This document shows, piece by piece, positions 1-64,000 of a stretch of DNA of 64,000 nt. The first letter of the stretch is position 1, and each line of letters begins with the position of its first letter. The translations under genes and the position numbers were made by a program. The notes under the pieces were generated by a model, which ran no database searches, was not told the origin of the DNA, and was given only the letters and a program-made list of their open reading frames with translations. This DNA is from Octopus sinensis (lineage: Eukaryota): NCBI RefSeq assembly GCF_006345805.1, contig NC_043006.1:42222001-42286000 (forward strand). The letters are read 5' to 3'.

Positions 1-1053
1 CAAGTTTTCTGAGACTGGAATGCGACTGAAATTTTTAACAAGTGCAAGAAAGAGATTCTACAAGTATATTTGTAAAAGATTGGCTCTAGATATCGCATTA
101 ATGTTTATTTTCGGATATTGTGTATCTGATTTTATGTCTCTTTTAATGTCCAGTGAAATGTCCAGTGAGACATCGTCAGTAGTTTCGTCATGATCCCATT
201 GCTAAATATTATCATTGAGTTTTAAACTGGTTTCAATTCATCATCGGAATTTCGATTAATGATTTTTTTTTCTATATTCTGAAGCATGGATTTTCTCAAC
301 ACAACACGTAGGAAATATATTTCATTATTAAAATGCATACAACTCAACTTGATATTGACTTACCATAAACGTTTTCTTAATAAACATACTTTACAGACGT
401 CGACATGAGTGATACGACATGTGTATGCCTACGGTTTGCATTTGATGTTTATTCTCATAACGTTGTATTTGAAACTTAGTTCAGATCAATGCTCACAGTT
501 AAATGGAGATTTGGCAGTTGAGATTTCATTTCCATTGGATGGTCGTTGTCACTGAGTCCGTTACAATGGCATCACTATGATGATATAACGAAGGGGTTAC
601 GCAGGATTATATGCATTAGAGCTTCCTACGAATAGAATAATGTTAATACTCGCCCGTTGGGACATTTTGTAAAATATGGTAAGATGCAAGACGCGAACTA
701 GTTAATCTGCTCTGGTACACACTACAAGAAGTAGAAGGTTTTGTTGATACAAATAGGTAGTTATCCAATCGTTAAAAGACCCGTGATAGAGTATATAGTT
801 GCATCTTTTTTCATAGATGAGATAAAATAGAAATAAAGAAATAACTTGTTCCTCCCATGTAGTTTCTGTTACATACGAGTAATTTAAAACATCGGGAATT
901 TTGCTTATCTATAATGTATTACTGACAAGCAAAACGAAAACATTTTAAAATTAGATTTTAGCCTAGAAATCAGTAAGTAAATATATTAATATGTATTAAT
1001 ATTAAACATTTTCGTAAGAGCTATTTTGTTTTCTCCAAAATTAAACCTTGCAA

Positions 1054-1110
<57 letters not shown>

Positions 1111-2246
1111 TATTTGTGTATGTCTTAAGAGATATATTCTAGAAGTCATGCAAAAACACAACTGTAGAAAATTTTATTAATATATGCCTAATGATATATC
1201 GTTTACACTTCATTGAAAAACGCAAGCATTATGGTAATGATGTATTATATAAACACATCTGTTATATCCGTCAAAAATATCAACCAATCTGCTTATACCA
1301 AATATATTTCAACCTGTGACATTAAACTTCATTTCATATCTGAAAATATATTCCGTCCCCGAGATTCACTGAAGCATGAAAACTACAGTAGGGTGACCAC
1401 TTTAATCTTTGTCTCTTGAAAGAAAGAGAAAGAAAAAAGGATTAATGCCATCAAAATGTCAACGCTGAATGTAATCCTATAACTGAAGAAAAACTATTTA
1501 CAGAAGCTGGCCTACTGTATGAATTGAACACCCAACGTTTATGCTACTTTTCATGTAAGCATGATATCGAATCGATATTTGCATATTAATATCAGATCGG
1601 CATTTCCAACAGAGATTTTGCAAAACGATTCAACAAGCAATTTAATCTGAGAACATAAAAAGGAAAAAATTAAAACATCATTTTATGCTTTTCGTTATTT
1701 TTTTTTCCATTTCTAATTATGTAAAAGTTCGCAACCTAGTTTCGTCTAGTAGTAGTAGTAGTTTCAACTCTCTTAAGTTCTTGGATACCATACATTTCCA
1801 TGTTTCTCCTGCTTTTATATCGTCCGAAGCATTGCTGCTAATCGAGAAATCAATTGTCCTATTTTATATTTTACCTACATTCTTCTGATTTCAATCCGCA
1901 AGGAAATCAGCGTTACATTAATGCTTCCACGGCATCCACACTTATTACAGCACAGTTACAGAAAATATAAGTTTGGCTTCCACTTCAAATACAATCTTTC
2001 TTCAAATAGCTGTAGCCTCTACACCAACTGTTTTGACACCGAGAAAGATGCTGCAAAATTTGGCTACTAAAAATATATTAACTGGAGTCGATCCAGATAG
2101 ACGTTGAATATATTGTTAACCCAATCTGTTCTGATTTAACATCACTACATGATGTTTAAGTACTCTTAGTTTAATACAGTTGGCTTTGTTGCAGACATTT
2201 GGACCGGTCTCCGGTTGAGGATAACTTCTCTCTTTCTCTTATTTTG

Positions 2247-2655
2247 TTTATTGCCCACAAGGGGCTAAACATAGAGGAGACAAACAAGGACAGACAAATG
2301 GATTAAGTCGATTACATCGACCCCAGTGCGTAACTGGTACTTAATTTATAGACCCCGAAAGGATGAAAGCAAAGTCGACCTCGGCGGAATTTTAACTCAG
2401 AACGTATAGACAGACGAAATGCCTATTTCTTTACTGTCCACAAGGGGCTAAACACGGACGAGACAAACAAGGACAGACAAACGGATTAAGTCGATTATAT
2501 CGACCCAGTGCGTAACTAGTACTTATTTAATCGACCCCGAAAGGATGAAAGGCAAAGTCGACGTCGGTGGAATTTGAACTCAGAACGTAACGGCAGACGA
2601 AATACGGCTACGCATTTCGCCCGGCGTGCTAACGATTCTGCCAGCTCGCCGCCTT
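2247..2655 (-). mobile_element. tRNA-derived SINE family A (head ggcggcgagctggcagaatcgttagc), tandem partial plus full copy
   Basis: tRNA-like A/B box head. The same family recurs throughout the window. Confidence 0.8.
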
Positions 2656-3794
2656 ACTTCTCTCTTTCTCTTGTCAGTCTGGACGCGTCAGAAGTGCTGC
2701 TCTTCTCTCTCTAAGCGATGAAAATCATGGTATACTTTTAGGCTAACGACTTTTGTGAGTGAAGTTTTTCATAATAGAAACAATTAAAATATGCAAAACA
2801 CTCTAAAAATATTTATGAAATGAGACAAATCGTCTTGGTGTCAGTGTCTCAAGACCTTAAGACCAATAGGTTTTTATGACGCGTAAGTGGCCGAAATCAA
2901 AACATCGCCCTTGAACGGGACACCATTCCGTCGCAGACTCACTCATTTAGAGCTTAGTGGACGAAAGCAATGTGAAATGAAGTGTTTTACTCAAAGACAC
3001 AATGCAGCGCCCAGTCTTGGAATCGAAATCAGTATCCTTTGGTCGTGAAGGCAACACCGTAACCACTAGGCTATGTACCTTCACGAAAAATGAATGAATT
3101 ATGAGGGAAATCACATGACGTAACAGATGCCTTAACAAACGTAACAGATGCCTGGGTCTTTTAGGAGTTTCGAAAATGGGAAATGTTGGCCTTCTAAGAA
3201 TATTATTTAGGAATGAAATGAAAGTCTCCCATCATGAAATTCAAAATTACTCGTAGAGTTGGTTCGATATGGCATTTAAGAGTTAGAAACTAAAATTATT
3301 GGTTTTGTTCATCAAAAGAACAGCAGTACCATTTAGCCAAGCTTTATGTCACAGATATAGTTAACTCTTTCATCAGCCACAGAACTTAACTTCAGTTTTA
3401 ATCACGTGTCATGACGACCCACAGTGGTGGTCAGGCCACTGTAGATAAGTTTTCCCTAGACGTTTACGTGACTATTTCTAACAGTTAGTGATTTGAGTTA
3501 CGTAAAATAGTTTCTTATTTAGAGAGAAGGCCAGAAATTTTGGTGAAAGAGAATTAGTCAGGCGTAATTTAGTACTTTATACAGCCAGTCAGCCAGCCAT
3601 TTTTTTCTGGTTATCGTCACGTAGTTCAATGTAAAAGTATATCCGCTTGATGAATATATGCAGCTTGCTGTAAAGAGCGTGGCGTACTGATCTGAGTGTT
3701 ATCCTCCTGCTCACTACGATGTAGGTTCAAGTTTCTAACCAGTTGATACGATGTCCTTGAGCAAGGCACTTCATTTCACGTTTCTTTAACAGGC

Positions 3795-4190
3795 GTAGGA
3801 GTGCCTTTGTGTAAGTAGCTTGCTTACCAACCACATGATTCTGCGTGACACCTTGACCAAGTGTCTTCTACTATAACCTCGGGCCGACCAAAGCCTTGTG
3901 AGTGGATTTGGTAGACGGAAACTGAAAGAAGCCCGTTATATATATGTATATATATATGTGTGTGTGTATATGTGTGTATATACGTTTGTGTGTCTGTGTT
4001 TGTCCCCCCAACATCGCTGTACAACTGATGCTAGTGTGTTTACGTCCCCGTAACTTAGCGGTTCGGCAAAAGAGACCGATAAAATAAGTACTAGGCTTAC
4101 AAAGAATAAATCGTGGTGTCGATTTGCTCTACTAAAGACGGTGCTCCAGTATGGCCACAGTTGAATGACCGAAACAAGTAAAAGAGGAAA
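3795..4190 (+). mobile_element. SINE family B (head ggcgcaggcgtggctgtgtggtaagaagcttgc, internal microsatellite)
   Basis: gcttaccaaccacatg..ttcagtcc..ccttgggcaagtgtcttctactatagcctcgggccgacc core and gactgaaacaagtaaaag tail. Many copies in the window. Confidence 0.8.
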
Positions 4191-4235
4191 AGAGTATTGA
4201 TTCAGTTCATTCAGCTTAAAATTAGTGATAGGAAG

Positions 4236-4800
4236 AGTTGCTTGCTTGCTTCATGCTCTTACTTGATGGGGCTGAGGTCATCCAAAGTTAGTGGTCCCAG
4301 AGATGCCATCATTGCGACGAGCCTACAAAGTCCATCAGTGCTCTCCATCGTCGGTGGTCACCTGCCAGCCCCTCTGCATCCTAGGTGGCGTCGAGCTTCT
4401 GGAGATCTTTCTTAATTACGTCTAGCCATCTGGTGAGGGGTCTGCCACGAGGCTTCTTCCAGCCCGCAGCTGCTACGTCAAATGAGACTAAGGCCGTGGT
4501 AGGATGATCTAGTGGGAGACAGGGGACATGTCCATACCGGTGCATACAACGGATAGCTATAAGGTGGGAGGCTGCAGGCTGATGCGTGCGCGCACGCAGT
4601 TCTTCGTTGGTAACGTGATGGTACCACCTGATGTGATGTTCTCAATGGTTCTCAGGGCTCTGCTATCGAAACCGTCGATCTTCTTGACCAACGTCTTCAA
4701 GAGGGACCACGTTTCTACACTATAGAGGAAGATGGAGAGGACCGATGCGTTGTAAATGCGGAGCTTCATCTTCCGGAAGTTAGAGCATTGGTGTCAGAGG
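4236..4800 (-). mobile_element. RTE-clade LINE 3' fragment
   Basis: KLRIYNASVLSIFLYSVETW...IDGFDSRALRTI (4557-4769) and a (GCAA)n tail at 4236-4250. Confidence 0.75.
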
Positions 4801-5209
4801 GGCTTTCATAGGAAGCACATGAAACATGCAAGCCCACTCGCCATGACAAGGCCAAACCCAGGAGAGGAGGTGAACTTGAAAGAGCTGAAGAATTAATCCT
4901 TCGACGAACTTGTGTCCTGTCCAGAAGCAGGAGTTTTGTATTTTCGGTTCCTTAAACCTCGCAGAAACTGTGATTATCTCCGCTTCTTGAGCTTATAGGA
5001 TCGATGCAGACATTTTAGATTTTGTTAAATTCTCGAGACATATTACTTCCTTTTATGCTTTTGATACCTGTAAACCACTGCTGCTCCTAGTTTTATTCTA
5101 ATATTTCTAAATTGTTTAGGACTTATTCTAAGTAGTAGATCACTGTGCGGTGTATACTTTGTCCTATCAAATCCAGTACTGCATTGTACAAATTTTTTTT
5201 CCATCCATC

Positions 5210-5500
5210 TTCTCCACTCACTATTCCTGAGAGAGTCACGAGGGTAGAGGCGACAGTCACTTCTTTTATTGGGTTTTCTCAGAAGCAACCATCATTTAAC
5301 TTCCCATGTGGATTCCCAAGCTGGACCAACTGAGACTATGGACATTATCCAACCACCCTGTTCTTGGCCTACCCCTAGCACTCCTGATGCTTGGTTCGGT
5401 TTGAAGAATCCGGCTTTTGGTTCTTTCCTGCGACATTCTAACCACATATCCATAGTACCGGAGCTGTGGTCTCTCAATTCAGAGAAGTAGCGGCTCAGTC
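5210..5500 (-). mobile_element. Second RTE-clade LINE 3' fragment
   Basis: My minus-strand translation RYYGYVVRMSQERTKSRILQ..RGRPRTGWLDNVHSLSWSSLGI matches the RTE C-terminal RW.GHV.RM...RGRPR..W.D motif. Confidence 0.7.
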
Positions 5501-6944
5501 TGGAACGATTTCAGAGATCCTACAAATTTCAAATACCATAATTTTAAGGCCAATAGATTAAATACCAGTAATTACTGTATTGATTATATGCGTTCGCCTT
5601 ACAATATATATATCTTGTTACTTTGTCAGAATATATCAACATTCCCATGGAGAAAACTGAACTCGAATAATGTATCAAGAGGTTCAGCAAAGTAGTTGTT
5701 TAATCATGTCTGTAACAAACTCACTATTTCTCTCCCTTACTCTCTTTCTCACTCTCTCTCACTATCGCTACCTCTCTCTCTCACTCACTCTCTCACTCTC
5801 TCTCGCTCACTCCATCTTTTTTTTTCTTCTCTATTTTCTCTTTGATGATTAAATTAGAAACAATAATTGAAATGATCTACAGAGACTCCTATCTTGTGTT
5901 TCTATTTAAATACCTACTTTATTAGCATCAATAGACTATAACTATTTCACTGTAGGTGGCTGACTTGAAAACTAATGCCCCTGTCTCAAGTTCATTGTTT
6001 CGTTTCATTAACACCGAACAACAGTTGAAGACAAATTTAACCTCATATGTTGCTAAAGGCAAGTAGATTCGGTTACGTTAGTATTTCCGTCCTTAAAATT
6101 TTCCCATAATTTAGAAACAGGATGTAAATAATCAGAGCAGTAAGTGATGATATTCCGTCTTAAGAAACTCAAAATGAAATAAATCGAGAATGACTGGTGT
6201 TACTAAAATATACTTATTTATTAAGAACCGTATGTTCACTTTCTGTAGATCCGGGTGAAACTCAAGCATATCTCTATGAAGATTTATAAATACACAAATC
6301 ACATCCGCATACAAGGACCCTGCATACTCATAAAATCACTCATGCACACATACATGCACTCACACACACACAGTAAAATTCGCAGATTTCGCAAAATTAA
6401 AAATACGATTTGCACTCTGACAAAAGCAGATATGATCTTACTCTTTTTATGTATTCATAGATTGTGTTTTTCTTAACAATGTAGCAAGCTTTGAAAGTAG
6501 TGACCCATGCAGATATACTTTGGTCAAATATTATGTCGCCCTGAAAAAGACCTAATTTTTCTATATAGATATCACACACACATCAGCTAACCTAAATTTA
6601 AAAAGCTACACCCACACAAAATTTAATATTCTTGTCTTAGATTCAATGCATCTGCCTATTTAAATGTGTTATACCCCGATCTCTCGAACCATTGTCACGT
6701 GATTATCTACGCCCATTTGTGCTAGACGGTATATTTTTGCTTTAAAATTCCTCGCAGTTTGATTGATTTAAACACTAAACATTTATTTTGAATCTGCAAT
6801 GTTAAAGCTTCCTACTACTGTTCTCAAACTTTCCGTTCAGCGAGAGAGGCACTCGAGGAACTGGCCGAAAAAGAAGCTAGCAGCAGTACTAATTTTGAAT
6901 ATATGTTATTGAAACAGCAATTATCATTCACAAATACTAAAGCG

Positions 6945-7170
6945 TTGAGCTGATAAAATCGTTAGCGAATGAAACAAAATGTTTAGCGACAATGACATTT
7001 CGTCCGTCTTTACGCTCGAGTTCAAATTCTGCCGAGGTCGACTTTAATTTTCATCCTCTGTGGTGGGGTCGATGAAATAAGTACCAGTTGAGTCCTGGGG
7101 TCGATATAATCAGCTTAACTTCTCCCTTAAAATTACTATCCGTGCTCCACAGTTTGAAGCTATTATTCAC
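6945..7170 (+). mobile_element. SINE family A copy
   Basis: gagttcaaattctgccgaggtcgacttt...ggggtcgat family core. Confidence 0.7.
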
Positions 7171-7544
7171 AAATGCATTTCTATTGAAACATGGTAAAAC
7201 AACACATTTCTTGAGAAATGTAACCCAATTGAAAACTTGAAGAATTATTGCCTCTACTTTGTAAATTTAAGATGTGCATATCTAATTAACTAATCTGCAT
7301 ATTTGATTAGATATTAAATTTGTTGTTCTTCTAAAGAATGCAGCTTAGTAAATTAATCAGCATACCGTCTGCTACCTATACAAATTGAAATATTTGATTT
7401 GCACATATTAATTATCTGAATGCAGTCATTTTTTTTCTATCTTCTACAAATGCTCTTCATAATTTTGATGAGAACTGTATTTTCAAGAATATGTTGTGCC
7501 AATACACAAGTAAAATACATATTTGCAATTCTTATATTCTTTTA

Positions 7545-7904
7545 CTTGTTTCAGTCATTTTGACTGCGGCTGTGCTGGAGCACCGCTTTTAGTCGAGCAA
7601 ATTGGTCCCAGGACTTATTCTGTGTAAGCCTAGTACTTATTCTATCAGTTTCTTTTGCCGAACCGCAAAATTACGGGGATGTAAACACACCAACATCAAT
7701 TGTCAAGCGATGGTGGAGGAACAAACACACAAATACATACATACATATATATTTTTTTCTTCTTTTTCCTATGTTTCTGACGAAGAGCTTCGCTCGATAC
7801 GTTAAACCCTCCTTCTTCCCTTCCTTCATGAGCGTCCAATAATACTATATTTGTTCCATGTCCTCGCGTTGTTGTGTTTTCTCTTTGTGTTTTCATGTTT
7901 GGAT

Positions 7905-7966
<62 letters not shown>

Positions 7967-8130
7967 GACGTGCTTCTTTCAGTTTCCCTCTACCAAACCC
8001 ACTCACAAGGCTTTAGTTGGCCCAAGGCTATAGTAGTAGACACTTTCCCAAGGTGCCATGCAGTGGGGGGACTAAACCCGAAACCATGTGGTTGGTAAGC
8101 AAGCTTCTTACCACACAGTCATTCCTGCGA
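7545..8130 (-). mobile_element. SINE family B copy split by the Penelope-like insert at 7765-7915
   Basis: 3' half at 7545-7745, 5' half at 7965-8130. Confidence 0.7.
7765..7915 (+). mobile_element. Truncated copy of the same Penelope-like terminal repeat
   Basis: CTGACGA at 7777-7783, gagc/gctc stem, GATAC in place of GAAAC. Followed by (TA)n. Confidence 0.6.
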
Positions 8131-8761
8131 CTATATGTTTATATGTTATATTAAAAACAAAACTACAAAAGTGTGAGTTCTGTATTTATGTATCAAGTTT
8201 ATAAAATACAGGATTTTTTTTACTAATGACACAAAAATACATTACTTTGTCTATAAATTGCATTTCATAATTGATCTTACTTCGTTTTGAAAAGAACTTT
8301 TAATTGTGATGACTCTAGAAAGAGTAGTCCAGCTTGCTTAAATTTTCACCGAATGAAATCTGATGCCAAGATTTTGAAAATTCCTGTTTTGCACGTACCT
8401 AATATATTTGAATTTTCAAACTTCTTTATGGGGTTCTAGAACAATATAATTGGTTCTGTCGGCACCATACAATAGCATAAGATGACGTCATGCAAAATGG
8501 AAAATCATGGCGTCATAAAACCACAAATAACAGAAGTATTAAATGAACTGTACTGTTACTGTGTGAATAATATAGCGAATGCTGACAAAGGTTACGAGTT
8601 CATATAATGGCGACACAGAATAACAAATTAAATATCTAATGGTGTTCAGTTACATCATTTCATGTTCTGGTTTCTGATTGTTCCAGCGTTGAAAAAAGTA
8701 CCATTGAATTACTGATCTCACTTCAATCTTCAACTGCTTTCAATTTTCACAAAATATGTGA

Positions 8762-8914
8762 CGCAGCCGTGGCTGTGCGGCATGAAGCTTGCTTCCCAAC
8801 CACATGGCTTCAGTCCTACCACGTAGCACCTTGGGAAAGTGTCATCTACTCTAGGCTCGGGCCAACAAAAGCTTTGTGAGTGGATTTGATAGAGGAAAAC
8901 TGAAAGAAGCCCGT

Positions 8915-8959
<45 letters not shown>

Positions 8960-9295
8960 TATATATAGTGTCTTCTACTATAGCCTCGGGCTGACCAAAG
9001 CCTTGTGAGTGGATTTGGTAAACGGAAACTGAAAGAAGCCCGTCGTATATATATATATATGTGTGTGTGTGTATGTATATGTTTGTGTCTGTGTTTGTCC
9101 CCCCCCCCCAACATCGCTTGAGAACCGATACTGGTGTGTTTAGGTCCCTGTCACTTAGCGGTTCGGCAAGAGAGACCGATAGAATAAGTACTAGGTTTAC
9201 AAAGAATAAGTTCTGGGGTCGATTTTCTCGACTAAAGGTGGTGCTCCAGCATAGCACAGTCAAATGACTGAAACAAATAAAAAGTAAAAAAGTAA
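8762..9295 (+). mobile_element. SINE family B copy with internal duplication
   Basis: The gtcttctactatagcctcggg..gaaagaagcccgtcgt segment occurs twice, separated by (TA)n. Confidence 0.75.
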
Positions 9296-9303
9296 GTAAA
9301 ATG

Positions 9304-9389
<86 letters not shown>

Positions 9390-9599
9390 GTGGTATTTCG
9401 TTATGCAACCATAACATACTATAAAGTATATCAAATGTTTTTTTATAAGACAATACCACGTCCTACTACGTTAATAGTGCTATGTAAATTATTTTGTTAT
9501 AGAAATTATAGCCATCGTTAATTTTTGCTACAACGTTTCGAATCGAGATGTCAGATGTAAACTAACAATAAGATCGAAGAGAAAAATGGGTAATGTGTG

Positions 9600-9965
9600 T
9601 ATATATGCCATATTCCGGATGGTTTGCCCCTTCATCAGCAGCCATCCAACAACCCATTCTCGCCTCCGAAAATATTGCTTACATAGCCACCGCATACAGC
9701 GGTGTTAAGTTATTGGATATACCAATTTAAATACTAAACGCATTCCTGAGGCTGGTATATAAAGACTGCATGACGAAATACCACCTACCTATAAACCTTT
9801 CGTCCTTGCATACCAGCTCCAGGAATGCGTTCATTATGTAAATTGGTATATGCAATAACTTAACACCGCTGTATGCGGTGGCTATGTAAGCAATGTTTTC
9901 GGAGGCCAGAATAGGTTGGATGGGTGTTTGTGAAGGGGAAAATCACCCAAATATGGCATATACAC
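9600..9965. repeat. Foldback (long inverted repeat) element with ~180 bp arms
   Basis: 9675-9715 is a perfect 41-bp reverse complement of 9853-9893. Imperfect pairing extends to tatatgccatatt / aatatggcatata and inward to gcatgacgaaa / tttcgtccttgc. Confidence 0.9.
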
Positions 9966-10480
9966 TCATTACACACGCTCACACAAACACACACACACGT
10001 GCTTGTGTTTGTGTTAGTCTTTCTACCACCGTTTGACAACCGGTTCTGATGTGTTTCCATCTCCGTGACTTAGCGGTTCGGCAAAAGATACCGAGAGAAT
10101 AAGTACCAGGCTTTTAGAATATTCGACTAAATATTCGACTAAAAATTCTTCAGAGCGATGCCCCAACATGGCTGCAGTCTAATGACTGAAACAAGTAAAA
10201 AATTCTATGCAAGTTATAGATTAAGTTTTAATAACTGTCATATGTTTAGTATTTTAACTCTCGTTTGGATTACATTTAACTTTCGAACTGCCATGGAAAA
10301 GAACAAAATGGTAATATACTGAAACGGAATTCATCTGCTGCACAGCGTTTCCTGATACATAGAAATTCTTGCACAAATTAGATGTATCACCTAGTATCTA
10401 ATACGTGTAGGGGGTGTCTGGGAAGAGATTTCTTCAGCAGAGGTGACAAGATGTAAAGAACAGGGAATCAGTAAGGTTGC

Positions 10481-10683
10481 ACGAGAGGGTGTTGAAAACT
10501 TCTTAGCTTTAAGGGTATCGCGAAAGGCCTTCCGAGTTTTTTTTACAAGGATTAGAATAACCGAAGGCCTGCTGCAATAAGTATGTGAATCTGAGAGGTG
10601 ATTATGTTGAATAAAATCATAATTAACTGATCCTCCTGTATTTTCTTTTACCCAAAGCCAGGAACTTTTCCACACCCTCTCGT
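10481..10683. mobile_element. Mariner-derived MITE
   Basis: TIRs acgagagggtgttgaaaactt / aacttttccacaccctctcgt. A second copy lies in opposite orientation at 57821-58042. Confidence 0.75.
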
Positions 10684-11287
10684 GTGTCTCAAAGACACAA
10701 AGTTCTATGAAAGGAAAATAGTGATTTTCTTGCAGTTATTTATATAAAAGCAATATGTAACGGCTGAAATGATGTGAATACTTCCCGTTCTCGCAAGTAA
10801 AATGAAAAGTATCTGAAATTTTATAACAGATCTGTTTCGGAATAACTGTCTCTCACTAGAGAAGATATACCAACATTTCTTCGGTTGCTCAGACGAATTT
10901 TTAATCTAAATCGATATGCGTTGGCTGTATCCTAACACAATATTACATTAACAGCCGTCCTGACCTGCATATAATAGATAGTTGGTCTTGTAGTAAATTA
11001 AATAGGCAGAATACATATAGCTACATTATACATGTTTCAGATTTTCTGAAATACGAGATGATTTTCTATAGACAGATAAATAGATAAACAGATGGATAGA
11101 CAGACAGACAGATATATATGCATTATATGTATATGAATTAGAGAATAACCACCATGTAGCAATTCAACAATGATATGCTTAAATCATACCATATAGAAAA
11201 AAATTAAAGATACGATGAAACATTTACCTAAAACTAAAGTACGAAATAATAAATAAATAGTATATAATTAGTAAATAGACTACACGT

Positions 11288-11325
<38 letters not shown>

Positions 11326-11395
11326 TATATATATACATATGTGAAGATGTATATATATATATATACACACATCTGTGTAGGTATATATCTATAGT

Positions 11396-11502
<107 letters not shown>

Positions 11503-11580
11503 AGGTATATATTTATAAATATATATATATATACATATGTGTAGGTATATATCTAAATATATATATTTATACATATGTGT

Positions 11581-11631
<51 letters not shown>

Positions 11632-12249
11632 TATACATATATACATATATATATATATACGTATATATATATATATTATATATATATATATATATATAAT
11701 ATATTATATATATATATACACATAAATATATCGTGGCACTAAGTCGGTTGCGACGACGAGGGTTCCAGTTGATCCGATTAATGGAACAGCCAGCTCGTGA
11801 AATTAACGTGCATGTGGCTGAGCACGCACTCCAGAGACTCGTGTACCCTTAACGTAGTTCTCGGGAAGATTCAGCGTGACACAGAGTTTGACAAGTCTAG
11901 CCCCTTTGAAATACAGGTACAACAGAACCATGAAGAAAAAGTGATAGAAAGTTGTGGTGAAAGAGTACACCAGGGTTCGCCACTCACCCCCTGCCGGAGC
12001 CTTGTGCAACTTTAGATGTTTTTGGTCAATAAACACTCACTACGCCCGGTCTGGGAATCGAAACAGCGATCTTACCACCGCGAGTCCGGTGCTACTTCTA
12101 CTGCAAAAACACGCCCCGGTGACCACGTACATTACTCAGCTATCCAGAATGCACTAACTATCGCTTATGTTTACATGGCCGTGCTGCGAGGCTGCACATT
12201 TTTTATGCGGTTTCATGTACTCGTACCCATCAGTATAAGATCAGGGAAC

Positions 12250-12390
12250 AGAAAAAATATACGAAGACGCCTGACCCTAACAAACGTCGCAAAACGAGTG
12301 TATCTTCTACAGAAGATAGAGGTGATCAAGAAAATACGTGACGGCGGAAGCTTTTCTACTGTGGACCACGAGTTTGATACCAATGAATCT
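12250..12390 (+). mobile_element. Pogo/Tigger transposase remnant (CENP-B-type HTH)
   Basis: LLQKIEVIKKIRDGGSFSTVDHEFDTNES within ORF 12016-12477 resembles the TL..K.EII...E.G.S...AR.F...EST motif. Confidence 0.5.
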
Positions 12391-13727
12391 ATTACAGTGT
12401 GTGGCGTTGAATCACTGATTCATTTATCAAAATGTTTTGGTGTGTGTGTTTTTCTTTATTATTTGATGGTGGGTTAGAATCAAACCCCTGTGATAAACGG
12501 AGACGTATATATTTGGAAGTAAGATTACCTCAAATTTGTGGTTTGCTGCTTCAGAAGACTTCAGAAATCATCTTTAAATGATAACCTTATTCAATGATGA
12601 TATTGTTTTGTTCTTGTTTAACTCCAGGTCTACACTGATCGAACCACCCTATGGCCATAGACGTTCCGGCTATAACCAAGCCGTTTTTTTCCGTTCTCAC
12701 ACAATACACTCCAAACCACCTTATTCAATATGTATTCCATCGCTTCAGAACGTTGTTCATGATATGATGAAAATTTGACTGTTATTTCTAGGAGGTGAGC
12801 TACAATATTGAGGCTCCCACATTGGCTTGAGGTCTTCTTCTAAAAAATATTTAAATATTTGATCGTTTTATCGCTACTAAAGACCAAAGACAGATCAATT
12901 TCTTCTTCATTGCTGCAGCTATTATTGATAAATTATTATTCCAGAAACGTGTTACTCGTCAATTTCAGGATTTATGAAGAAATGGTAATACCGATTTTTT
13001 TTTTATTTTCATTCCCTACCTTCCATTTAAAAGAAAGTTAACAATGGGTTTTAATACTATTTCTGTATTCATTTCAGGAACTCAGAGTAATTCTTCTTAT
13101 TAGGTTATTCTAATCCAAAACCAGTTACTTGATTATGTTTCTGTATTTCTTTCTATGCCGGGTCCCTGTTGCTATTTCTGGGGCTAGAAATCTAATTTTT
13201 GTTTTGTTCTCTTTCTTTCTCTGTATCTCCCTCTCCCCCTCCCTCACCCTCTTTCTCCATCTCTGTTTCTCCGTTTTACTCTCTTCCTCTCTGTCTCTGC
13301 TGACTGGGATTTTTTCAACTTCTATTTCCACAATAACCCTCACTCTTTGAAGCCCCTACAGGGTCTTCATTTCAGCAAACAAAGAAGTCTTTTATTGTTG
13401 ATAATTTATTTACTTCAGTCATTGAATTGTGGTCATGCTAGAGCACTGCCTTGAAGGGTTTAGCCGAACAAATCAACTTCGGTATTTACGTTTAAGTGTG
13501 GCACGTATTTGATCGGTTTCTCTTGCCTAAACCGTTAAGATACGGGAACCTAAACAAGCGGCGGGTGGACATACAGAAGCACAAAGACACACATACAAAC
13601 ACACACATCTCCGTTTATCATGGGGATTTGATTCCAATCCCCCGTCAAATAAAAATCTAAACCCTTTATGGACGAGAAACCCAAGGTTATCCCATAAACC
13701 GGCTTTGCCCATTTTTAACATATATAT

Positions 13728-13930
13728 TAAATGTGATCTCGTGTGTACCGTTGGCGATTTTTTTTCCTCTATCTTCCCTTCTCTGGATCTTTCCTTCTCC
13801 TATGTTTCCGACGAAGAGCTCCGCTCGAAACGTTAAACCCTCCTTCTTTCCTGAGCGTCCAATAATACTATATTTGTTCCACGTCCTCGCGTTGTTATGT
13901 TTTTTTGTGCTTTCTTGTTTGGATTAACTT
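13728..13930 (+). mobile_element. Penelope-like terminal repeat with variant minimal hammerhead (CCGACGA core)
   Basis: gttt-CCGACGA-a-gagc(tcc)gctc-GAAAC-GTT-aaac at 13804-13838. Family copies at 7765-7915 and 29090-29300. Ends in (TA)n. Confidence 0.65.
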
Positions 13931-14060
13931 TATATATATATATATAACCACACAAATTTGAGCTCATTTTTTAAATATATTTTAACATTAACGTTTTTTT
14001 ATGTTATTTCTATTTTATTTATTTGTTTCTGTTTTTTTTTTTTGTTGAATTCTATTCTAG

Positions 14061-14317
14061 TGCTAACGAAGTGTTTGATGCCACATACCCGACAAACGTT
14101 CTGGTCTCTTACAATGGATTTTGTCACTGGGTACCTCCTGGTATGTTCAAAAGTACATGTCAGATTGACATCGCCTGGTTTCCCTTTGATGATCAGAAGT
14201 GTACACTCAAATTTGGTTCGTGGACCCACGATGGGCGTTACCTTGACCTTCAACTTGATGGAGACGGTAACGGAGATACGTCGAGTTTTATAAGAAATGG
14301 AGAATGGAAGTTAATAG
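14061..14317 (+). CDS. CHRNA7: Alpha7-like nicotinic acetylcholine receptor alpha subunit, internal exon (loop E, Cys-loop, loops B and F)
   Basis: Acceptor ttctag at 14055-14060 and donor G|gtgaga at 14318. Translates (S)ANEVFDATYPTNVLVSYNGFCHWVPPGMFKSTCQIDIAWFPFDDQKCTLKFGSWTHDGRYLDLQLDGDGNGDTSSFIRNGEWKLI, with a C-x13-C Cys-loop, FPFD and GSW. Colinear with vertebrate alpha7 exons 5+6. The symbol denotes family likeness, not proven orthology. Confidence 0.95.
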
Positions 14318-14791
14318 GTGAGATAAAGACAACATCCATTTTTTAAACATGTATACGAGATTAGTTTGCACCATTTTATTGTTTTTTTGTTTTTGTTACT
14401 GTATCTCGGGAAGGTCGTTATTCCGATAATAAACACACGCACTGGTTCTATTTCACGTCCTTATTTTTATTTTCAACTGGTTAACTATTTAACCAGTTAA
14501 TTAATAATCAATTGTTTGATTAATCATTTGGTCAAACAATCAATCAGCTAGGTCCGTCGAAGTCCTTTCCTCACCACTGGCAATCTAATCAATGTCATGC
14601 CGTCCTTATCCCAAGTCTGCTTCAAGCCTGTTAAATAAAAATAAAGAAGTGAAATATAATCAGTGCGTGTGTTCATTACTGGCATAATAACTCTCCCAAG
14701 ATACAACAATGTTTCAGCACACGAGACCACATCAAGCATCTTGCCATCCAAATACAAGAAAGAAATCCTCATTCTGTATGTCTGTGTGTGT

Positions 14792-14850
<59 letters not shown>

Positions 14851-15345
14851 TGTGTGTGTTACTATAAATTCTTCTGTTGAATTGACATAAATATTCTGAA
14901 TGTAAGTCAGTCATGAAACATCAGCATTTCTTCTGACTCCCACCTTTAGTTCTAACGGAAGGGCAAAATAAAATTTGCATCCATAAAATTTCATTTAACT
15001 TCACCAAAGTTTTTGGACAAGTTTCAAAATTTAAGCCATCTTTAATTATTAAACATACTGATTTGTCTGCCCCCTTTTTCAATCCATACAGCCCCCTTCT
15101 TTATATAAGCATGCTTGTACGTATCTACATATTTGAATATTCAAATGAATGAAAGACGAAAGGTATACATGCAAACTCTAAATTGCATATGCATGCGTAT
15201 ATATTCTGAGAAATGTATGATCATCTGATTCGCATTGAGGAAGAATGTAAGACAGAATTATGCGTTTGCGTGTGAGTACGCATATAAATCAGAGTGAAAG
15301 AGATAGAGAAATTACATTCAAATACATCAGATGAATGATTCTGTC

Positions 15346-15409
<64 letters not shown>

Positions 15410-15740
15410 TAAGTTAGGTTATATTACAAGCCTTAACACGGCTCTCTAAAATATTTTCGTACAAAAAATTCTAGCTTTACTCGTTGAATCTATAGTATCA
15501 TTTGGCCGAAAATCTTGAAATGTTTCGTGCATGTAATACTAATTAGTTTACTTGTTTTCATTAAAAGAAAATAATCTATGAATAGTTATATACTATTTAG
15601 GATGTTGCACTGTTCTCTAAGAACATGTGAGACACAAGATATTGGTACGGTTCTCAATGAGATATTAACGAAAATTCACATAACATTTGTATATATGTAT
15701 TTAATAGTGAATATAAATAGACAGATAGATAGATAGATAG

Positions 15741-15824
<84 letters not shown>

Positions 15825-15833
15825 CAGACAGAC

Positions 15834-15879
<46 letters not shown>

Positions 15880-15880
15880 C

Positions 15881-15946
<66 letters not shown>

Positions 15947-18900
15947 TGTTTCTTTATTAGCCACAAAGGGCTGCATACAGACGGGACAGATTACAAAGTA
16001 GAGCTTTTCTTTTTGGGGGAAAGAAAGAAAAAAAAGGTGGGTAGGTTTTCGATCAAAAGGGATCGTAAAAGGGAAAGAAGAAGGGAAAAAAAGAAAAGAA
16101 ACAAAAGAAAAAAACGATCAATAGGGATCGTGTATCACAGTGTTATGATGTACGGTGTAAAGGGGGAGGCATATAAGGTTTATCCGTGGGAAGAAAGCCT
16201 ACGTAAAAGACCACAGTAGCTTCGGTCAATATTGTTACATGTTACCACATTTGTTTGCAAGTAGGTAACTCTCTGTTTTCAATTTCTGGGTTCATAGGAT
16301 TATGCTCAAGGTGGCTTCGTCATTCATACGTGCCATCCTTGTTACATTCACCCATCTTTTTTTAAAACATTCGCTAGACAAAACTTGCCTCTCTTCTCTC
16401 ACTTTCCTTTTCAAGTGATACTTGAAGAAGTTGATGAGAGATTGACCAGAGAGGAAAGTGTTTGTCTCCAATCTTTTCAGACGCGTCCACCAGATACATT
16501 CTTTCGCCATAGCCAAAAGTATGATGAAAATAGCTCTTCCTTCCCGTTTAAAGGAAGGAGGCGTGACGACATTGACGATAGACTCGGCTGATAAACCGAC
16601 TCGTGACAGCAGACGTTCGACATCAGCCCACAGGTTGGAAATTGTTAGACACTGTACGAGTGCGTGCAGAACGGTTTCGTCGCTCTGACTGCATCTCAGG
16701 CAGGTCGGTCCCGTGTTTCTCGAGCCGTGTCTGTAGAGCTTATCCCGAACGGGTAGCGCTTCTCGATACCACTGCCAGGCCAGGGATCTCTGGAAGTTGT
16801 CCATTGGCCCTGGTCCGAAAGTCGTCCTGAACAGGCGGGTCAGGTATTCCTCGTCGACGTCCAGGTTCGCCCCGAGATCGTCGTCGTACCTCCCCTCCAC
16901 TAATCCCCTATAGAATTCTTGGGTTGTGTTGAAGTCACTCAAGGTCGACCCGGGACAGTATAGTTGCTTGAGAACAACGCAACACTCGCGGTGCCATTCG
17001 CCCTTTCTCGGCCTCTTTTTGATCCACGACTGCAGTTTGGTCATAGCGACGAGTTGCGGGAAAGCGTGCCTCACAAACGGTGACCACACCTGTTCACCGT
17101 CGTCTACGTAGAGCCTGAGGTGTCGCAGTCTCAGCGCGTGTCTGCGCATCATCAACCACGGCATGCCCAGTCCTCCTTTTAACGGGTGTTGACAGCAAAT
17201 GGATCGCCTGACCATCGGGACGCATCCTTTCCACAAGAAGCGAAAGAGAATGCGTTCTAGTTTGGTGATGGTAGGGTTGGGACAAGGCACGACGGTCAGG
17301 CGGTAGTAGATGACAGTCGCGATGTACGAGTTCGCCACCTCCGTCCGACCTTTTAGGGACAGTTTCCTCTCGGCCCATTGCCTGGCGAGAGTGACCACCC
17401 TACTCGTTATCTCGTTCCAGTTCTTCTCCATTTGGAGGTCCGGACCAAACCAGACCCCGAGCAACTCGGCCGGACCGTCGGTCCAGCGTCCCACGACGGA
17501 AGCGCTGCTGGACGGCATGGGTTTGCTTCTCCAGGTGCCGAGTCGCAAGCCCACTGATTTTTCCCGGTTGATTTTCGCTCCTGTCACCGCTTCGTAGTCT
17601 TTCAGTGTCTCGCCGACCTGCTCGATGTGTTCGTGGCTAGACACTATGACGGTGACGTCGTCCGCGTATGCAGACACGCTCGTCTCGCATCCCAATTCTC
17701 GCGGGATGCCCCTCAGAGTTGCCAGCTTCCGCAATAATGGCTCGAGAGTCAATACGTAGAGAAGCGACGAGAAGGGGCATCCCTGACGGACCGAACGTGT
17801 AATGTCGAAAGGTCTCAATAGATGTCCATTTACGCGAATGCCTCTGTACAAAGCGGCTATCCAGCCGCGGAAGACGGGACCGAAACCAGCCATTCTGAGG
17901 ACAACCTTCAAGTATCGATGGTCTACCCTATCGAAAGCTTTCGATTGATCCAAATTGATCAGCGCCCCACCCATGCCAGCTTCCTTAACTACCATGTCTA
18001 TGATGTAGTGCATCAGGTGGAGGTAGTCATGGATGCTCCGGCCCGGCACGTCGCACGTTCGCGCCTTGTCGACCAGTTTCTCGATGACAAGCGCTAACCT
18101 CTTGGGTAACACCTTGGCCAAAATTTTCAAGTCTGCATTAAGCAGAGTGATGGGCCTAAAGTTATCTATTACATTCCCCTTGTTTAGATCTTTCTTCAGC
18201 ATGGTTACGGCTCCTCGGCTCGCAAAACCAGGAATGCTCCCGTTTTGCTGCCAGTTGCAGTACACCGCTGCCAAGACGTCTCCAAACAAGTCTGGCATAC
18301 AACTGTAAAGCTCGTAGGGTAGACCATCCAAACCCAGCGATTTGTCCCTCAAACATTCTGCCATCGCGTCCTGCACTCCCGCCGCCGTGAAGGTACCTTC
18401 GCAGCGCCCCGCCTCTCTTGTCGAGAGTCGTGGCAGGCTGTGTAGGTAGGCACTGAAGTCCACCCTACGTTCTTGCCCGCCACTCGTCCCGAACAGTCGG
18501 GCAAAATGCTGTTGAAAGGCCTCACACACTTTACTTGGCTCGAGCAATTGGCGCCCCTGTTCATCTACCAGAGACCGAATGGTGGCTTTGTTGCCCTGTT
18601 GCGCCTCTGCCACCCGGGCCTCTCTCGCGGCTCCAACACCTTCGTTCCCTAGAGCACGCATCCTAGCTCTGACAACACACCCTTTGTGTTTGGCGTTGAA
18701 GTGTTGATCGAGGGCCAACCTCGCCGCCAAAACGTCGGATGCGATGCCGCTTCTAATTGCCTCTTCTAGCTTCTTAACTAGCTCAACCTCTACTCTATTT
18801 CTATCTATGGCTAGTGCTTTGCTGTACCTAATCGCTTCTGCTTTTATTGCTCTCTTGAGGGCAAACCACCATTTCTTGTTGATGATGGCTCCCGTCAAAG

Positions 18901-19270
18901 CCCTCTTTACTAGTGTGCTAATCCGGTCTCTGAAAACCTGTCTCGATGGGAAAGACGTTTAGTTTCCAGTATCATATGTGTCTTACCTAAGTCTAGCGTA
19001 CATGTCACAAGTTTGCGATCCGTGTAGCTGACTATGTGGAATTGTGGACACCCTACGCTATCTCTGTCTACTGTCCTACACAATATCCTATCTAGATACG
19101 ATCTCGACGACCCGATGCGGTTGCTCCATGTCCACGTTGGCGCATCTATACACACAAATATGAACACATGAACGCGCCCAAAATTATATATGCATATAGA
19201 CGTTTGACATTGCTTAAATCTAGGTCGCCTCTCAACCAACAGGCCTATGATTAATGGCACTCTAGCCATG
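15947..19270 (-). mobile_element. L1/Tx1-like non-LTR retrotransposon, 5'-truncated within the APE domain, with 3' UTR and (TATC)n tail
   Basis: APE C-terminus (TWTWSN..SYLDRI..SYTDRKLV) at 18910-19269 is frameshifted from the long ORF. AATAAA on the minus strand at 15953-15958 is followed by a (TATC)n tract (15720-15946). Ends approximate. Confidence 0.9.
16292..18898 (-). CDS. Tx1-like ORF2 (reverse transcriptase plus C-terminal CCHC zinc finger), 868 aa open stretch
   Basis: Motifs NFRPITLLN, LDQSKAFDRV, SVRQGCPFS, YADD, GGLG and CLRCSQSDETVLHALVQC. Confidence 0.9.
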   Translation of the reverse strand: MTGAIINKKWWFALKRAIKAEAIRYSKALAIDRNRVEVELVKKLEEAIRSGIASDVLAARLALDQHFNAKHKGCVVRARMRALGNEGVGAAREARVAEAQQGNKATIRSLVDEQGRQLLEPSKVCEAFQQHFARLFGTSGGQERRVDFSAYLHSLPRLSTREAGRCEGTFTAAGVQDAMAECLRDKSLGLDGLPYELYSCMPDLFGDVLAAVYCNWQQNGSIPGFASRGAVTMLKKDLNKGNVIDNFRPITLLNADLKILAKVLPKRLALVIEKLVDKARTCDVPGRSIHDYLHLMHYIIDMVVKEAGMGGALINLDQSKAFDRVDHRYLKVVLRMAGFGPVFRGWIAALYRGIRVNGHLLRPFDITRSVRQGCPFSSLLYVLTLEPLLRKLATLRGIPRELGCETSVSAYADDVTVIVSSHEHIEQVGETLKDYEAVTGAKINREKSVGLRLGTWRSKPMPSSSASVVGRWTDGPAELLGVWFGPDLQMEKNWNEITSRVVTLARQWAERKLSLKGRTEVANSYIATVIYYRLTVVPCPNPTITKLERILFRFLWKGCVPMVRRSICCQHPLKGGLGMPWLMMRRHALRLRHLRLYVDDGEQVWSPFVRHAFPQLVAMTKLQSWIKKRPRKGEWHRECCVVLKQLYCPGSTLSDFNTTQEFYRGLVEGRYDDDLGANLDVDEEYLTRLFRTTFGPGPMDNFQRSLAWQWYREALPVRDKLYRHGSRNTGPTCLRCSQSDETVLHALVQCLTISNLWADVERLLSRVGLSAESIVNVVTPPSFKREGRAIFIILLAMAKECIWWTRLKRLETNTFLSGQSLINFFKYHLKRKVREERQVLSSECFKKRWVNVTRMARMNDEATLSIIL

Positions 19271-21039
19271 ACTATCTTGTCCTTTTTTTATAAGCATAAT
19301 GTACCTCAAGCTACATTATGCAATGTCTCCTATTTTTAGGGCTTTATGGCTTTATGGTGTGATTTGAGAGGGATTTGGCTGTTATGTGTAGCAGATCAAG
19401 CGACTACAAAGGGCTTTTTCCGTTGATATTTAGGTGACACGTCGAAACCGAAACCGAAACGATAAGGCTGTTAGCTGCAAGAAATCGAGTTGACATCTGA
19501 TGCTATGAAGAATGCCACAAAGGAAATATTATTACAAAGCTAAATTCATGTCCTTCTAGATCGATCCAAATGTTGAATGGAACATGCCGCTCAATATCAG
19601 AGCAGAGCAATGGAGTCGTTATCTTAGCATTTCAGGATATCATATTAAGAGGCAGTTATTATTCTTCATTACAATGAACCTATTTCTATCGTAATGATCT
19701 ATTGAATAAGCGACTCTCTGCTCGTTTCAGACGTGATTTATGGTCATTTGTAACACCCAATGAGCAGGTTTATCTTGCTAAAATAGACATTGTTCTGCAT
19801 TTTATTCTCGGCCAACCAGCAACAACTGATATTTTGCTTCACTTATCAAAAGGATTAAAATCCCAGCAAATGTGTTAAAAGTCAGAAAATTCAATAAGTA
19901 CCGATAAATATTATATTATCTGTGATTCTTTACTAACTTTTAGACTTGGAAAAGATTGCCTTCTGACGTAAAACGACACTTGTATATCAAAAACTGCTAT
20001 GTTAAGTCTGATACTGAAGACTAAAAAGACAACAGTAATCAAAGCACAAAAATATCAGTATTCCATTCGGTTCATATTTATTTCTCAAATGTCTTGATCA
20101 CTGAAGCATTACGTTTTTGTTTTAAATTACGTTCAAGATCCGTTTTCGTATATATAAATATCGAAGTCGATTTATGTGATCTTTTCACTGTTTTATTCTT
20201 ACTAAAGTTATCGATCTTTTAGAGATATATATAGGAAAGTGTGCTTCGTCTCAGATATTTGTTATGGCTTTGAGGAAGAAGTACGCGCCCATGATCTTTT
20301 GCAAGGCCTTGAACCCGCAACTTATGCATTACTGTAATAACACATCGAGTTATCATCAATTCCGTGACCTACCCGGTGTACTTAGAACAGAATAGATTCC
20401 GCTGGGACCATGTGGTGATGTAGTAAGGACCATGTGGTGATGCGAAAGCAGGAATATTTAGCAACTGAATCCGGATCCCTAAATTCGAAGTAAAAAAAAT
20501 AAACTCAAGATTACGATCGAGATTCGCTATATTATTTACCTAAGTCATCAAAAAACTTTGACCCAATCAACACTTCGCCTGGAACCTGGAATTTTATCTT
20601 CGGAGCGATTTATTCTGAGCCAAATCACCTCTATTTATTCAGTGCATTTTAGCCACTACTGACAAACGGTTGATGGAATACATCAGACCGGAAACAGAAG
20701 GCAGCAGCTGACCAGGGCGCTGTAACAACACAAAAACAATGAACGGACAGCGATAGTAACATACAATGACCAGCTAACCTTTTGACAGCTATTATTATCA
20801 CATCAGACCAAGAACAATAATCTCCGAATTATCTCAATATTTTGTCGTTCATAGCAGCGACATTTTTTGTTTACGATAATAATAAATATATTTTTATCAA
20901 ATATCTCAAACAAATTTCAGTATTCTTTATATAACAAGCTTAATAACCAAAATATATATGGTTTCTCCGACCACCCGGTTTCCACATGGTCGCCATCAAT
21001 ACATGTTCACGCACACAGACTCATACACACATACATACA

Positions 21040-21425
21040 TACATAAAACAGTGCTCCACAATGTGTTTGCAGTGCCAGCAACAGGCCCAGATTCGAAAGC
21101 TGATTCGAAGACTACAGATCCAAGCCATCACTGGAACTGTAAAACTTTCCAGAAGTTTATCATTTAAGTATATTTGAGCAGGTCTATACATGCAAGTATA
21201 TGCAAAACATACAAATCTGTACATATACATACACATACATATATATACATATACATACATATACATACACATACATATATATACATATACATACATATAT
21301 ATACGCATGCATACATACATACAAAAATACCCTGTTGTTGATGTTGAAATTCCAATGAAGGAGCCTTGGATCTAGATTAGAAACTGGCTCTATCGGAAAA
21401 AAATCTTGAAATAAACTGACTAATG
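21040..21425 (+). mobile_element. 3' end fragment of the same R4-like element
   Basis: KLIRRLQIQAITGTVK coding tail and 3' UTR match 22900-23175. Bounded by (CATA)n on both sides. Confidence 0.75.
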
Positions 21426-21489
21426 ACATACATACATACATACATACATACATACATACATACATACATACATACATACATACATTACC

Positions 21490-23175
21490 GACCATGTCTT
21501 ATCTATCTGTACCAGCAACTTCTCAATGGGAACAGTAGTATACCATATTAGTTAGCTCTGGCAGTGACAAAAATTGATCCCTAAATGCTGAACGCCCACA
21601 TGGCAAAAATCTACCGGCCAGTCACATGTCAGAACTTAATGTATAAGGTATATACAACATGCTTAAACCTCTTACTCTAAGACCATTGTGAAACCAGTAA
21701 TATCTTCACAGCAGAACAAACAGCTGGGAAGAAGGGAGTTTGGGGATGTACCGAACAGTTGTTAATCAACAAAACTGTGACGTCAGAGGTGCGAGAGCAT
21801 AGGAGGAACCTAGTTTCAATATGGCTAAACTACAAGAAAGCCTTTGATTCTGTTCCCCACTCATGGATTTTAGAAGCCTTTCAACTTGCTAAAGTTTCAA
21901 TGAGTATAGTCAAAGCCACAGCTCACCTGACTTCATCGTGGGCCACCATCTTGAACTCAAACACAAAGAGTAACTGTATTATTAATGATAGAATACGGTA
22001 TCGCAAAGGCATATTCCAAGGAGACAGTCTCTCTGTGATGTTGTTTATACTTTCTGTAAGCCCTTTGTCATTCATGTTAAGGAAGTCTGAAAGATATTTC
22101 ACTGGTTCACAAAGAAATAGAAATGCCAAAATTACACACAGTTTTTTTGTGGATGACTTGAAACTTTATGCAAAGAATATGCATGAGATGAAAAAGAGCC
22201 TTGACCTAGTTACAACATTCTCAAAGGATATAGGGTTGGAGTTTGGTCAGGATAAATGTTGTTATATAGTTGTGAAAAGGTTCCGATTTTGATGGGCATG
22301 CATTTGCAATCCAGGAACAGGAAATATCAACCAAATACCTGATGCACAAAAGGGATAGAGATGCAGGAAAAGCAGTAAAATGTAACAAACGATGCAGAAT
22401 TTGTGGTGTTAACACCGAAGATATCAGCCACATCATATGCAGTTAACCGAAAATGTTATCACGGTATATCTACTGATGAGACATGATGTAGCTAGGATAT
22501 GCTATAATTAAATCTGTCGGAAGGATAACCTCGAGGACAAAGAAATAAAAACCCACAGTATGGTAGAAGTCATTGCTACTCAAAATAAAAAGGAGTACTG
22601 GCGGAATGTCCCAGTGAAGACTTCAATAAAATGTAAGCACAACAGACCTGATATAAGGATTTGGGATAGAGAAGAGAAACTGTGTACAGTAGTGGTAATT
22701 AGCTGCCCAATAGATGTTAGCATAAAGCTGAAGATCAGTGAAAAAGAGAATACCTACGCTGAACTATTGAGAAATCTGCAGTTACTCTATCCAGATTACA
22801 ATTCCAGGTATATGCCTGCAATTATCGGGGCCCTGAGATATGTAACACTCTACCTAAATACTAATCTTTAGAAATTAGACTTCTCAAAAGCAGAATAGCG
22901 AAAGCTAATTCGAAAACTACAGATCCAGTCCATCACTAGAACTGTAAAAATCTGTAAACTTTTCCAGAAGTTTGTCATTTAAATATATATGAGCCTGTCT
23001 AGATATGCAACTATATATATGTGAATACATAAATAAAACAAAATATACAAATCTGTACACATACATACATATATATATACATACAAAAATACCCTGTTGT
23101 TGATGTTGAAATTCAATGGATCTAGGTTAAAAACCGGCTCTTTCTCCGTTGGTAAGAAATCTTGAAATATACACA
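21490..23175 (+). mobile_element. R4/Dong-like (REL endonuclease) non-LTR retrotransposon, 5'-truncated and degraded
   Basis: RT motifs WLNYKKAFDSVPHSW, GIFQGDSLS and FVDDLKLY (21759-22292). REL motif HNRPDI..ISCP..KE..Y (22560-22871). 3' UTR aaaaataccctgttgttgatgttgaaatt. Confidence 0.85.
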
Positions 23176-23450
23176 CACATATAAACCAGATAGATATCCA
23201 TATGCAAAATAATTCCGATTATTAGAGCTACGGTACAGCTACGAGAATAATCCCAAGCACATTTGAAAGTAATTAGACTTTGCTCTGTCATATTTGTCCA
23301 TATATGAAATGTCGTGAAAATAACCTTTCGTATCTTCAAAATAGTAAAGCGTGTCTCATAGAATCACAATCATTTTAGTAAGGCTTTCAGACGAAAACAA
23401 CATTGCGTTTGCTTGGGGTTCATAACTCTCTGTCTCTCACTCTCTCATGC

Positions 23451-23532
<82 letters not shown>

Positions 23533-23561
23533 GTCTGTCTGTCTGTCCCTCTCTCTCTCTC

Positions 23562-23592
<31 letters not shown>

Positions 23593-23859
23593 TATATTTT
23601 CTTTTCTCCCTTTTCCATTCTGTCCTTAATATACATTCGTTTTGACCAAGATGCTTGCTTGTTTCAAGCAAAACTTCCTTTTAATGCACGCATTATTAGC
23701 ATGTGCCACACACAATCTTGCGTTTATATATATTACTTATGTAATATACATGTGTTTATATTACGTATGTAAATGTATGTATATATCTATATATATATTG
23801 TGTGTGTGTGTGTATTTATCTGTATATATATATATATATACACACATGCATCTATATAT

Positions 23860-23939
<80 letters not shown>

Positions 23940-24368
23940 ATATACAGTATATATCAGTGGCGTTTCCAGTATAGCCGTCATGCAGTGCATGCCTAAGATG
24001 AATAATCGAATGCGAATAACAAACTGGTTTTTAATGCAAAACTGCCATTTTTATGGGAGACAGTTCAGAAAAGAGTACAAAACATACAATATGCATGTCT
24101 TACGTCAATTATATGGCTTGGATTCTTTTACATTTGGTTTTCAATCTCTGGCTTAAAGTATGTGTATGTATGCGTTTGTATTATATGTGTGCGCGTGCGT
24201 GAGTGTAAAAATATATATGTATATGTATGTGTGCAATATATATATATATATATATATATACGCTCTGGCGTTTGCTAAATTTTCTTGAGAACAAACCTTT
24301 CTTAGTGGTAAGACCATAGAGGTGTCTACTTCTAGCATAATGGATGCCCACTTAGTGGTCATCCCTCT

Positions 24369-24400
<32 letters not shown>

Positions 24401-24525
24401 AAGACTCCGATAGAATAAATACTAGGCTTACTAAAAATAAGTATTGGGAGCGATTTGCTTGACTAAAGGCGGTGCTCCAGCATAGTCGCAGTTAAATGAA
24501 GTAAAGGAATAAAAGAATAAAAAGG

Positions 24526-24557
<32 letters not shown>

Positions 24558-24699
24558 TATATATATATTGGTAAAAACGGTAAGATAACAAAAGAAAGAG
24601 ACCTCAATATTATGTAAATAGAGGAAATTTATCTGTAAATTAATATGTGGCAATATCTGTGTGTGTTTGTGTGTGTGTATATATATATACTTTTTCCTT

Positions 24700-25050
24700 T
24701 TATTCTTTTACTTGTTTCAATCATTTGACTGCGGCCATGCTGGAGCACCGTCTTTTATTCGAATAAATTGACTCCAAGACTTATTCTTAGCCGAATCGCT
24801 AAGTTACGGGGACGTAAACACACCAGCACATACATATACACAAATACATGTATACATATATATATGTGTATGTGTGTATGTGTATACGACGGGTTTCTTT
24901 CAGTTTCCTTCTACCGAATCCACTCACAAGGTTTTGGCAGGCCCGAGAATATAGTAGAAAACATTCGCCCCAGGTGCCACGCAGTAAGATTGAACCCGGA
25001 ACCATGTGGTTGGGAAGCAAGCTTCTTCCCACACAGCCACTCCTGCACCT
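24700..25050 (-). mobile_element. SINE family B copy
   Basis: Reverse complement of the family B core and tail. Confidence 0.75.
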
Positions 25051-25220
25051 ACATATATATATACACACGACAATGATGACTACATTTTGAAATTTCCTTC
25101 AGTGTTGTAATATCTATGCCATCTCTAGTCAGCAAAATCTTTAAGTAAAATGCTTCGGGGAATAAAACACAACCTATGAATGTATACATATATGCATATG
25201 TGTGTATGTATATATATATA

Positions 25221-25266
<46 letters not shown>

Positions 25267-25573
25267 CATTAGAAAAAAAACACCTTTTATCAATTCAAAA
25301 TGATATTTATATACAATTTATATACGTTATTATTATTTTTTTTTTTTGCAATTTACTTAATCTTTGACATTTTATTGTTATTTTAATGTTAATATTTATA
25401 TTATATGTAATTTTCTAGATGGTGTGATTTAATTGTTCATTTTGAATTGATAAAAGGTGTTTTTTTCAAATTTTTCATATATATATTATATTGTGTGAAA
25501 TGTGATTTAGTATTTCTAAATTGAATTTTTTTCCTTGTAAGTTTTGGATTTTGTTCCCTCAGATATTAATAAT

Positions 25574-25644
<71 letters not shown>

Positions 25645-25655
25645 TTATGTATATA

Positions 25656-25695
<40 letters not shown>

Positions 25696-25816
25696 TTGGA
25701 TTAATGGGTACATGTTGAGTAGAGCACTGGCACGGTTTGGGCTAACTCGGCGGGCGTATAACAACATGACCACCTAAACTCAGGATCTTTAACAAGACAC
25801 AACTTTATGTATGGAT

Positions 25817-25920
25817 GTGCCTGATGAGGCTCAGACTACAAAATCGATGCAACACCACATGTTGAACGCAGTCCCGCCCATAAAGGACAGTGGCAGGATG
25901 GGTCGAAACGATCGTTGCAC
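25817..25920 (+). ncRNA. Type I hammerhead ribozyme with a 67-nt insertion in loop II
   Basis: Stem I gtgc/gcac; CTGATGA 25821-25827; stem II ggctc/gggtc; GAAAC 25905-25909; palindromic stem III AACGATCGTT; GTT triplet 25914-25916. Confidence 0.75.
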
Positions 25921-26560
25921 GCATTGAAGATTAATACCAAATCCATCATCTGATTACTTAATCAATTATCATTATATGAATATGCATGCACTGACGATTA
26001 AAAAGTGCATTTTGTGCACTAATTATGAAATCATATGATCTGCAGCTGAATCTGTTTTTAAAAGGCTCGCTTCGAAAGTTGCATTCCCTCGTGTTCGGTA
26101 CAATGTGTTTATTATGGTAGTTTTAACTTTAAGAGTCCCCCCTAGCGTGAGGCATTTATGGATAGTAATATACATACGACAATGAAGACTACACTTTGAA
26201 ATTTTCTTCATTATTGTAATGTTTATGCCATCTATATAGTAAGCAAAAATTTAAAATACAATGCTTCAAGGTATAAAACTGAACTTCAGTACACATGAGT
26301 ATGAGTGTCTTTACGCATGCGTCTGTCTATCTGCCTGTCTGTATGAATGCATACGTGTCTATGGTTGCATGTATGAATTCAGAAAAAGTTACTTAATTCA
26401 AAATACAGTTTATTCATTCGTTCCAGGCTAAACCCTCATTCACTTGGCTGCCAGTTTCCTGTTTCTTTTGCATGTTTTTCAAGCGTGCAAGAAATCGGAA
26501 ACTCGGCGTAGTTAGAAAGTAAAGATGTATACTCGATTGGTTGTTGTATATATATATATA

Positions 26561-26618
<58 letters not shown>

Positions 26619-26685
26619 TGTATATATACGCATATCACTTTTGTAAGTAGCGTGAGTGTGCTTGCCAGTATGTGTGTTGTTTGTG

Positions 26686-26767
<82 letters not shown>

Positions 26768-26896
26768 GGTAGGTAGGTAGGTAGGTAGGTAGGTAGGTCA
26801 AAAAAGCAATACAAATCACGCATCGAAAGTTATGATATATATGTATATATGTATATATACATATATATGTGTTTGTGTGTATGTGTGTGTGTGTTT

Positions 26897-26965
<69 letters not shown>

Positions 26966-28021
26966 GAGCTCTCTCTCTTTCTATATATATATAGAGAGAG
27001 AGGGGGGAGAGAGAAAAAGAGTCGTTATGACCACAGAAGTGGTCCAATTTTATTGCACTCTGTCAGCCGGTATTTGCAGGAGTGTTGACTTGGCATTGGA
27101 AGAGAGTCAACTTCCCACATGCAGAAAATGATTAACACTTTCTAGGACAGCACCCTTTATTTCAAACACTGATTTTGCACAGTTTGCCTCGACAGGTGAT
27201 GGTTAGAAGATGACTTATATCGATTCCATTCAAGTAGCGTAGATGGACCACGTGTTTACGATAGAAGATACCCTCGCAATGCACCACGCAGTGGGAGCGA
27301 ACTATAAATCAAGGATTTACGAAAGGATCTTTGAAACAATGTAACCATGCCTGTTTTCTCTTGATATTGCTAACACGGAGCAGAAAGCTAAACGTGATTG
27401 CTACCTTGTAATTTAAATTTATGATTTAAAAAAAAAAAATGTTTTCTCCCTAAGCTATTGTGGCATGTCTAAATTTTCTTTAATTTACGTGAATTACATG
27501 CGTTCGGTCATAGAATTATCATGCTGGAAAATAGTTTAGATAATCGGAGAAAAATAAGCCTGTGATTGCAAAATAAATTATCTTCTAAACATATATATAA
27601 TAAAAACAAAATACGCAAAATGGAAATACATTTTATTTTAACCACACGGAACATTTAATCGCTACACAAATTCCTCAGGAGCTAGAGAATCTATTATTGT
27701 CTATTATGACAGGAAATGGCAAGTCCCTCTATTCCTGTTATTGTTGTTTCTCGTGTTGTTGCTTTTGTTCTTGTCGTTGATGTTGCTGTCGTTGCTGCTA
27801 CTGCTGCTGTTAATGATGATGATGATGATGATGACGATTAACTATCTTTGCCCTCAGTTACACAAGTGAAGTGAGCAATTAACTATCAACCGTTGTATCA
27901 GCATCCACTTATAGTGAACAATAATTAACAGAATTGCTTCCTATAATAGCATTCATGTACGAAAACTTGATATCCACTTGATATTTTCATTATATCCTCT
28001 TCAAGCTGTAGTTATACATAT

Positions 28022-28065
<44 letters not shown>

Positions 28066-28600
28066 ATATATATATATTATATATATAGATATAATTTTTG
28101 TTTCTTCGCTTGCTTATATGTATGTATTTTCTCGTTTATATTTTTCCATAAAATCACAAATATTGAGGCAAATTTTAATCAACGCAGGAATTTATTAAAT
28201 TGGCAACGTTACTACTTGATAATTTCTAGAAGAGGCCTTGGTTAGATTTCTGTTACTGACTCGACGTGTCTTCCAAACTTTATAGATGATGGCTTTTATT
28301 TTGTGAAAACTAATGAGATGGCCTACTGACTAAGTGAATTATGTATTACTGAAATCTTGGAGAGAATCGGAAATTCATATTTAAATATGGCGGAATTTCA
28401 AATTAGCAGCTAGAGCTAATAATCGTATTACTGTATGTAGTTTATTTATAAAATGCAGTGTTAGTGTTATCACAGAACACAGTGACATACTCACCTAACG
28501 GGTGAATAAACTTCAAAGTTAGTTCTCTTCTTGTGATGTATCCCAGAGGATTATGTTTTGATTAATTGCGACCATAATTATATTTTAGCTTTAAGGCGGC

Positions 28601-29063
28601 GAGCTGGCAGAATCGTTAATACGCCAGACAATATTTACGATCATTTCGTCCATCTTTACCTTCTGAAATCAAGTTCCGCCGCGATCGACTTTACCTTTCA
28701 GTTATTCGAGGTCGATGAATTAAGTATCAGTAGAACACTAGGGTCGATGTTGTCGACTGAAACCCTTCTATGAAGTTACTGGCCTTGTGCCAAAATTTGA
28801 AATTTATATTGTCAAGTTGCTAAGACAGCAAGTTGGAAGAACAAAATGCTTAACGGCATTTCTTGCGTTTTCACGTTCTGAGTTCAAATTCCATCGAGGT
28901 CGATTTTTGCCTTTCGTCCATTCGGAGCCGATGCTACCACTCAATATCACTCAAGCACTAAGTTGATGTAATTGCCTAACTCACCAACTCAGAACGTAAA
29001 AACAGACGAAATACTGCTAAGCATTTCGCCCGGGTGTGCTAACGTTTCTACCAGCTCGGCGCC
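28601..29063. mobile_element. Cluster of SINE family A copies (+, +, -)
   Basis: Heads or cores at 28601, ~28830 and 28975-29063 (minus). Confidence 0.7.
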
Positions 29064-29089
29064 TTATATATATTATAGATACATAAAGT

Positions 29090-29300
29090 TAATCCAAACA
29101 AGAATGCACAAAAAAAACACAACAACGCGAGGACGTGGAACAAATATAGTATTATTGGACGCTCAGGAAAGAAGGAAAGAAGGAGGGTTTAACGTTTCGA
29201 GCGGAGCTCTTCGTCGGAAACATAGGAGAAGGAAAGATCCAGAGAAGGGAAGACAGAGGAAAAAAATCGCCAACGGTACACACGAGGTCACATTTTGAAA
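29090..29300 (-). mobile_element. Penelope-like terminal repeat, same family as 13728-13930
   Basis: Near-identical reverse complement of 13728-13930, with the hammerhead-like motif at 29187-29221. Confidence 0.65.
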
Positions 29301-29699
29301 GACCGGAAGACACACACACACACACACGCATATACTGAATATACGACGGTGGGAAACGATTTAACTGAGCAATTTGGGTCAAGATAGAAAAAATAGCGAA
29401 ATCAAGACAGAATTGTGGACACATTGTGACCAGTGATATAGACCAGCGGGGACGAAATGACCGTAAATATTGCCTGGCGTATTAACGATTCTGCCAGCTC
29501 GCCGCCTTAAAACTGAAATATAATTATGGGCGCAATTAATTAAAACATAATCCTCTGGGATACATCACAAGAAGAGAACTAACTGTCCGTCAGACAGACA
29601 GAGAGATGGACAGACAGACAGGCAAGCAGACATACAGACAGACAGACAGACATACAGGCCGACAGGCAGACAGGCAGACAGGCAGGCAGGCAGACAGGC

Positions 29700-29736
<37 letters not shown>

Positions 29737-29745
29737 GGCAGATAT

Positions 29746-29809
<64 letters not shown>

Positions 29810-30558
29810 TGTCTCTGTCTGTGTGTGTCCTTATCTCGTGTAGCTTTTGGAAATAATATAAATCTTAAACTGCAATAATTTTAATTAATATGATCAACTT
29901 GAATTCAGTATCCCTGCTTGGCCGAAGTCCAAGTACTTAAACTAATAAAACACAATAAAGGAATGCATTAAGAGTGGGATAAACAGAGAGAGAGAGGCAA
30001 CAACAGAAAAAGAGAAATGAGTGAGAAATATATACGTACTTACTTAACGTGTACTGGGAGAACAAACACGGTGAAATATGTTTACTTAAGAATAATTTGT
30101 GAGAGATTGTTTCTTCAAATTAAAACTATTTAATTTGAAAATTGATATAAGTAAGAATTAACCATAAATCTTTCTGTGCCTTTCCAATAGTTTGTTTTTA
30201 AGATTTATTGCTAAAGTTAGTCCTCACAAAAGAGAACATACCAGAATGGAATGTTCAAATGTTCTTCAAAGTAACTCAATCTAATCTCCCGCCTTGAGTA
30301 ATTTCTTGGCTAAAATTGATTTAATACAATATTATTAAGATTTGTCTCTTAATGTAAGACCTTACCGTATGTTTGATTAATTCTGTCGTCCTTCGAGAAA
30401 ATGCTGTCGTTTAAGATAAGAGCTAATCTCATTAGTATTCGCTTAATCAACCATGCATTCGACTCTTATATCCAAAGTAAGAGCAATAACGGAAAAGACA
30501 TCGAAGCCTACGACACACATACCTACGTATATAGGTGTGCATACACTGATAGAGACAG

Positions 30559-30637
<79 letters not shown>

Positions 30638-31202
30638 CAGACAAATAGATAGATAGATAGACAGACAAATATATATATATATATACATACATACATACAT
30701 ACATGCGTACATACATTCATAGATAAAGAGACAGAGACAAGAAGACAGGCAGACAGATAGATAGACAGACAGATAGATAAATAGAACAAAGGGAACGATA
30801 GATAAATGTGTTTGCCTACGTGCGTGTGTATGTGTGTGCACACGCACGCGCGTATCTGTGTGTGTGTGCGTGTGTGTGTGCATAACTAGTACTCCGTTGG
30901 TTGCGACGATGAGGGTCCTAGTTGATCCGATCAACAAAACAGTTTTTTTTTTTTTGTGCAATTAACGTGCAAGTGGCTGAGCACTCCACAGTCACGCGAA
31001 TCCTTAGCGTAGTTCTGAGGGAGATTCAGCCTAACACAGAATGGGGCAATACTGGCCCTTTGAAACACATTACCACAGCACTCACTATTGCCAGCTGAAT
31101 GGACTGGAGCAACCTGAAATAAAGTGTATTGCTCAAGCACACGACCTTCCGCTTCCCAAATCATGAAGTTACGTGCCTTCACTGTGTGTATACGTATATA
31201 TA

Positions 31203-31261
<59 letters not shown>

Positions 31262-31416
31262 TCTGTAAAATAGCATAGATCCGAAAGAAGATTGCCCCAT
31301 TCTGTGTTAGGCTGAATCTCCCTCAGAACTACGCAAAGGATTCGCGTGACTGTGGAGTGCTCAGCTACTTGCACGTTAATATATACTGCTCTATGATATA
31401 GAGCAGTATATATTAA

Positions 31417-31520
31417 ATGGGGAAGGCCGGTTTATGGGATTGCATTAGATTTCCCATCCATAAAAGTTTTAACTTTATGACGTATCGTCAGATCCCAATA
31501 CCTGTTGGCCCAAAACCTCT
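31417..31520 (-). mobile_element. Penelope-like terminal fragment with degenerate hammerhead
   Basis: Minus strand tgggat-CTGACGA-tacgtcataaag..cttttatggatgg-GAAA-tctaatgca-atccca. A related copy lies at 13620-13705 (+). Confidence 0.5.
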
Positions 31521-31765
31521 TTATATACGCTTATTAATAATTGAATGACAAAAGAACAGGAGAATTTCGTAATCAACTCTATTATGTTACAGTCGTTTCT
31601 GCTATAAGAAACAGTGAACTCATAACTGAGTTCTTGTGCAACATGTTATAGCTTCCTCAGAGCCAAACAGATGTAAGCTATTGGAGTTCATTAGGTAGTT
31701 CCTGTTTCCTTATCATTCAATAATTAATAATACGCTCTGTACACGCTTAACGCTTTACTCTAATG

Positions 31766-32037
31766 CAGGGGTTCTCAACAGGGGCCATATAAGATTTTGC
31801 AATATAGTAAATTGGGGTTTCACAATAATTTTTCAAGGGCTGTGAAAATGCTGTGCTTCAGACCAGTAAGGTTTATGTACAACAAATATGTTCACACTAC
31901 ACAAAATATTTTAACGTTTTTTATACAATTCTAAAAATACAAAGGATCTTTTTAAACATCGTATGGCTATGGAGGTCCACCCCAGTGAAACAAGAATCAG
32001 AGGGGCCCATAGGTAAAGAAATGGTTGAGAAACACTG
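31766..32037. mobile_element. hAT (Charlie/MER5-like) MITE
   Basis: TIRs CAGGGGTTCTCAAC / GTTGAGAAACACTG with 8-bp TSD ctctaatg (31758-31765) / ctctaaag (32038-32045). Confidence 0.85.
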
Positions 32038-32256
32038 CTCTAAAGCAAATATGCATCGTGTCCTAACAGCTGATTATTTGTATCATTATACCTACGTATA
32101 GACACACACACACGCATACACACGCATATATATATATTGATGCGACTCTACCCAAGACTGTTTTCTCCCCCTATCGTTTTCTATCTCATCCTTTCTCTAA
32201 TTCCTTTTTCTCCCCTTCACCATTGTCTATCTGTCTCTCTCTCACCCTTTCTCCTT

Positions 32257-32298
<42 letters not shown>

Positions 32299-32997
32299 TC
32301 TCACACATGATCATTGTCCATCTTCCTTTTCCTCACTTGATCATCTTTCTTTTCTTTCAGGGCTTTCCTAAAGACTGGACGTATCCTGTCTCTCTCTCTT
32401 CTATCTTTTCTCTTGACAAAGAAAATATTTCTCCATCGTTCGCTATTTTACCGTCGTTCTGGTCTAACGACCCTCGTTCGGCTTCCTTGTATGTCTCCAT
32501 TGTCTTGTTTTTGTTCCCAGATTTGACCCTCCACAATTCCCAAATTTTATTTTGGTACTTATGGAGCAACTGTCTTCGAAGACTCATATTGTCGTTCAAT
32601 GCTTGAAATGAGGAGTAGATAAACAGCCGACAACTGATGAAGGATCGTTCTTTATGTTACTTGTCCTGTTCCATTTGTTTCTCTCGTTGTTTGCGTATTG
32701 AACTCATTGGCTTTTGTATTTCATTTTTTGGTGTTGGTGGTGTCCTGTACCAATATATGCATATATATATATATAATATATATATACACACATACATACA
32801 TACATATACACACATATATATATATATACACACAAACACACACACACAAATATATGTGTGTGTGTGTGTGCGTATGTATATATACAGGAATACAGGAATC
32901 CCTCGCCATATCGTGAGTAGATACATTTGGTCTTTTTACACCTTATACTGTAAGAGAGAATCTTTTTTTATTCGCGGTAAATTGCACCACCGCCACC

Positions 32998-33092
32998 TTC
33001 TTCTTCTTCTTCTTCTTCTTCTTCTTCTTCTTCTTCTTCTTCTTCTTCTTCTTCTTCTTCTTCTTCTCTTCTTCTTCTTCTTCTTCTTCTTC
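32998..33092. repeat. (CTT)n microsatellite, representative of the very many (TA)n, (TG)n, (GATA)n, (CATA)n and (GAA)n tracts
   Basis: Directly visible. These tracts generate most of the low-complexity ORFs in the track. Confidence 0.95.
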
Positions 33093-33958
33093 TCTAATCG
33101 CGTGAAAGCGTTACCGACGGGCTAAGTAACGCAATGACAAGCAGAATTGTTATAAGATATCCACAAAAAATATTTCATTTCGTTTTTTCCTGTTTTCGTT
33201 GTTTCATTTGTTTTGTTTTTGTGAATGAATTGTGTATAGTATTTATTTTAATTTTGTATTCTTCCATTTCGTCTCCATTTGAAGTGAATTGTTTGATACA
33301 CTCTGTTCAACATTTTACATATTTTTTCAAGATTTTAATAATCATTTTTTTTGTCAGATTATCATGAAAAATGCTTATATTTTCATGGATTGAAATATTA
33401 ATTCTAATACTAACTCTATGAAGAATATAAAGACTTTACTATCCTGCAGATTTATTGGGACATTTCTGTAGAATGAGCACTCGTGTAAAACTATAAGGTA
33501 CCATTACGTGAGACGATATCTCATAAAACGTAGTGATAATATTGAAGCAAGTCCCAAATTATTAGCCTATAATCTTTCAGAAAGTGAATATTGTCCAAAA
33601 ATTTATATTCAGAATATTCATATATGTGTGTGTATGTATGTGTATATATATATATATTAATCCATGTAGTATTAGTCAGTTTAAGAATATATTCATTAAA
33701 TTTGGCTGAAATTGATGGTTGAGCGTTTGGTCCAGTCGGATGCGCAAGGAGCCGTCGTAGCGTTGATTTGTGAGTTCGATTCTGGCTAGGGCTAGCTCAT
33801 CATTTTTCGGTCATTTACTTGTGTTCAAAAACTGTACCTTCAAATCGGAGAATATGTATTATTATGGCATTATTATACAGTTATTATGATATTATGAGTC
33901 TTCCATAGTAGCTTTCCCTCCGTAACTTACAAAGCCTTTCTGGTTTGTTTGCAAGTAT

Positions 33959-33992
<34 letters not shown>

Positions 33993-34603
33993 ATTATATA
34001 TATATATATATATATAAAGAAAGAAAAATAACCAGATAGCAAGCATGTAGGCAGATAGGATATTTATATGTAAGTGTATATATGTCTCTATGTATATGTG
34101 TATGTACATATACCTGGATTTCTAATTTAAGGCCAGGGCCAGAGAATCGATTGAATTTATTTCAGTACATGTCAGTTAAATTTTTAATCAACCCTGAAAG
34201 ATTGAAAAGGCAGATTTTATCACTGTCAGATTTGAACTCAGTTTACCAAGAGACGTTACAATATAGTGCAAGGCTTTGGGCCCAGTAGTCCGTTGTTTGT
34301 CTTACATGTTCTCTCGAGAGAGATTGCTCTAAACAACATTGTTTTTGACCAAGGTTAGAGATATTCTATTACGTACAACCGCTTAAATGTTCTGCTATTT
34401 AGTTTCATTATACCACGTTCAGAAATCGTTAAGATCAGCTTTGCCTTTCATTTCTCCGCATTCGATAAAGCAAATACCTGTGAAATAATTTATCATAATC
34501 CCTCGTTTGACAAGAGGGATAGTTAACACTGTGCCTTGCAAACTATTGATACATAACGTAATATTCCCATTTTCTGTTCTTGTCCTTTTCTGTGTCGTTT
34601 CAG

Positions 34604-34798
34604 CTGTCCCCGGAAGGCGTAACGTTGTTAAATACGAATGTTGTCCACAAATTTACTTGGATGCAACTTATACAATTCATATTCGTCGTCGAACTCTATA
34701 TTATGGCTTCAACATCATCATACCGTGTGTGCTTATTTCTGCACTGTCTCTGTTATTATTTATCCTTCCACCGGATGCTGGAGAGAAAATATCATTAG
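34604..34798 (+). CDS. CHRNA7: Alpha7-like nAChR exon (loop C with vicinal cysteines, pre-M1, TM1, M1-M2 linker)
   Basis: Polypyrimidine tract plus cag at 34601-34603, donor G|gtaaga at 34799. The exon is 195 bp (same as vertebrate alpha7 exon 7, from memory) and phase-compatible with the 14317 donor. Translates (A)[64 protein letters not shown](G). YxCC marks an alpha subunit. Confidence 0.95.
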
Positions 34799-35542
34799 GT
34801 AAGATCATTTTTTAATTATTTTGTTACTGAAAATGACGGTGGGTTTGAAAATATCTTGCTGTATTTACTTACGAGCCTTTATGCTCTAAGTCAAAATTTC
34901 TCAATGTGAATTGATCTCAGAACGTATTTTAAGATCATAAAGTTTAAGAACTATACTGAAATGGAAACCTATTAATTTCTACATAATATTGCTGAGAGAA
35001 GGGAGAAAATATTACAGGGGAAACCTTGTGTCACTAGAAAATAGTTAATAGATTTAAATGATGAAATGTGAGATGAAACAATTCCTTGAAATATCGAATC
35101 ACGTATTCAGAGAAGATCACTAGTATGGTAGGCAAACTTTTATTCTTCTATTTTAAGGCGTTCGCCACCAATCTATAGGAAAATTTTGACATTCTGAACA
35201 TTATAACAAAAATAAACATTTGAAAACTAGAGAAACTTTATGGGAAACTTTTTAAAATATGCTACAATCCTCTTATAACATAAGGTGATTGTGTGCGCGC
35301 GCTTTTGCGCGTGCGTGTGTGTGTGTGTGTATGCGCGCGTGTGTGTATGTGTGTATGTGAAGTTGGATTTTTGTTCCTCTTTACTCTCAAGTTATTCTTC
35401 TTGGAGCAGATTTATAATTAGACATAACAAATTCTTTTCTTTTTCTTTTATCGCTATTTTTATTTTTATTTTACATATTTTATCGAGGACTAAATTCTCC
35501 GATATATTCTTCTTTTATTTGAAGACAGAAAAAAAGAGGGTA

Positions 35543-35735
35543 AGCTGGCGGAACCATTGCGAGCCGCACAAAATGTCTAACGACATTTCTTCCGGCTCTT
35601 TAGACTCTGAGATCAACTGCCTTTGCCTTTCATCCCTTTCGAGATCGATAAAATAAGTACTAATTGAGCACGGGGATCAATGCATTCGAATTATTCGCAT
35701 CCCCTAGAATTGCTGGCCTTGTGACAAAATTTGAA
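35543..35735 (+). mobile_element. SINE family A copy (diverged)
   Basis: agctggcggaaccattg...ctgagatcaactgcc...gtcgat-like core and gctggccttgtgacaaaatttgaaa tail. Confidence 0.6.
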
Positions 35736-37309
35736 AACATTTCTAAAACATTTTGAAAACATTTTAAAAATACAATGAAGGAAATTTGACAGCAATTTCT
35801 AGTCATGGTTGAGCAAGCCTAAAAACAAAATAAACAAAAGATATCCACCTTAGCTTAGATTCAAAGGAAGCATTTGGTAATTGGCTACTATTTTTTGCAG
35901 ATCGAGTGTCTACATATGTTGTGTGGACGCTCACAGACGATGAAGTAGGCTAGCCTAATACGTAGATATAGAGGGAGAAGCCTAGACCTCAAGAGAGTAG
36001 AGTGGAATGGAGTAGAGGTCATCCGAACGTGCGACATAACAACATAGAAGGTCACTCATTCATTCGCGTGACTCAGTTTACGCGGATTGTACATGTACTA
36101 AATAATCCAAATTCATACCTCATTTTTCATACAAAGATTACACGAACTTAACTGTACTCTTCCGAAGACATTTAATTAATAAGAATAGTAGAGATATATA
36201 TTAATATCCAGCGTCGTCAAAAGGCATTAATACTTACAAGAGGAGTGAGCATGAGAAACAGTGACGTTGATGGTTTTCCTAAAAACATTAGCGCTGTATA
36301 TAAAATTAAATACCTGCAGCTAAGAATAGAAACGTAGCAGTAAATCGTATAGTGCGCTCGTTTGTATGCGTTAAAATTAATAATAATATCTCAACTATTA
36401 ATAAATAATTCACTCGGAAACATAAATGCTTGCACAAGCATACAAACACATGCACACAAATACACTCACACATACACATACAGATACATATATATACATA
36501 TATATATATGCATATATGTATTTGTATGTATGTATCTATTTATATGTATATTGGGCATATGTCTATATATATGTACAATATTGTACATATTGTACGCACA
36601 CACACACATACATAAATATATATACATATATATATGCTTGCGTATATATGTGTGCATGTGTCTTTCCATCGCTTCATACGGAAACATCCACATGTGTGTG
36701 TGTGTGTGTGTGTGTGTGATTGCTCGGAAGTTATTGTCAATGAAATTAAAAATTGTCAATCGATGGAATTTTTGTCCTCCCGTTTCTCTCATTTACGGTT
36801 TTTCTTTCATCATCTCATTCCTCTTTTCCTTCTCATTTTTCTTCATCTATTTCTCCTCCAGCACCCCATCCTTCCTTCTTTCCTCCTCCCTCCTTCCCTT
36901 TTCCTTCCTCCCTCCTTCTCCTCACCCCTATTAAATATTCACTGCTTAGTTTCTTAGCCATTTAGTCAACCTTTTTCTTTCTTCTTTTCTTCGTGTTTTT
37001 CTAGTTATCATTTATTTTATTCAAACCTATTTTATCTCATTCCTTCTTTTTTGTTGTCTGCATGGTTTTATACATCGGCAAATGATTCTAATTTCCATTT
37101 CTGAAGATTGTTATGACATTTCTAAGACTGTAAGCAGAATTCTAAGTGTTTTGTTGCCGTAAACAATGAGTGAATGAGAGAATGGAACAATGGACCAACT
37201 AAACAACCATTGACGAAAATATGTTCCTTCCATTGTACGAATGATGTTCATGGTGTTGGGTTTTTATTACAACAACCTCTCCCTTTCATTCTCTCTCTCT
37301 CTCTCGCTG

Positions 37310-37371
<62 letters not shown>

Positions 37372-37493
37372 TGTGTGTGTGTGTGTGTGATTGTGTGTGT
37401 GTATAGATATACATACATAGATATAGATTATACACACACACACATATATATATATATACACATATATATGGTATTAAAATATTAAATATATGT

Positions 37494-37526
<33 letters not shown>

Positions 37527-37947
37527 AGTCGTATTAGTATATACATATTTACATAGATACCTCCATATGTGTGTATGTGTGCATGTGAGTGCATGTGTGT
37601 GTCTGCGCGTGTATGTATGTATATGTATGTATGCATGCTTGCATATTTTAACTATCATCTATATCTATCTATTTATAGATAGATATAAATATATATATAC
37701 ATATATATATATACGTATATATATGTGTATGTATATATATGAGTGTATATATGTGTGTGTGTGTATGTATATATATATATATATATGTATATGTGTATGT
37801 ATATGTATGTATATATATGTGTATGTATATATGTATATATATATATGTATATATATGTGTGTATATATATATGTATATATATGTGTGTGTATATATATAT
37901 GTATATATATATATATATGTGTATATATATATATGTGTATATATATG

Positions 37948-37992
<45 letters not shown>

Positions 37993-38505
37993 CTGTATAA
38001 CAGTCATCCTGTGTTTCTGCTTCTTTTTCTTTGTATTTTTCTTCTTGTTCATATTCCTATTCTTCGACGGATTTGTAATTACGACTTCCATGCTTTTGTA
38101 ATTCCATTTTATGGTATTAGATTTTATTGAGTCTTTTTTAATGCCATTTTTCTTTTTTTTTACTTGCGTTCATTTAAGTTAAGGGATAATTGTTTGACCA
38201 GGTTACTTCCATAGAAAAGCGGATTAAGAAACTAACTAAATATATAAATATGTCTATAAAATATGCCACAACAAATTTAATTGAAATATTTATTTAAAAC
38301 ATGTGGAGATGAACATGTTGTAAACAGAAGAAAATTGATGAAGAGAAAATGAATGAGGATGAAACTATGGACAGTGTGATTGGGGAATGGTGGTTATTGT
38401 ATACACCTCTGTATTGATGCAGCAGACATACACATTAATTTACAAAGGTTGATAGATAGATAGATCGATAGATAGATCGATAGATAGATCGATAGATAGA
38501 TAGAT

Positions 38506-38910
<405 letters not shown>

Positions 38911-38925
38911 CGGTAGGTAGACAGA

Positions 38926-41345
38926 TATATTTCTTTATTTGCGACACAGGGCTGAACACAGAGGAGACAAATTACAAAGTAGAGCTTTTCTCTTGGGGGA
39001 GAAAATAAAAAGGTGGGTAGGCTTTCGATCAAAAGAGATCATTAAAAAAAAACGATCAATAGGGATCGTGTATCACAGAAATGTCATGATGTAAAGTGTA
39101 AAGGGGGAAACAGATAAGGTTTATCTGTGGAAAGAAAAGCCTACGGAAAAGACCACGGTAACCTCGGTCAATAATGTCACATGCTAACACATTTATTTGC
39201 AAGTAAGTAACTCTCAGTTTTAAATTTTTCCGGTTTCATAGGATCATGCTCAAGTAGCTTCGACATTCATACGTGCCATCCTTGCTACATTCACCCATCT
39301 TTTTTTCAAACATTCGCTTGACAAAACTTGCCTCTCTACTCTCACTTTCCTTTTCAAGTAATACTTGAAGTTGATGAGAGATTGACCAGAGAGGAAAGTG
39401 TTTGTCTCCAATCCTTTCAGACGCGTCCACCAGATACATTCTTTCGCCATAGCCACAAGTATGATGAAAATAGCTCTTCCTTCTCGTTTGAAGGAAGGAT
39501 GCGTGACGATATTGACGATAGACTCGGCTGATAAACCGACTCGTCCCACCCGTGACAGCAGTCGTTCGACATAAGCCCACAGGTCGGAAATAGTTGGACA
39601 CTGCACGAGTGCGTGCAAAGCTGTTTCGTCGCTCTGATCGCATCTCGGGTAGGTCGACCCCGTGTTTCTCGAGCCGTGTCTGTAGAGATTATCCCGAACG
39701 GGTAGCGCTTCTCGGTAGCACTGCCAGGTCAGGGATCTCTGGAAGTTGTCCATAGGTCCCGGCCCGAAAGTCGTCTTGAACAGGCGGGTCAGGTATTCCT
39801 CGTCAATGCCCAGGTTCGCCCCAAGATCGTCGTCGTACCTCTCCTCCACTAAGCCCCTGGACGGCATTGTTGCTTGAGAGCAACACGATACTCACGGTGT
39901 CATTCGTTCTTCCTCGGCCTCTTTTTGATCCTCGACTGCAGTTTGGTCATGGAGACGAGCGGCGGGAAAGCATGCTTCACAAACGGCGACCACACCTGTT
40001 CACCGTCGTCTACGTAGAGTCGGAATTGTTGCAGTCTCAGTGCGTGTCTGCGCATCGTCAACCACGGCATGCCCAGCCATCCTTTTAACTGGTGTTGACA
40101 GCAAATAGATCGCCTGACTATCGGGACGCATCCTTTCCACAAGAAGCGGAAGAGAATGCGTTCTAGTTTGGTGATGGTAGGCACCACGGTCAGGTGGTAG
40201 TAGATGACGGACGCGATGTACGTGTTCGACACCTCCGCTCGACCTTTTAGGGACAGTTTCCTCTTGGCCTATTGCCGGGCGAAGGTGACCACCCTACTCG
40301 TTATCTCGTTCCAGTTCTTCTCCATTTGGAGGTCCGGACCAAACCAGATTCCGAGCAACTCGTCCGGACCATCAATCCAGCGTCCCACGACGGAAGCTCT
40401 GGTGGACAGCATGGGCTTGCTTCTCCGGGTGCCGAGCCACAAGCCCACTGACTTTTCCCTGTTGACTTTCGCTCCTGTTACCGCTTCGCGGTCTTTCAGT
40501 ATCTCACCGACCAGCTCGATGTGCTCGTGGCTAGACATTATGACGGTGACGTCGTCTGCGTATGCAGACACGCCCATCAGAGTCGCCAGCTTCCACAGTA
40601 GTGGCTCGAGAGTCAATACGTATAGAAGCGACGAGAGGGGGCATCCCTGACGGACAGAACCTGCAATGTTGAAAGGTCTCGATAGATGTCCATTTACGCG
40701 AATTACCGAACGGATGCCTCTGTACGAAGCAGCTATCTTGACTCCAAACAAGTCTGGCATGCAACTGTAAAGCTCGTAGGATAGACCATCCAAACCCAGC
40801 GATTTGTCCCTCGAGCATTCTGACATCGCGTCCCGCACTTCCGCTGCCGTGATGGCATCTTCACGGCCTCTCTTGTCGAGCATCGTGGCAGGCTGTGTAG
40901 GTAGGCACTGAAGTCTACCCTGCGTTCTCGCCCGCCACTCGTCCCGAACTGTCGGGCAAAATGCTGTTGAAATGCCTCACACATTTTACTTGGCTCGAAT
41001 AATTCATGCCCCTGTTCATCTACCAGAGACCGAACGGTGGCTTTGTTGCCCTGTTGCGCCTCCACCACCCGGGCCTCTCGTGCGGCTCCAACACCTTCGT
41101 TCCTTTGAGCACGCATCCTAGCTCTGACAACACACCCTTTGTGTTTGGCGTTGAAGTGTTGCTTGAGGGCCAACCTCACTGCCAAAACGTCGGATACGAT
41201 GCCACTTCTAATTGCCTCTTCTAACTTCTTAACTAACTCACCCTCTACTCTGTTTCTATCTATGGCTAGTGCTTTGCTATACCTAATCGCTTCTGCTTTT
41301 ATTGCTCTCTTGAGGGCAAACCACCATTTGTTGTTGATGATGGCT
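38926..41345 (-). mobile_element. Second Tx1-like LINE copy, frameshifted and internally deleted
   Basis: ORF fragments 39250-39867, 39900-40232, 40269-40883, 40733-41185 are highly similar to 16292-18898. It has the same 3' UTR ending in (TATC)n at 38809-38925 and lacks the RT segment between DLFG and IAA.Y seen in copy 1. Confidence 0.9.
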
Positions 41346-42254
41346 GGATTTCACTATTTCGCTACGTTTCAGTTCTGTATGCTCGAGCCTTCTTCGGGAG
41401 TCTCGTGATTCACTTAAGTGCCTTGCCTTGGATTGAACTCAGACTAATAAGTAATATAAAATCTCGGGAATTTGGAGAATTTTAAACTCCATGTCATACG
41501 TATTTCATTGCAGTATAGGAAATACATAGACACAGAGAATGAGAGACAGAAGTTTGCGCGTGTGTGTGTGTCTAAGTATCCCAAACGTGTATGCACGCGC
41601 AAGTGTATTGTATAGACATATGCATATATATATATATTTCTACTGTATGCTACGCCTATCTCTGAATATCACCTGTATTTCTATATACCATAGACATGTA
41701 ATATGGTTTCTAGCTTACATCGTCTGCTTTCACTAACAACCCCCTCCTGTCTCTTTCATGTAATATAAACCATCTCTATCACATTGAAACAGACTGTTAG
41801 TTCATAATATTAGTTCATATAAACAAATTTACCAAAATAGCTATGCACTACTTTAAATAATATAAAGTAATTATAGCTTAATGCTATATTTTTTAATCAA
41901 ATTAGCATAGAATCTATTGTTTAATCCCCCAGGCTCTTTTTCGTTACACAAATTCACTGGGATAACATCGCCTTAATGTTAAATCAATGGTTTTCTTTAA
42001 ATCAATTTTTGTTCTAAACAAATTCGTTTGTATACTTATAATTACTAATATTTTCTACTTTTGCACATTATTAACTTTGCCCAGTATCACTGTTGTCATA
42101 TTTAATAGCTACAAATTCTATTAGTCTTCTGCAAGCTGTCTACAATATATTACATAAAACTCATCCGTTATTTTAACAGATTTCATAATCAAATTTTTTG
42201 CTTCCCTAATAACTTTTTCTGCTAAAAGCACAAAGCCTGGAATTCATGGGAAGT

Positions 42255-42420
42255 GGAATGGTCAATTACATCGACCACAGTACTTGACTGGCACTCAGTA
42301 TATCGACCCAGAGAGGATCAAAGGCAAAGTCGACCTCGGCGGAATTTGAACTCCGTAAAGACGGACGAAATGCCGCTAAGCATTTTGCCCGGCGTGCTGA
42401 CGATTCTGCCAGCTCGCCTC
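42255..42420 (-). mobile_element. SINE family A copy
   Basis: gtcgacctcggcggaatttgaac...cgattctgccagctcgcc. Confidence 0.75.
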
Positions 42421-42553
42421 CTTTGCTTCCCTTATAATGCTTCATTATATATTTAAGGTCAATAAACGTTGACCGTTTAGCCTTGTTAACCCTTTTTTCA
42501 ATAAACTTCAATTTTATCAACATAGCAGTTCCATTCAAAAACTTGTTCCTTTA

Positions 42554-42788
42554 CAGTAAACCCTCGCCATATCGCGCTTCACCTATCACGATTCAACTAT
42601 CGCGGTTTATTATTTAAACTTACGTCAATTCCTCCGTGGTGTTGTTTTGCATTTATAATAAAATAAATATATAGAAATTATAAAAATAATATCAAAATAT
42701 ACATCACAGTACTGTTTCTACTTTGCGAATTTTCACCTATAGCGGAGTGTTTTGGAACGTAACACCCGTGATAGTCGAAGGATTACTG
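42554..42788. mobile_element. Tigger/pogo-type MITE
   Basis: TIRs CAGTAAACCCTCGCCATATCGCG / CGTGATAGTCGAAGGATTACTG flanked by TA on both sides. Confidence 0.8.
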
Positions 42789-44009
42789 TATATAATTTTA
42801 AGCCCTCCTTCAGTCTCAATCACCATTCCCAAAATCCAAGAAAATAAATTCAGGGTTACAACCAACATTTATTACATTTATTTCCCTTAATTGAAAATCA
42901 CAATAAATCTTACAATTAATTTTATAAATTCAGACAAATACTTGAAATCGTTCTGCATTCATTATTATGGCTTTTTCCAAAGAATATTTCGTCGAAAGGA
43001 AAATGTTTTTTCCAGCGAAAAATTACGACAGTAATCAACATGTTCACGCTCAAATCTGCCAGAAATTACTGAAAATATTAGATACTGTATTGCTTGGATT
43101 TTTCGCTGCTTTGCGTGCACCCCATGAATTACTTTCAGCTTGGCAGGCATCAAAACGCATCAGTAAATAATTAATTTGCTGATTTCTTTAAACAAGAGCC
43201 AATGGTTTTGTTAGATTCATCAGGCCGGAGGGATAGCCTTAACTGAAGAGACACACAACAAGGTCGAAAAAAGCAGTCGCTCAAAGTCCTCTTATACCAA
43301 TGAAACACGAGAACTATGAGCGCAAATAACTAAAAAATACGAGGTATTCTTCGATGAGGATAAATGACTGTGATAAATTCACGTTCGAATCTTCCAGGAT
43401 GTATAAGAATGGAATTTTTTTCTGGTTTCTCGCTGTTCTGTATGCACTCATAAAACAGCAAATTTCTTGACTTCAATACAAAAACGACATTATCAGTTTT
43501 ATAGATTAGTTTCTTGGGGCCTGGTCTTGTGTGTGTGTGTGTGTGTGTGTTGTGTGTGTGTGTGTGGTGTGTGTGTGTGTGTTTCTTTACGTCTCTCTGT
43601 CTCTCAGTCTGTCAAATGTATTTAAGTAAATCTTACATTGTCTTCTCTATCTGTCTGTTTTCTTCTGTATATAATTCTTTCTCTCCCTCTTCCTTTCTCT
43701 CACTCTCTATCTCTTCCTCTTTCTCTCTCTCACTTCTTCCCTATCTCTTTCTCTCTCGCCATAGATTTTATTCTCTCTTCTTATTCCCACCTCTTCATGC
43801 TTACACACAAGCGCACATGCATATTTATGTAAGTGCATATGTATAACAATATGCATACTTATAGGTATAGATATTTCTATATATACCCGCATACATATGT
43901 GTATATGTATGTGTGTGTGCGTTTGTGCGTGTGTGTGCATGCATATAAATGTACTTTCGTGTGCTATGATCAATATACCACACCACACAAATACATAGAT
44001 AGATGGATG

Positions 44010-44052
<43 letters not shown>

Positions 44053-44057
44053 CGATC

Positions 44058-44141
<84 letters not shown>

Positions 44142-44631
44142 TGTAGGTATATAGATAGACAGATAGATAGATATACATATATATACACACATATGTATAC
44201 ATACTTATATATATGTGTGTGTGTATGCACGTATGGATATTGATCTATATTTTCTTTTGATTTTCCTATTTGTCTGTGTCTATGCGTACATGTGTGTATG
44301 CATATGTATGTGTATGAGTGTGTGGATACATGCGCACGTGTGTGTGTATGTGCGCACGCATGAGCGTTTGTGTTTTTACATACGTGTTAGTGTTAGTATT
44401 TGTGTAGTATGTGTTTATTATACTTTACAAGTGACACACAAGACTTCATCGATTAATCTAATCCCTAGAGAATTTAATGGATGAATATATATACACACGC
44501 ATATATTTAAATGCACTTAATAAAATACATACGCATACATATATATATACATGCATACATACACACATACATACATTCATATATACATTGATATATACAT
44601 GCATATATAAATTTACGTTTTATAAACGTCG

Positions 44632-44929
44632 ATGCTGAATAGGGTGTTTGCCAAAGATCTTAACTCAGTCTATCGTAGTTTCAGTGTAAACATCACAATC
44701 TCTATAAAAGACACTCTATCAGAAGAACAAGCTGAAAGCTTCTTGAAGTCTATATGGAGAAGAAATCATAAGTTCGACAAACAAAGCTGCATTGCAAGAA
44801 GTTGGAGACAAAAGAAGACCACCACCACCACCACGAAGACGACGACGGCGATGACGATACGGGTGGCGGTGCCGACGGCGGTAGCGGTGGTGAAGAAGAA
44901 GAAGAGAAGAAGAAGAAGAAGAAGAAGAA

Positions 44930-44961
<32 letters not shown>

Positions 44962-46780
44962 ATGGGTCTACTACTAGCATGTTGGACAAAAACTATATGA
45001 AATGAATGGTTCAATAGTGGAACCGGTTCTAAAGAAATGACAAATATAAAATCATAAAATTCTCTTGCCCAAGATATTTGTACAGGAATTTCGCGTTTTA
45101 TCACCAAAGTTGGTAACCCTGTATGGAAAACGTATCAGGAGTATATTATGTGCTCAAACGGTTGACCATTGAAGTTACTTTTTTTTTTCTTTGCAGAAAT
45201 AACCAAATCACCGAAGTTAGAATAATTACAACCCCTGTCCTGTCTTAATATCATGCATGATACGTAATCTGTTTACAGAATCATTATTGTATTTCCACAA
45301 ATATGAGCAGACTGGGAGAATGGCAAGAATTACAGGAGTCATCTCATGCAATAACAGGAGTCGTATCGTGCAATAAACCGGGTAGAAACAGTGAAAAAAT
45401 ACGCGGTAATTTGGCTGCAGTGTGGCTAGACTACTAGGAAATTGTTGATAATATAGCACATGGGTGGATTATCTAAGTGTTCTCTTTGCTGGCAGTAGGA
45501 TAGAGGAAGAGATGCTGAGAGAGGGAAGAGGAGTAGAGAGAAGGGGGGGAGAGTAGAGAGAAGGGGGGAGAGTAGAGAGAAGGGGGGGAGAGTAGAGAGG
45601 GGGAGGAGTAGAGAGAGGAAGAGGGAAGAAGAACGAGTTTAAGTTTAAGGGAAGAGAATCACTTCTAAGTTTTATTTTCTGGTTTTTTTTTTTTGTTTTT
45701 TGTTGTGTTTTTTTACTCTAGTTTTAAGTTGGAAAATTTTGGCCCGAAATTGAAAGAGGAATTGTGTAAGCTTTACATTTAACCAAAGTACTACAAGTGA
45801 TAGCTGCTATTCAACTTCTTTCTAAGACATTATAAACATCTTTATTTCTGGTAGATAACAAACCAATTACATCTGACATGCAATTTTAAAATGGTACTCT
45901 GCATGGCGATAGTTTATCTGGACTCTTCTTTGTCCTCTCGCTAAATACGATCTCACAAAACATAATGTTTACAGAATAGATGCCCTGAATCCTAAATCTG
46001 CATGGGCCATGTATTTAGTAACGTCAAATTGTCCTAATTTTTAGTCTAACGAACTTATATTCCAAAGATATTAGATTGACTTGAGAGAACGGCTTTTGCA
46101 TATAATTGGGAACTACAAGTATTTTGAACATGATGAAAATGTTTGGTATTGGAGAGGCGTTCCTTTTGAAGGAGCTAGAAATGACTTCTTTGTAAGAGTA
46201 AAGAAGATATAGCCGTCAACACAGTGTATAACAAGCACATCGCTCGCATTTTTGCAGTATCTATTTCGACCACTGCACGAACAATGCGAGATTGAAGTTA
46301 GAAATCAGAAACTGTTCAGTGTTACTAGAAATTTGAACATTAATAAAGATGTTGAAAAAATTATAATTTCCACACAAGGAGGGCTATTGTGGTTGTAAAT
46401 CTCCATTAACATCACATGAGACCCGCAATTTAATATTAAAACATCTCCAACAGACTAAAATAATCTTGCTCAAGTTATTCAATCAGGGAAGGATGTTGGC
46501 CAGAGTTGGAATTTGGATATTAATATCCTGTCTATAAAAATACCGCAGTGGCGTTATGGATATTACACTCCATAACCCCATTGCAGTACTAGTACTAATA
46601 TCAGCATTGGGGATACTAAATTGGACATTTGAAGAGATCAGCAACTTGGTTACTAAAACGAAGACGAGAAAAATCACAGGAAACTTTAATATCGACAATA
46701 ACAGACAGAATCTATGGTTAGACGGAAAAACAGACAGAAGCATGAGGTCAATACAAACGCCCTTTGAGTATCACATCATA
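44632..46780 (+). mobile_element. Old, heavily decayed R4/Dong-like LINE interrupted by microsatellites
   Basis: EEQAESFLKSIW motif near 44720, RP.CL-like segment near 45230, GTLHGDSLSGLFFVLSLN at ~45892-45945, SKDI near 46060 and NNRQNL (REL HNRPDI-like) near 46695. Confidence 0.6.
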
Positions 46781-46850
46781 TCACTCTCATGTGTACTCAC
46801 ACAATAGTAGCAACAACAGCTGCATCTACAGTAGCAGTATCAGCAGCAGT

Positions 46851-46922
<72 letters not shown>

Positions 46923-47179
46923 CCTAAATCAATACCCTCTATTAATTCAGGAGTTCTCTGAGTACTCAGAAGTGTATAAAAAAAGTCACTCATTATATTA
47001 ACAGAAAGTTACGGTCCGCGTACATATGCCGCAAGCTAAATGATACCAACAATATTGCTAGAAAGGTAGACTCTTCTGGATTTGTGACAGACACATCAAC
47101 TCCCATATAGAAGGATACGCCTTCGCTATTCAGGATTATGAGATAGCTTTTAGATCCCTCATCAGTAGGAATGTCTGTG

Positions 47180-47557
47180 TGATAAGTAGCTTGCTTACCA
47201 ACCACATGGTTCCGGGTTCAGTCCCACTGCATAGCACCTTGGGCAAGTGTCTTCTTCTATAGCCTCGGGCCGACCAAAGCCTTGTTAGTAGATTTGACAA
47301 ACGGAAGCTGAAAGAAACCCGTTGTATATATGTATATGTGTGCGTGTTTGTGTGTGTGTGTGTTTGTCCCCCCAACATCGCTTGACAACCGATGCTGGTG
47401 TGTTTATGTCCCCGTAACTTAGCAATTCGGCAAAAGAGGCCGATAGAATAAGTACTAGGCTTACAAAGAATAAGTCCTGGGGTCGATTTGCACGACTAAG
47501 GCGATGCTCCAGCATGGCCACAGTCAAATGACTGAAACAAGTAAAAGAGTAAAAAGA
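47180..47557 (+). mobile_element. SINE family B copy
   Basis: Full head-to-tail match with the other copies. Confidence 0.8.
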
Positions 47558-47948
47558 TAAAGATGTCTCCAAACTAGGTTGTGAGGAAAAATCAGGCTAT
47601 CAATTTCGCAATTCCGGTAACGAAAAAAATCCCTTATATCATCAGAAACGGCCCGAAAAGTGTCAGTACGGTTCCACTCTTTCAGGAGATTTGACGTTGT
47701 TGCCTAATCTATTTACAGGGTTGTCAGTAATGTATTCACACCTTTAAAAATAAGGAATACAAGTAGAATGATCTAAAAAAAAAGTAGCACTATAGTGTAA
47801 TTACAACAGAACTGATGTTCTATGGAATAACGGACAAAGCTATGAACACAGCTGAGTTCAGTAGGTTTAAAACTGTAAAGAAAGAAGTCATTTATGTTGA
47901 ACTTATTCGGAACTTATGACATTTGTACCCTGGATACGCAATCTTATT

Positions 47949-48168
47949 TCTTTATTGCTCACAAGGGGCTAAACATAGAGGGAACAAACAAGGATAGACA
48001 AACGGATTAAGTCGCAGTGCGTAACTGGGACTTATTTAATCGACCCCGAAAGGATGAAAGGCAAAGTCGACCTCGGCGGAATTTGAACTCAGAACGTAGC
48101 GGCAGACGAAATATTGCTAAGCATTTCGCCCGGCGTGCTAACGTTTCCGCCAGCTCGCCGCCTTATAC
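47949..48168 (-). mobile_element. SINE family A full copy with 13-bp TSD
   Basis: TSD acgcaatcttatt at 47936-47948 and 48169-48181. Confidence 0.85.
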
Positions 48169-48617
48169 ACGCAATCTTATTGAGTCTATTAACATAGATG
48201 TACTGGGTTATGTAAAAGCAGATTTCCTTATATGCGTAGAAACACTGGGCTTTCCAAATAAAGAACAGAGAAAACTGCTTTGCATCTTCTAAATCCAATC
48301 GATTAATAGTAGAGTAAAAAATTTACAAGACATATCAAAGATTCTCCAAGGTTTCGTAGTGTTGATATAAGACGTCATACCAATCAGTCTGCAGTCTATA
48401 TATTACACAAAAACAACATGAGAACTTCACGGCTGGAACGCCCTTAATCGTAGACCTGTCTCCTCACACAGAACTGGCCTAGGATAAACAGCAACAAACA
48501 CAGCGACTACAGCAACTGCAGTCACCACTAGCACTAACCATTATACTACAATCACATGATCCACCATATATTGTCTGAATAGAAGGCGAAATGGTCGTGG
48601 CCACATTTCTTTTATTA

Positions 48618-48875
48618 TAGGTTTATTAGATCAAGACTGACCTGGGATTAAAACACCAGCAGCAACTCTAGCATCAGCACCATAATAACTTCATAATAGG
48701 TTTGCTGGACCGAGACTGACCTCGAGTTAAAACGCCAATGATAACACCTACATTAACAACATCAGAATTTCAGCATAGATTTATTGGATCGAGTCTGACC
48801 TCGGCTTTAAACGCCAACACCATCGTAAATTTCATCAGAGGTTTGTTGGATTAGGACTGACCTCGGATTAAATCT
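48618..48875. repeat. Degenerate minisatellite, four units (periods 79, 79, ~61 bp)
   Basis: Motif aggtttgttggatcgagactgacctcggattaaaacgcca starts near 48618, 48697, 48776 and 48837. Confidence 0.8.
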
Positions 48876-49289
48876 CTCTCCCCAACACCATCATATATAT
48901 CAACACATTTCAATTCCTTTGAAACTGTGATATCGATCAGCAGGAACTGGTTCGGTGCAGTGGTGGGGTAAAAAGAAGAGAACCTTAGGAAGCTTACCAA
49001 TAGTCTGGTGCCATTGTGTTTTGTATGCTCACTAGAAGTTGCGTAGCATTGATGTAATTTTCATAAACTTCGTGCTAATTAGCAAATTAACTGGAATTCT
49101 TCTATAATGATGAATTCTTATTTTTCATTCGATATTTACGATTACTGCGGATATGCATATGTTCGTGTGTATCGATATATACGAATGTATACATACATCA
49201 CACATACATATATCCAGAGATATATATATATTTATATACACATAATATATATATACACATATTTATGCAGATATATGTATGTGTGCGTG

Positions 49290-49373
<84 letters not shown>

Positions 49374-49404
49374 GTTCCTTCTCAAGCCATGCCTGGTTCA
49401 TAAT

Positions 49405-49670
49405 GGGTCGGTCTTCCGGTTTCATTGGCGTATAGGTTCCCCACCTGGATGGGACGCCGGTCCATCGCAGGTGAGCTGCTGGATGCAGGAGGAAAGAGTG
49501 AGAGAAAGTTGTGGCGAAAGAGTCAGCAGAAGTTCGCCATTACCTTCTGCTGGAGCCGCATGGAGCTTAGGTGTTTCGCTCATAAACACACACATCACCC
49601 GGTCTGAGATTCGAACCCACTATTCCTCGACCCGCGAGTCCGCTGCACTAACCACTAGGCTATGCGCCTC
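49405..49670 (-). mobile_element. tRNA-derived SINE, third family
   Basis: Minus-strand head ggcgcatagcctagtggttagtgc...gggttcgaatctc (A/B boxes). A related copy lies at 11940-12085. Confidence 0.7.
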
Positions 49671-49853
49671 CATGTATAAATATAGTTGTGGTGTATTCTG
49701 TTAAGAACACAGTAGAGTATAGTGCTCGTCCACCTTCAGATTTACCCTGTACTATCCAGTAGTTATATAATACGTACTTCCAGGTTTGTGTTTGGGCATC
49801 TATCGTATGTGAATATATATTTGAAAAAATTGGAGACAACAAGAAGGAGTACG

Positions 49854-50077
49854 TTCTATATTTAAGAGATGTAGAATTATGTACATTATTTATATTATTT
49901 ACATTATTTACATCCAACGGATATTTGTCCTCACCTTGTTTGTTGTTAACAACGTTTCGAAATTTTCCCAAGACACCTGAAGAAGGCTGGAGGATATATC
50001 AGCCGAAACGTTGTGTTAACAACAAACAAGATGAGGACAAATATCCATCGAATGTAAATAATATAAATAATGTAAAT
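49854..50077 (+). mobile_element. Penelope-like pseudo-LTR mini-insertion (inverted plus direct terminus) with hammerhead motif and 13-bp TSD
   Basis: TSD aagaaggagtacg at 49841-49853 and 50078-50090. Internal inverted arms ~49880-49959 / 50004-50077. Hammerhead motif at 49972-50017. PLE assignment is inferred from this architecture. Confidence 0.75.
49972..50017 (+). ncRNA. Minimal (dimer-type) hammerhead ribozyme motif
   Basis: gacac-CTGAAGA-a-ggctg(10 nt)cagcc-GAAAC-GTT-gtgtt. Stem III reduces to the palindrome AACGTT, as described for minimal PLE hammerheads. Confidence 0.7.
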
Positions 50078-50556
50078 AAGAAGGAGTACGGTTGGGTATT
50101 TATATTTTAATCGTTACAATTGTTTCCACGCAACGTAGGTCTCCAGGCGTGCAGGTACTTGATTATTCAACTGTTTTCTGCATTATGAGATTTGGTTGTG
50201 TTTCCTCAGTGGATATGTAAATATTGTCTTCGTGAGTTCAAAATCCTCGGCTTCAAGAACATCCTCTGTGTCTAACATGGCCTGAACATAGTAGTAGTCA
50301 CTGAACTCAGTGGATACTAAATTCAGGCCACGATAGACAGAGACGTCCTTGAAGCCGAGGATTTTAAACTTACGAAGGGAATATTTACATATGCTATGTG
50401 TGAAACACAACCAGATCTCATAGTGCAAGGAAGCAATTGCATAACCAAGGACCTGCACGCCTGGAGAACTACGTTGCGTGGAAACAATTGTAATGATTAA
50501 AAATAAATACCCAACCGTGCTCCTTTTTGTTGACTCCATTTCTTTTCAATTATAGA

Positions 50557-50620
<64 letters not shown>

Positions 50621-50626
50621 CGCGCG

Positions 50627-50740
50627 TATGTCATCATTCAGTATATTTCAAGATTTTTTGCCAATAGAGAAAGAACCGGTTTCTAACATACATCCAAGGC
50701 TCCTTCAGTGTAATTTCAACATCAACAACAGGGTATATAT
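50627..50740 (-). mobile_element. Terminal 3' UTR fragment of the R4-like element
   Basis: Reverse complement matches 21325-21430 (ccctgttgttgatgttgaaatt...aatcttgaaat..actga.t.atgacatac). Confidence 0.7.
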
Positions 50741-50875
50741 GTATTATGTATATATGTGCGTATGTATGTAAGCATGTATGTATGTATACATGTATATATA
50801 TATATGTGTGTGTGTGTATGTATTATATATATATATATATATAGATATATATATATATAATATATATATATATAT

Positions 50876-51225
50876 GCAGGCGTGGCTGTGTGGTAAGAAG
50901 TTTGCTACTTCCCAACCATATGGTTCTGGACTCAGCCCCACTGCGTGGCACCTTGGGCAAGTGTCTTTTACTATAGCCTCAAGCCGATCAAAGCCTTGTG
51001 AGTACATTTGGTAGTCAGAAACTGAAAGAAGCTCGTCGTATACATATGTGCGTGTTTGTCCACCCACCATCGCTTGACGACCGATGTTGGTGTGTTTATG
51101 TCCCCGTAACTTAGAGGTTCGATAAAAGACACCGATAGAATAAGCACTGGGGTCGATTTGTTCGACTAAAGGCACTGCTCCAGCATGGCAGCAGTCGGAT
51201 GACTGAAATAAGTAAAAGAGTAAAA
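50876..51225 (+). mobile_element. SINE family B copy
   Basis: gcaggcgtggctgtgtggtaagaag head and gactgaaataagtaaaagag tail. Confidence 0.8.
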
Positions 51226-51397
51226 TAATATATATATATATAATATATATATATATATTATCTGTATGTATGTATGTATGTATGTATGTATGTATGTATG
51301 TATGTCTATGTATGTAGTATATGTATGTATGTATGTATGTATATAGATATATATGGTATATGTATGTATGTATAATGCATATATATATATATGTATA

Positions 51398-51450
<53 letters not shown>

Positions 51451-51924
51451 TTGTGTGTGTATGTATGCACCAAAACGATGTGTATAATACTATTCCACAT
51501 ATTCAAAAACAATCATACCAACAATCCAACATACCTCCATCATCAGCTGCTCCACGGATATCATTGTGATTTCGACACCTAGGCAGTACCATTCAACCCG
51601 GCGTCGTCAACAGCACTAAAATAAGTGTTGTTTGAGAATAAACATACCAAAGACGCCACAACTTTCAAACACATTTACCCTATGTACAACAGAATCTGTA
51701 AATAAATTCAATAAGTAAATTTATAACCAGCTCCTAAATACGTAACTAAACAGTGACCAAACCTTTAAGTCATACAAAAATATTCCCTACAGTCTTCCAT
51801 AGTATAATATAAATGTGAAAGCTTAATAACCACATTCGTTCAATCTAAATATAGGCAGGATGAAGCACTAGCTTTAAATATATATATACATACATATGTG
51901 TGTGTGTGAGAGAGAAAGAGAGAG

Positions 51925-52380
51925 AGGGGGGTATGTAAATAAAGTAATGAGACTAGTGAAATAGAGTTCGATCTGGCAACACTGTGGGGTTCCCCTTTAC
52001 ATCGTTTCCGATTAAGTTCAAGCAGCAACCACGTGGCGTTAACAGGTGACCTGTCAGTGCACGTTTTGCGAAGTGATTTAATTTTGTGTCCTGAAAATGA
52101 GCGAGCAGAATTATGAGCAACGCTGTGCCATCAATTTTTTGTTTCAAACTCGGATACAATGCCGTTGAAACTTGTGCAAAACTTCAACAGAAATACAGGG
52201 TGACTACTTTATGAAGAGCACAGGTTTTCAGATGGTTCGAACCATTTTTTAGAAGACCAAGAGTCCATTAAAAATCACTCTCGGTCAGGAAGTCCACCAG
52301 CTTCACGAATTGACGAAAATGTGGAGCGAATCAGAGACCGCGTGAGGTCTGACAGTGGGTTAACTGTCAGATTGAGTGTA
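51925..52380 (+). mobile_element. Tc1/mariner transposon 5' remnant (TIR-like end plus transposase HTH)
   Basis: TIR-like ggggtatgtaaataaagtaatgagact near 51927. From ATG 52097: MSEQNYEQRCAINFCFKLGYNAVET..*RAQVFRWF..SRSGSP..ENVERIRDRVRSDSGLTVR, with an in-frame stop. Confidence 0.75.
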
Positions 52381-52498
52381 GTAAAACTAAAATATGAAAT
52401 ACCAAATACATGAAAATCGATGTCGATTCAGCTCCCATATGTAACAAACCAATAGCTAACAGTACATGTGTGTGCAACAGAGAGACAGCGTATACAGT

Positions 52499-52569
<71 letters not shown>

Positions 52570-52614
52570 TGATTGATTGATTGATTAATTGATTGATTGA
52601 TTGATTGATTGATT

Positions 52615-52697
<83 letters not shown>

Positions 52698-53061
52698 TGT
52701 TAAACACACATATATACAAACACTCATATATATATATATACATATATGTATGTCTGTATACATGTGTGTATATATGCATATATATGTGTGTGTGTGCGCG
52801 CGTGTGTGTGTGTTTTATATGTATTTATGTATATAAATATAATTCAATAACAAACTGCAATGTGCCTTGTGTGTGATGTGTGTATATATGTGTGTATTTT
52901 TGACTGTGTAAGACAGGCACCGAAAAAGTAAGCTAGATAGACAGACAGACGGACAGCCAGCAAGCAAATATACATGAATATATATATATATATATACACA
53001 CATACATGCATACATATATATATATAGAGAGAGAGATAGAGGTGGAGAGAGAGAGAGAAAG

Positions 53062-53102
<41 letters not shown>

Positions 53103-53731
53103 TTATATACACACACATACACACTAAGCACAAACTCAGTGCAGTGTGGTTCTAGATGTTTCTGTTGCTACTGCTGCTGTTCCGACTGTGTTTGGTGTTG
53201 TAGAGTAGGTGTGAATAGCTTGTACGAATAGATAAGAGAAATCTATATGCTTATTAGAAGTTTTTTCTTTCCTTTTTTAAATCAAAATGTCGCTTAATCA
53301 CAACAAAAAATCTGTTACTAAAAGCATTCTTCATGCGAAGATCGAATAGCAATGTTGCCGACCTGTGTATTACTCAAATTGTAATACACACACAGACACA
53401 CAGGCACAAACACACATCTCTTTCACTCTCTCTCACTCTCAATCACTCTCTATCTTCTTCATTCTGTTTCTCTCATTATATAAATATGTGTGTGTGTATG
53501 TGTGTATACAGATATATATATATTCACACACATTCATGTGTGTGTGTGCGTGTGTGTGTGTGTGTTAGAGGGTGTATTAAAATGGCTGATAGCTAGCTAG
53601 CTAGATAGATTGATAGGTTCATATATACATGCATACATACATATACCTATATATATGTATATATATACATACATATATATAAAAATATATATTATATATA
53701 TATGTATATATATGTATAGTATATATATATG

Positions 53732-53776
<45 letters not shown>

Positions 53777-53777
53777 A

Positions 53778-53832
<55 letters not shown>

Positions 53833-53854
53833 AGAGAGAGGGAGAGAGAAGGCC

Positions 53855-54830
53855 AGGCTCTGTAGTAAGAAATTGGCTTTCCAACCACACGGTCTCGGGT
53901 TCAGTACCACAACGTAGCACCTTGGGTAGGTATCTTCTACTAGAGCACTGGGCGAACCAAAGTTATGTGGGTCGATTTGGGAGACAGAAGCTGAAGGAAA
54001 AGATGCCTGTCGTGTATATATTTACCGCACGCTCTTTGTGTGTGTGTGTGTGTGTGTGTGTGTTTCCCGCTTAGCAACTTGCGTTCATCTGTCTGCACCC
54101 CCGTAACCTAGCGGTTCGGAAAAAGGTACCTGTAAAATAAGTACCACCATTTAAAATAAAAAAAGATGCACTGGGGTCGATTTGTTCCGCTAAACCCTTG
54201 AAAGCAATACCCCAGCATGGCCACAGTACAATAATTGAAACAATTATAAAGGGAAGCTAAAAAATATATATTCTTTTATTTAATTGCCTGTTTCAGTGAT
54301 TTGACTGCGGCCATGCTGGAGCACCGACTTTAGTCGAACAAATCGACCCCCAAGACTTATCCTTTGTAAGCTTTGTACTCATTCTATCGGTCTCTCTTGC
54401 TGAACCGTTAAGTTACAGGGACGCAAACACACCAACATCGGTTGTCAAGCAATGGTGGGGGACAAACAGGGAAACACAAACATATACATATCTGTTTGTT
54501 TACATAGGACGTAACCTATACGACATCTAGCGTTTCTGGATAACTCTATAACTTATAAATTAGCAGAAGAATTTACCTGTCAGGCAGTTTAGCTTAAATG
54601 ATAGAGCATTCCAACCGGATATTAGAGGGGTATGAGTTCGTTCCTCCTACTTGTTCTATATATATATACGACGGGCTTCTTCAGTTTCGGTCTACCAAAT
54701 CCACTCACAAGGCTTTGGTCGGCATAGGGCTATAGTAGAAGACACTTGCCCTAGGTGCCACGCAGTGGGACTGAACCCGGAACAATGGGGTTGAAAAGCA
54801 AGCTTCTTACCACACAGCCACTCCTGCAGC
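53855..54830. mobile_element. Adjacent inverted pair of SINE family B copies (+ 53855-54250, - 54280-54830)
   Basis: Tail-to-tail orientation about 30 bp apart. Confidence 0.7.
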
Positions 54831-54878
54831 TATATGGTGGTGTGTGTATAAGAGAACAAAGTGTATACGCCGCTATAT

Positions 54879-54916
<38 letters not shown>

Positions 54917-55233
54917 TAGATATATATATATATATATATACACACAAATATAGTTACATTATGTAAATAGATTTAACACACATTCATATATAAGCATCAC
55001 ATAACTATACATTAGATACATACATACATACATGCATATTACATATTCACATATGCATTGATGGAGTAATTTAAAGGAATGCTTTAGTACAATCGTAGAA
55101 TGTCTGTCATGTTTACAGATGATTTGACGTCGAATCCCATCGATTTTTACCATCCAGGGGTTTTTATAAGCCAATATTTACACGCTATTATTTATAGCTT
55201 TATCTACTTCGAGATCCACCGCTAAAAACGATT

Positions 55234-55291
<58 letters not shown>

Positions 55292-55559
55292 GGGCAGACG
55301 CAATTAGCACGTATATGCATATATTTATTTGGGGGTTGTTTTATCTTTTACGTGTCTCATTCATTTCACTGCGACCATGCTGGGGCACTACGTAGAAGAA
55401 TTTTAGTCGAACGTTTCGACCCCAGTAGTTGTTATTTTTTTCTAAACCTGATACTTATTCTGCCGCTCTCTTTTTGACGAACAAATAAGGTACGGGAACA
55501 TAAACACACCAACACCGGTTGTCAAGTAGTAGTGACAGACAAACACATACCCAAATACA

Positions 55560-55603
<44 letters not shown>

Positions 55604-55743
55604 TATATTGTGTCAACCAACAACCACTCTCTGTTTGAGTGATCCATGGTGTCCCGAAAACATTAACTTAAAGACTTTTCCAAGTGGTGCTATTGAGTTA
55701 GTTATGGCCTGGGCCGATAATAGCTGAAACCAATCAAAGTTTA

Positions 55744-55788
<45 letters not shown>

Positions 55789-55794
55789 CAAAAT

Positions 55795-55990
55795 GGGACA
55801 AGAACGCAAACGATTCGGACAGTTAGGTGATACAAAAATGGGACAACAAAACATCCAAATAGACGATACAAAGAAAACAAGGACGGGTCAGTCGAAGTTT
55901 TCTTTCCTTAGTCAAGTACCAGATTATCTTCGCAGTTTCGGCTGATTATACTTGAGATTGTTCCAATCTGGCCAGCCCCAAGGAAAAACT
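55795..55990 (-). repeat. Possible further Penelope-like terminal repeat (degenerate)
   Basis: Follows a (TA)n tract. Minus strand ctaagga-aagaaaacttc-gact resembles a decayed hammerhead core. Weak. Confidence 0.3.
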
Positions 55991-55994
55991 GATG

Positions 55995-56078
55995 TAAATG
56001 TAATTAATCTACGAAATTAAATGTAAATTAATCTACGAAATTAAATGTAAATTAATCTACGAAATTAAATGTAAATTA
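55995..56078. repeat. 24-bp tandem repeat (aaatgtaaattaatctacgaaatt), about 3.5 copies
   Basis: Directly visible. Confidence 0.85.
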
Positions 56079-56345
56079 GATGTAAATTGCGTAAGGAGAG
56101 TAAAAATGTATATGAAAAAAAATGTATAAAATATAAGGTAAAAATGTAAATATAAAAAATGTCTTGGTGTAAATATAGATTTTATGAATTTTTGCATTCC
56201 CGACATTTCTTATATTTATACCCTTATATATGCACCTATGTACTGTGACCCTTAAACAGAAATATTTTACTCTCACCAGATGGAGTACTCTGTTGAATTA
56301 TATGACGAAACAATGCATATATGTGTGTGTATGTGTGTGTGTGTA

Positions 56346-56377
<32 letters not shown>

Positions 56378-56384
56378 GAGGACA

Positions 56385-56712
56385 CCCGCTTCGGTCTTGA
56401 AGGACCATGGGATTGTACCTAGAAAGTTACCCTCCCAGGCACAAGTCCGGGCAAGGTTGTTTGTGGAAGGCCAGCAGTCGCCCATGCATACCAGCCTCCC
56501 CTCTCCACGCCATTGATGTTATCCAAGGGAAAGGCAAAGGGCGATACAGCTTGGCACCAGTGACGTCGCAACTCATTTCTACAGCTGGGTGAACTGGAGC
56601 AACGTGAAATAAAATGTTTGCTCAAGAGCACAACACGCAGCCCGGTCAGGGAATCGATCTCACAACCTCACGATCGTAAGCTCGATGCTCTAACCACTGA
56701 GCCATGCGCCTT
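56385..56712 (-). mobile_element. tRNA-derived SINE (head ggcgcatggctcagtggttagagc)
   Basis: A/B box-like head at 56650-56712. Related pieces at 2935-3075, 11735-11925 and 30890-31180. Confidence 0.65.
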
Positions 56713-57437
56713 CACACACACATGCGCACACGTATATATGTGTATATATATGTGTAAGGGTCGTAAATCACTTCCAGGCTTCAGCGGGGGAAGTTGAAAT
56801 TTGATATTATTGTGATGAGTGGTCACTCTACATCTATCCATCGCTACAGGTTTATAGCTTTATGTTTATAGAGTGTATGTGCGTGCATATACACACACAT
56901 ACATATAATACATACATACATACATACATACATACATGCATACACAGGCGTATGTACGTACATGCATACATACATACATACACACATGTATGCATACATA
57001 CACACAAACATACGGACATATATATGACGAACTAACTGTTACTTTCTCAGATCAGCACGGATTTTTGTCAGTGAACAGGTCGCGGATTTTAGCGACGAAA
57101 ATATTTTGACAAATTAAACTTAAATGTTGAAGTGAATCGAACGGCTTTTGTGTGTTTCTTAAATGGCTTATAAACACCTTCCACGCTGCAATTGTTTTCG
57201 TTTCAGCACACGATCTCAGATCAAATTACTTGCTATGCGAGTACATCTCCGTAATATATATATATATATACTCTTCTACCTTCACAGTGCTTTATTTTAC
57301 TGGAAAGTAATACATTTGTATTGCAATATTTTATTATTCATTGAAAATCTTTTCGTTGTTACCGGTCTGTTAACGGCTATACGTTCAGGCAAGTATACTG
57401 GCATTGATGTAGCAACATTTGAAATATTGTCCAGGTA

Positions 57438-57513
57438 AATCCAGCTGATGAAGACTAATCAAATTTACGATGATAAAACGTATTTGAAGAGTCCGAAACC
57501 TAGGTACTGGATT
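57438..57513 (+). ncRNA. Type I hammerhead ribozyme
   Basis: Stem I aatccag/ctggatt; core CTGATGA 57445-57451; stem II gact..agtc extended by tcaaa/tttga and tacg/cgta; GAAAC 57495-57499; palindromic stem III ACCTAGGT; GTA triplet 57504-57506. Confidence 0.85.
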
Positions 57514-57820
57514 ATCCGATTATGGGTTATATAATGTGTAAGGCAAAAATTTTTATGTTTGCTGCCTTCACACAACTTAACCAGTATATACACACTGAAG
57601 CTTTACTATAGCGTAGTAAATGTATCGACTGATATTTCCAGTAAACATTGGTGCTTTGTTGTACCACTACTCTTTTGTTGGTTTAAAGTTATAGTAGAAG
57701 ATTCTTGCCCAACGTACCTGAACTCGGAACTATGTGGTAAGGAAACAAACTTCTTACCACACAGGCAGATTGCTAGACAGCAAATGTATGCATAAATATA
57801 TGTGTTTTTGTGGATGCGTG

Positions 57821-58042
57821 TAGAAGAGGATGCTGAAAAGTTCCTGGTTTTGGGTAAAAGAAATTATAGGAGGCTCAGTTAATTATGATTTTATTCAACA
57901 TATTCCTATCTCAGGTTTACACACTTATTGCAGCTGTCCTTCAGTTTTTTCTAAGCTCCATAAAAGAACTCGGAAGATTGAGCCTCCATCCAGCCCTTTC
58001 GCGATACTCTTAAAACCAGGAGCTTTTTAGCGTCTCTTCGTA
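57821..58042. mobile_element. Mariner-derived MITE, same family as 10481-10683
   Basis: TIRs agaggatgctgaaaagttcctgg / ccaggagctttttagcgtctcttcgta and shared internal sequence ttaattatgattttattcaaca. Confidence 0.75.
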
Positions 58043-58046
58043 TGTA

Positions 58047-58498
58047 CATACGATCTCTTTACTACCCACAAGGGGCTAAACACAGAGGGGGACAAACAAG
58101 GACAAACAAACTGGTACTTAATTTATCGAAGGCGGAGAGCTGGCAGAATCGTTAGCACGCCAGGCGAAATGCTTAACGGTATTTCGCTTGTCGTTACGTT
58201 GTGAGCTCAAATTCCGCCGAGGTCGACTTTGCCTTCCATCCTTTCGGGGTCGATAAATTAAGTACCAGTTACGCACTGGGGTCGATGTAATCGACTTAAT
58301 ACCTATGTCTGTCCTTGTTTGTCCCCTCTATGTTTAGCCACTTGTGGGTAATAAAGAAATAGGTACTTAATTTATCGACATCGAAAGAATGAAAGGCAAA
58401 GTCGACCTCGGCGGAATTTGAACTCAGAACGTAACCGCAGACGAAATACCACTAAGCATTTCGCCCGGCGTGCTAACGTTTCTACCAGCTCGCCGCCT
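58047..58498. mobile_element. Nested SINE family A: + copy inserted in a - copy
   Basis: Outer TSD tcttcgtatgta (58035-58046, 58499-58510). Inner TSD ggtacttaatttatcga (58113-58129, 58362-58378). Confidence 0.85.
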
Positions 58499-60013
58499 TC
58501 TTCGTATGTATAAACGTATTCATGTATGTATGTACGTGTGTAAGTAGGTCGGTATTAGATTTATCTGCGTGGATTTTGTGTGGTATCGTTGTTGGCGAAG
58601 TGTTATTGCGGTTGGATGTGAATGATTCGCTAAATCACCAATCAGTGAAGTGTCTGCATAATTCATGCGTTGTTTTATGGATAATTTCCCTGTTTGTTTC
58701 AAGTGATTTCCTAATTTAGCATTGTATGTGCATGGGAAATACCATTTTACCATTCCATTGATCAACCACATTAAGACCTGTATTCATGTATACACGCATA
58801 TATACATTTATATGTGAGTGTGTGTCTGTATCTGTGTGTGCATGCAAACACACATACATACATACATACATACATACATACATACATACATACATACATA
58901 CATACATACATACATACACATACATACATACATAAACACACACACACATACATACATATTTGGTAATCAGGCAAAATCGTTAAGCACGTCAGACAAAACG
59001 CTTAGCGCCATTTCTTTCGGCTACAAACGTTCTGAGATCAAATCCTGCCGAGGTCCAGGTTACTTTTCATTCCTTCAGTTCCTGTGAGTACTAGGGTCGA
59101 TGAAATCGACTTGTACCTTCCATTCAAAATTGCTGGCCTTAGACCCTGCCGCGGACCTGTGTCCCATTCAAGATTAACCGGCTTTATGAGTCCAAGGGCT
59201 CAACACACACACTAACACATACACCCACACAAAAACACACATACACACGCACATACACGCACGCATATGGATGGATGTCAGTTATCTCGAAGCTAACCTT
59301 ACTATGAATGAATAGTTTCTAAATGTAATAATATATCGGATCAAACCCCACTCGACCGCATGGGAAGAAGGCTAGGGGCTAACCGCATTACACAAACCAG
59401 ACGTTATGTCGTTCAAGTTCTAAGGGTAGCTTTTAGCCATTTTATCTAAGGTGCGTGCTATTAACTCGGTTGATATCTTAAACTATTGTTTTGTAGGTCT
59501 GTCCGCTTCGAGACACACATTAAATGATTTAAACTTTTTCTTTTTCTGCGCTTTAAAACATGTGTTTTATATGTAAATATATATAATATATATATACATA
59601 TATTATATATATTATATATATATATATATATTATATATATATATATATATATATTGTATGTATGTATGCATACATGTATATATGTGTGTATGTATGTATG
59701 TATACATATACATACTTATATACATACATATGACATATGTATGACTGGATTTGATGAATGGGTGGATTTTGTATCTATGTGTGTATCTATGTATATATAT
59801 ATACATATATATATTTTATATACATAAATATATATATAAATAAATATATATATATATATATATCTATATAGATATATATATATATATATATAATATATAT
59901 ATATATATATACGCTTACATATATACATACTGGTATCAGGATCAGGATTCATAAATCTATATACGTAGATAGATAAATAGAAATAGTTTAGATAGATATA
60001 GATAAATTAAAAC

Positions 60014-60091
<78 letters not shown>

Positions 60092-60139
60092 TGTGTATGT
60101 ATATGTATATATATATATGTCTGTGTATGTGTGTGCGTG

Positions 60140-60177
<38 letters not shown>

Positions 60178-60270
60178 CACACAAATATACCTTTATATCT
60201 ACCCGCAAATATATATATGTATTTGGGTGTTTATGTGTGTATATGTATTTGTTATAGTTTTGAAGAATTC

Positions 60271-60697
60271 TATCGAGGAGTTAATAAACGACCAACTTAG
60301 GGAAATACAAATGAATGCTATGTCGTCTCACAGAATTTTTAAAAAAACTCAAGGCGAATACATTAAAATAAGTTAAATATATTAAATAATGCATTCATGA
60401 TATTTATTTATTTGGATATTATTTGCTTTGTATGTTACAGACTACATCATTTAATAACTGTTTTATGACACACAAACTTGTGTATGTATGCCGTTGTGTA
60501 TGTCCCTGAGTATGAAGGTAATGCATGAGTGTATGTGTGTGTGTGTGTGTATTAGAGGAAAACAGAGAACTAGAAGACAGTTCTGTGTATATCAGCAAAT
60601 ATGTTTATACATAAATATACGCATAGATGTGTGTGTATGTGTGTATCTATATATATTTGCATGTTCTGTATATATGTGTGTGTATGCATATATATAT

Positions 60698-60734
<37 letters not shown>

Positions 60735-60735
60735 G

Positions 60736-60781
<46 letters not shown>

Positions 60782-61147
60782 GTATATATGTATGTATGTA
60801 TATATATATATATATATATATATAATCAAATTAGTATTATATATATCATACTATATTATTAGAATAGCTAAAATATTTAAATGTATATGTGGCGCGTGTG
60901 CTAGTGTATTTATGCGTGTGTATGAGTGTATGTGTATTCATATACATATGCATATATACATACCTATACGCACCTATATATGCACTATAGTTATATATGC
61001 ATAAATGCATATATATTTGCACACACATACATTCATACATATATGCTTATGTACAGCATACTTTGAGAGAAACTAAGATTTTTCACATATAAATATTCCT
61101 ATGCATAGCACAAATATACATACATACAAATATATATGCGTACATTC

Positions 61148-61178
<31 letters not shown>

Positions 61179-61817
61179 CGCACACATACATACAAATATA
61201 CAGGCAATTCATACATACGTATATACAGACATACATACGTACGTACGTACACACATACGTACGCAGATATATGCACATGTGTATGGAAATCTCGTACTAC
61301 TCTCTATATGGGCTGTGACCACTTATAAGATGGAGCTAAACCACCGAAATCAATATATAAGAGAAAAGCTAGGCTTTAACCAAAACAGACGATCGATCCT
61401 TCCTTCCCCCCACCCCTCGCTCTTTCTCTCTTTCTTTCTTTCTTTCTCGCTCTCACTCTCGCTCGCTCGCTCTTTCTCTCGTCATCCACCCTCCACCCAA
61501 CGCCATCAACTTACAGAAGGAAAAAAATCGATTGTTTCAGCCAAACATTCATTTCAGAAGTTAGAATATTCTAGAAGAGGAAACAGCCTGAAGGTTGATA
61601 ATAATAAATAGATGCCGTGTAACAACTAGCGAAGTGATGTGATCTATGGTAGGAAGAGGAAGAGGCGGGGGGGAAACAGAGGACAGTGTAGAGATTGTGT
61701 TTGAGGTAGAGAGAGTCAGTGAATGAAGTGGGAGATGGGGAAAGGGATAGAAAGAGGAAGGGATAAAAAAAATATCTGCAGAACTCTTGCTCGGCAGATT
61801 TGGAGAAGAAAAGTATT

Positions 61818-61859
<42 letters not shown>

Positions 61860-62756
61860 GATACAAAAGGAGGAGGAGGAAGAGGAGAACAAAAGAGAGA
61901 GAGGGGTGAAAGAGAGTAAGAAATAGATATATAGAGAGACAGGTAGAGATAACAACTGACAGGATATTGAGGAGAGAGAGAGAGAACAAAGAATGAAATT
62001 ATCTGGAGAGGAGAGAAGTTCAGTGAGGAAGAAGAAGAAGAAGAAGAAGAAGAAGAAGAAGAAGAAGAAGAAGAAGAAGAAGAAGAAGAAGAAGAAAAGT
62101 GAAAAGAATGAATGGTAGAAGGAGAGTTAGGAATAGAGAGAGATTATGAAGAGTGAGGGGAATAGAATTTCGGAGTTAGAGATAGCGTGGTCCGAGAGAG
62201 AAAGTGGGGAAAGACAGGATGAAAGACTNNNNNNNNNNNNNNNNNNNNNNNNNNNNNNNNNNNNNNNNNNNNNNNNNNNNNNNNNNNNNNNNNNNNNNNN
62301 NNNNNNNNNNNNNNNNNNNNNNNNNNNNTATCGAGGAGTTAATAAACGACCACACTTAGGGAAATACAAATGAAGCTATGTCGTCTCACAGAATTTTTAA
62401 AAAAACTCAAGGCGAATACATTAAAATAAGTTAAATATATTAAATAATGCATTCATGATATTTATTTATTTGGATATATATTTGCTTTGTATTGTTACAG
62501 ACTACATCATTTAATAACTGTTTTATGACACACAAACGTGTGTATGTATGCGTGTGTATGTCCCTGAGTATGAAGGTATGCATGAGTGTATGTGTGTGTG
62601 TGTGTGTATTAGAGGAAAACAGAGAACTAGAAGACAGTTCTGTGTATATCAGCAAATATGTTTATACATAAATATACGCATAGATGTGTGTGTATGTGTG
62701 TGTATCTATATATATTTGCATGTTCTGTATATATGTGTGTGTATGCATATATATAT

Positions 62757-62793
<37 letters not shown>

Positions 62794-62794
62794 G

Positions 62795-62840
<46 letters not shown>

Positions 62841-63895
62841 GTATATATGTATGTATGTATATATATATATATATATATATATAATCAAATTAGTATTATA
62901 TATATCATACTATATTATTAGAATAGCTAAAATATTTAAATGTATATGTGGCGCGTGTGCTAGTGTATTTATGCGTGTGTATGAGTGTATGTGTATTCAT
63001 ATACATATGCATATATACATAACCTATACGCACCTATATATGCACTAGTTATATATGCATAAATGCATATATATTTGCACACACATACATTCATACATAT
63101 ATGCTTATGTACAGCATACTTTGAGAGAAACTAAGATTTTTCACATATAAATATTCCTATGCATAGCACAAATATACATACATACAAATATATATGCGTA
63201 CATTCGTGCATATATATATATATAATATATATATATAAATATATATATATACGCACACATACATACAAATATACAGGCAATTCATACATACGTATATACA
63301 GACATACATACGTACGTACGTACACACATACGTACGCAGATATATGCACATGTGTATGGAAATCTCGTACTACTCTCTATATGGGCTGTGACCACTTATA
63401 AGATGGAGCTAAACCACCGAAATCAATATATAAGAGAAAAGCTAGGCTTTAACCAAAACAGACGATCGATCCTTCCTTCCCCCCACCCCTCGCTCTTTCT
63501 CTCTTTCTTTCTTTCTTTCTCGCTCTCACTCTCGCTCGCTCGCTCTTTCTCTCGTCATCCACCCTCCACCCAACGCCATCAACTTACAGAAGGAAAAAAA
63601 ATCGATTGTTTCAGCCAAACATTCATTTCAGAAGTTAGAATATTCTAGAAGAGGAAACAGCCTGAAGGTTGATAATAATAAATAGATGCCGTGTAACAAC
63701 TAGCGAAGTGATGTGATTCTATGGTAGGAAGAGGAAGAGGCGGGGGGGGGGGAACAGAGGACAGTGTAGAGATTGTGTTTGAGGTAGAGAGAGTCAGTGA
63801 ATGAAGTGGGAGATGGGGAAAGGGATAGAAAGAGGAAGGGCTAAAAAAAATAACTGCAGAACTCTTGCTCGGCAGATTTGGAGAAGAAAAGTATT

Positions 63896-63927
<32 letters not shown>

Positions 63928-64000
63928 CAGAGAGAAATGATACAAAAGGAGGAGGAGGAAGAGGAGAACAAAGAGAGAGAGGGGTGAAAGAGAGTAAGAA
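60271..64000. repeat. Near-identical direct duplication across the gap (from 60271 and from 62329)
   Basis: Both start tatcgaggagttaataaacgacc. Differences are mostly 1-2 bp indels in homopolymers and microsatellites. Confidence 0.9.
62229..62328. other. 100-N assembly gap
   Basis: Run of N. Confidence 0.99.

What the first reader, a model, noticed from the sequence alone, without database searches (positions are those of the whole stretch)
57438..57513. Fully canonical hammerhead ribozyme, sense to the nAChR pre-mRNA
Every element of a type I hammerhead is present: 7-bp stem I (aatccag/ctggatt), CUGAUGA, an extended stem II, GAAAC, stem III around the palindrome ACCUAGGU and a GUA triplet predicting cleavage after 57506. 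The only oddity is an A/C pair at the base of stem II. No TM2-TM4 exon was found after 34798, so this probably lies in a very long intron of the receptor, on the transcribed strand (inference). It could cut the nascent transcript, as reported for intronic ribozymes in vertebrates such as the RECK hammerhead and the CPEB3 HDV-like ribozyme.
Basis: partly seen in the sequence, partly recalled or inferred. Interest (0 to 1): 0.8.

Follow-up and report, generated by a model that had tools for sequence, protein, structure and literature searches.

The report
Retroelement-type hammerhead ribozyme motif in intron
The sequence really is a hammerhead ribozyme motif and not a chance match, but it is one of at least three in this window and has the shape typical of mobile-element hammerheads that cut best as pairs, so it is more likely a stranded retroelement relic than a switch controlling the acetylcholine-receptor gene.

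Summary
The motif is not a chance match. A descriptor taken from the literature finds two hits in the window. A first-order Markov (dinucleotide) background model predicts about 7e-5 hits per window. All 719 decoy descriptors with permuted cores find nothing. A related descriptor finds a third motif, a Penelope-type minimal hammerhead.

All three lie on the + strand, in introns or presumed introns of an alpha7-like nAChR gene. That gene's two visible exons have clean AG/GT boundaries.

The motif is not "fully canonical" as a stand-alone ribozyme:
- Helix III is only 2 bp capped by the palindromic tetraloop CUAG.
- Position 10.1/11.1 is an A·C mismatch.
- Rfam scores it 23.6 bits (Hammerhead_HH9) against a curated threshold of 52.

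Two copies co-fold into the classic double hammerhead, but no second copy, tandem repeat or Penelope-like ORF lies nearby.

The best reading is a solitary hammerhead derived from a retroelement (retrozyme or Penelope-like class), probably weak or inert as a monomer. Regulated cleavage of the nAChR pre-mRNA is possible but has no support here. I could not obtain any comparative or expression data. I file it as a new member of a known kind, of modest interest.

The parts
57438..57444 (+). HHR-A helix I, 5' strand (AAUCCAG)
   Evidence: Pairs with 57507-57513 (7 bp).. Kept in the MFE and centroid folds of both the 76-nt and the 388-nt context.
57445..57451 (+). HHR-A core C3-A9 (CUGAUGA)
   Evidence: Exact consensus.
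57452..57494 (+). HHR-A helix II: A·C mismatch at 10.1/11.1, then 4 bp, an internal loop, and an extension of 5 + 4 bp with a 9-nt loop
   Evidence: The hairpin is predicted in the MFE and the centroid.
57495..57498 (+). HHR-A core G12 A13 A14 A15.1 (GAAA)
57498..57505 (+). HHR-A helix III, palindrome ACCUAGGU. Monomer: 2 bp plus tetraloop CUAG. Dimer: 8-bp intermolecular helix.
   Evidence: Homodimer co-fold is -43.2 kcal/mol against 2 x -14.7 for two monomers, and it forms the double hammerhead.
57506..57506 (+). HHR-A position 17 (A of GUA). Predicted cleavage between 57506 and 57507.
   Evidence: Follows from the hammerhead numbering rule. Not tested experimentally.
57507..57513 (+). HHR-A helix I, 3' strand (CUGGAUU)
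25816..25921 (+). HHR-B, a second hammerhead motif with the same architecture. Helix I UGUGC/GCACG; CUGAUGA 25821-27; helix II GGCUCA/UGGGUC enclosing a 65-nt insert; GAAA 25905-08; helix III palindrome ACGAUCGU 25908-15; U17 at 25916.
   Evidence: Rfam Hammerhead_1 gives 15.8 bits against a threshold of 34. The hammerhead-compatible fold is 10 kcal/mol above the MFE, so it is probably decayed.
49972..50017 (+). HHR-C, a Penelope-type minimal hammerhead. Helix I GACAC/GUGUU; CUGAAGA 49977-83; unpaired A49984; helix II GGCUGG/UCAGCC; GAAA 50005-08; C-G; U16.1; U17 at 50012.
   Evidence: The MFE is exactly the hammerhead fold. Decoy rate is 0.0014 per descriptor. It sits at the centre of the inverted repeat 49886-49951 / 50014-50079.
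14060..14317 (+). nAChR alpha7-like exon (Cys-loop part of the ligand-binding domain), with AG acceptor and GT donor
   Evidence: tblastn E = 5e-29, sequence read, homologues.
34604..34798 (+). nAChR alpha7-like exon (C-loop YECC, TM1, start of TM2), with AG acceptor and GT donor. It is the last exon seen in the window.

Best explanation
HHR-A is a genuine type I hammerhead motif of the kind carried by metazoan retroelements, either non-LTR retrozymes or Penelope-like elements. It was left as a solitary copy in a long intron of an alpha7-like nAChR gene, on the transcribed strand.

In its parent element such a motif works in multimeric or tandem transcripts. Two copies pair through the palindromic helix III (ACCUAGGU) to form a stable double hammerhead. 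Each active site then cleaves after position 17 by in-line attack of the 2'-OH, leaving a 2',3'-cyclic phosphate and a 5'-OH. This releases unit-length RNA for circularisation or retrotransposition.

As a lone copy here it has only a 2-bp helix III, an A·C mismatch at 10.1/11.1, and no recognisable loop-loop contacts. It is therefore expected to cleave slowly or not at all in the pre-mRNA, and to have no host function.

Shown: the motif itself, its statistical non-randomness, the dimer-competent fold, its solitary status in the window, sibling motifs in the same gene, and strand and exon context.

Inferred: retroelement origin, low monomer activity, and absence of host function.
For: - The motif and all core nucleotides are present.
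- It is non-random: about 7e-5 expected per window under the first-order Markov background model, 0 of 719 decoy descriptors hit while the true core hits twice, and none of 35 metagenome core matches has the stems.
- Helix III of 2 bp plus a palindromic tetraloop is the published signature of invertebrate retrozyme hammerheads and of Penelope-element variants (PMC7229834, PMC4209133).
- A U·U mismatch at the base of helix II has a precedent in real axolotl retrozyme hammerheads (PMC7229834).
- The hammerhead fold is within 0.8 kcal/mol of the MFE as a monomer. The homodimer gains 13.8 kcal/mol and forms the double hammerhead.
- Two further hammerhead motifs lie in the same window. One is a textbook Penelope-type minimal hammerhead with the unpaired nucleotide 5' of helix II, sitting inside an inverted repeat.
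- Solitary, highly heterogeneous copies are what the literature reports for these elements (PMC4209133).
- Local GC is about 33%, matching the low-GC context of retrozymes.
- HHR-A and HHR-B each lie within 200 nt downstream of a (TA)n array, against a background of 13% of positions. Some Penelope-like clades target (TA)n (PMC8557442).
- Cephalopod genomes are known to hold Penelope elements and hundreds of Rfam Hammerhead_1 loci (PMC6962438).
Against: - No parent element was identified. No second copy of 57300-57660 exists in the window.
- There is no long-period tandem repeat.
- There are no RT or GIY-YIG remnants on the + strand in the frames scanned, 55900-57440 upstream and 57514-59000 downstream of HHR-A.
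- There is no detectable flank similarity to HHR-B, and a BLAST of the HHR-A region against the whole window found no match anywhere, HHR-C included.
- The long, 43-nt helix II domain is atypical for published retrozyme or Penelope hammerheads.
- Mussel retrozyme hammerheads, placed by the source paper among invertebrate hammerheads with a more stable helix III than the amphibian ones, do self-cleave as single motifs at about 0.1 per min (PMC7229834). Low monomer activity is therefore an inference, not a result.
- I could not measure genome-wide copy number or cross-species presence or absence.
Confidence: 0.66

Rival explanations
1. Exapted or otherwise active intronic ribozyme. HHR-A folds as a monomer in the nascent nAChR pre-mRNA and cleaves it co-transcriptionally. 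This lowers or modulates production of full-length receptor mRNA, as proposed for the amniote RECK hammerhead.
For: - It is on the sense strand, 22.6 kb into a presumed intron of at least 29 kb. A slow ribozyme would therefore have minutes to act before the intron is completed.
- The core is intact.
- The hammerhead fold is nearly the MFE and persists in a 388-nt context fold.
- Mussel retrozyme hammerheads, which lack most of the conserved loop-loop tertiary contacts, cleave as single motifs at about 0.1 per min (PMC7229834).
- Domestication of retroelement hammerheads into introns has a precedent (PMC6155905).
Against: - There is no evidence of conservation or expression, and it could not be obtained.
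- The A·C mismatch at the highly conserved 10.1-11.1 pair, the 2-bp helix III and the lack of recognisable tertiary-contact loops all argue for low activity.
- Rfam HH9 scores 23.6 bits against a threshold of 52.
- It is one of three heterogeneous motifs in the same gene, and one of them is clearly decayed. That is what random insertions look like, not a dedicated regulator.
Confidence: 0.08
2. Member of a still-active retrozyme or Penelope-like family whose partner copy is hidden. The true locus holds tandem or nearby copies that were collapsed or lost in assembly, or that lie beyond the window. HHR-A would then still process element transcripts or circular RNAs.
For: - The motif is dimer-competent with an intact core.
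- The assembly is imperfect nearby: a 100-N gap lies at 62229-62328, flanked by a 1.6-kb duplication at 97.8% identity.
- Retrozyme tandem arrays are known to be hard to assemble, and Penelope insertions cause problems in assemblies (PMC8557442).
- The published search rule accepts partner motifs up to 50 kb apart (PMC4209133).
Against: - No partial second unit or terminal redundancy flanks HHR-A.
- The flanks run without interruption into a microsatellite and SINE-like repeats.
- The other two motifs have different helix III palindromes (GAUC, or none), so they cannot pair with HHR-A.
Confidence: 0.15
3. Chance resemblance. An AT-rich, repeat-rich genome throws up a hammerhead-like string with no ribozyme ancestry.
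For: - Rfam finds nothing at curated thresholds.
- The 388-nt context is no more structured than 5 of 27 control windows.
- A genome of this apparent size and repeat content would still contain a few chance hits to looser descriptors. The loose scan expects 0.25 per window.
Against: - The first-order Markov background model expects about 7e-5 per window for the literature-defined descriptor, yet two are seen.
- 0 of 719 composition-matched decoy cores hit the real sequence.
- 0 of 35 real core matches from metagenomes have the stems.
- A third, independent minimal hammerhead lies in the same window.
Confidence: 0.02

Closest known systems
Type I hammerheads of metazoan non-LTR retrozymes (coral, mussel, axolotl; Cervera & de la Pena 2020, PMC7229834)
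   Same: - Type I topology with an intact core.
- Helix III of 2 bp capped by a palindromic tetraloop.
- AT-rich surroundings.
- Ability to form a double hammerhead.
- A mismatch at the base of helix II has a precedent (axolotl HHR_Amex2).
   Different: - Retrozymes are tandem repeats of about 170-400 bp with one hammerhead per unit. HHR-A is a single copy with no repeat unit.
- Its helix II carries a 33-nt extension instead of a small loop 2.
- No circular RNA evidence is available.
Minimal and variant hammerheads of Penelope-like elements (Cervera & de la Pena 2014, PMC4209133)
   Same: - Small palindromic helix III and a longer-than-usual helix II.
- Predicted to act as a dimer, with low activity expected as a monomer.
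- Mostly found as solitary, highly variable copies thought to come from truncated elements.
- A clear Penelope-type minimal hammerhead (HHR-C) lies 7.4 kb upstream in the same presumed intron.
   Different: - No RT/GIY-YIG ORF or pseudo-LTR was found next to HHR-A.
- HHR-A lacks the unpaired nucleotide between A9 and G10.1.
- It lacks the conserved G10.1-C11.1 pair.
- Its helix I is longer (7 bp against 4-5 bp).
Amniote intronic hammerheads HH9 (RECK) and HH10, Rfam RF02275 and RF02277 (reviewed in PMC6155905)
   Same: - Type I hammerhead on the sense strand of an intron of a protein-coding gene.
- Best, though sub-threshold, Rfam match is HH9.
- Both are thought to descend from retroelement hammerheads.
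   Different: - HH9 is defined by near-total conservation across birds and mammals and by conserved loop 1-loop 2 contacts.
- Here the score is 23.6 bits against 52, three outer helix pairs are non-canonical in the alignment, and conservation is unknown.
Newt/salamander satellite 2 and Schistosoma Sm-alpha hammerheads
   Same: Weak helix III with a palindromic loop, and activity that depends on dimers in multimeric transcripts.
   Different: Those sit in abundant tandem satellite or SINE-like repeats with conserved tertiary loops. HHR-A is solitary and its flanks are unique within the window.

Membership tests
Hammerhead ribozyme (general definition) | Conserved core: C3 U4 G5 A6 N7 G8 A9, G12 A13 A14, the A15.1-U16.1 pair, and H17 (not G) | tested here: met
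   CUGAUGA 57445-51, GAAA 57495-98, A57498-U57505, A57506.
Hammerhead ribozyme (general definition) | Three helices (I, II, III) radiating from the core | tested here: inconclusive
   Helix I has 7 bp. Helix II has 4 bp plus 9 more, beyond an A·C at 10.1/11.1. Helix III has only 2 bp plus a tetraloop as a monomer, but 8 bp in the dimer.
Hammerhead ribozyme (general definition) | Site-specific self-cleavage giving 2',3'-cyclic phosphate and 5'-OH ends | not testable with these tools
   This needs in vitro transcription or end-specific RNA sequencing.
Rfam Hammerhead clan CL00010 (Hammerhead_1, HH9, HH10, II, 3) | Covariance-model score at or above the curated gathering threshold | tested here: not met
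   No gathering-level hit in the window. HH9 scores 23.6 bits against 52. HHR-B scores 15.8 bits on Hammerhead_1 against 34.
Amniote-type domesticated intronic hammerhead (HH9/HH10-like) | Conservation at the orthologous intron position across distant species | not testable with these tools
   No orthologous DNA could be fetched. Exact look-ups and two protein-word searches on the flanking ORFs found nothing.
Amniote-type domesticated intronic hammerhead (HH9/HH10-like) | Sense orientation within an intron of a host gene | tested here: met
   It is on the same strand as the exons at 14060-14317 and 34604-34798, and no later exon occurs in the window. The intron is inferred because the next exon lies outside the window.
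Metazoan non-LTR retrozyme | Tandem repeats of about 170-400 bp, each carrying a type I hammerhead | tested here: not met
   No second copy and no long-period tandem repeat.
Metazoan non-LTR retrozyme | Type I hammerhead with a short helix III capped by a small palindromic loop, in a low-GC (<45%) context | tested here: met
   for the helix. GC is 0.33-0.35 across 57200-57700.
Penelope-like element hammerhead | Location in the flanking repeats of an RT plus GIY-YIG ORF | tested here: not met
   Pfam finds no RT or GIY-YIG domains in the three + strand frames of 55900-57440 and 57514-59000. The literature notes that most copies are solitary (PMC4209133).
Penelope-like element hammerhead | Palindromic 15.2-16.2 and loop 3; an unpaired nucleotide between 9 and 10.1; a G10.1-C11.1 pair; helix II longer than 4 bp | tested here: inconclusive
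   In HHR-A the palindrome and the long helix II are met, but the unpaired nucleotide and G10.1-C11.1 are not. All four are met in the neighbouring HHR-C.

The most novel reading that the evidence does not exclude
HHR-A (perhaps together with HHR-B and HHR-C) is a domesticated, sense-strand intronic ribozyme conserved among octopods. It would cleave the alpha7-like nAChR pre-mRNA co-transcriptionally and so tune receptor isoform or dosage in the nervous system. That would be an invertebrate counterpart of the RECK hammerhead, with an unusually long helix II domain possibly acting as a regulatory platform.
Probability: 0.04. Interest if true: 0.7.

Novelty: new member of a known kind. Interest (0 to 1): 0.3.

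Why it matters
If the best reading holds, the locus adds one more example to the well-documented spread of retroelement hammerheads through animal genomes.

Two points go slightly beyond that. First, a cephalopod-like genome appears to carry such motifs at high local density, three in 64 kb. All three score below Rfam's thresholds, so standard annotation would miss them. Second, all three lie in sense orientation inside one neuronal receptor gene. That gene would be a convenient natural test case for asking whether stranded hammerheads ever affect host transcripts.

Only if the motif proved conserved and active would it matter more, as a rare invertebrate example of ribozyme domestication.

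Tried and rejected
- **Rfam at gathering thresholds.** No hit. A whole-window E-value scan was swamped by sub-threshold miRNA matches driven by microsatellites and was not informative.
- **Second copy or tandem unit.** Window self-BLAST, the repeat finder and TRF all found none.
- **Penelope RT/GIY-YIG remnants.** Pfam on the three + strand frames of 55900-57440 and 57514-59000 found none. The only RTs in the window are LINE-type and lie elsewhere.
- **Flank homology between HHR-A and HHR-B.** Not above shuffled controls. The shared AGACU...AGUCC ends of the inner helix II hairpin remain unexplained and carry little weight.
- **Retrozyme-like compact folding of the 388-nt context.** The z-score is -3.6, but 5 of 27 control windows are about as low (z of -3.2 or below). 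I rejected this as evidence.
- **Orthologous DNA.** Exact look-ups of two flanking ORFs failed. Protein-word searches with the 91-aa flanking ORF and with a composite of seven ORFs around the motif also found nothing. A related species' contig exists for the Cys-loop exon (L036, 84.8% identity), but nothing was retrievable for the hammerhead region.
- **Metagenome pattern scan.** It returned 35 core-only chance matches, useful only as a negative control.
- **Other hammerhead-like strings.** The candidate at 25991 and the GAAACAAUUGUA sites at 50126 (-) and 50481 (+) lack helices I and II, so I rejected them.

Full report
**Observation.** The sequence at 57438-57513 (+) reads AAUCCAG-CUGAUGA-[A GACU AA UCAAA UU UACG AUGAUAAAA CGUA UUUGA AG AGUC C]-GAAA-C CUAG G U-A-CUGGAUU.
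- a 7-bp helix I;
- the CUGAUGA and GAAA core boxes;
- an extended helix II whose first pair is an A·C mismatch (A57452/C57494);
- the palindrome ACCUAGGU;
- a GUA triplet placing cleavage after 57506.

**Is it more than chance?** Rfam at curated thresholds finds nothing in the window. With permissive settings the best match is Hammerhead_HH9, at 23.6 bits against a threshold of 52. On that evidence alone the motif would be doubtful.

I therefore wrote a descriptor from the published definition of invertebrate type I hammerheads:
- CUGANGA;
- helix II of at least 4 bp, tolerating one mismatch at its base;
- GAAA;
- helix III as A..U enclosing one more pair and a palindromic tetraloop;
- H17;
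- helix I of at least 5 bp.

Three controls followed.
- In 1,800 Mb of sequence simulated from a first-order Markov (dinucleotide) model of the window, the descriptor hit once. That is about 7e-5 per window.
- In the real window it hits twice, both on the + strand. Of 720 descriptors whose core letters are permuted but whose composition is identical, only the true hammerhead core hits anything.
- A scan of the metagenome collection for CUGAUGA...GAAACCUAGGUA gave 35 exact core matches. None has helices I and II.

So the stems are not a by-product of the core strings, and chance is effectively excluded.

**Sibling motifs.** The second hit, HHR-B (25816-25921), has the same architecture:
- helix I of 5 bp;
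- G10.1-C11.1 and a 6-bp helix II closing a 65-nt insert;
- helix III palindrome ACGAUCGU;
- U17 at 25916.

Its hammerhead-compatible fold lies 10 kcal/mol above its MFE, and Hammerhead_1 gives only 15.8 bits. It looks decayed.

Allowing helix III to shrink to the 4-nt palindrome ACGU found a third motif, HHR-C (49972-50017, +). It has CUGAAGA, an unpaired A before a 6-bp helix II, GAAACGUU, and a 5-bp helix I. Its MFE is exactly the hammerhead fold. [quoted passage not shown] It sits at the centre of an inverted repeat, 49886-49951 / 50014-50079. Inverted, truncated copies are typical of Penelope insertions (PMC8557442).

**Gene context.** tblastn with alpha7-type sequences and with database homologues finds two exons on the + strand:
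- 14060-14317, the Cys-loop region;
- 34604-34798, covering the YECC C-loop, TM1 and the start of TM2.

Both have AG acceptors and GT donors. No TM2-TM4 exon is detectable in the remaining 29 kb. HHR-B therefore lies in the 20-kb intron between the two exons. HHR-C and HHR-A lie in the following presumed intron. All are in sense orientation.

**Anatomy and likely mechanism.** As a monomer, HHR-A's full hammerhead fold, with core nucleotides unpaired, is -13.9 kcal/mol against an MFE of -14.7. Helices I and II persist in a 388-nt context fold. Helix III, however, is only A-U and C-G closed by CUAG.

Two copies co-fold at -43.2 kcal/mol, against -29.4 for two monomers. The result is the classic double hammerhead with an 8-bp intermolecular helix III. 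That is the design described for satellite, retrozyme and Penelope hammerheads, which work in multimeric transcripts (PMC4209133, PMC7229834).

Here there is no partner:
- no second copy of 57300-57660 in the window;
- no long-period tandem repeat;
- the other two motifs carry different palindromes.

The A·C at 10.1/11.1 replaces a highly conserved G-C pair, and no loop 1-loop 2 contact motif can be recognised. I infer weak or no cleavage as a lone intronic copy.

This remains an inference. Mussel retrozyme hammerheads cleave as single motifs at about 0.1 per min even though they lack most of the conserved loop-loop contacts, and the source paper describes invertebrate hammerheads in general as having a more stable helix III than the amphibian ones (PMC7229834). 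An axolotl hammerhead with a U·U at the base of helix II still cleaves.

**Origin.** I could not identify the parent element.
- The 630-bp stretch 57025-57660 is unique in the window. It is bounded by an (ACAT)n array upstream and SINE-like repeats downstream.
- Pfam finds no RT or GIY-YIG remnants on the + strand in 55900-57440 and 57514-59000.

Weak supporting details:
- local GC is about 33%;
- both HHR-A and HHR-B begin within 200 nt downstream of a (TA)n array, which holds for 13% of positions, and some Penelope-like clades target (TA)n (PMC8557442).

Cephalopod genomes are reported to carry Penelope elements and hundreds of Hammerhead_1 loci (PMC6962438). Three heterogeneous, solitary hammerheads in 64 kb match the published picture of massive, widespread and highly variable retroelement hammerheads in metazoan genomes.

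**What could not be done.** No orthologous or transcript data could be reached. Exact-protein look-ups and two word-index searches on ORFs around the motif all returned nothing. A related species' genomic contig does exist for the Cys-loop exon, at 84.8% identity. Conservation, copy number and in vivo cleavage therefore remain open.

**Verdict.** This is a real hammerhead motif on the transcribed strand of an nAChR intron. It is best explained as a stranded retroelement hammerhead of the dimer-dependent class, not as a dedicated regulator comparable to the RECK or CPEB3 ribozymes. It is a new member of a known kind, of modest interest (0.3). I put about 4% on the more interesting reading, that it is a conserved and active intronic ribozyme.

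Noticed in passing
window 49972-50017 (+), inside inverted repeat 49886-49951 / 50014-50079: A textbook Penelope-type minimal hammerhead (HHR-C): CUGAAGA, an unpaired A, a 6-bp helix II, GAAACGUU, and a 5-bp helix I. Its MFE equals the hammerhead fold. Further nested inverted repeats extend to 50546.
   Followed up: partly
window 25816-25921 (+): A second hammerhead motif (HHR-B) with the same 2-bp plus palindromic-tetraloop helix III (ACGAUCGU) and a 65-nt insert in helix II. The hammerhead fold is 10 kcal/mol above the MFE, so it is probably decayed. Its inner hairpin starts and ends with the same AGACU...AGUCC as helix II of HHR-A.
   Followed up: partly
window 57533-57574: An 11-bp hairpin (UGUGUAAGGCA / UGCCUUCACACA) lies 20 nt downstream of HHR-A. 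It gives a sub-threshold match to mir-7398 (24.7 bits against 44).
   Followed up: no
window 60300-61922 and 62359-64000, with gap 62229-62328: A 1.6-kb segment is duplicated at 97.8% identity on either side of a 100-N assembly gap. This is either a recent tandem duplication or an assembly artefact.
   Followed up: partly
window 16292-18898 (-), 39250-41185 (-), 21759-22292 (+): An intact 868-aa LINE-type ORF (RVT_1 plus zf-RVT), a decayed copy of the same family, and a separate RT fragment all lie inside the nAChR introns.
   Followed up: partly
window 14060-14317 and 34604-34798 (+); locus L036: Two exons of an alpha7-like nAChR subunit (vicinal Cys YECC) are separated by a 20-kb intron. A Logan contig (SRR11869391) from a related species matches 13978-14803 at 84.8% nucleotide identity, and the exon product at 99%.
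   Followed up: partly
whole window, e.g. 60122-60190, 32814-32886, 59658-59728: Dozens of sub-threshold matches to mir-297, mir-466, mir-3149 and mir-1277 fall on (TA)n, (TG)n and (ACAT)n microsatellites. They are low-complexity artefacts, not miRNA genes.
   Followed up: no
window 57665-57767, 54706-54820, 50883-51006, 47172-47261, 3802-3877, 8072-8121: A SINE-like repeat family (...CTTCTTACCACACAGCC...) is scattered through the window in both orientations. One fragment lies 150 nt downstream of HHR-A but does not include it.
   Followed up: partly
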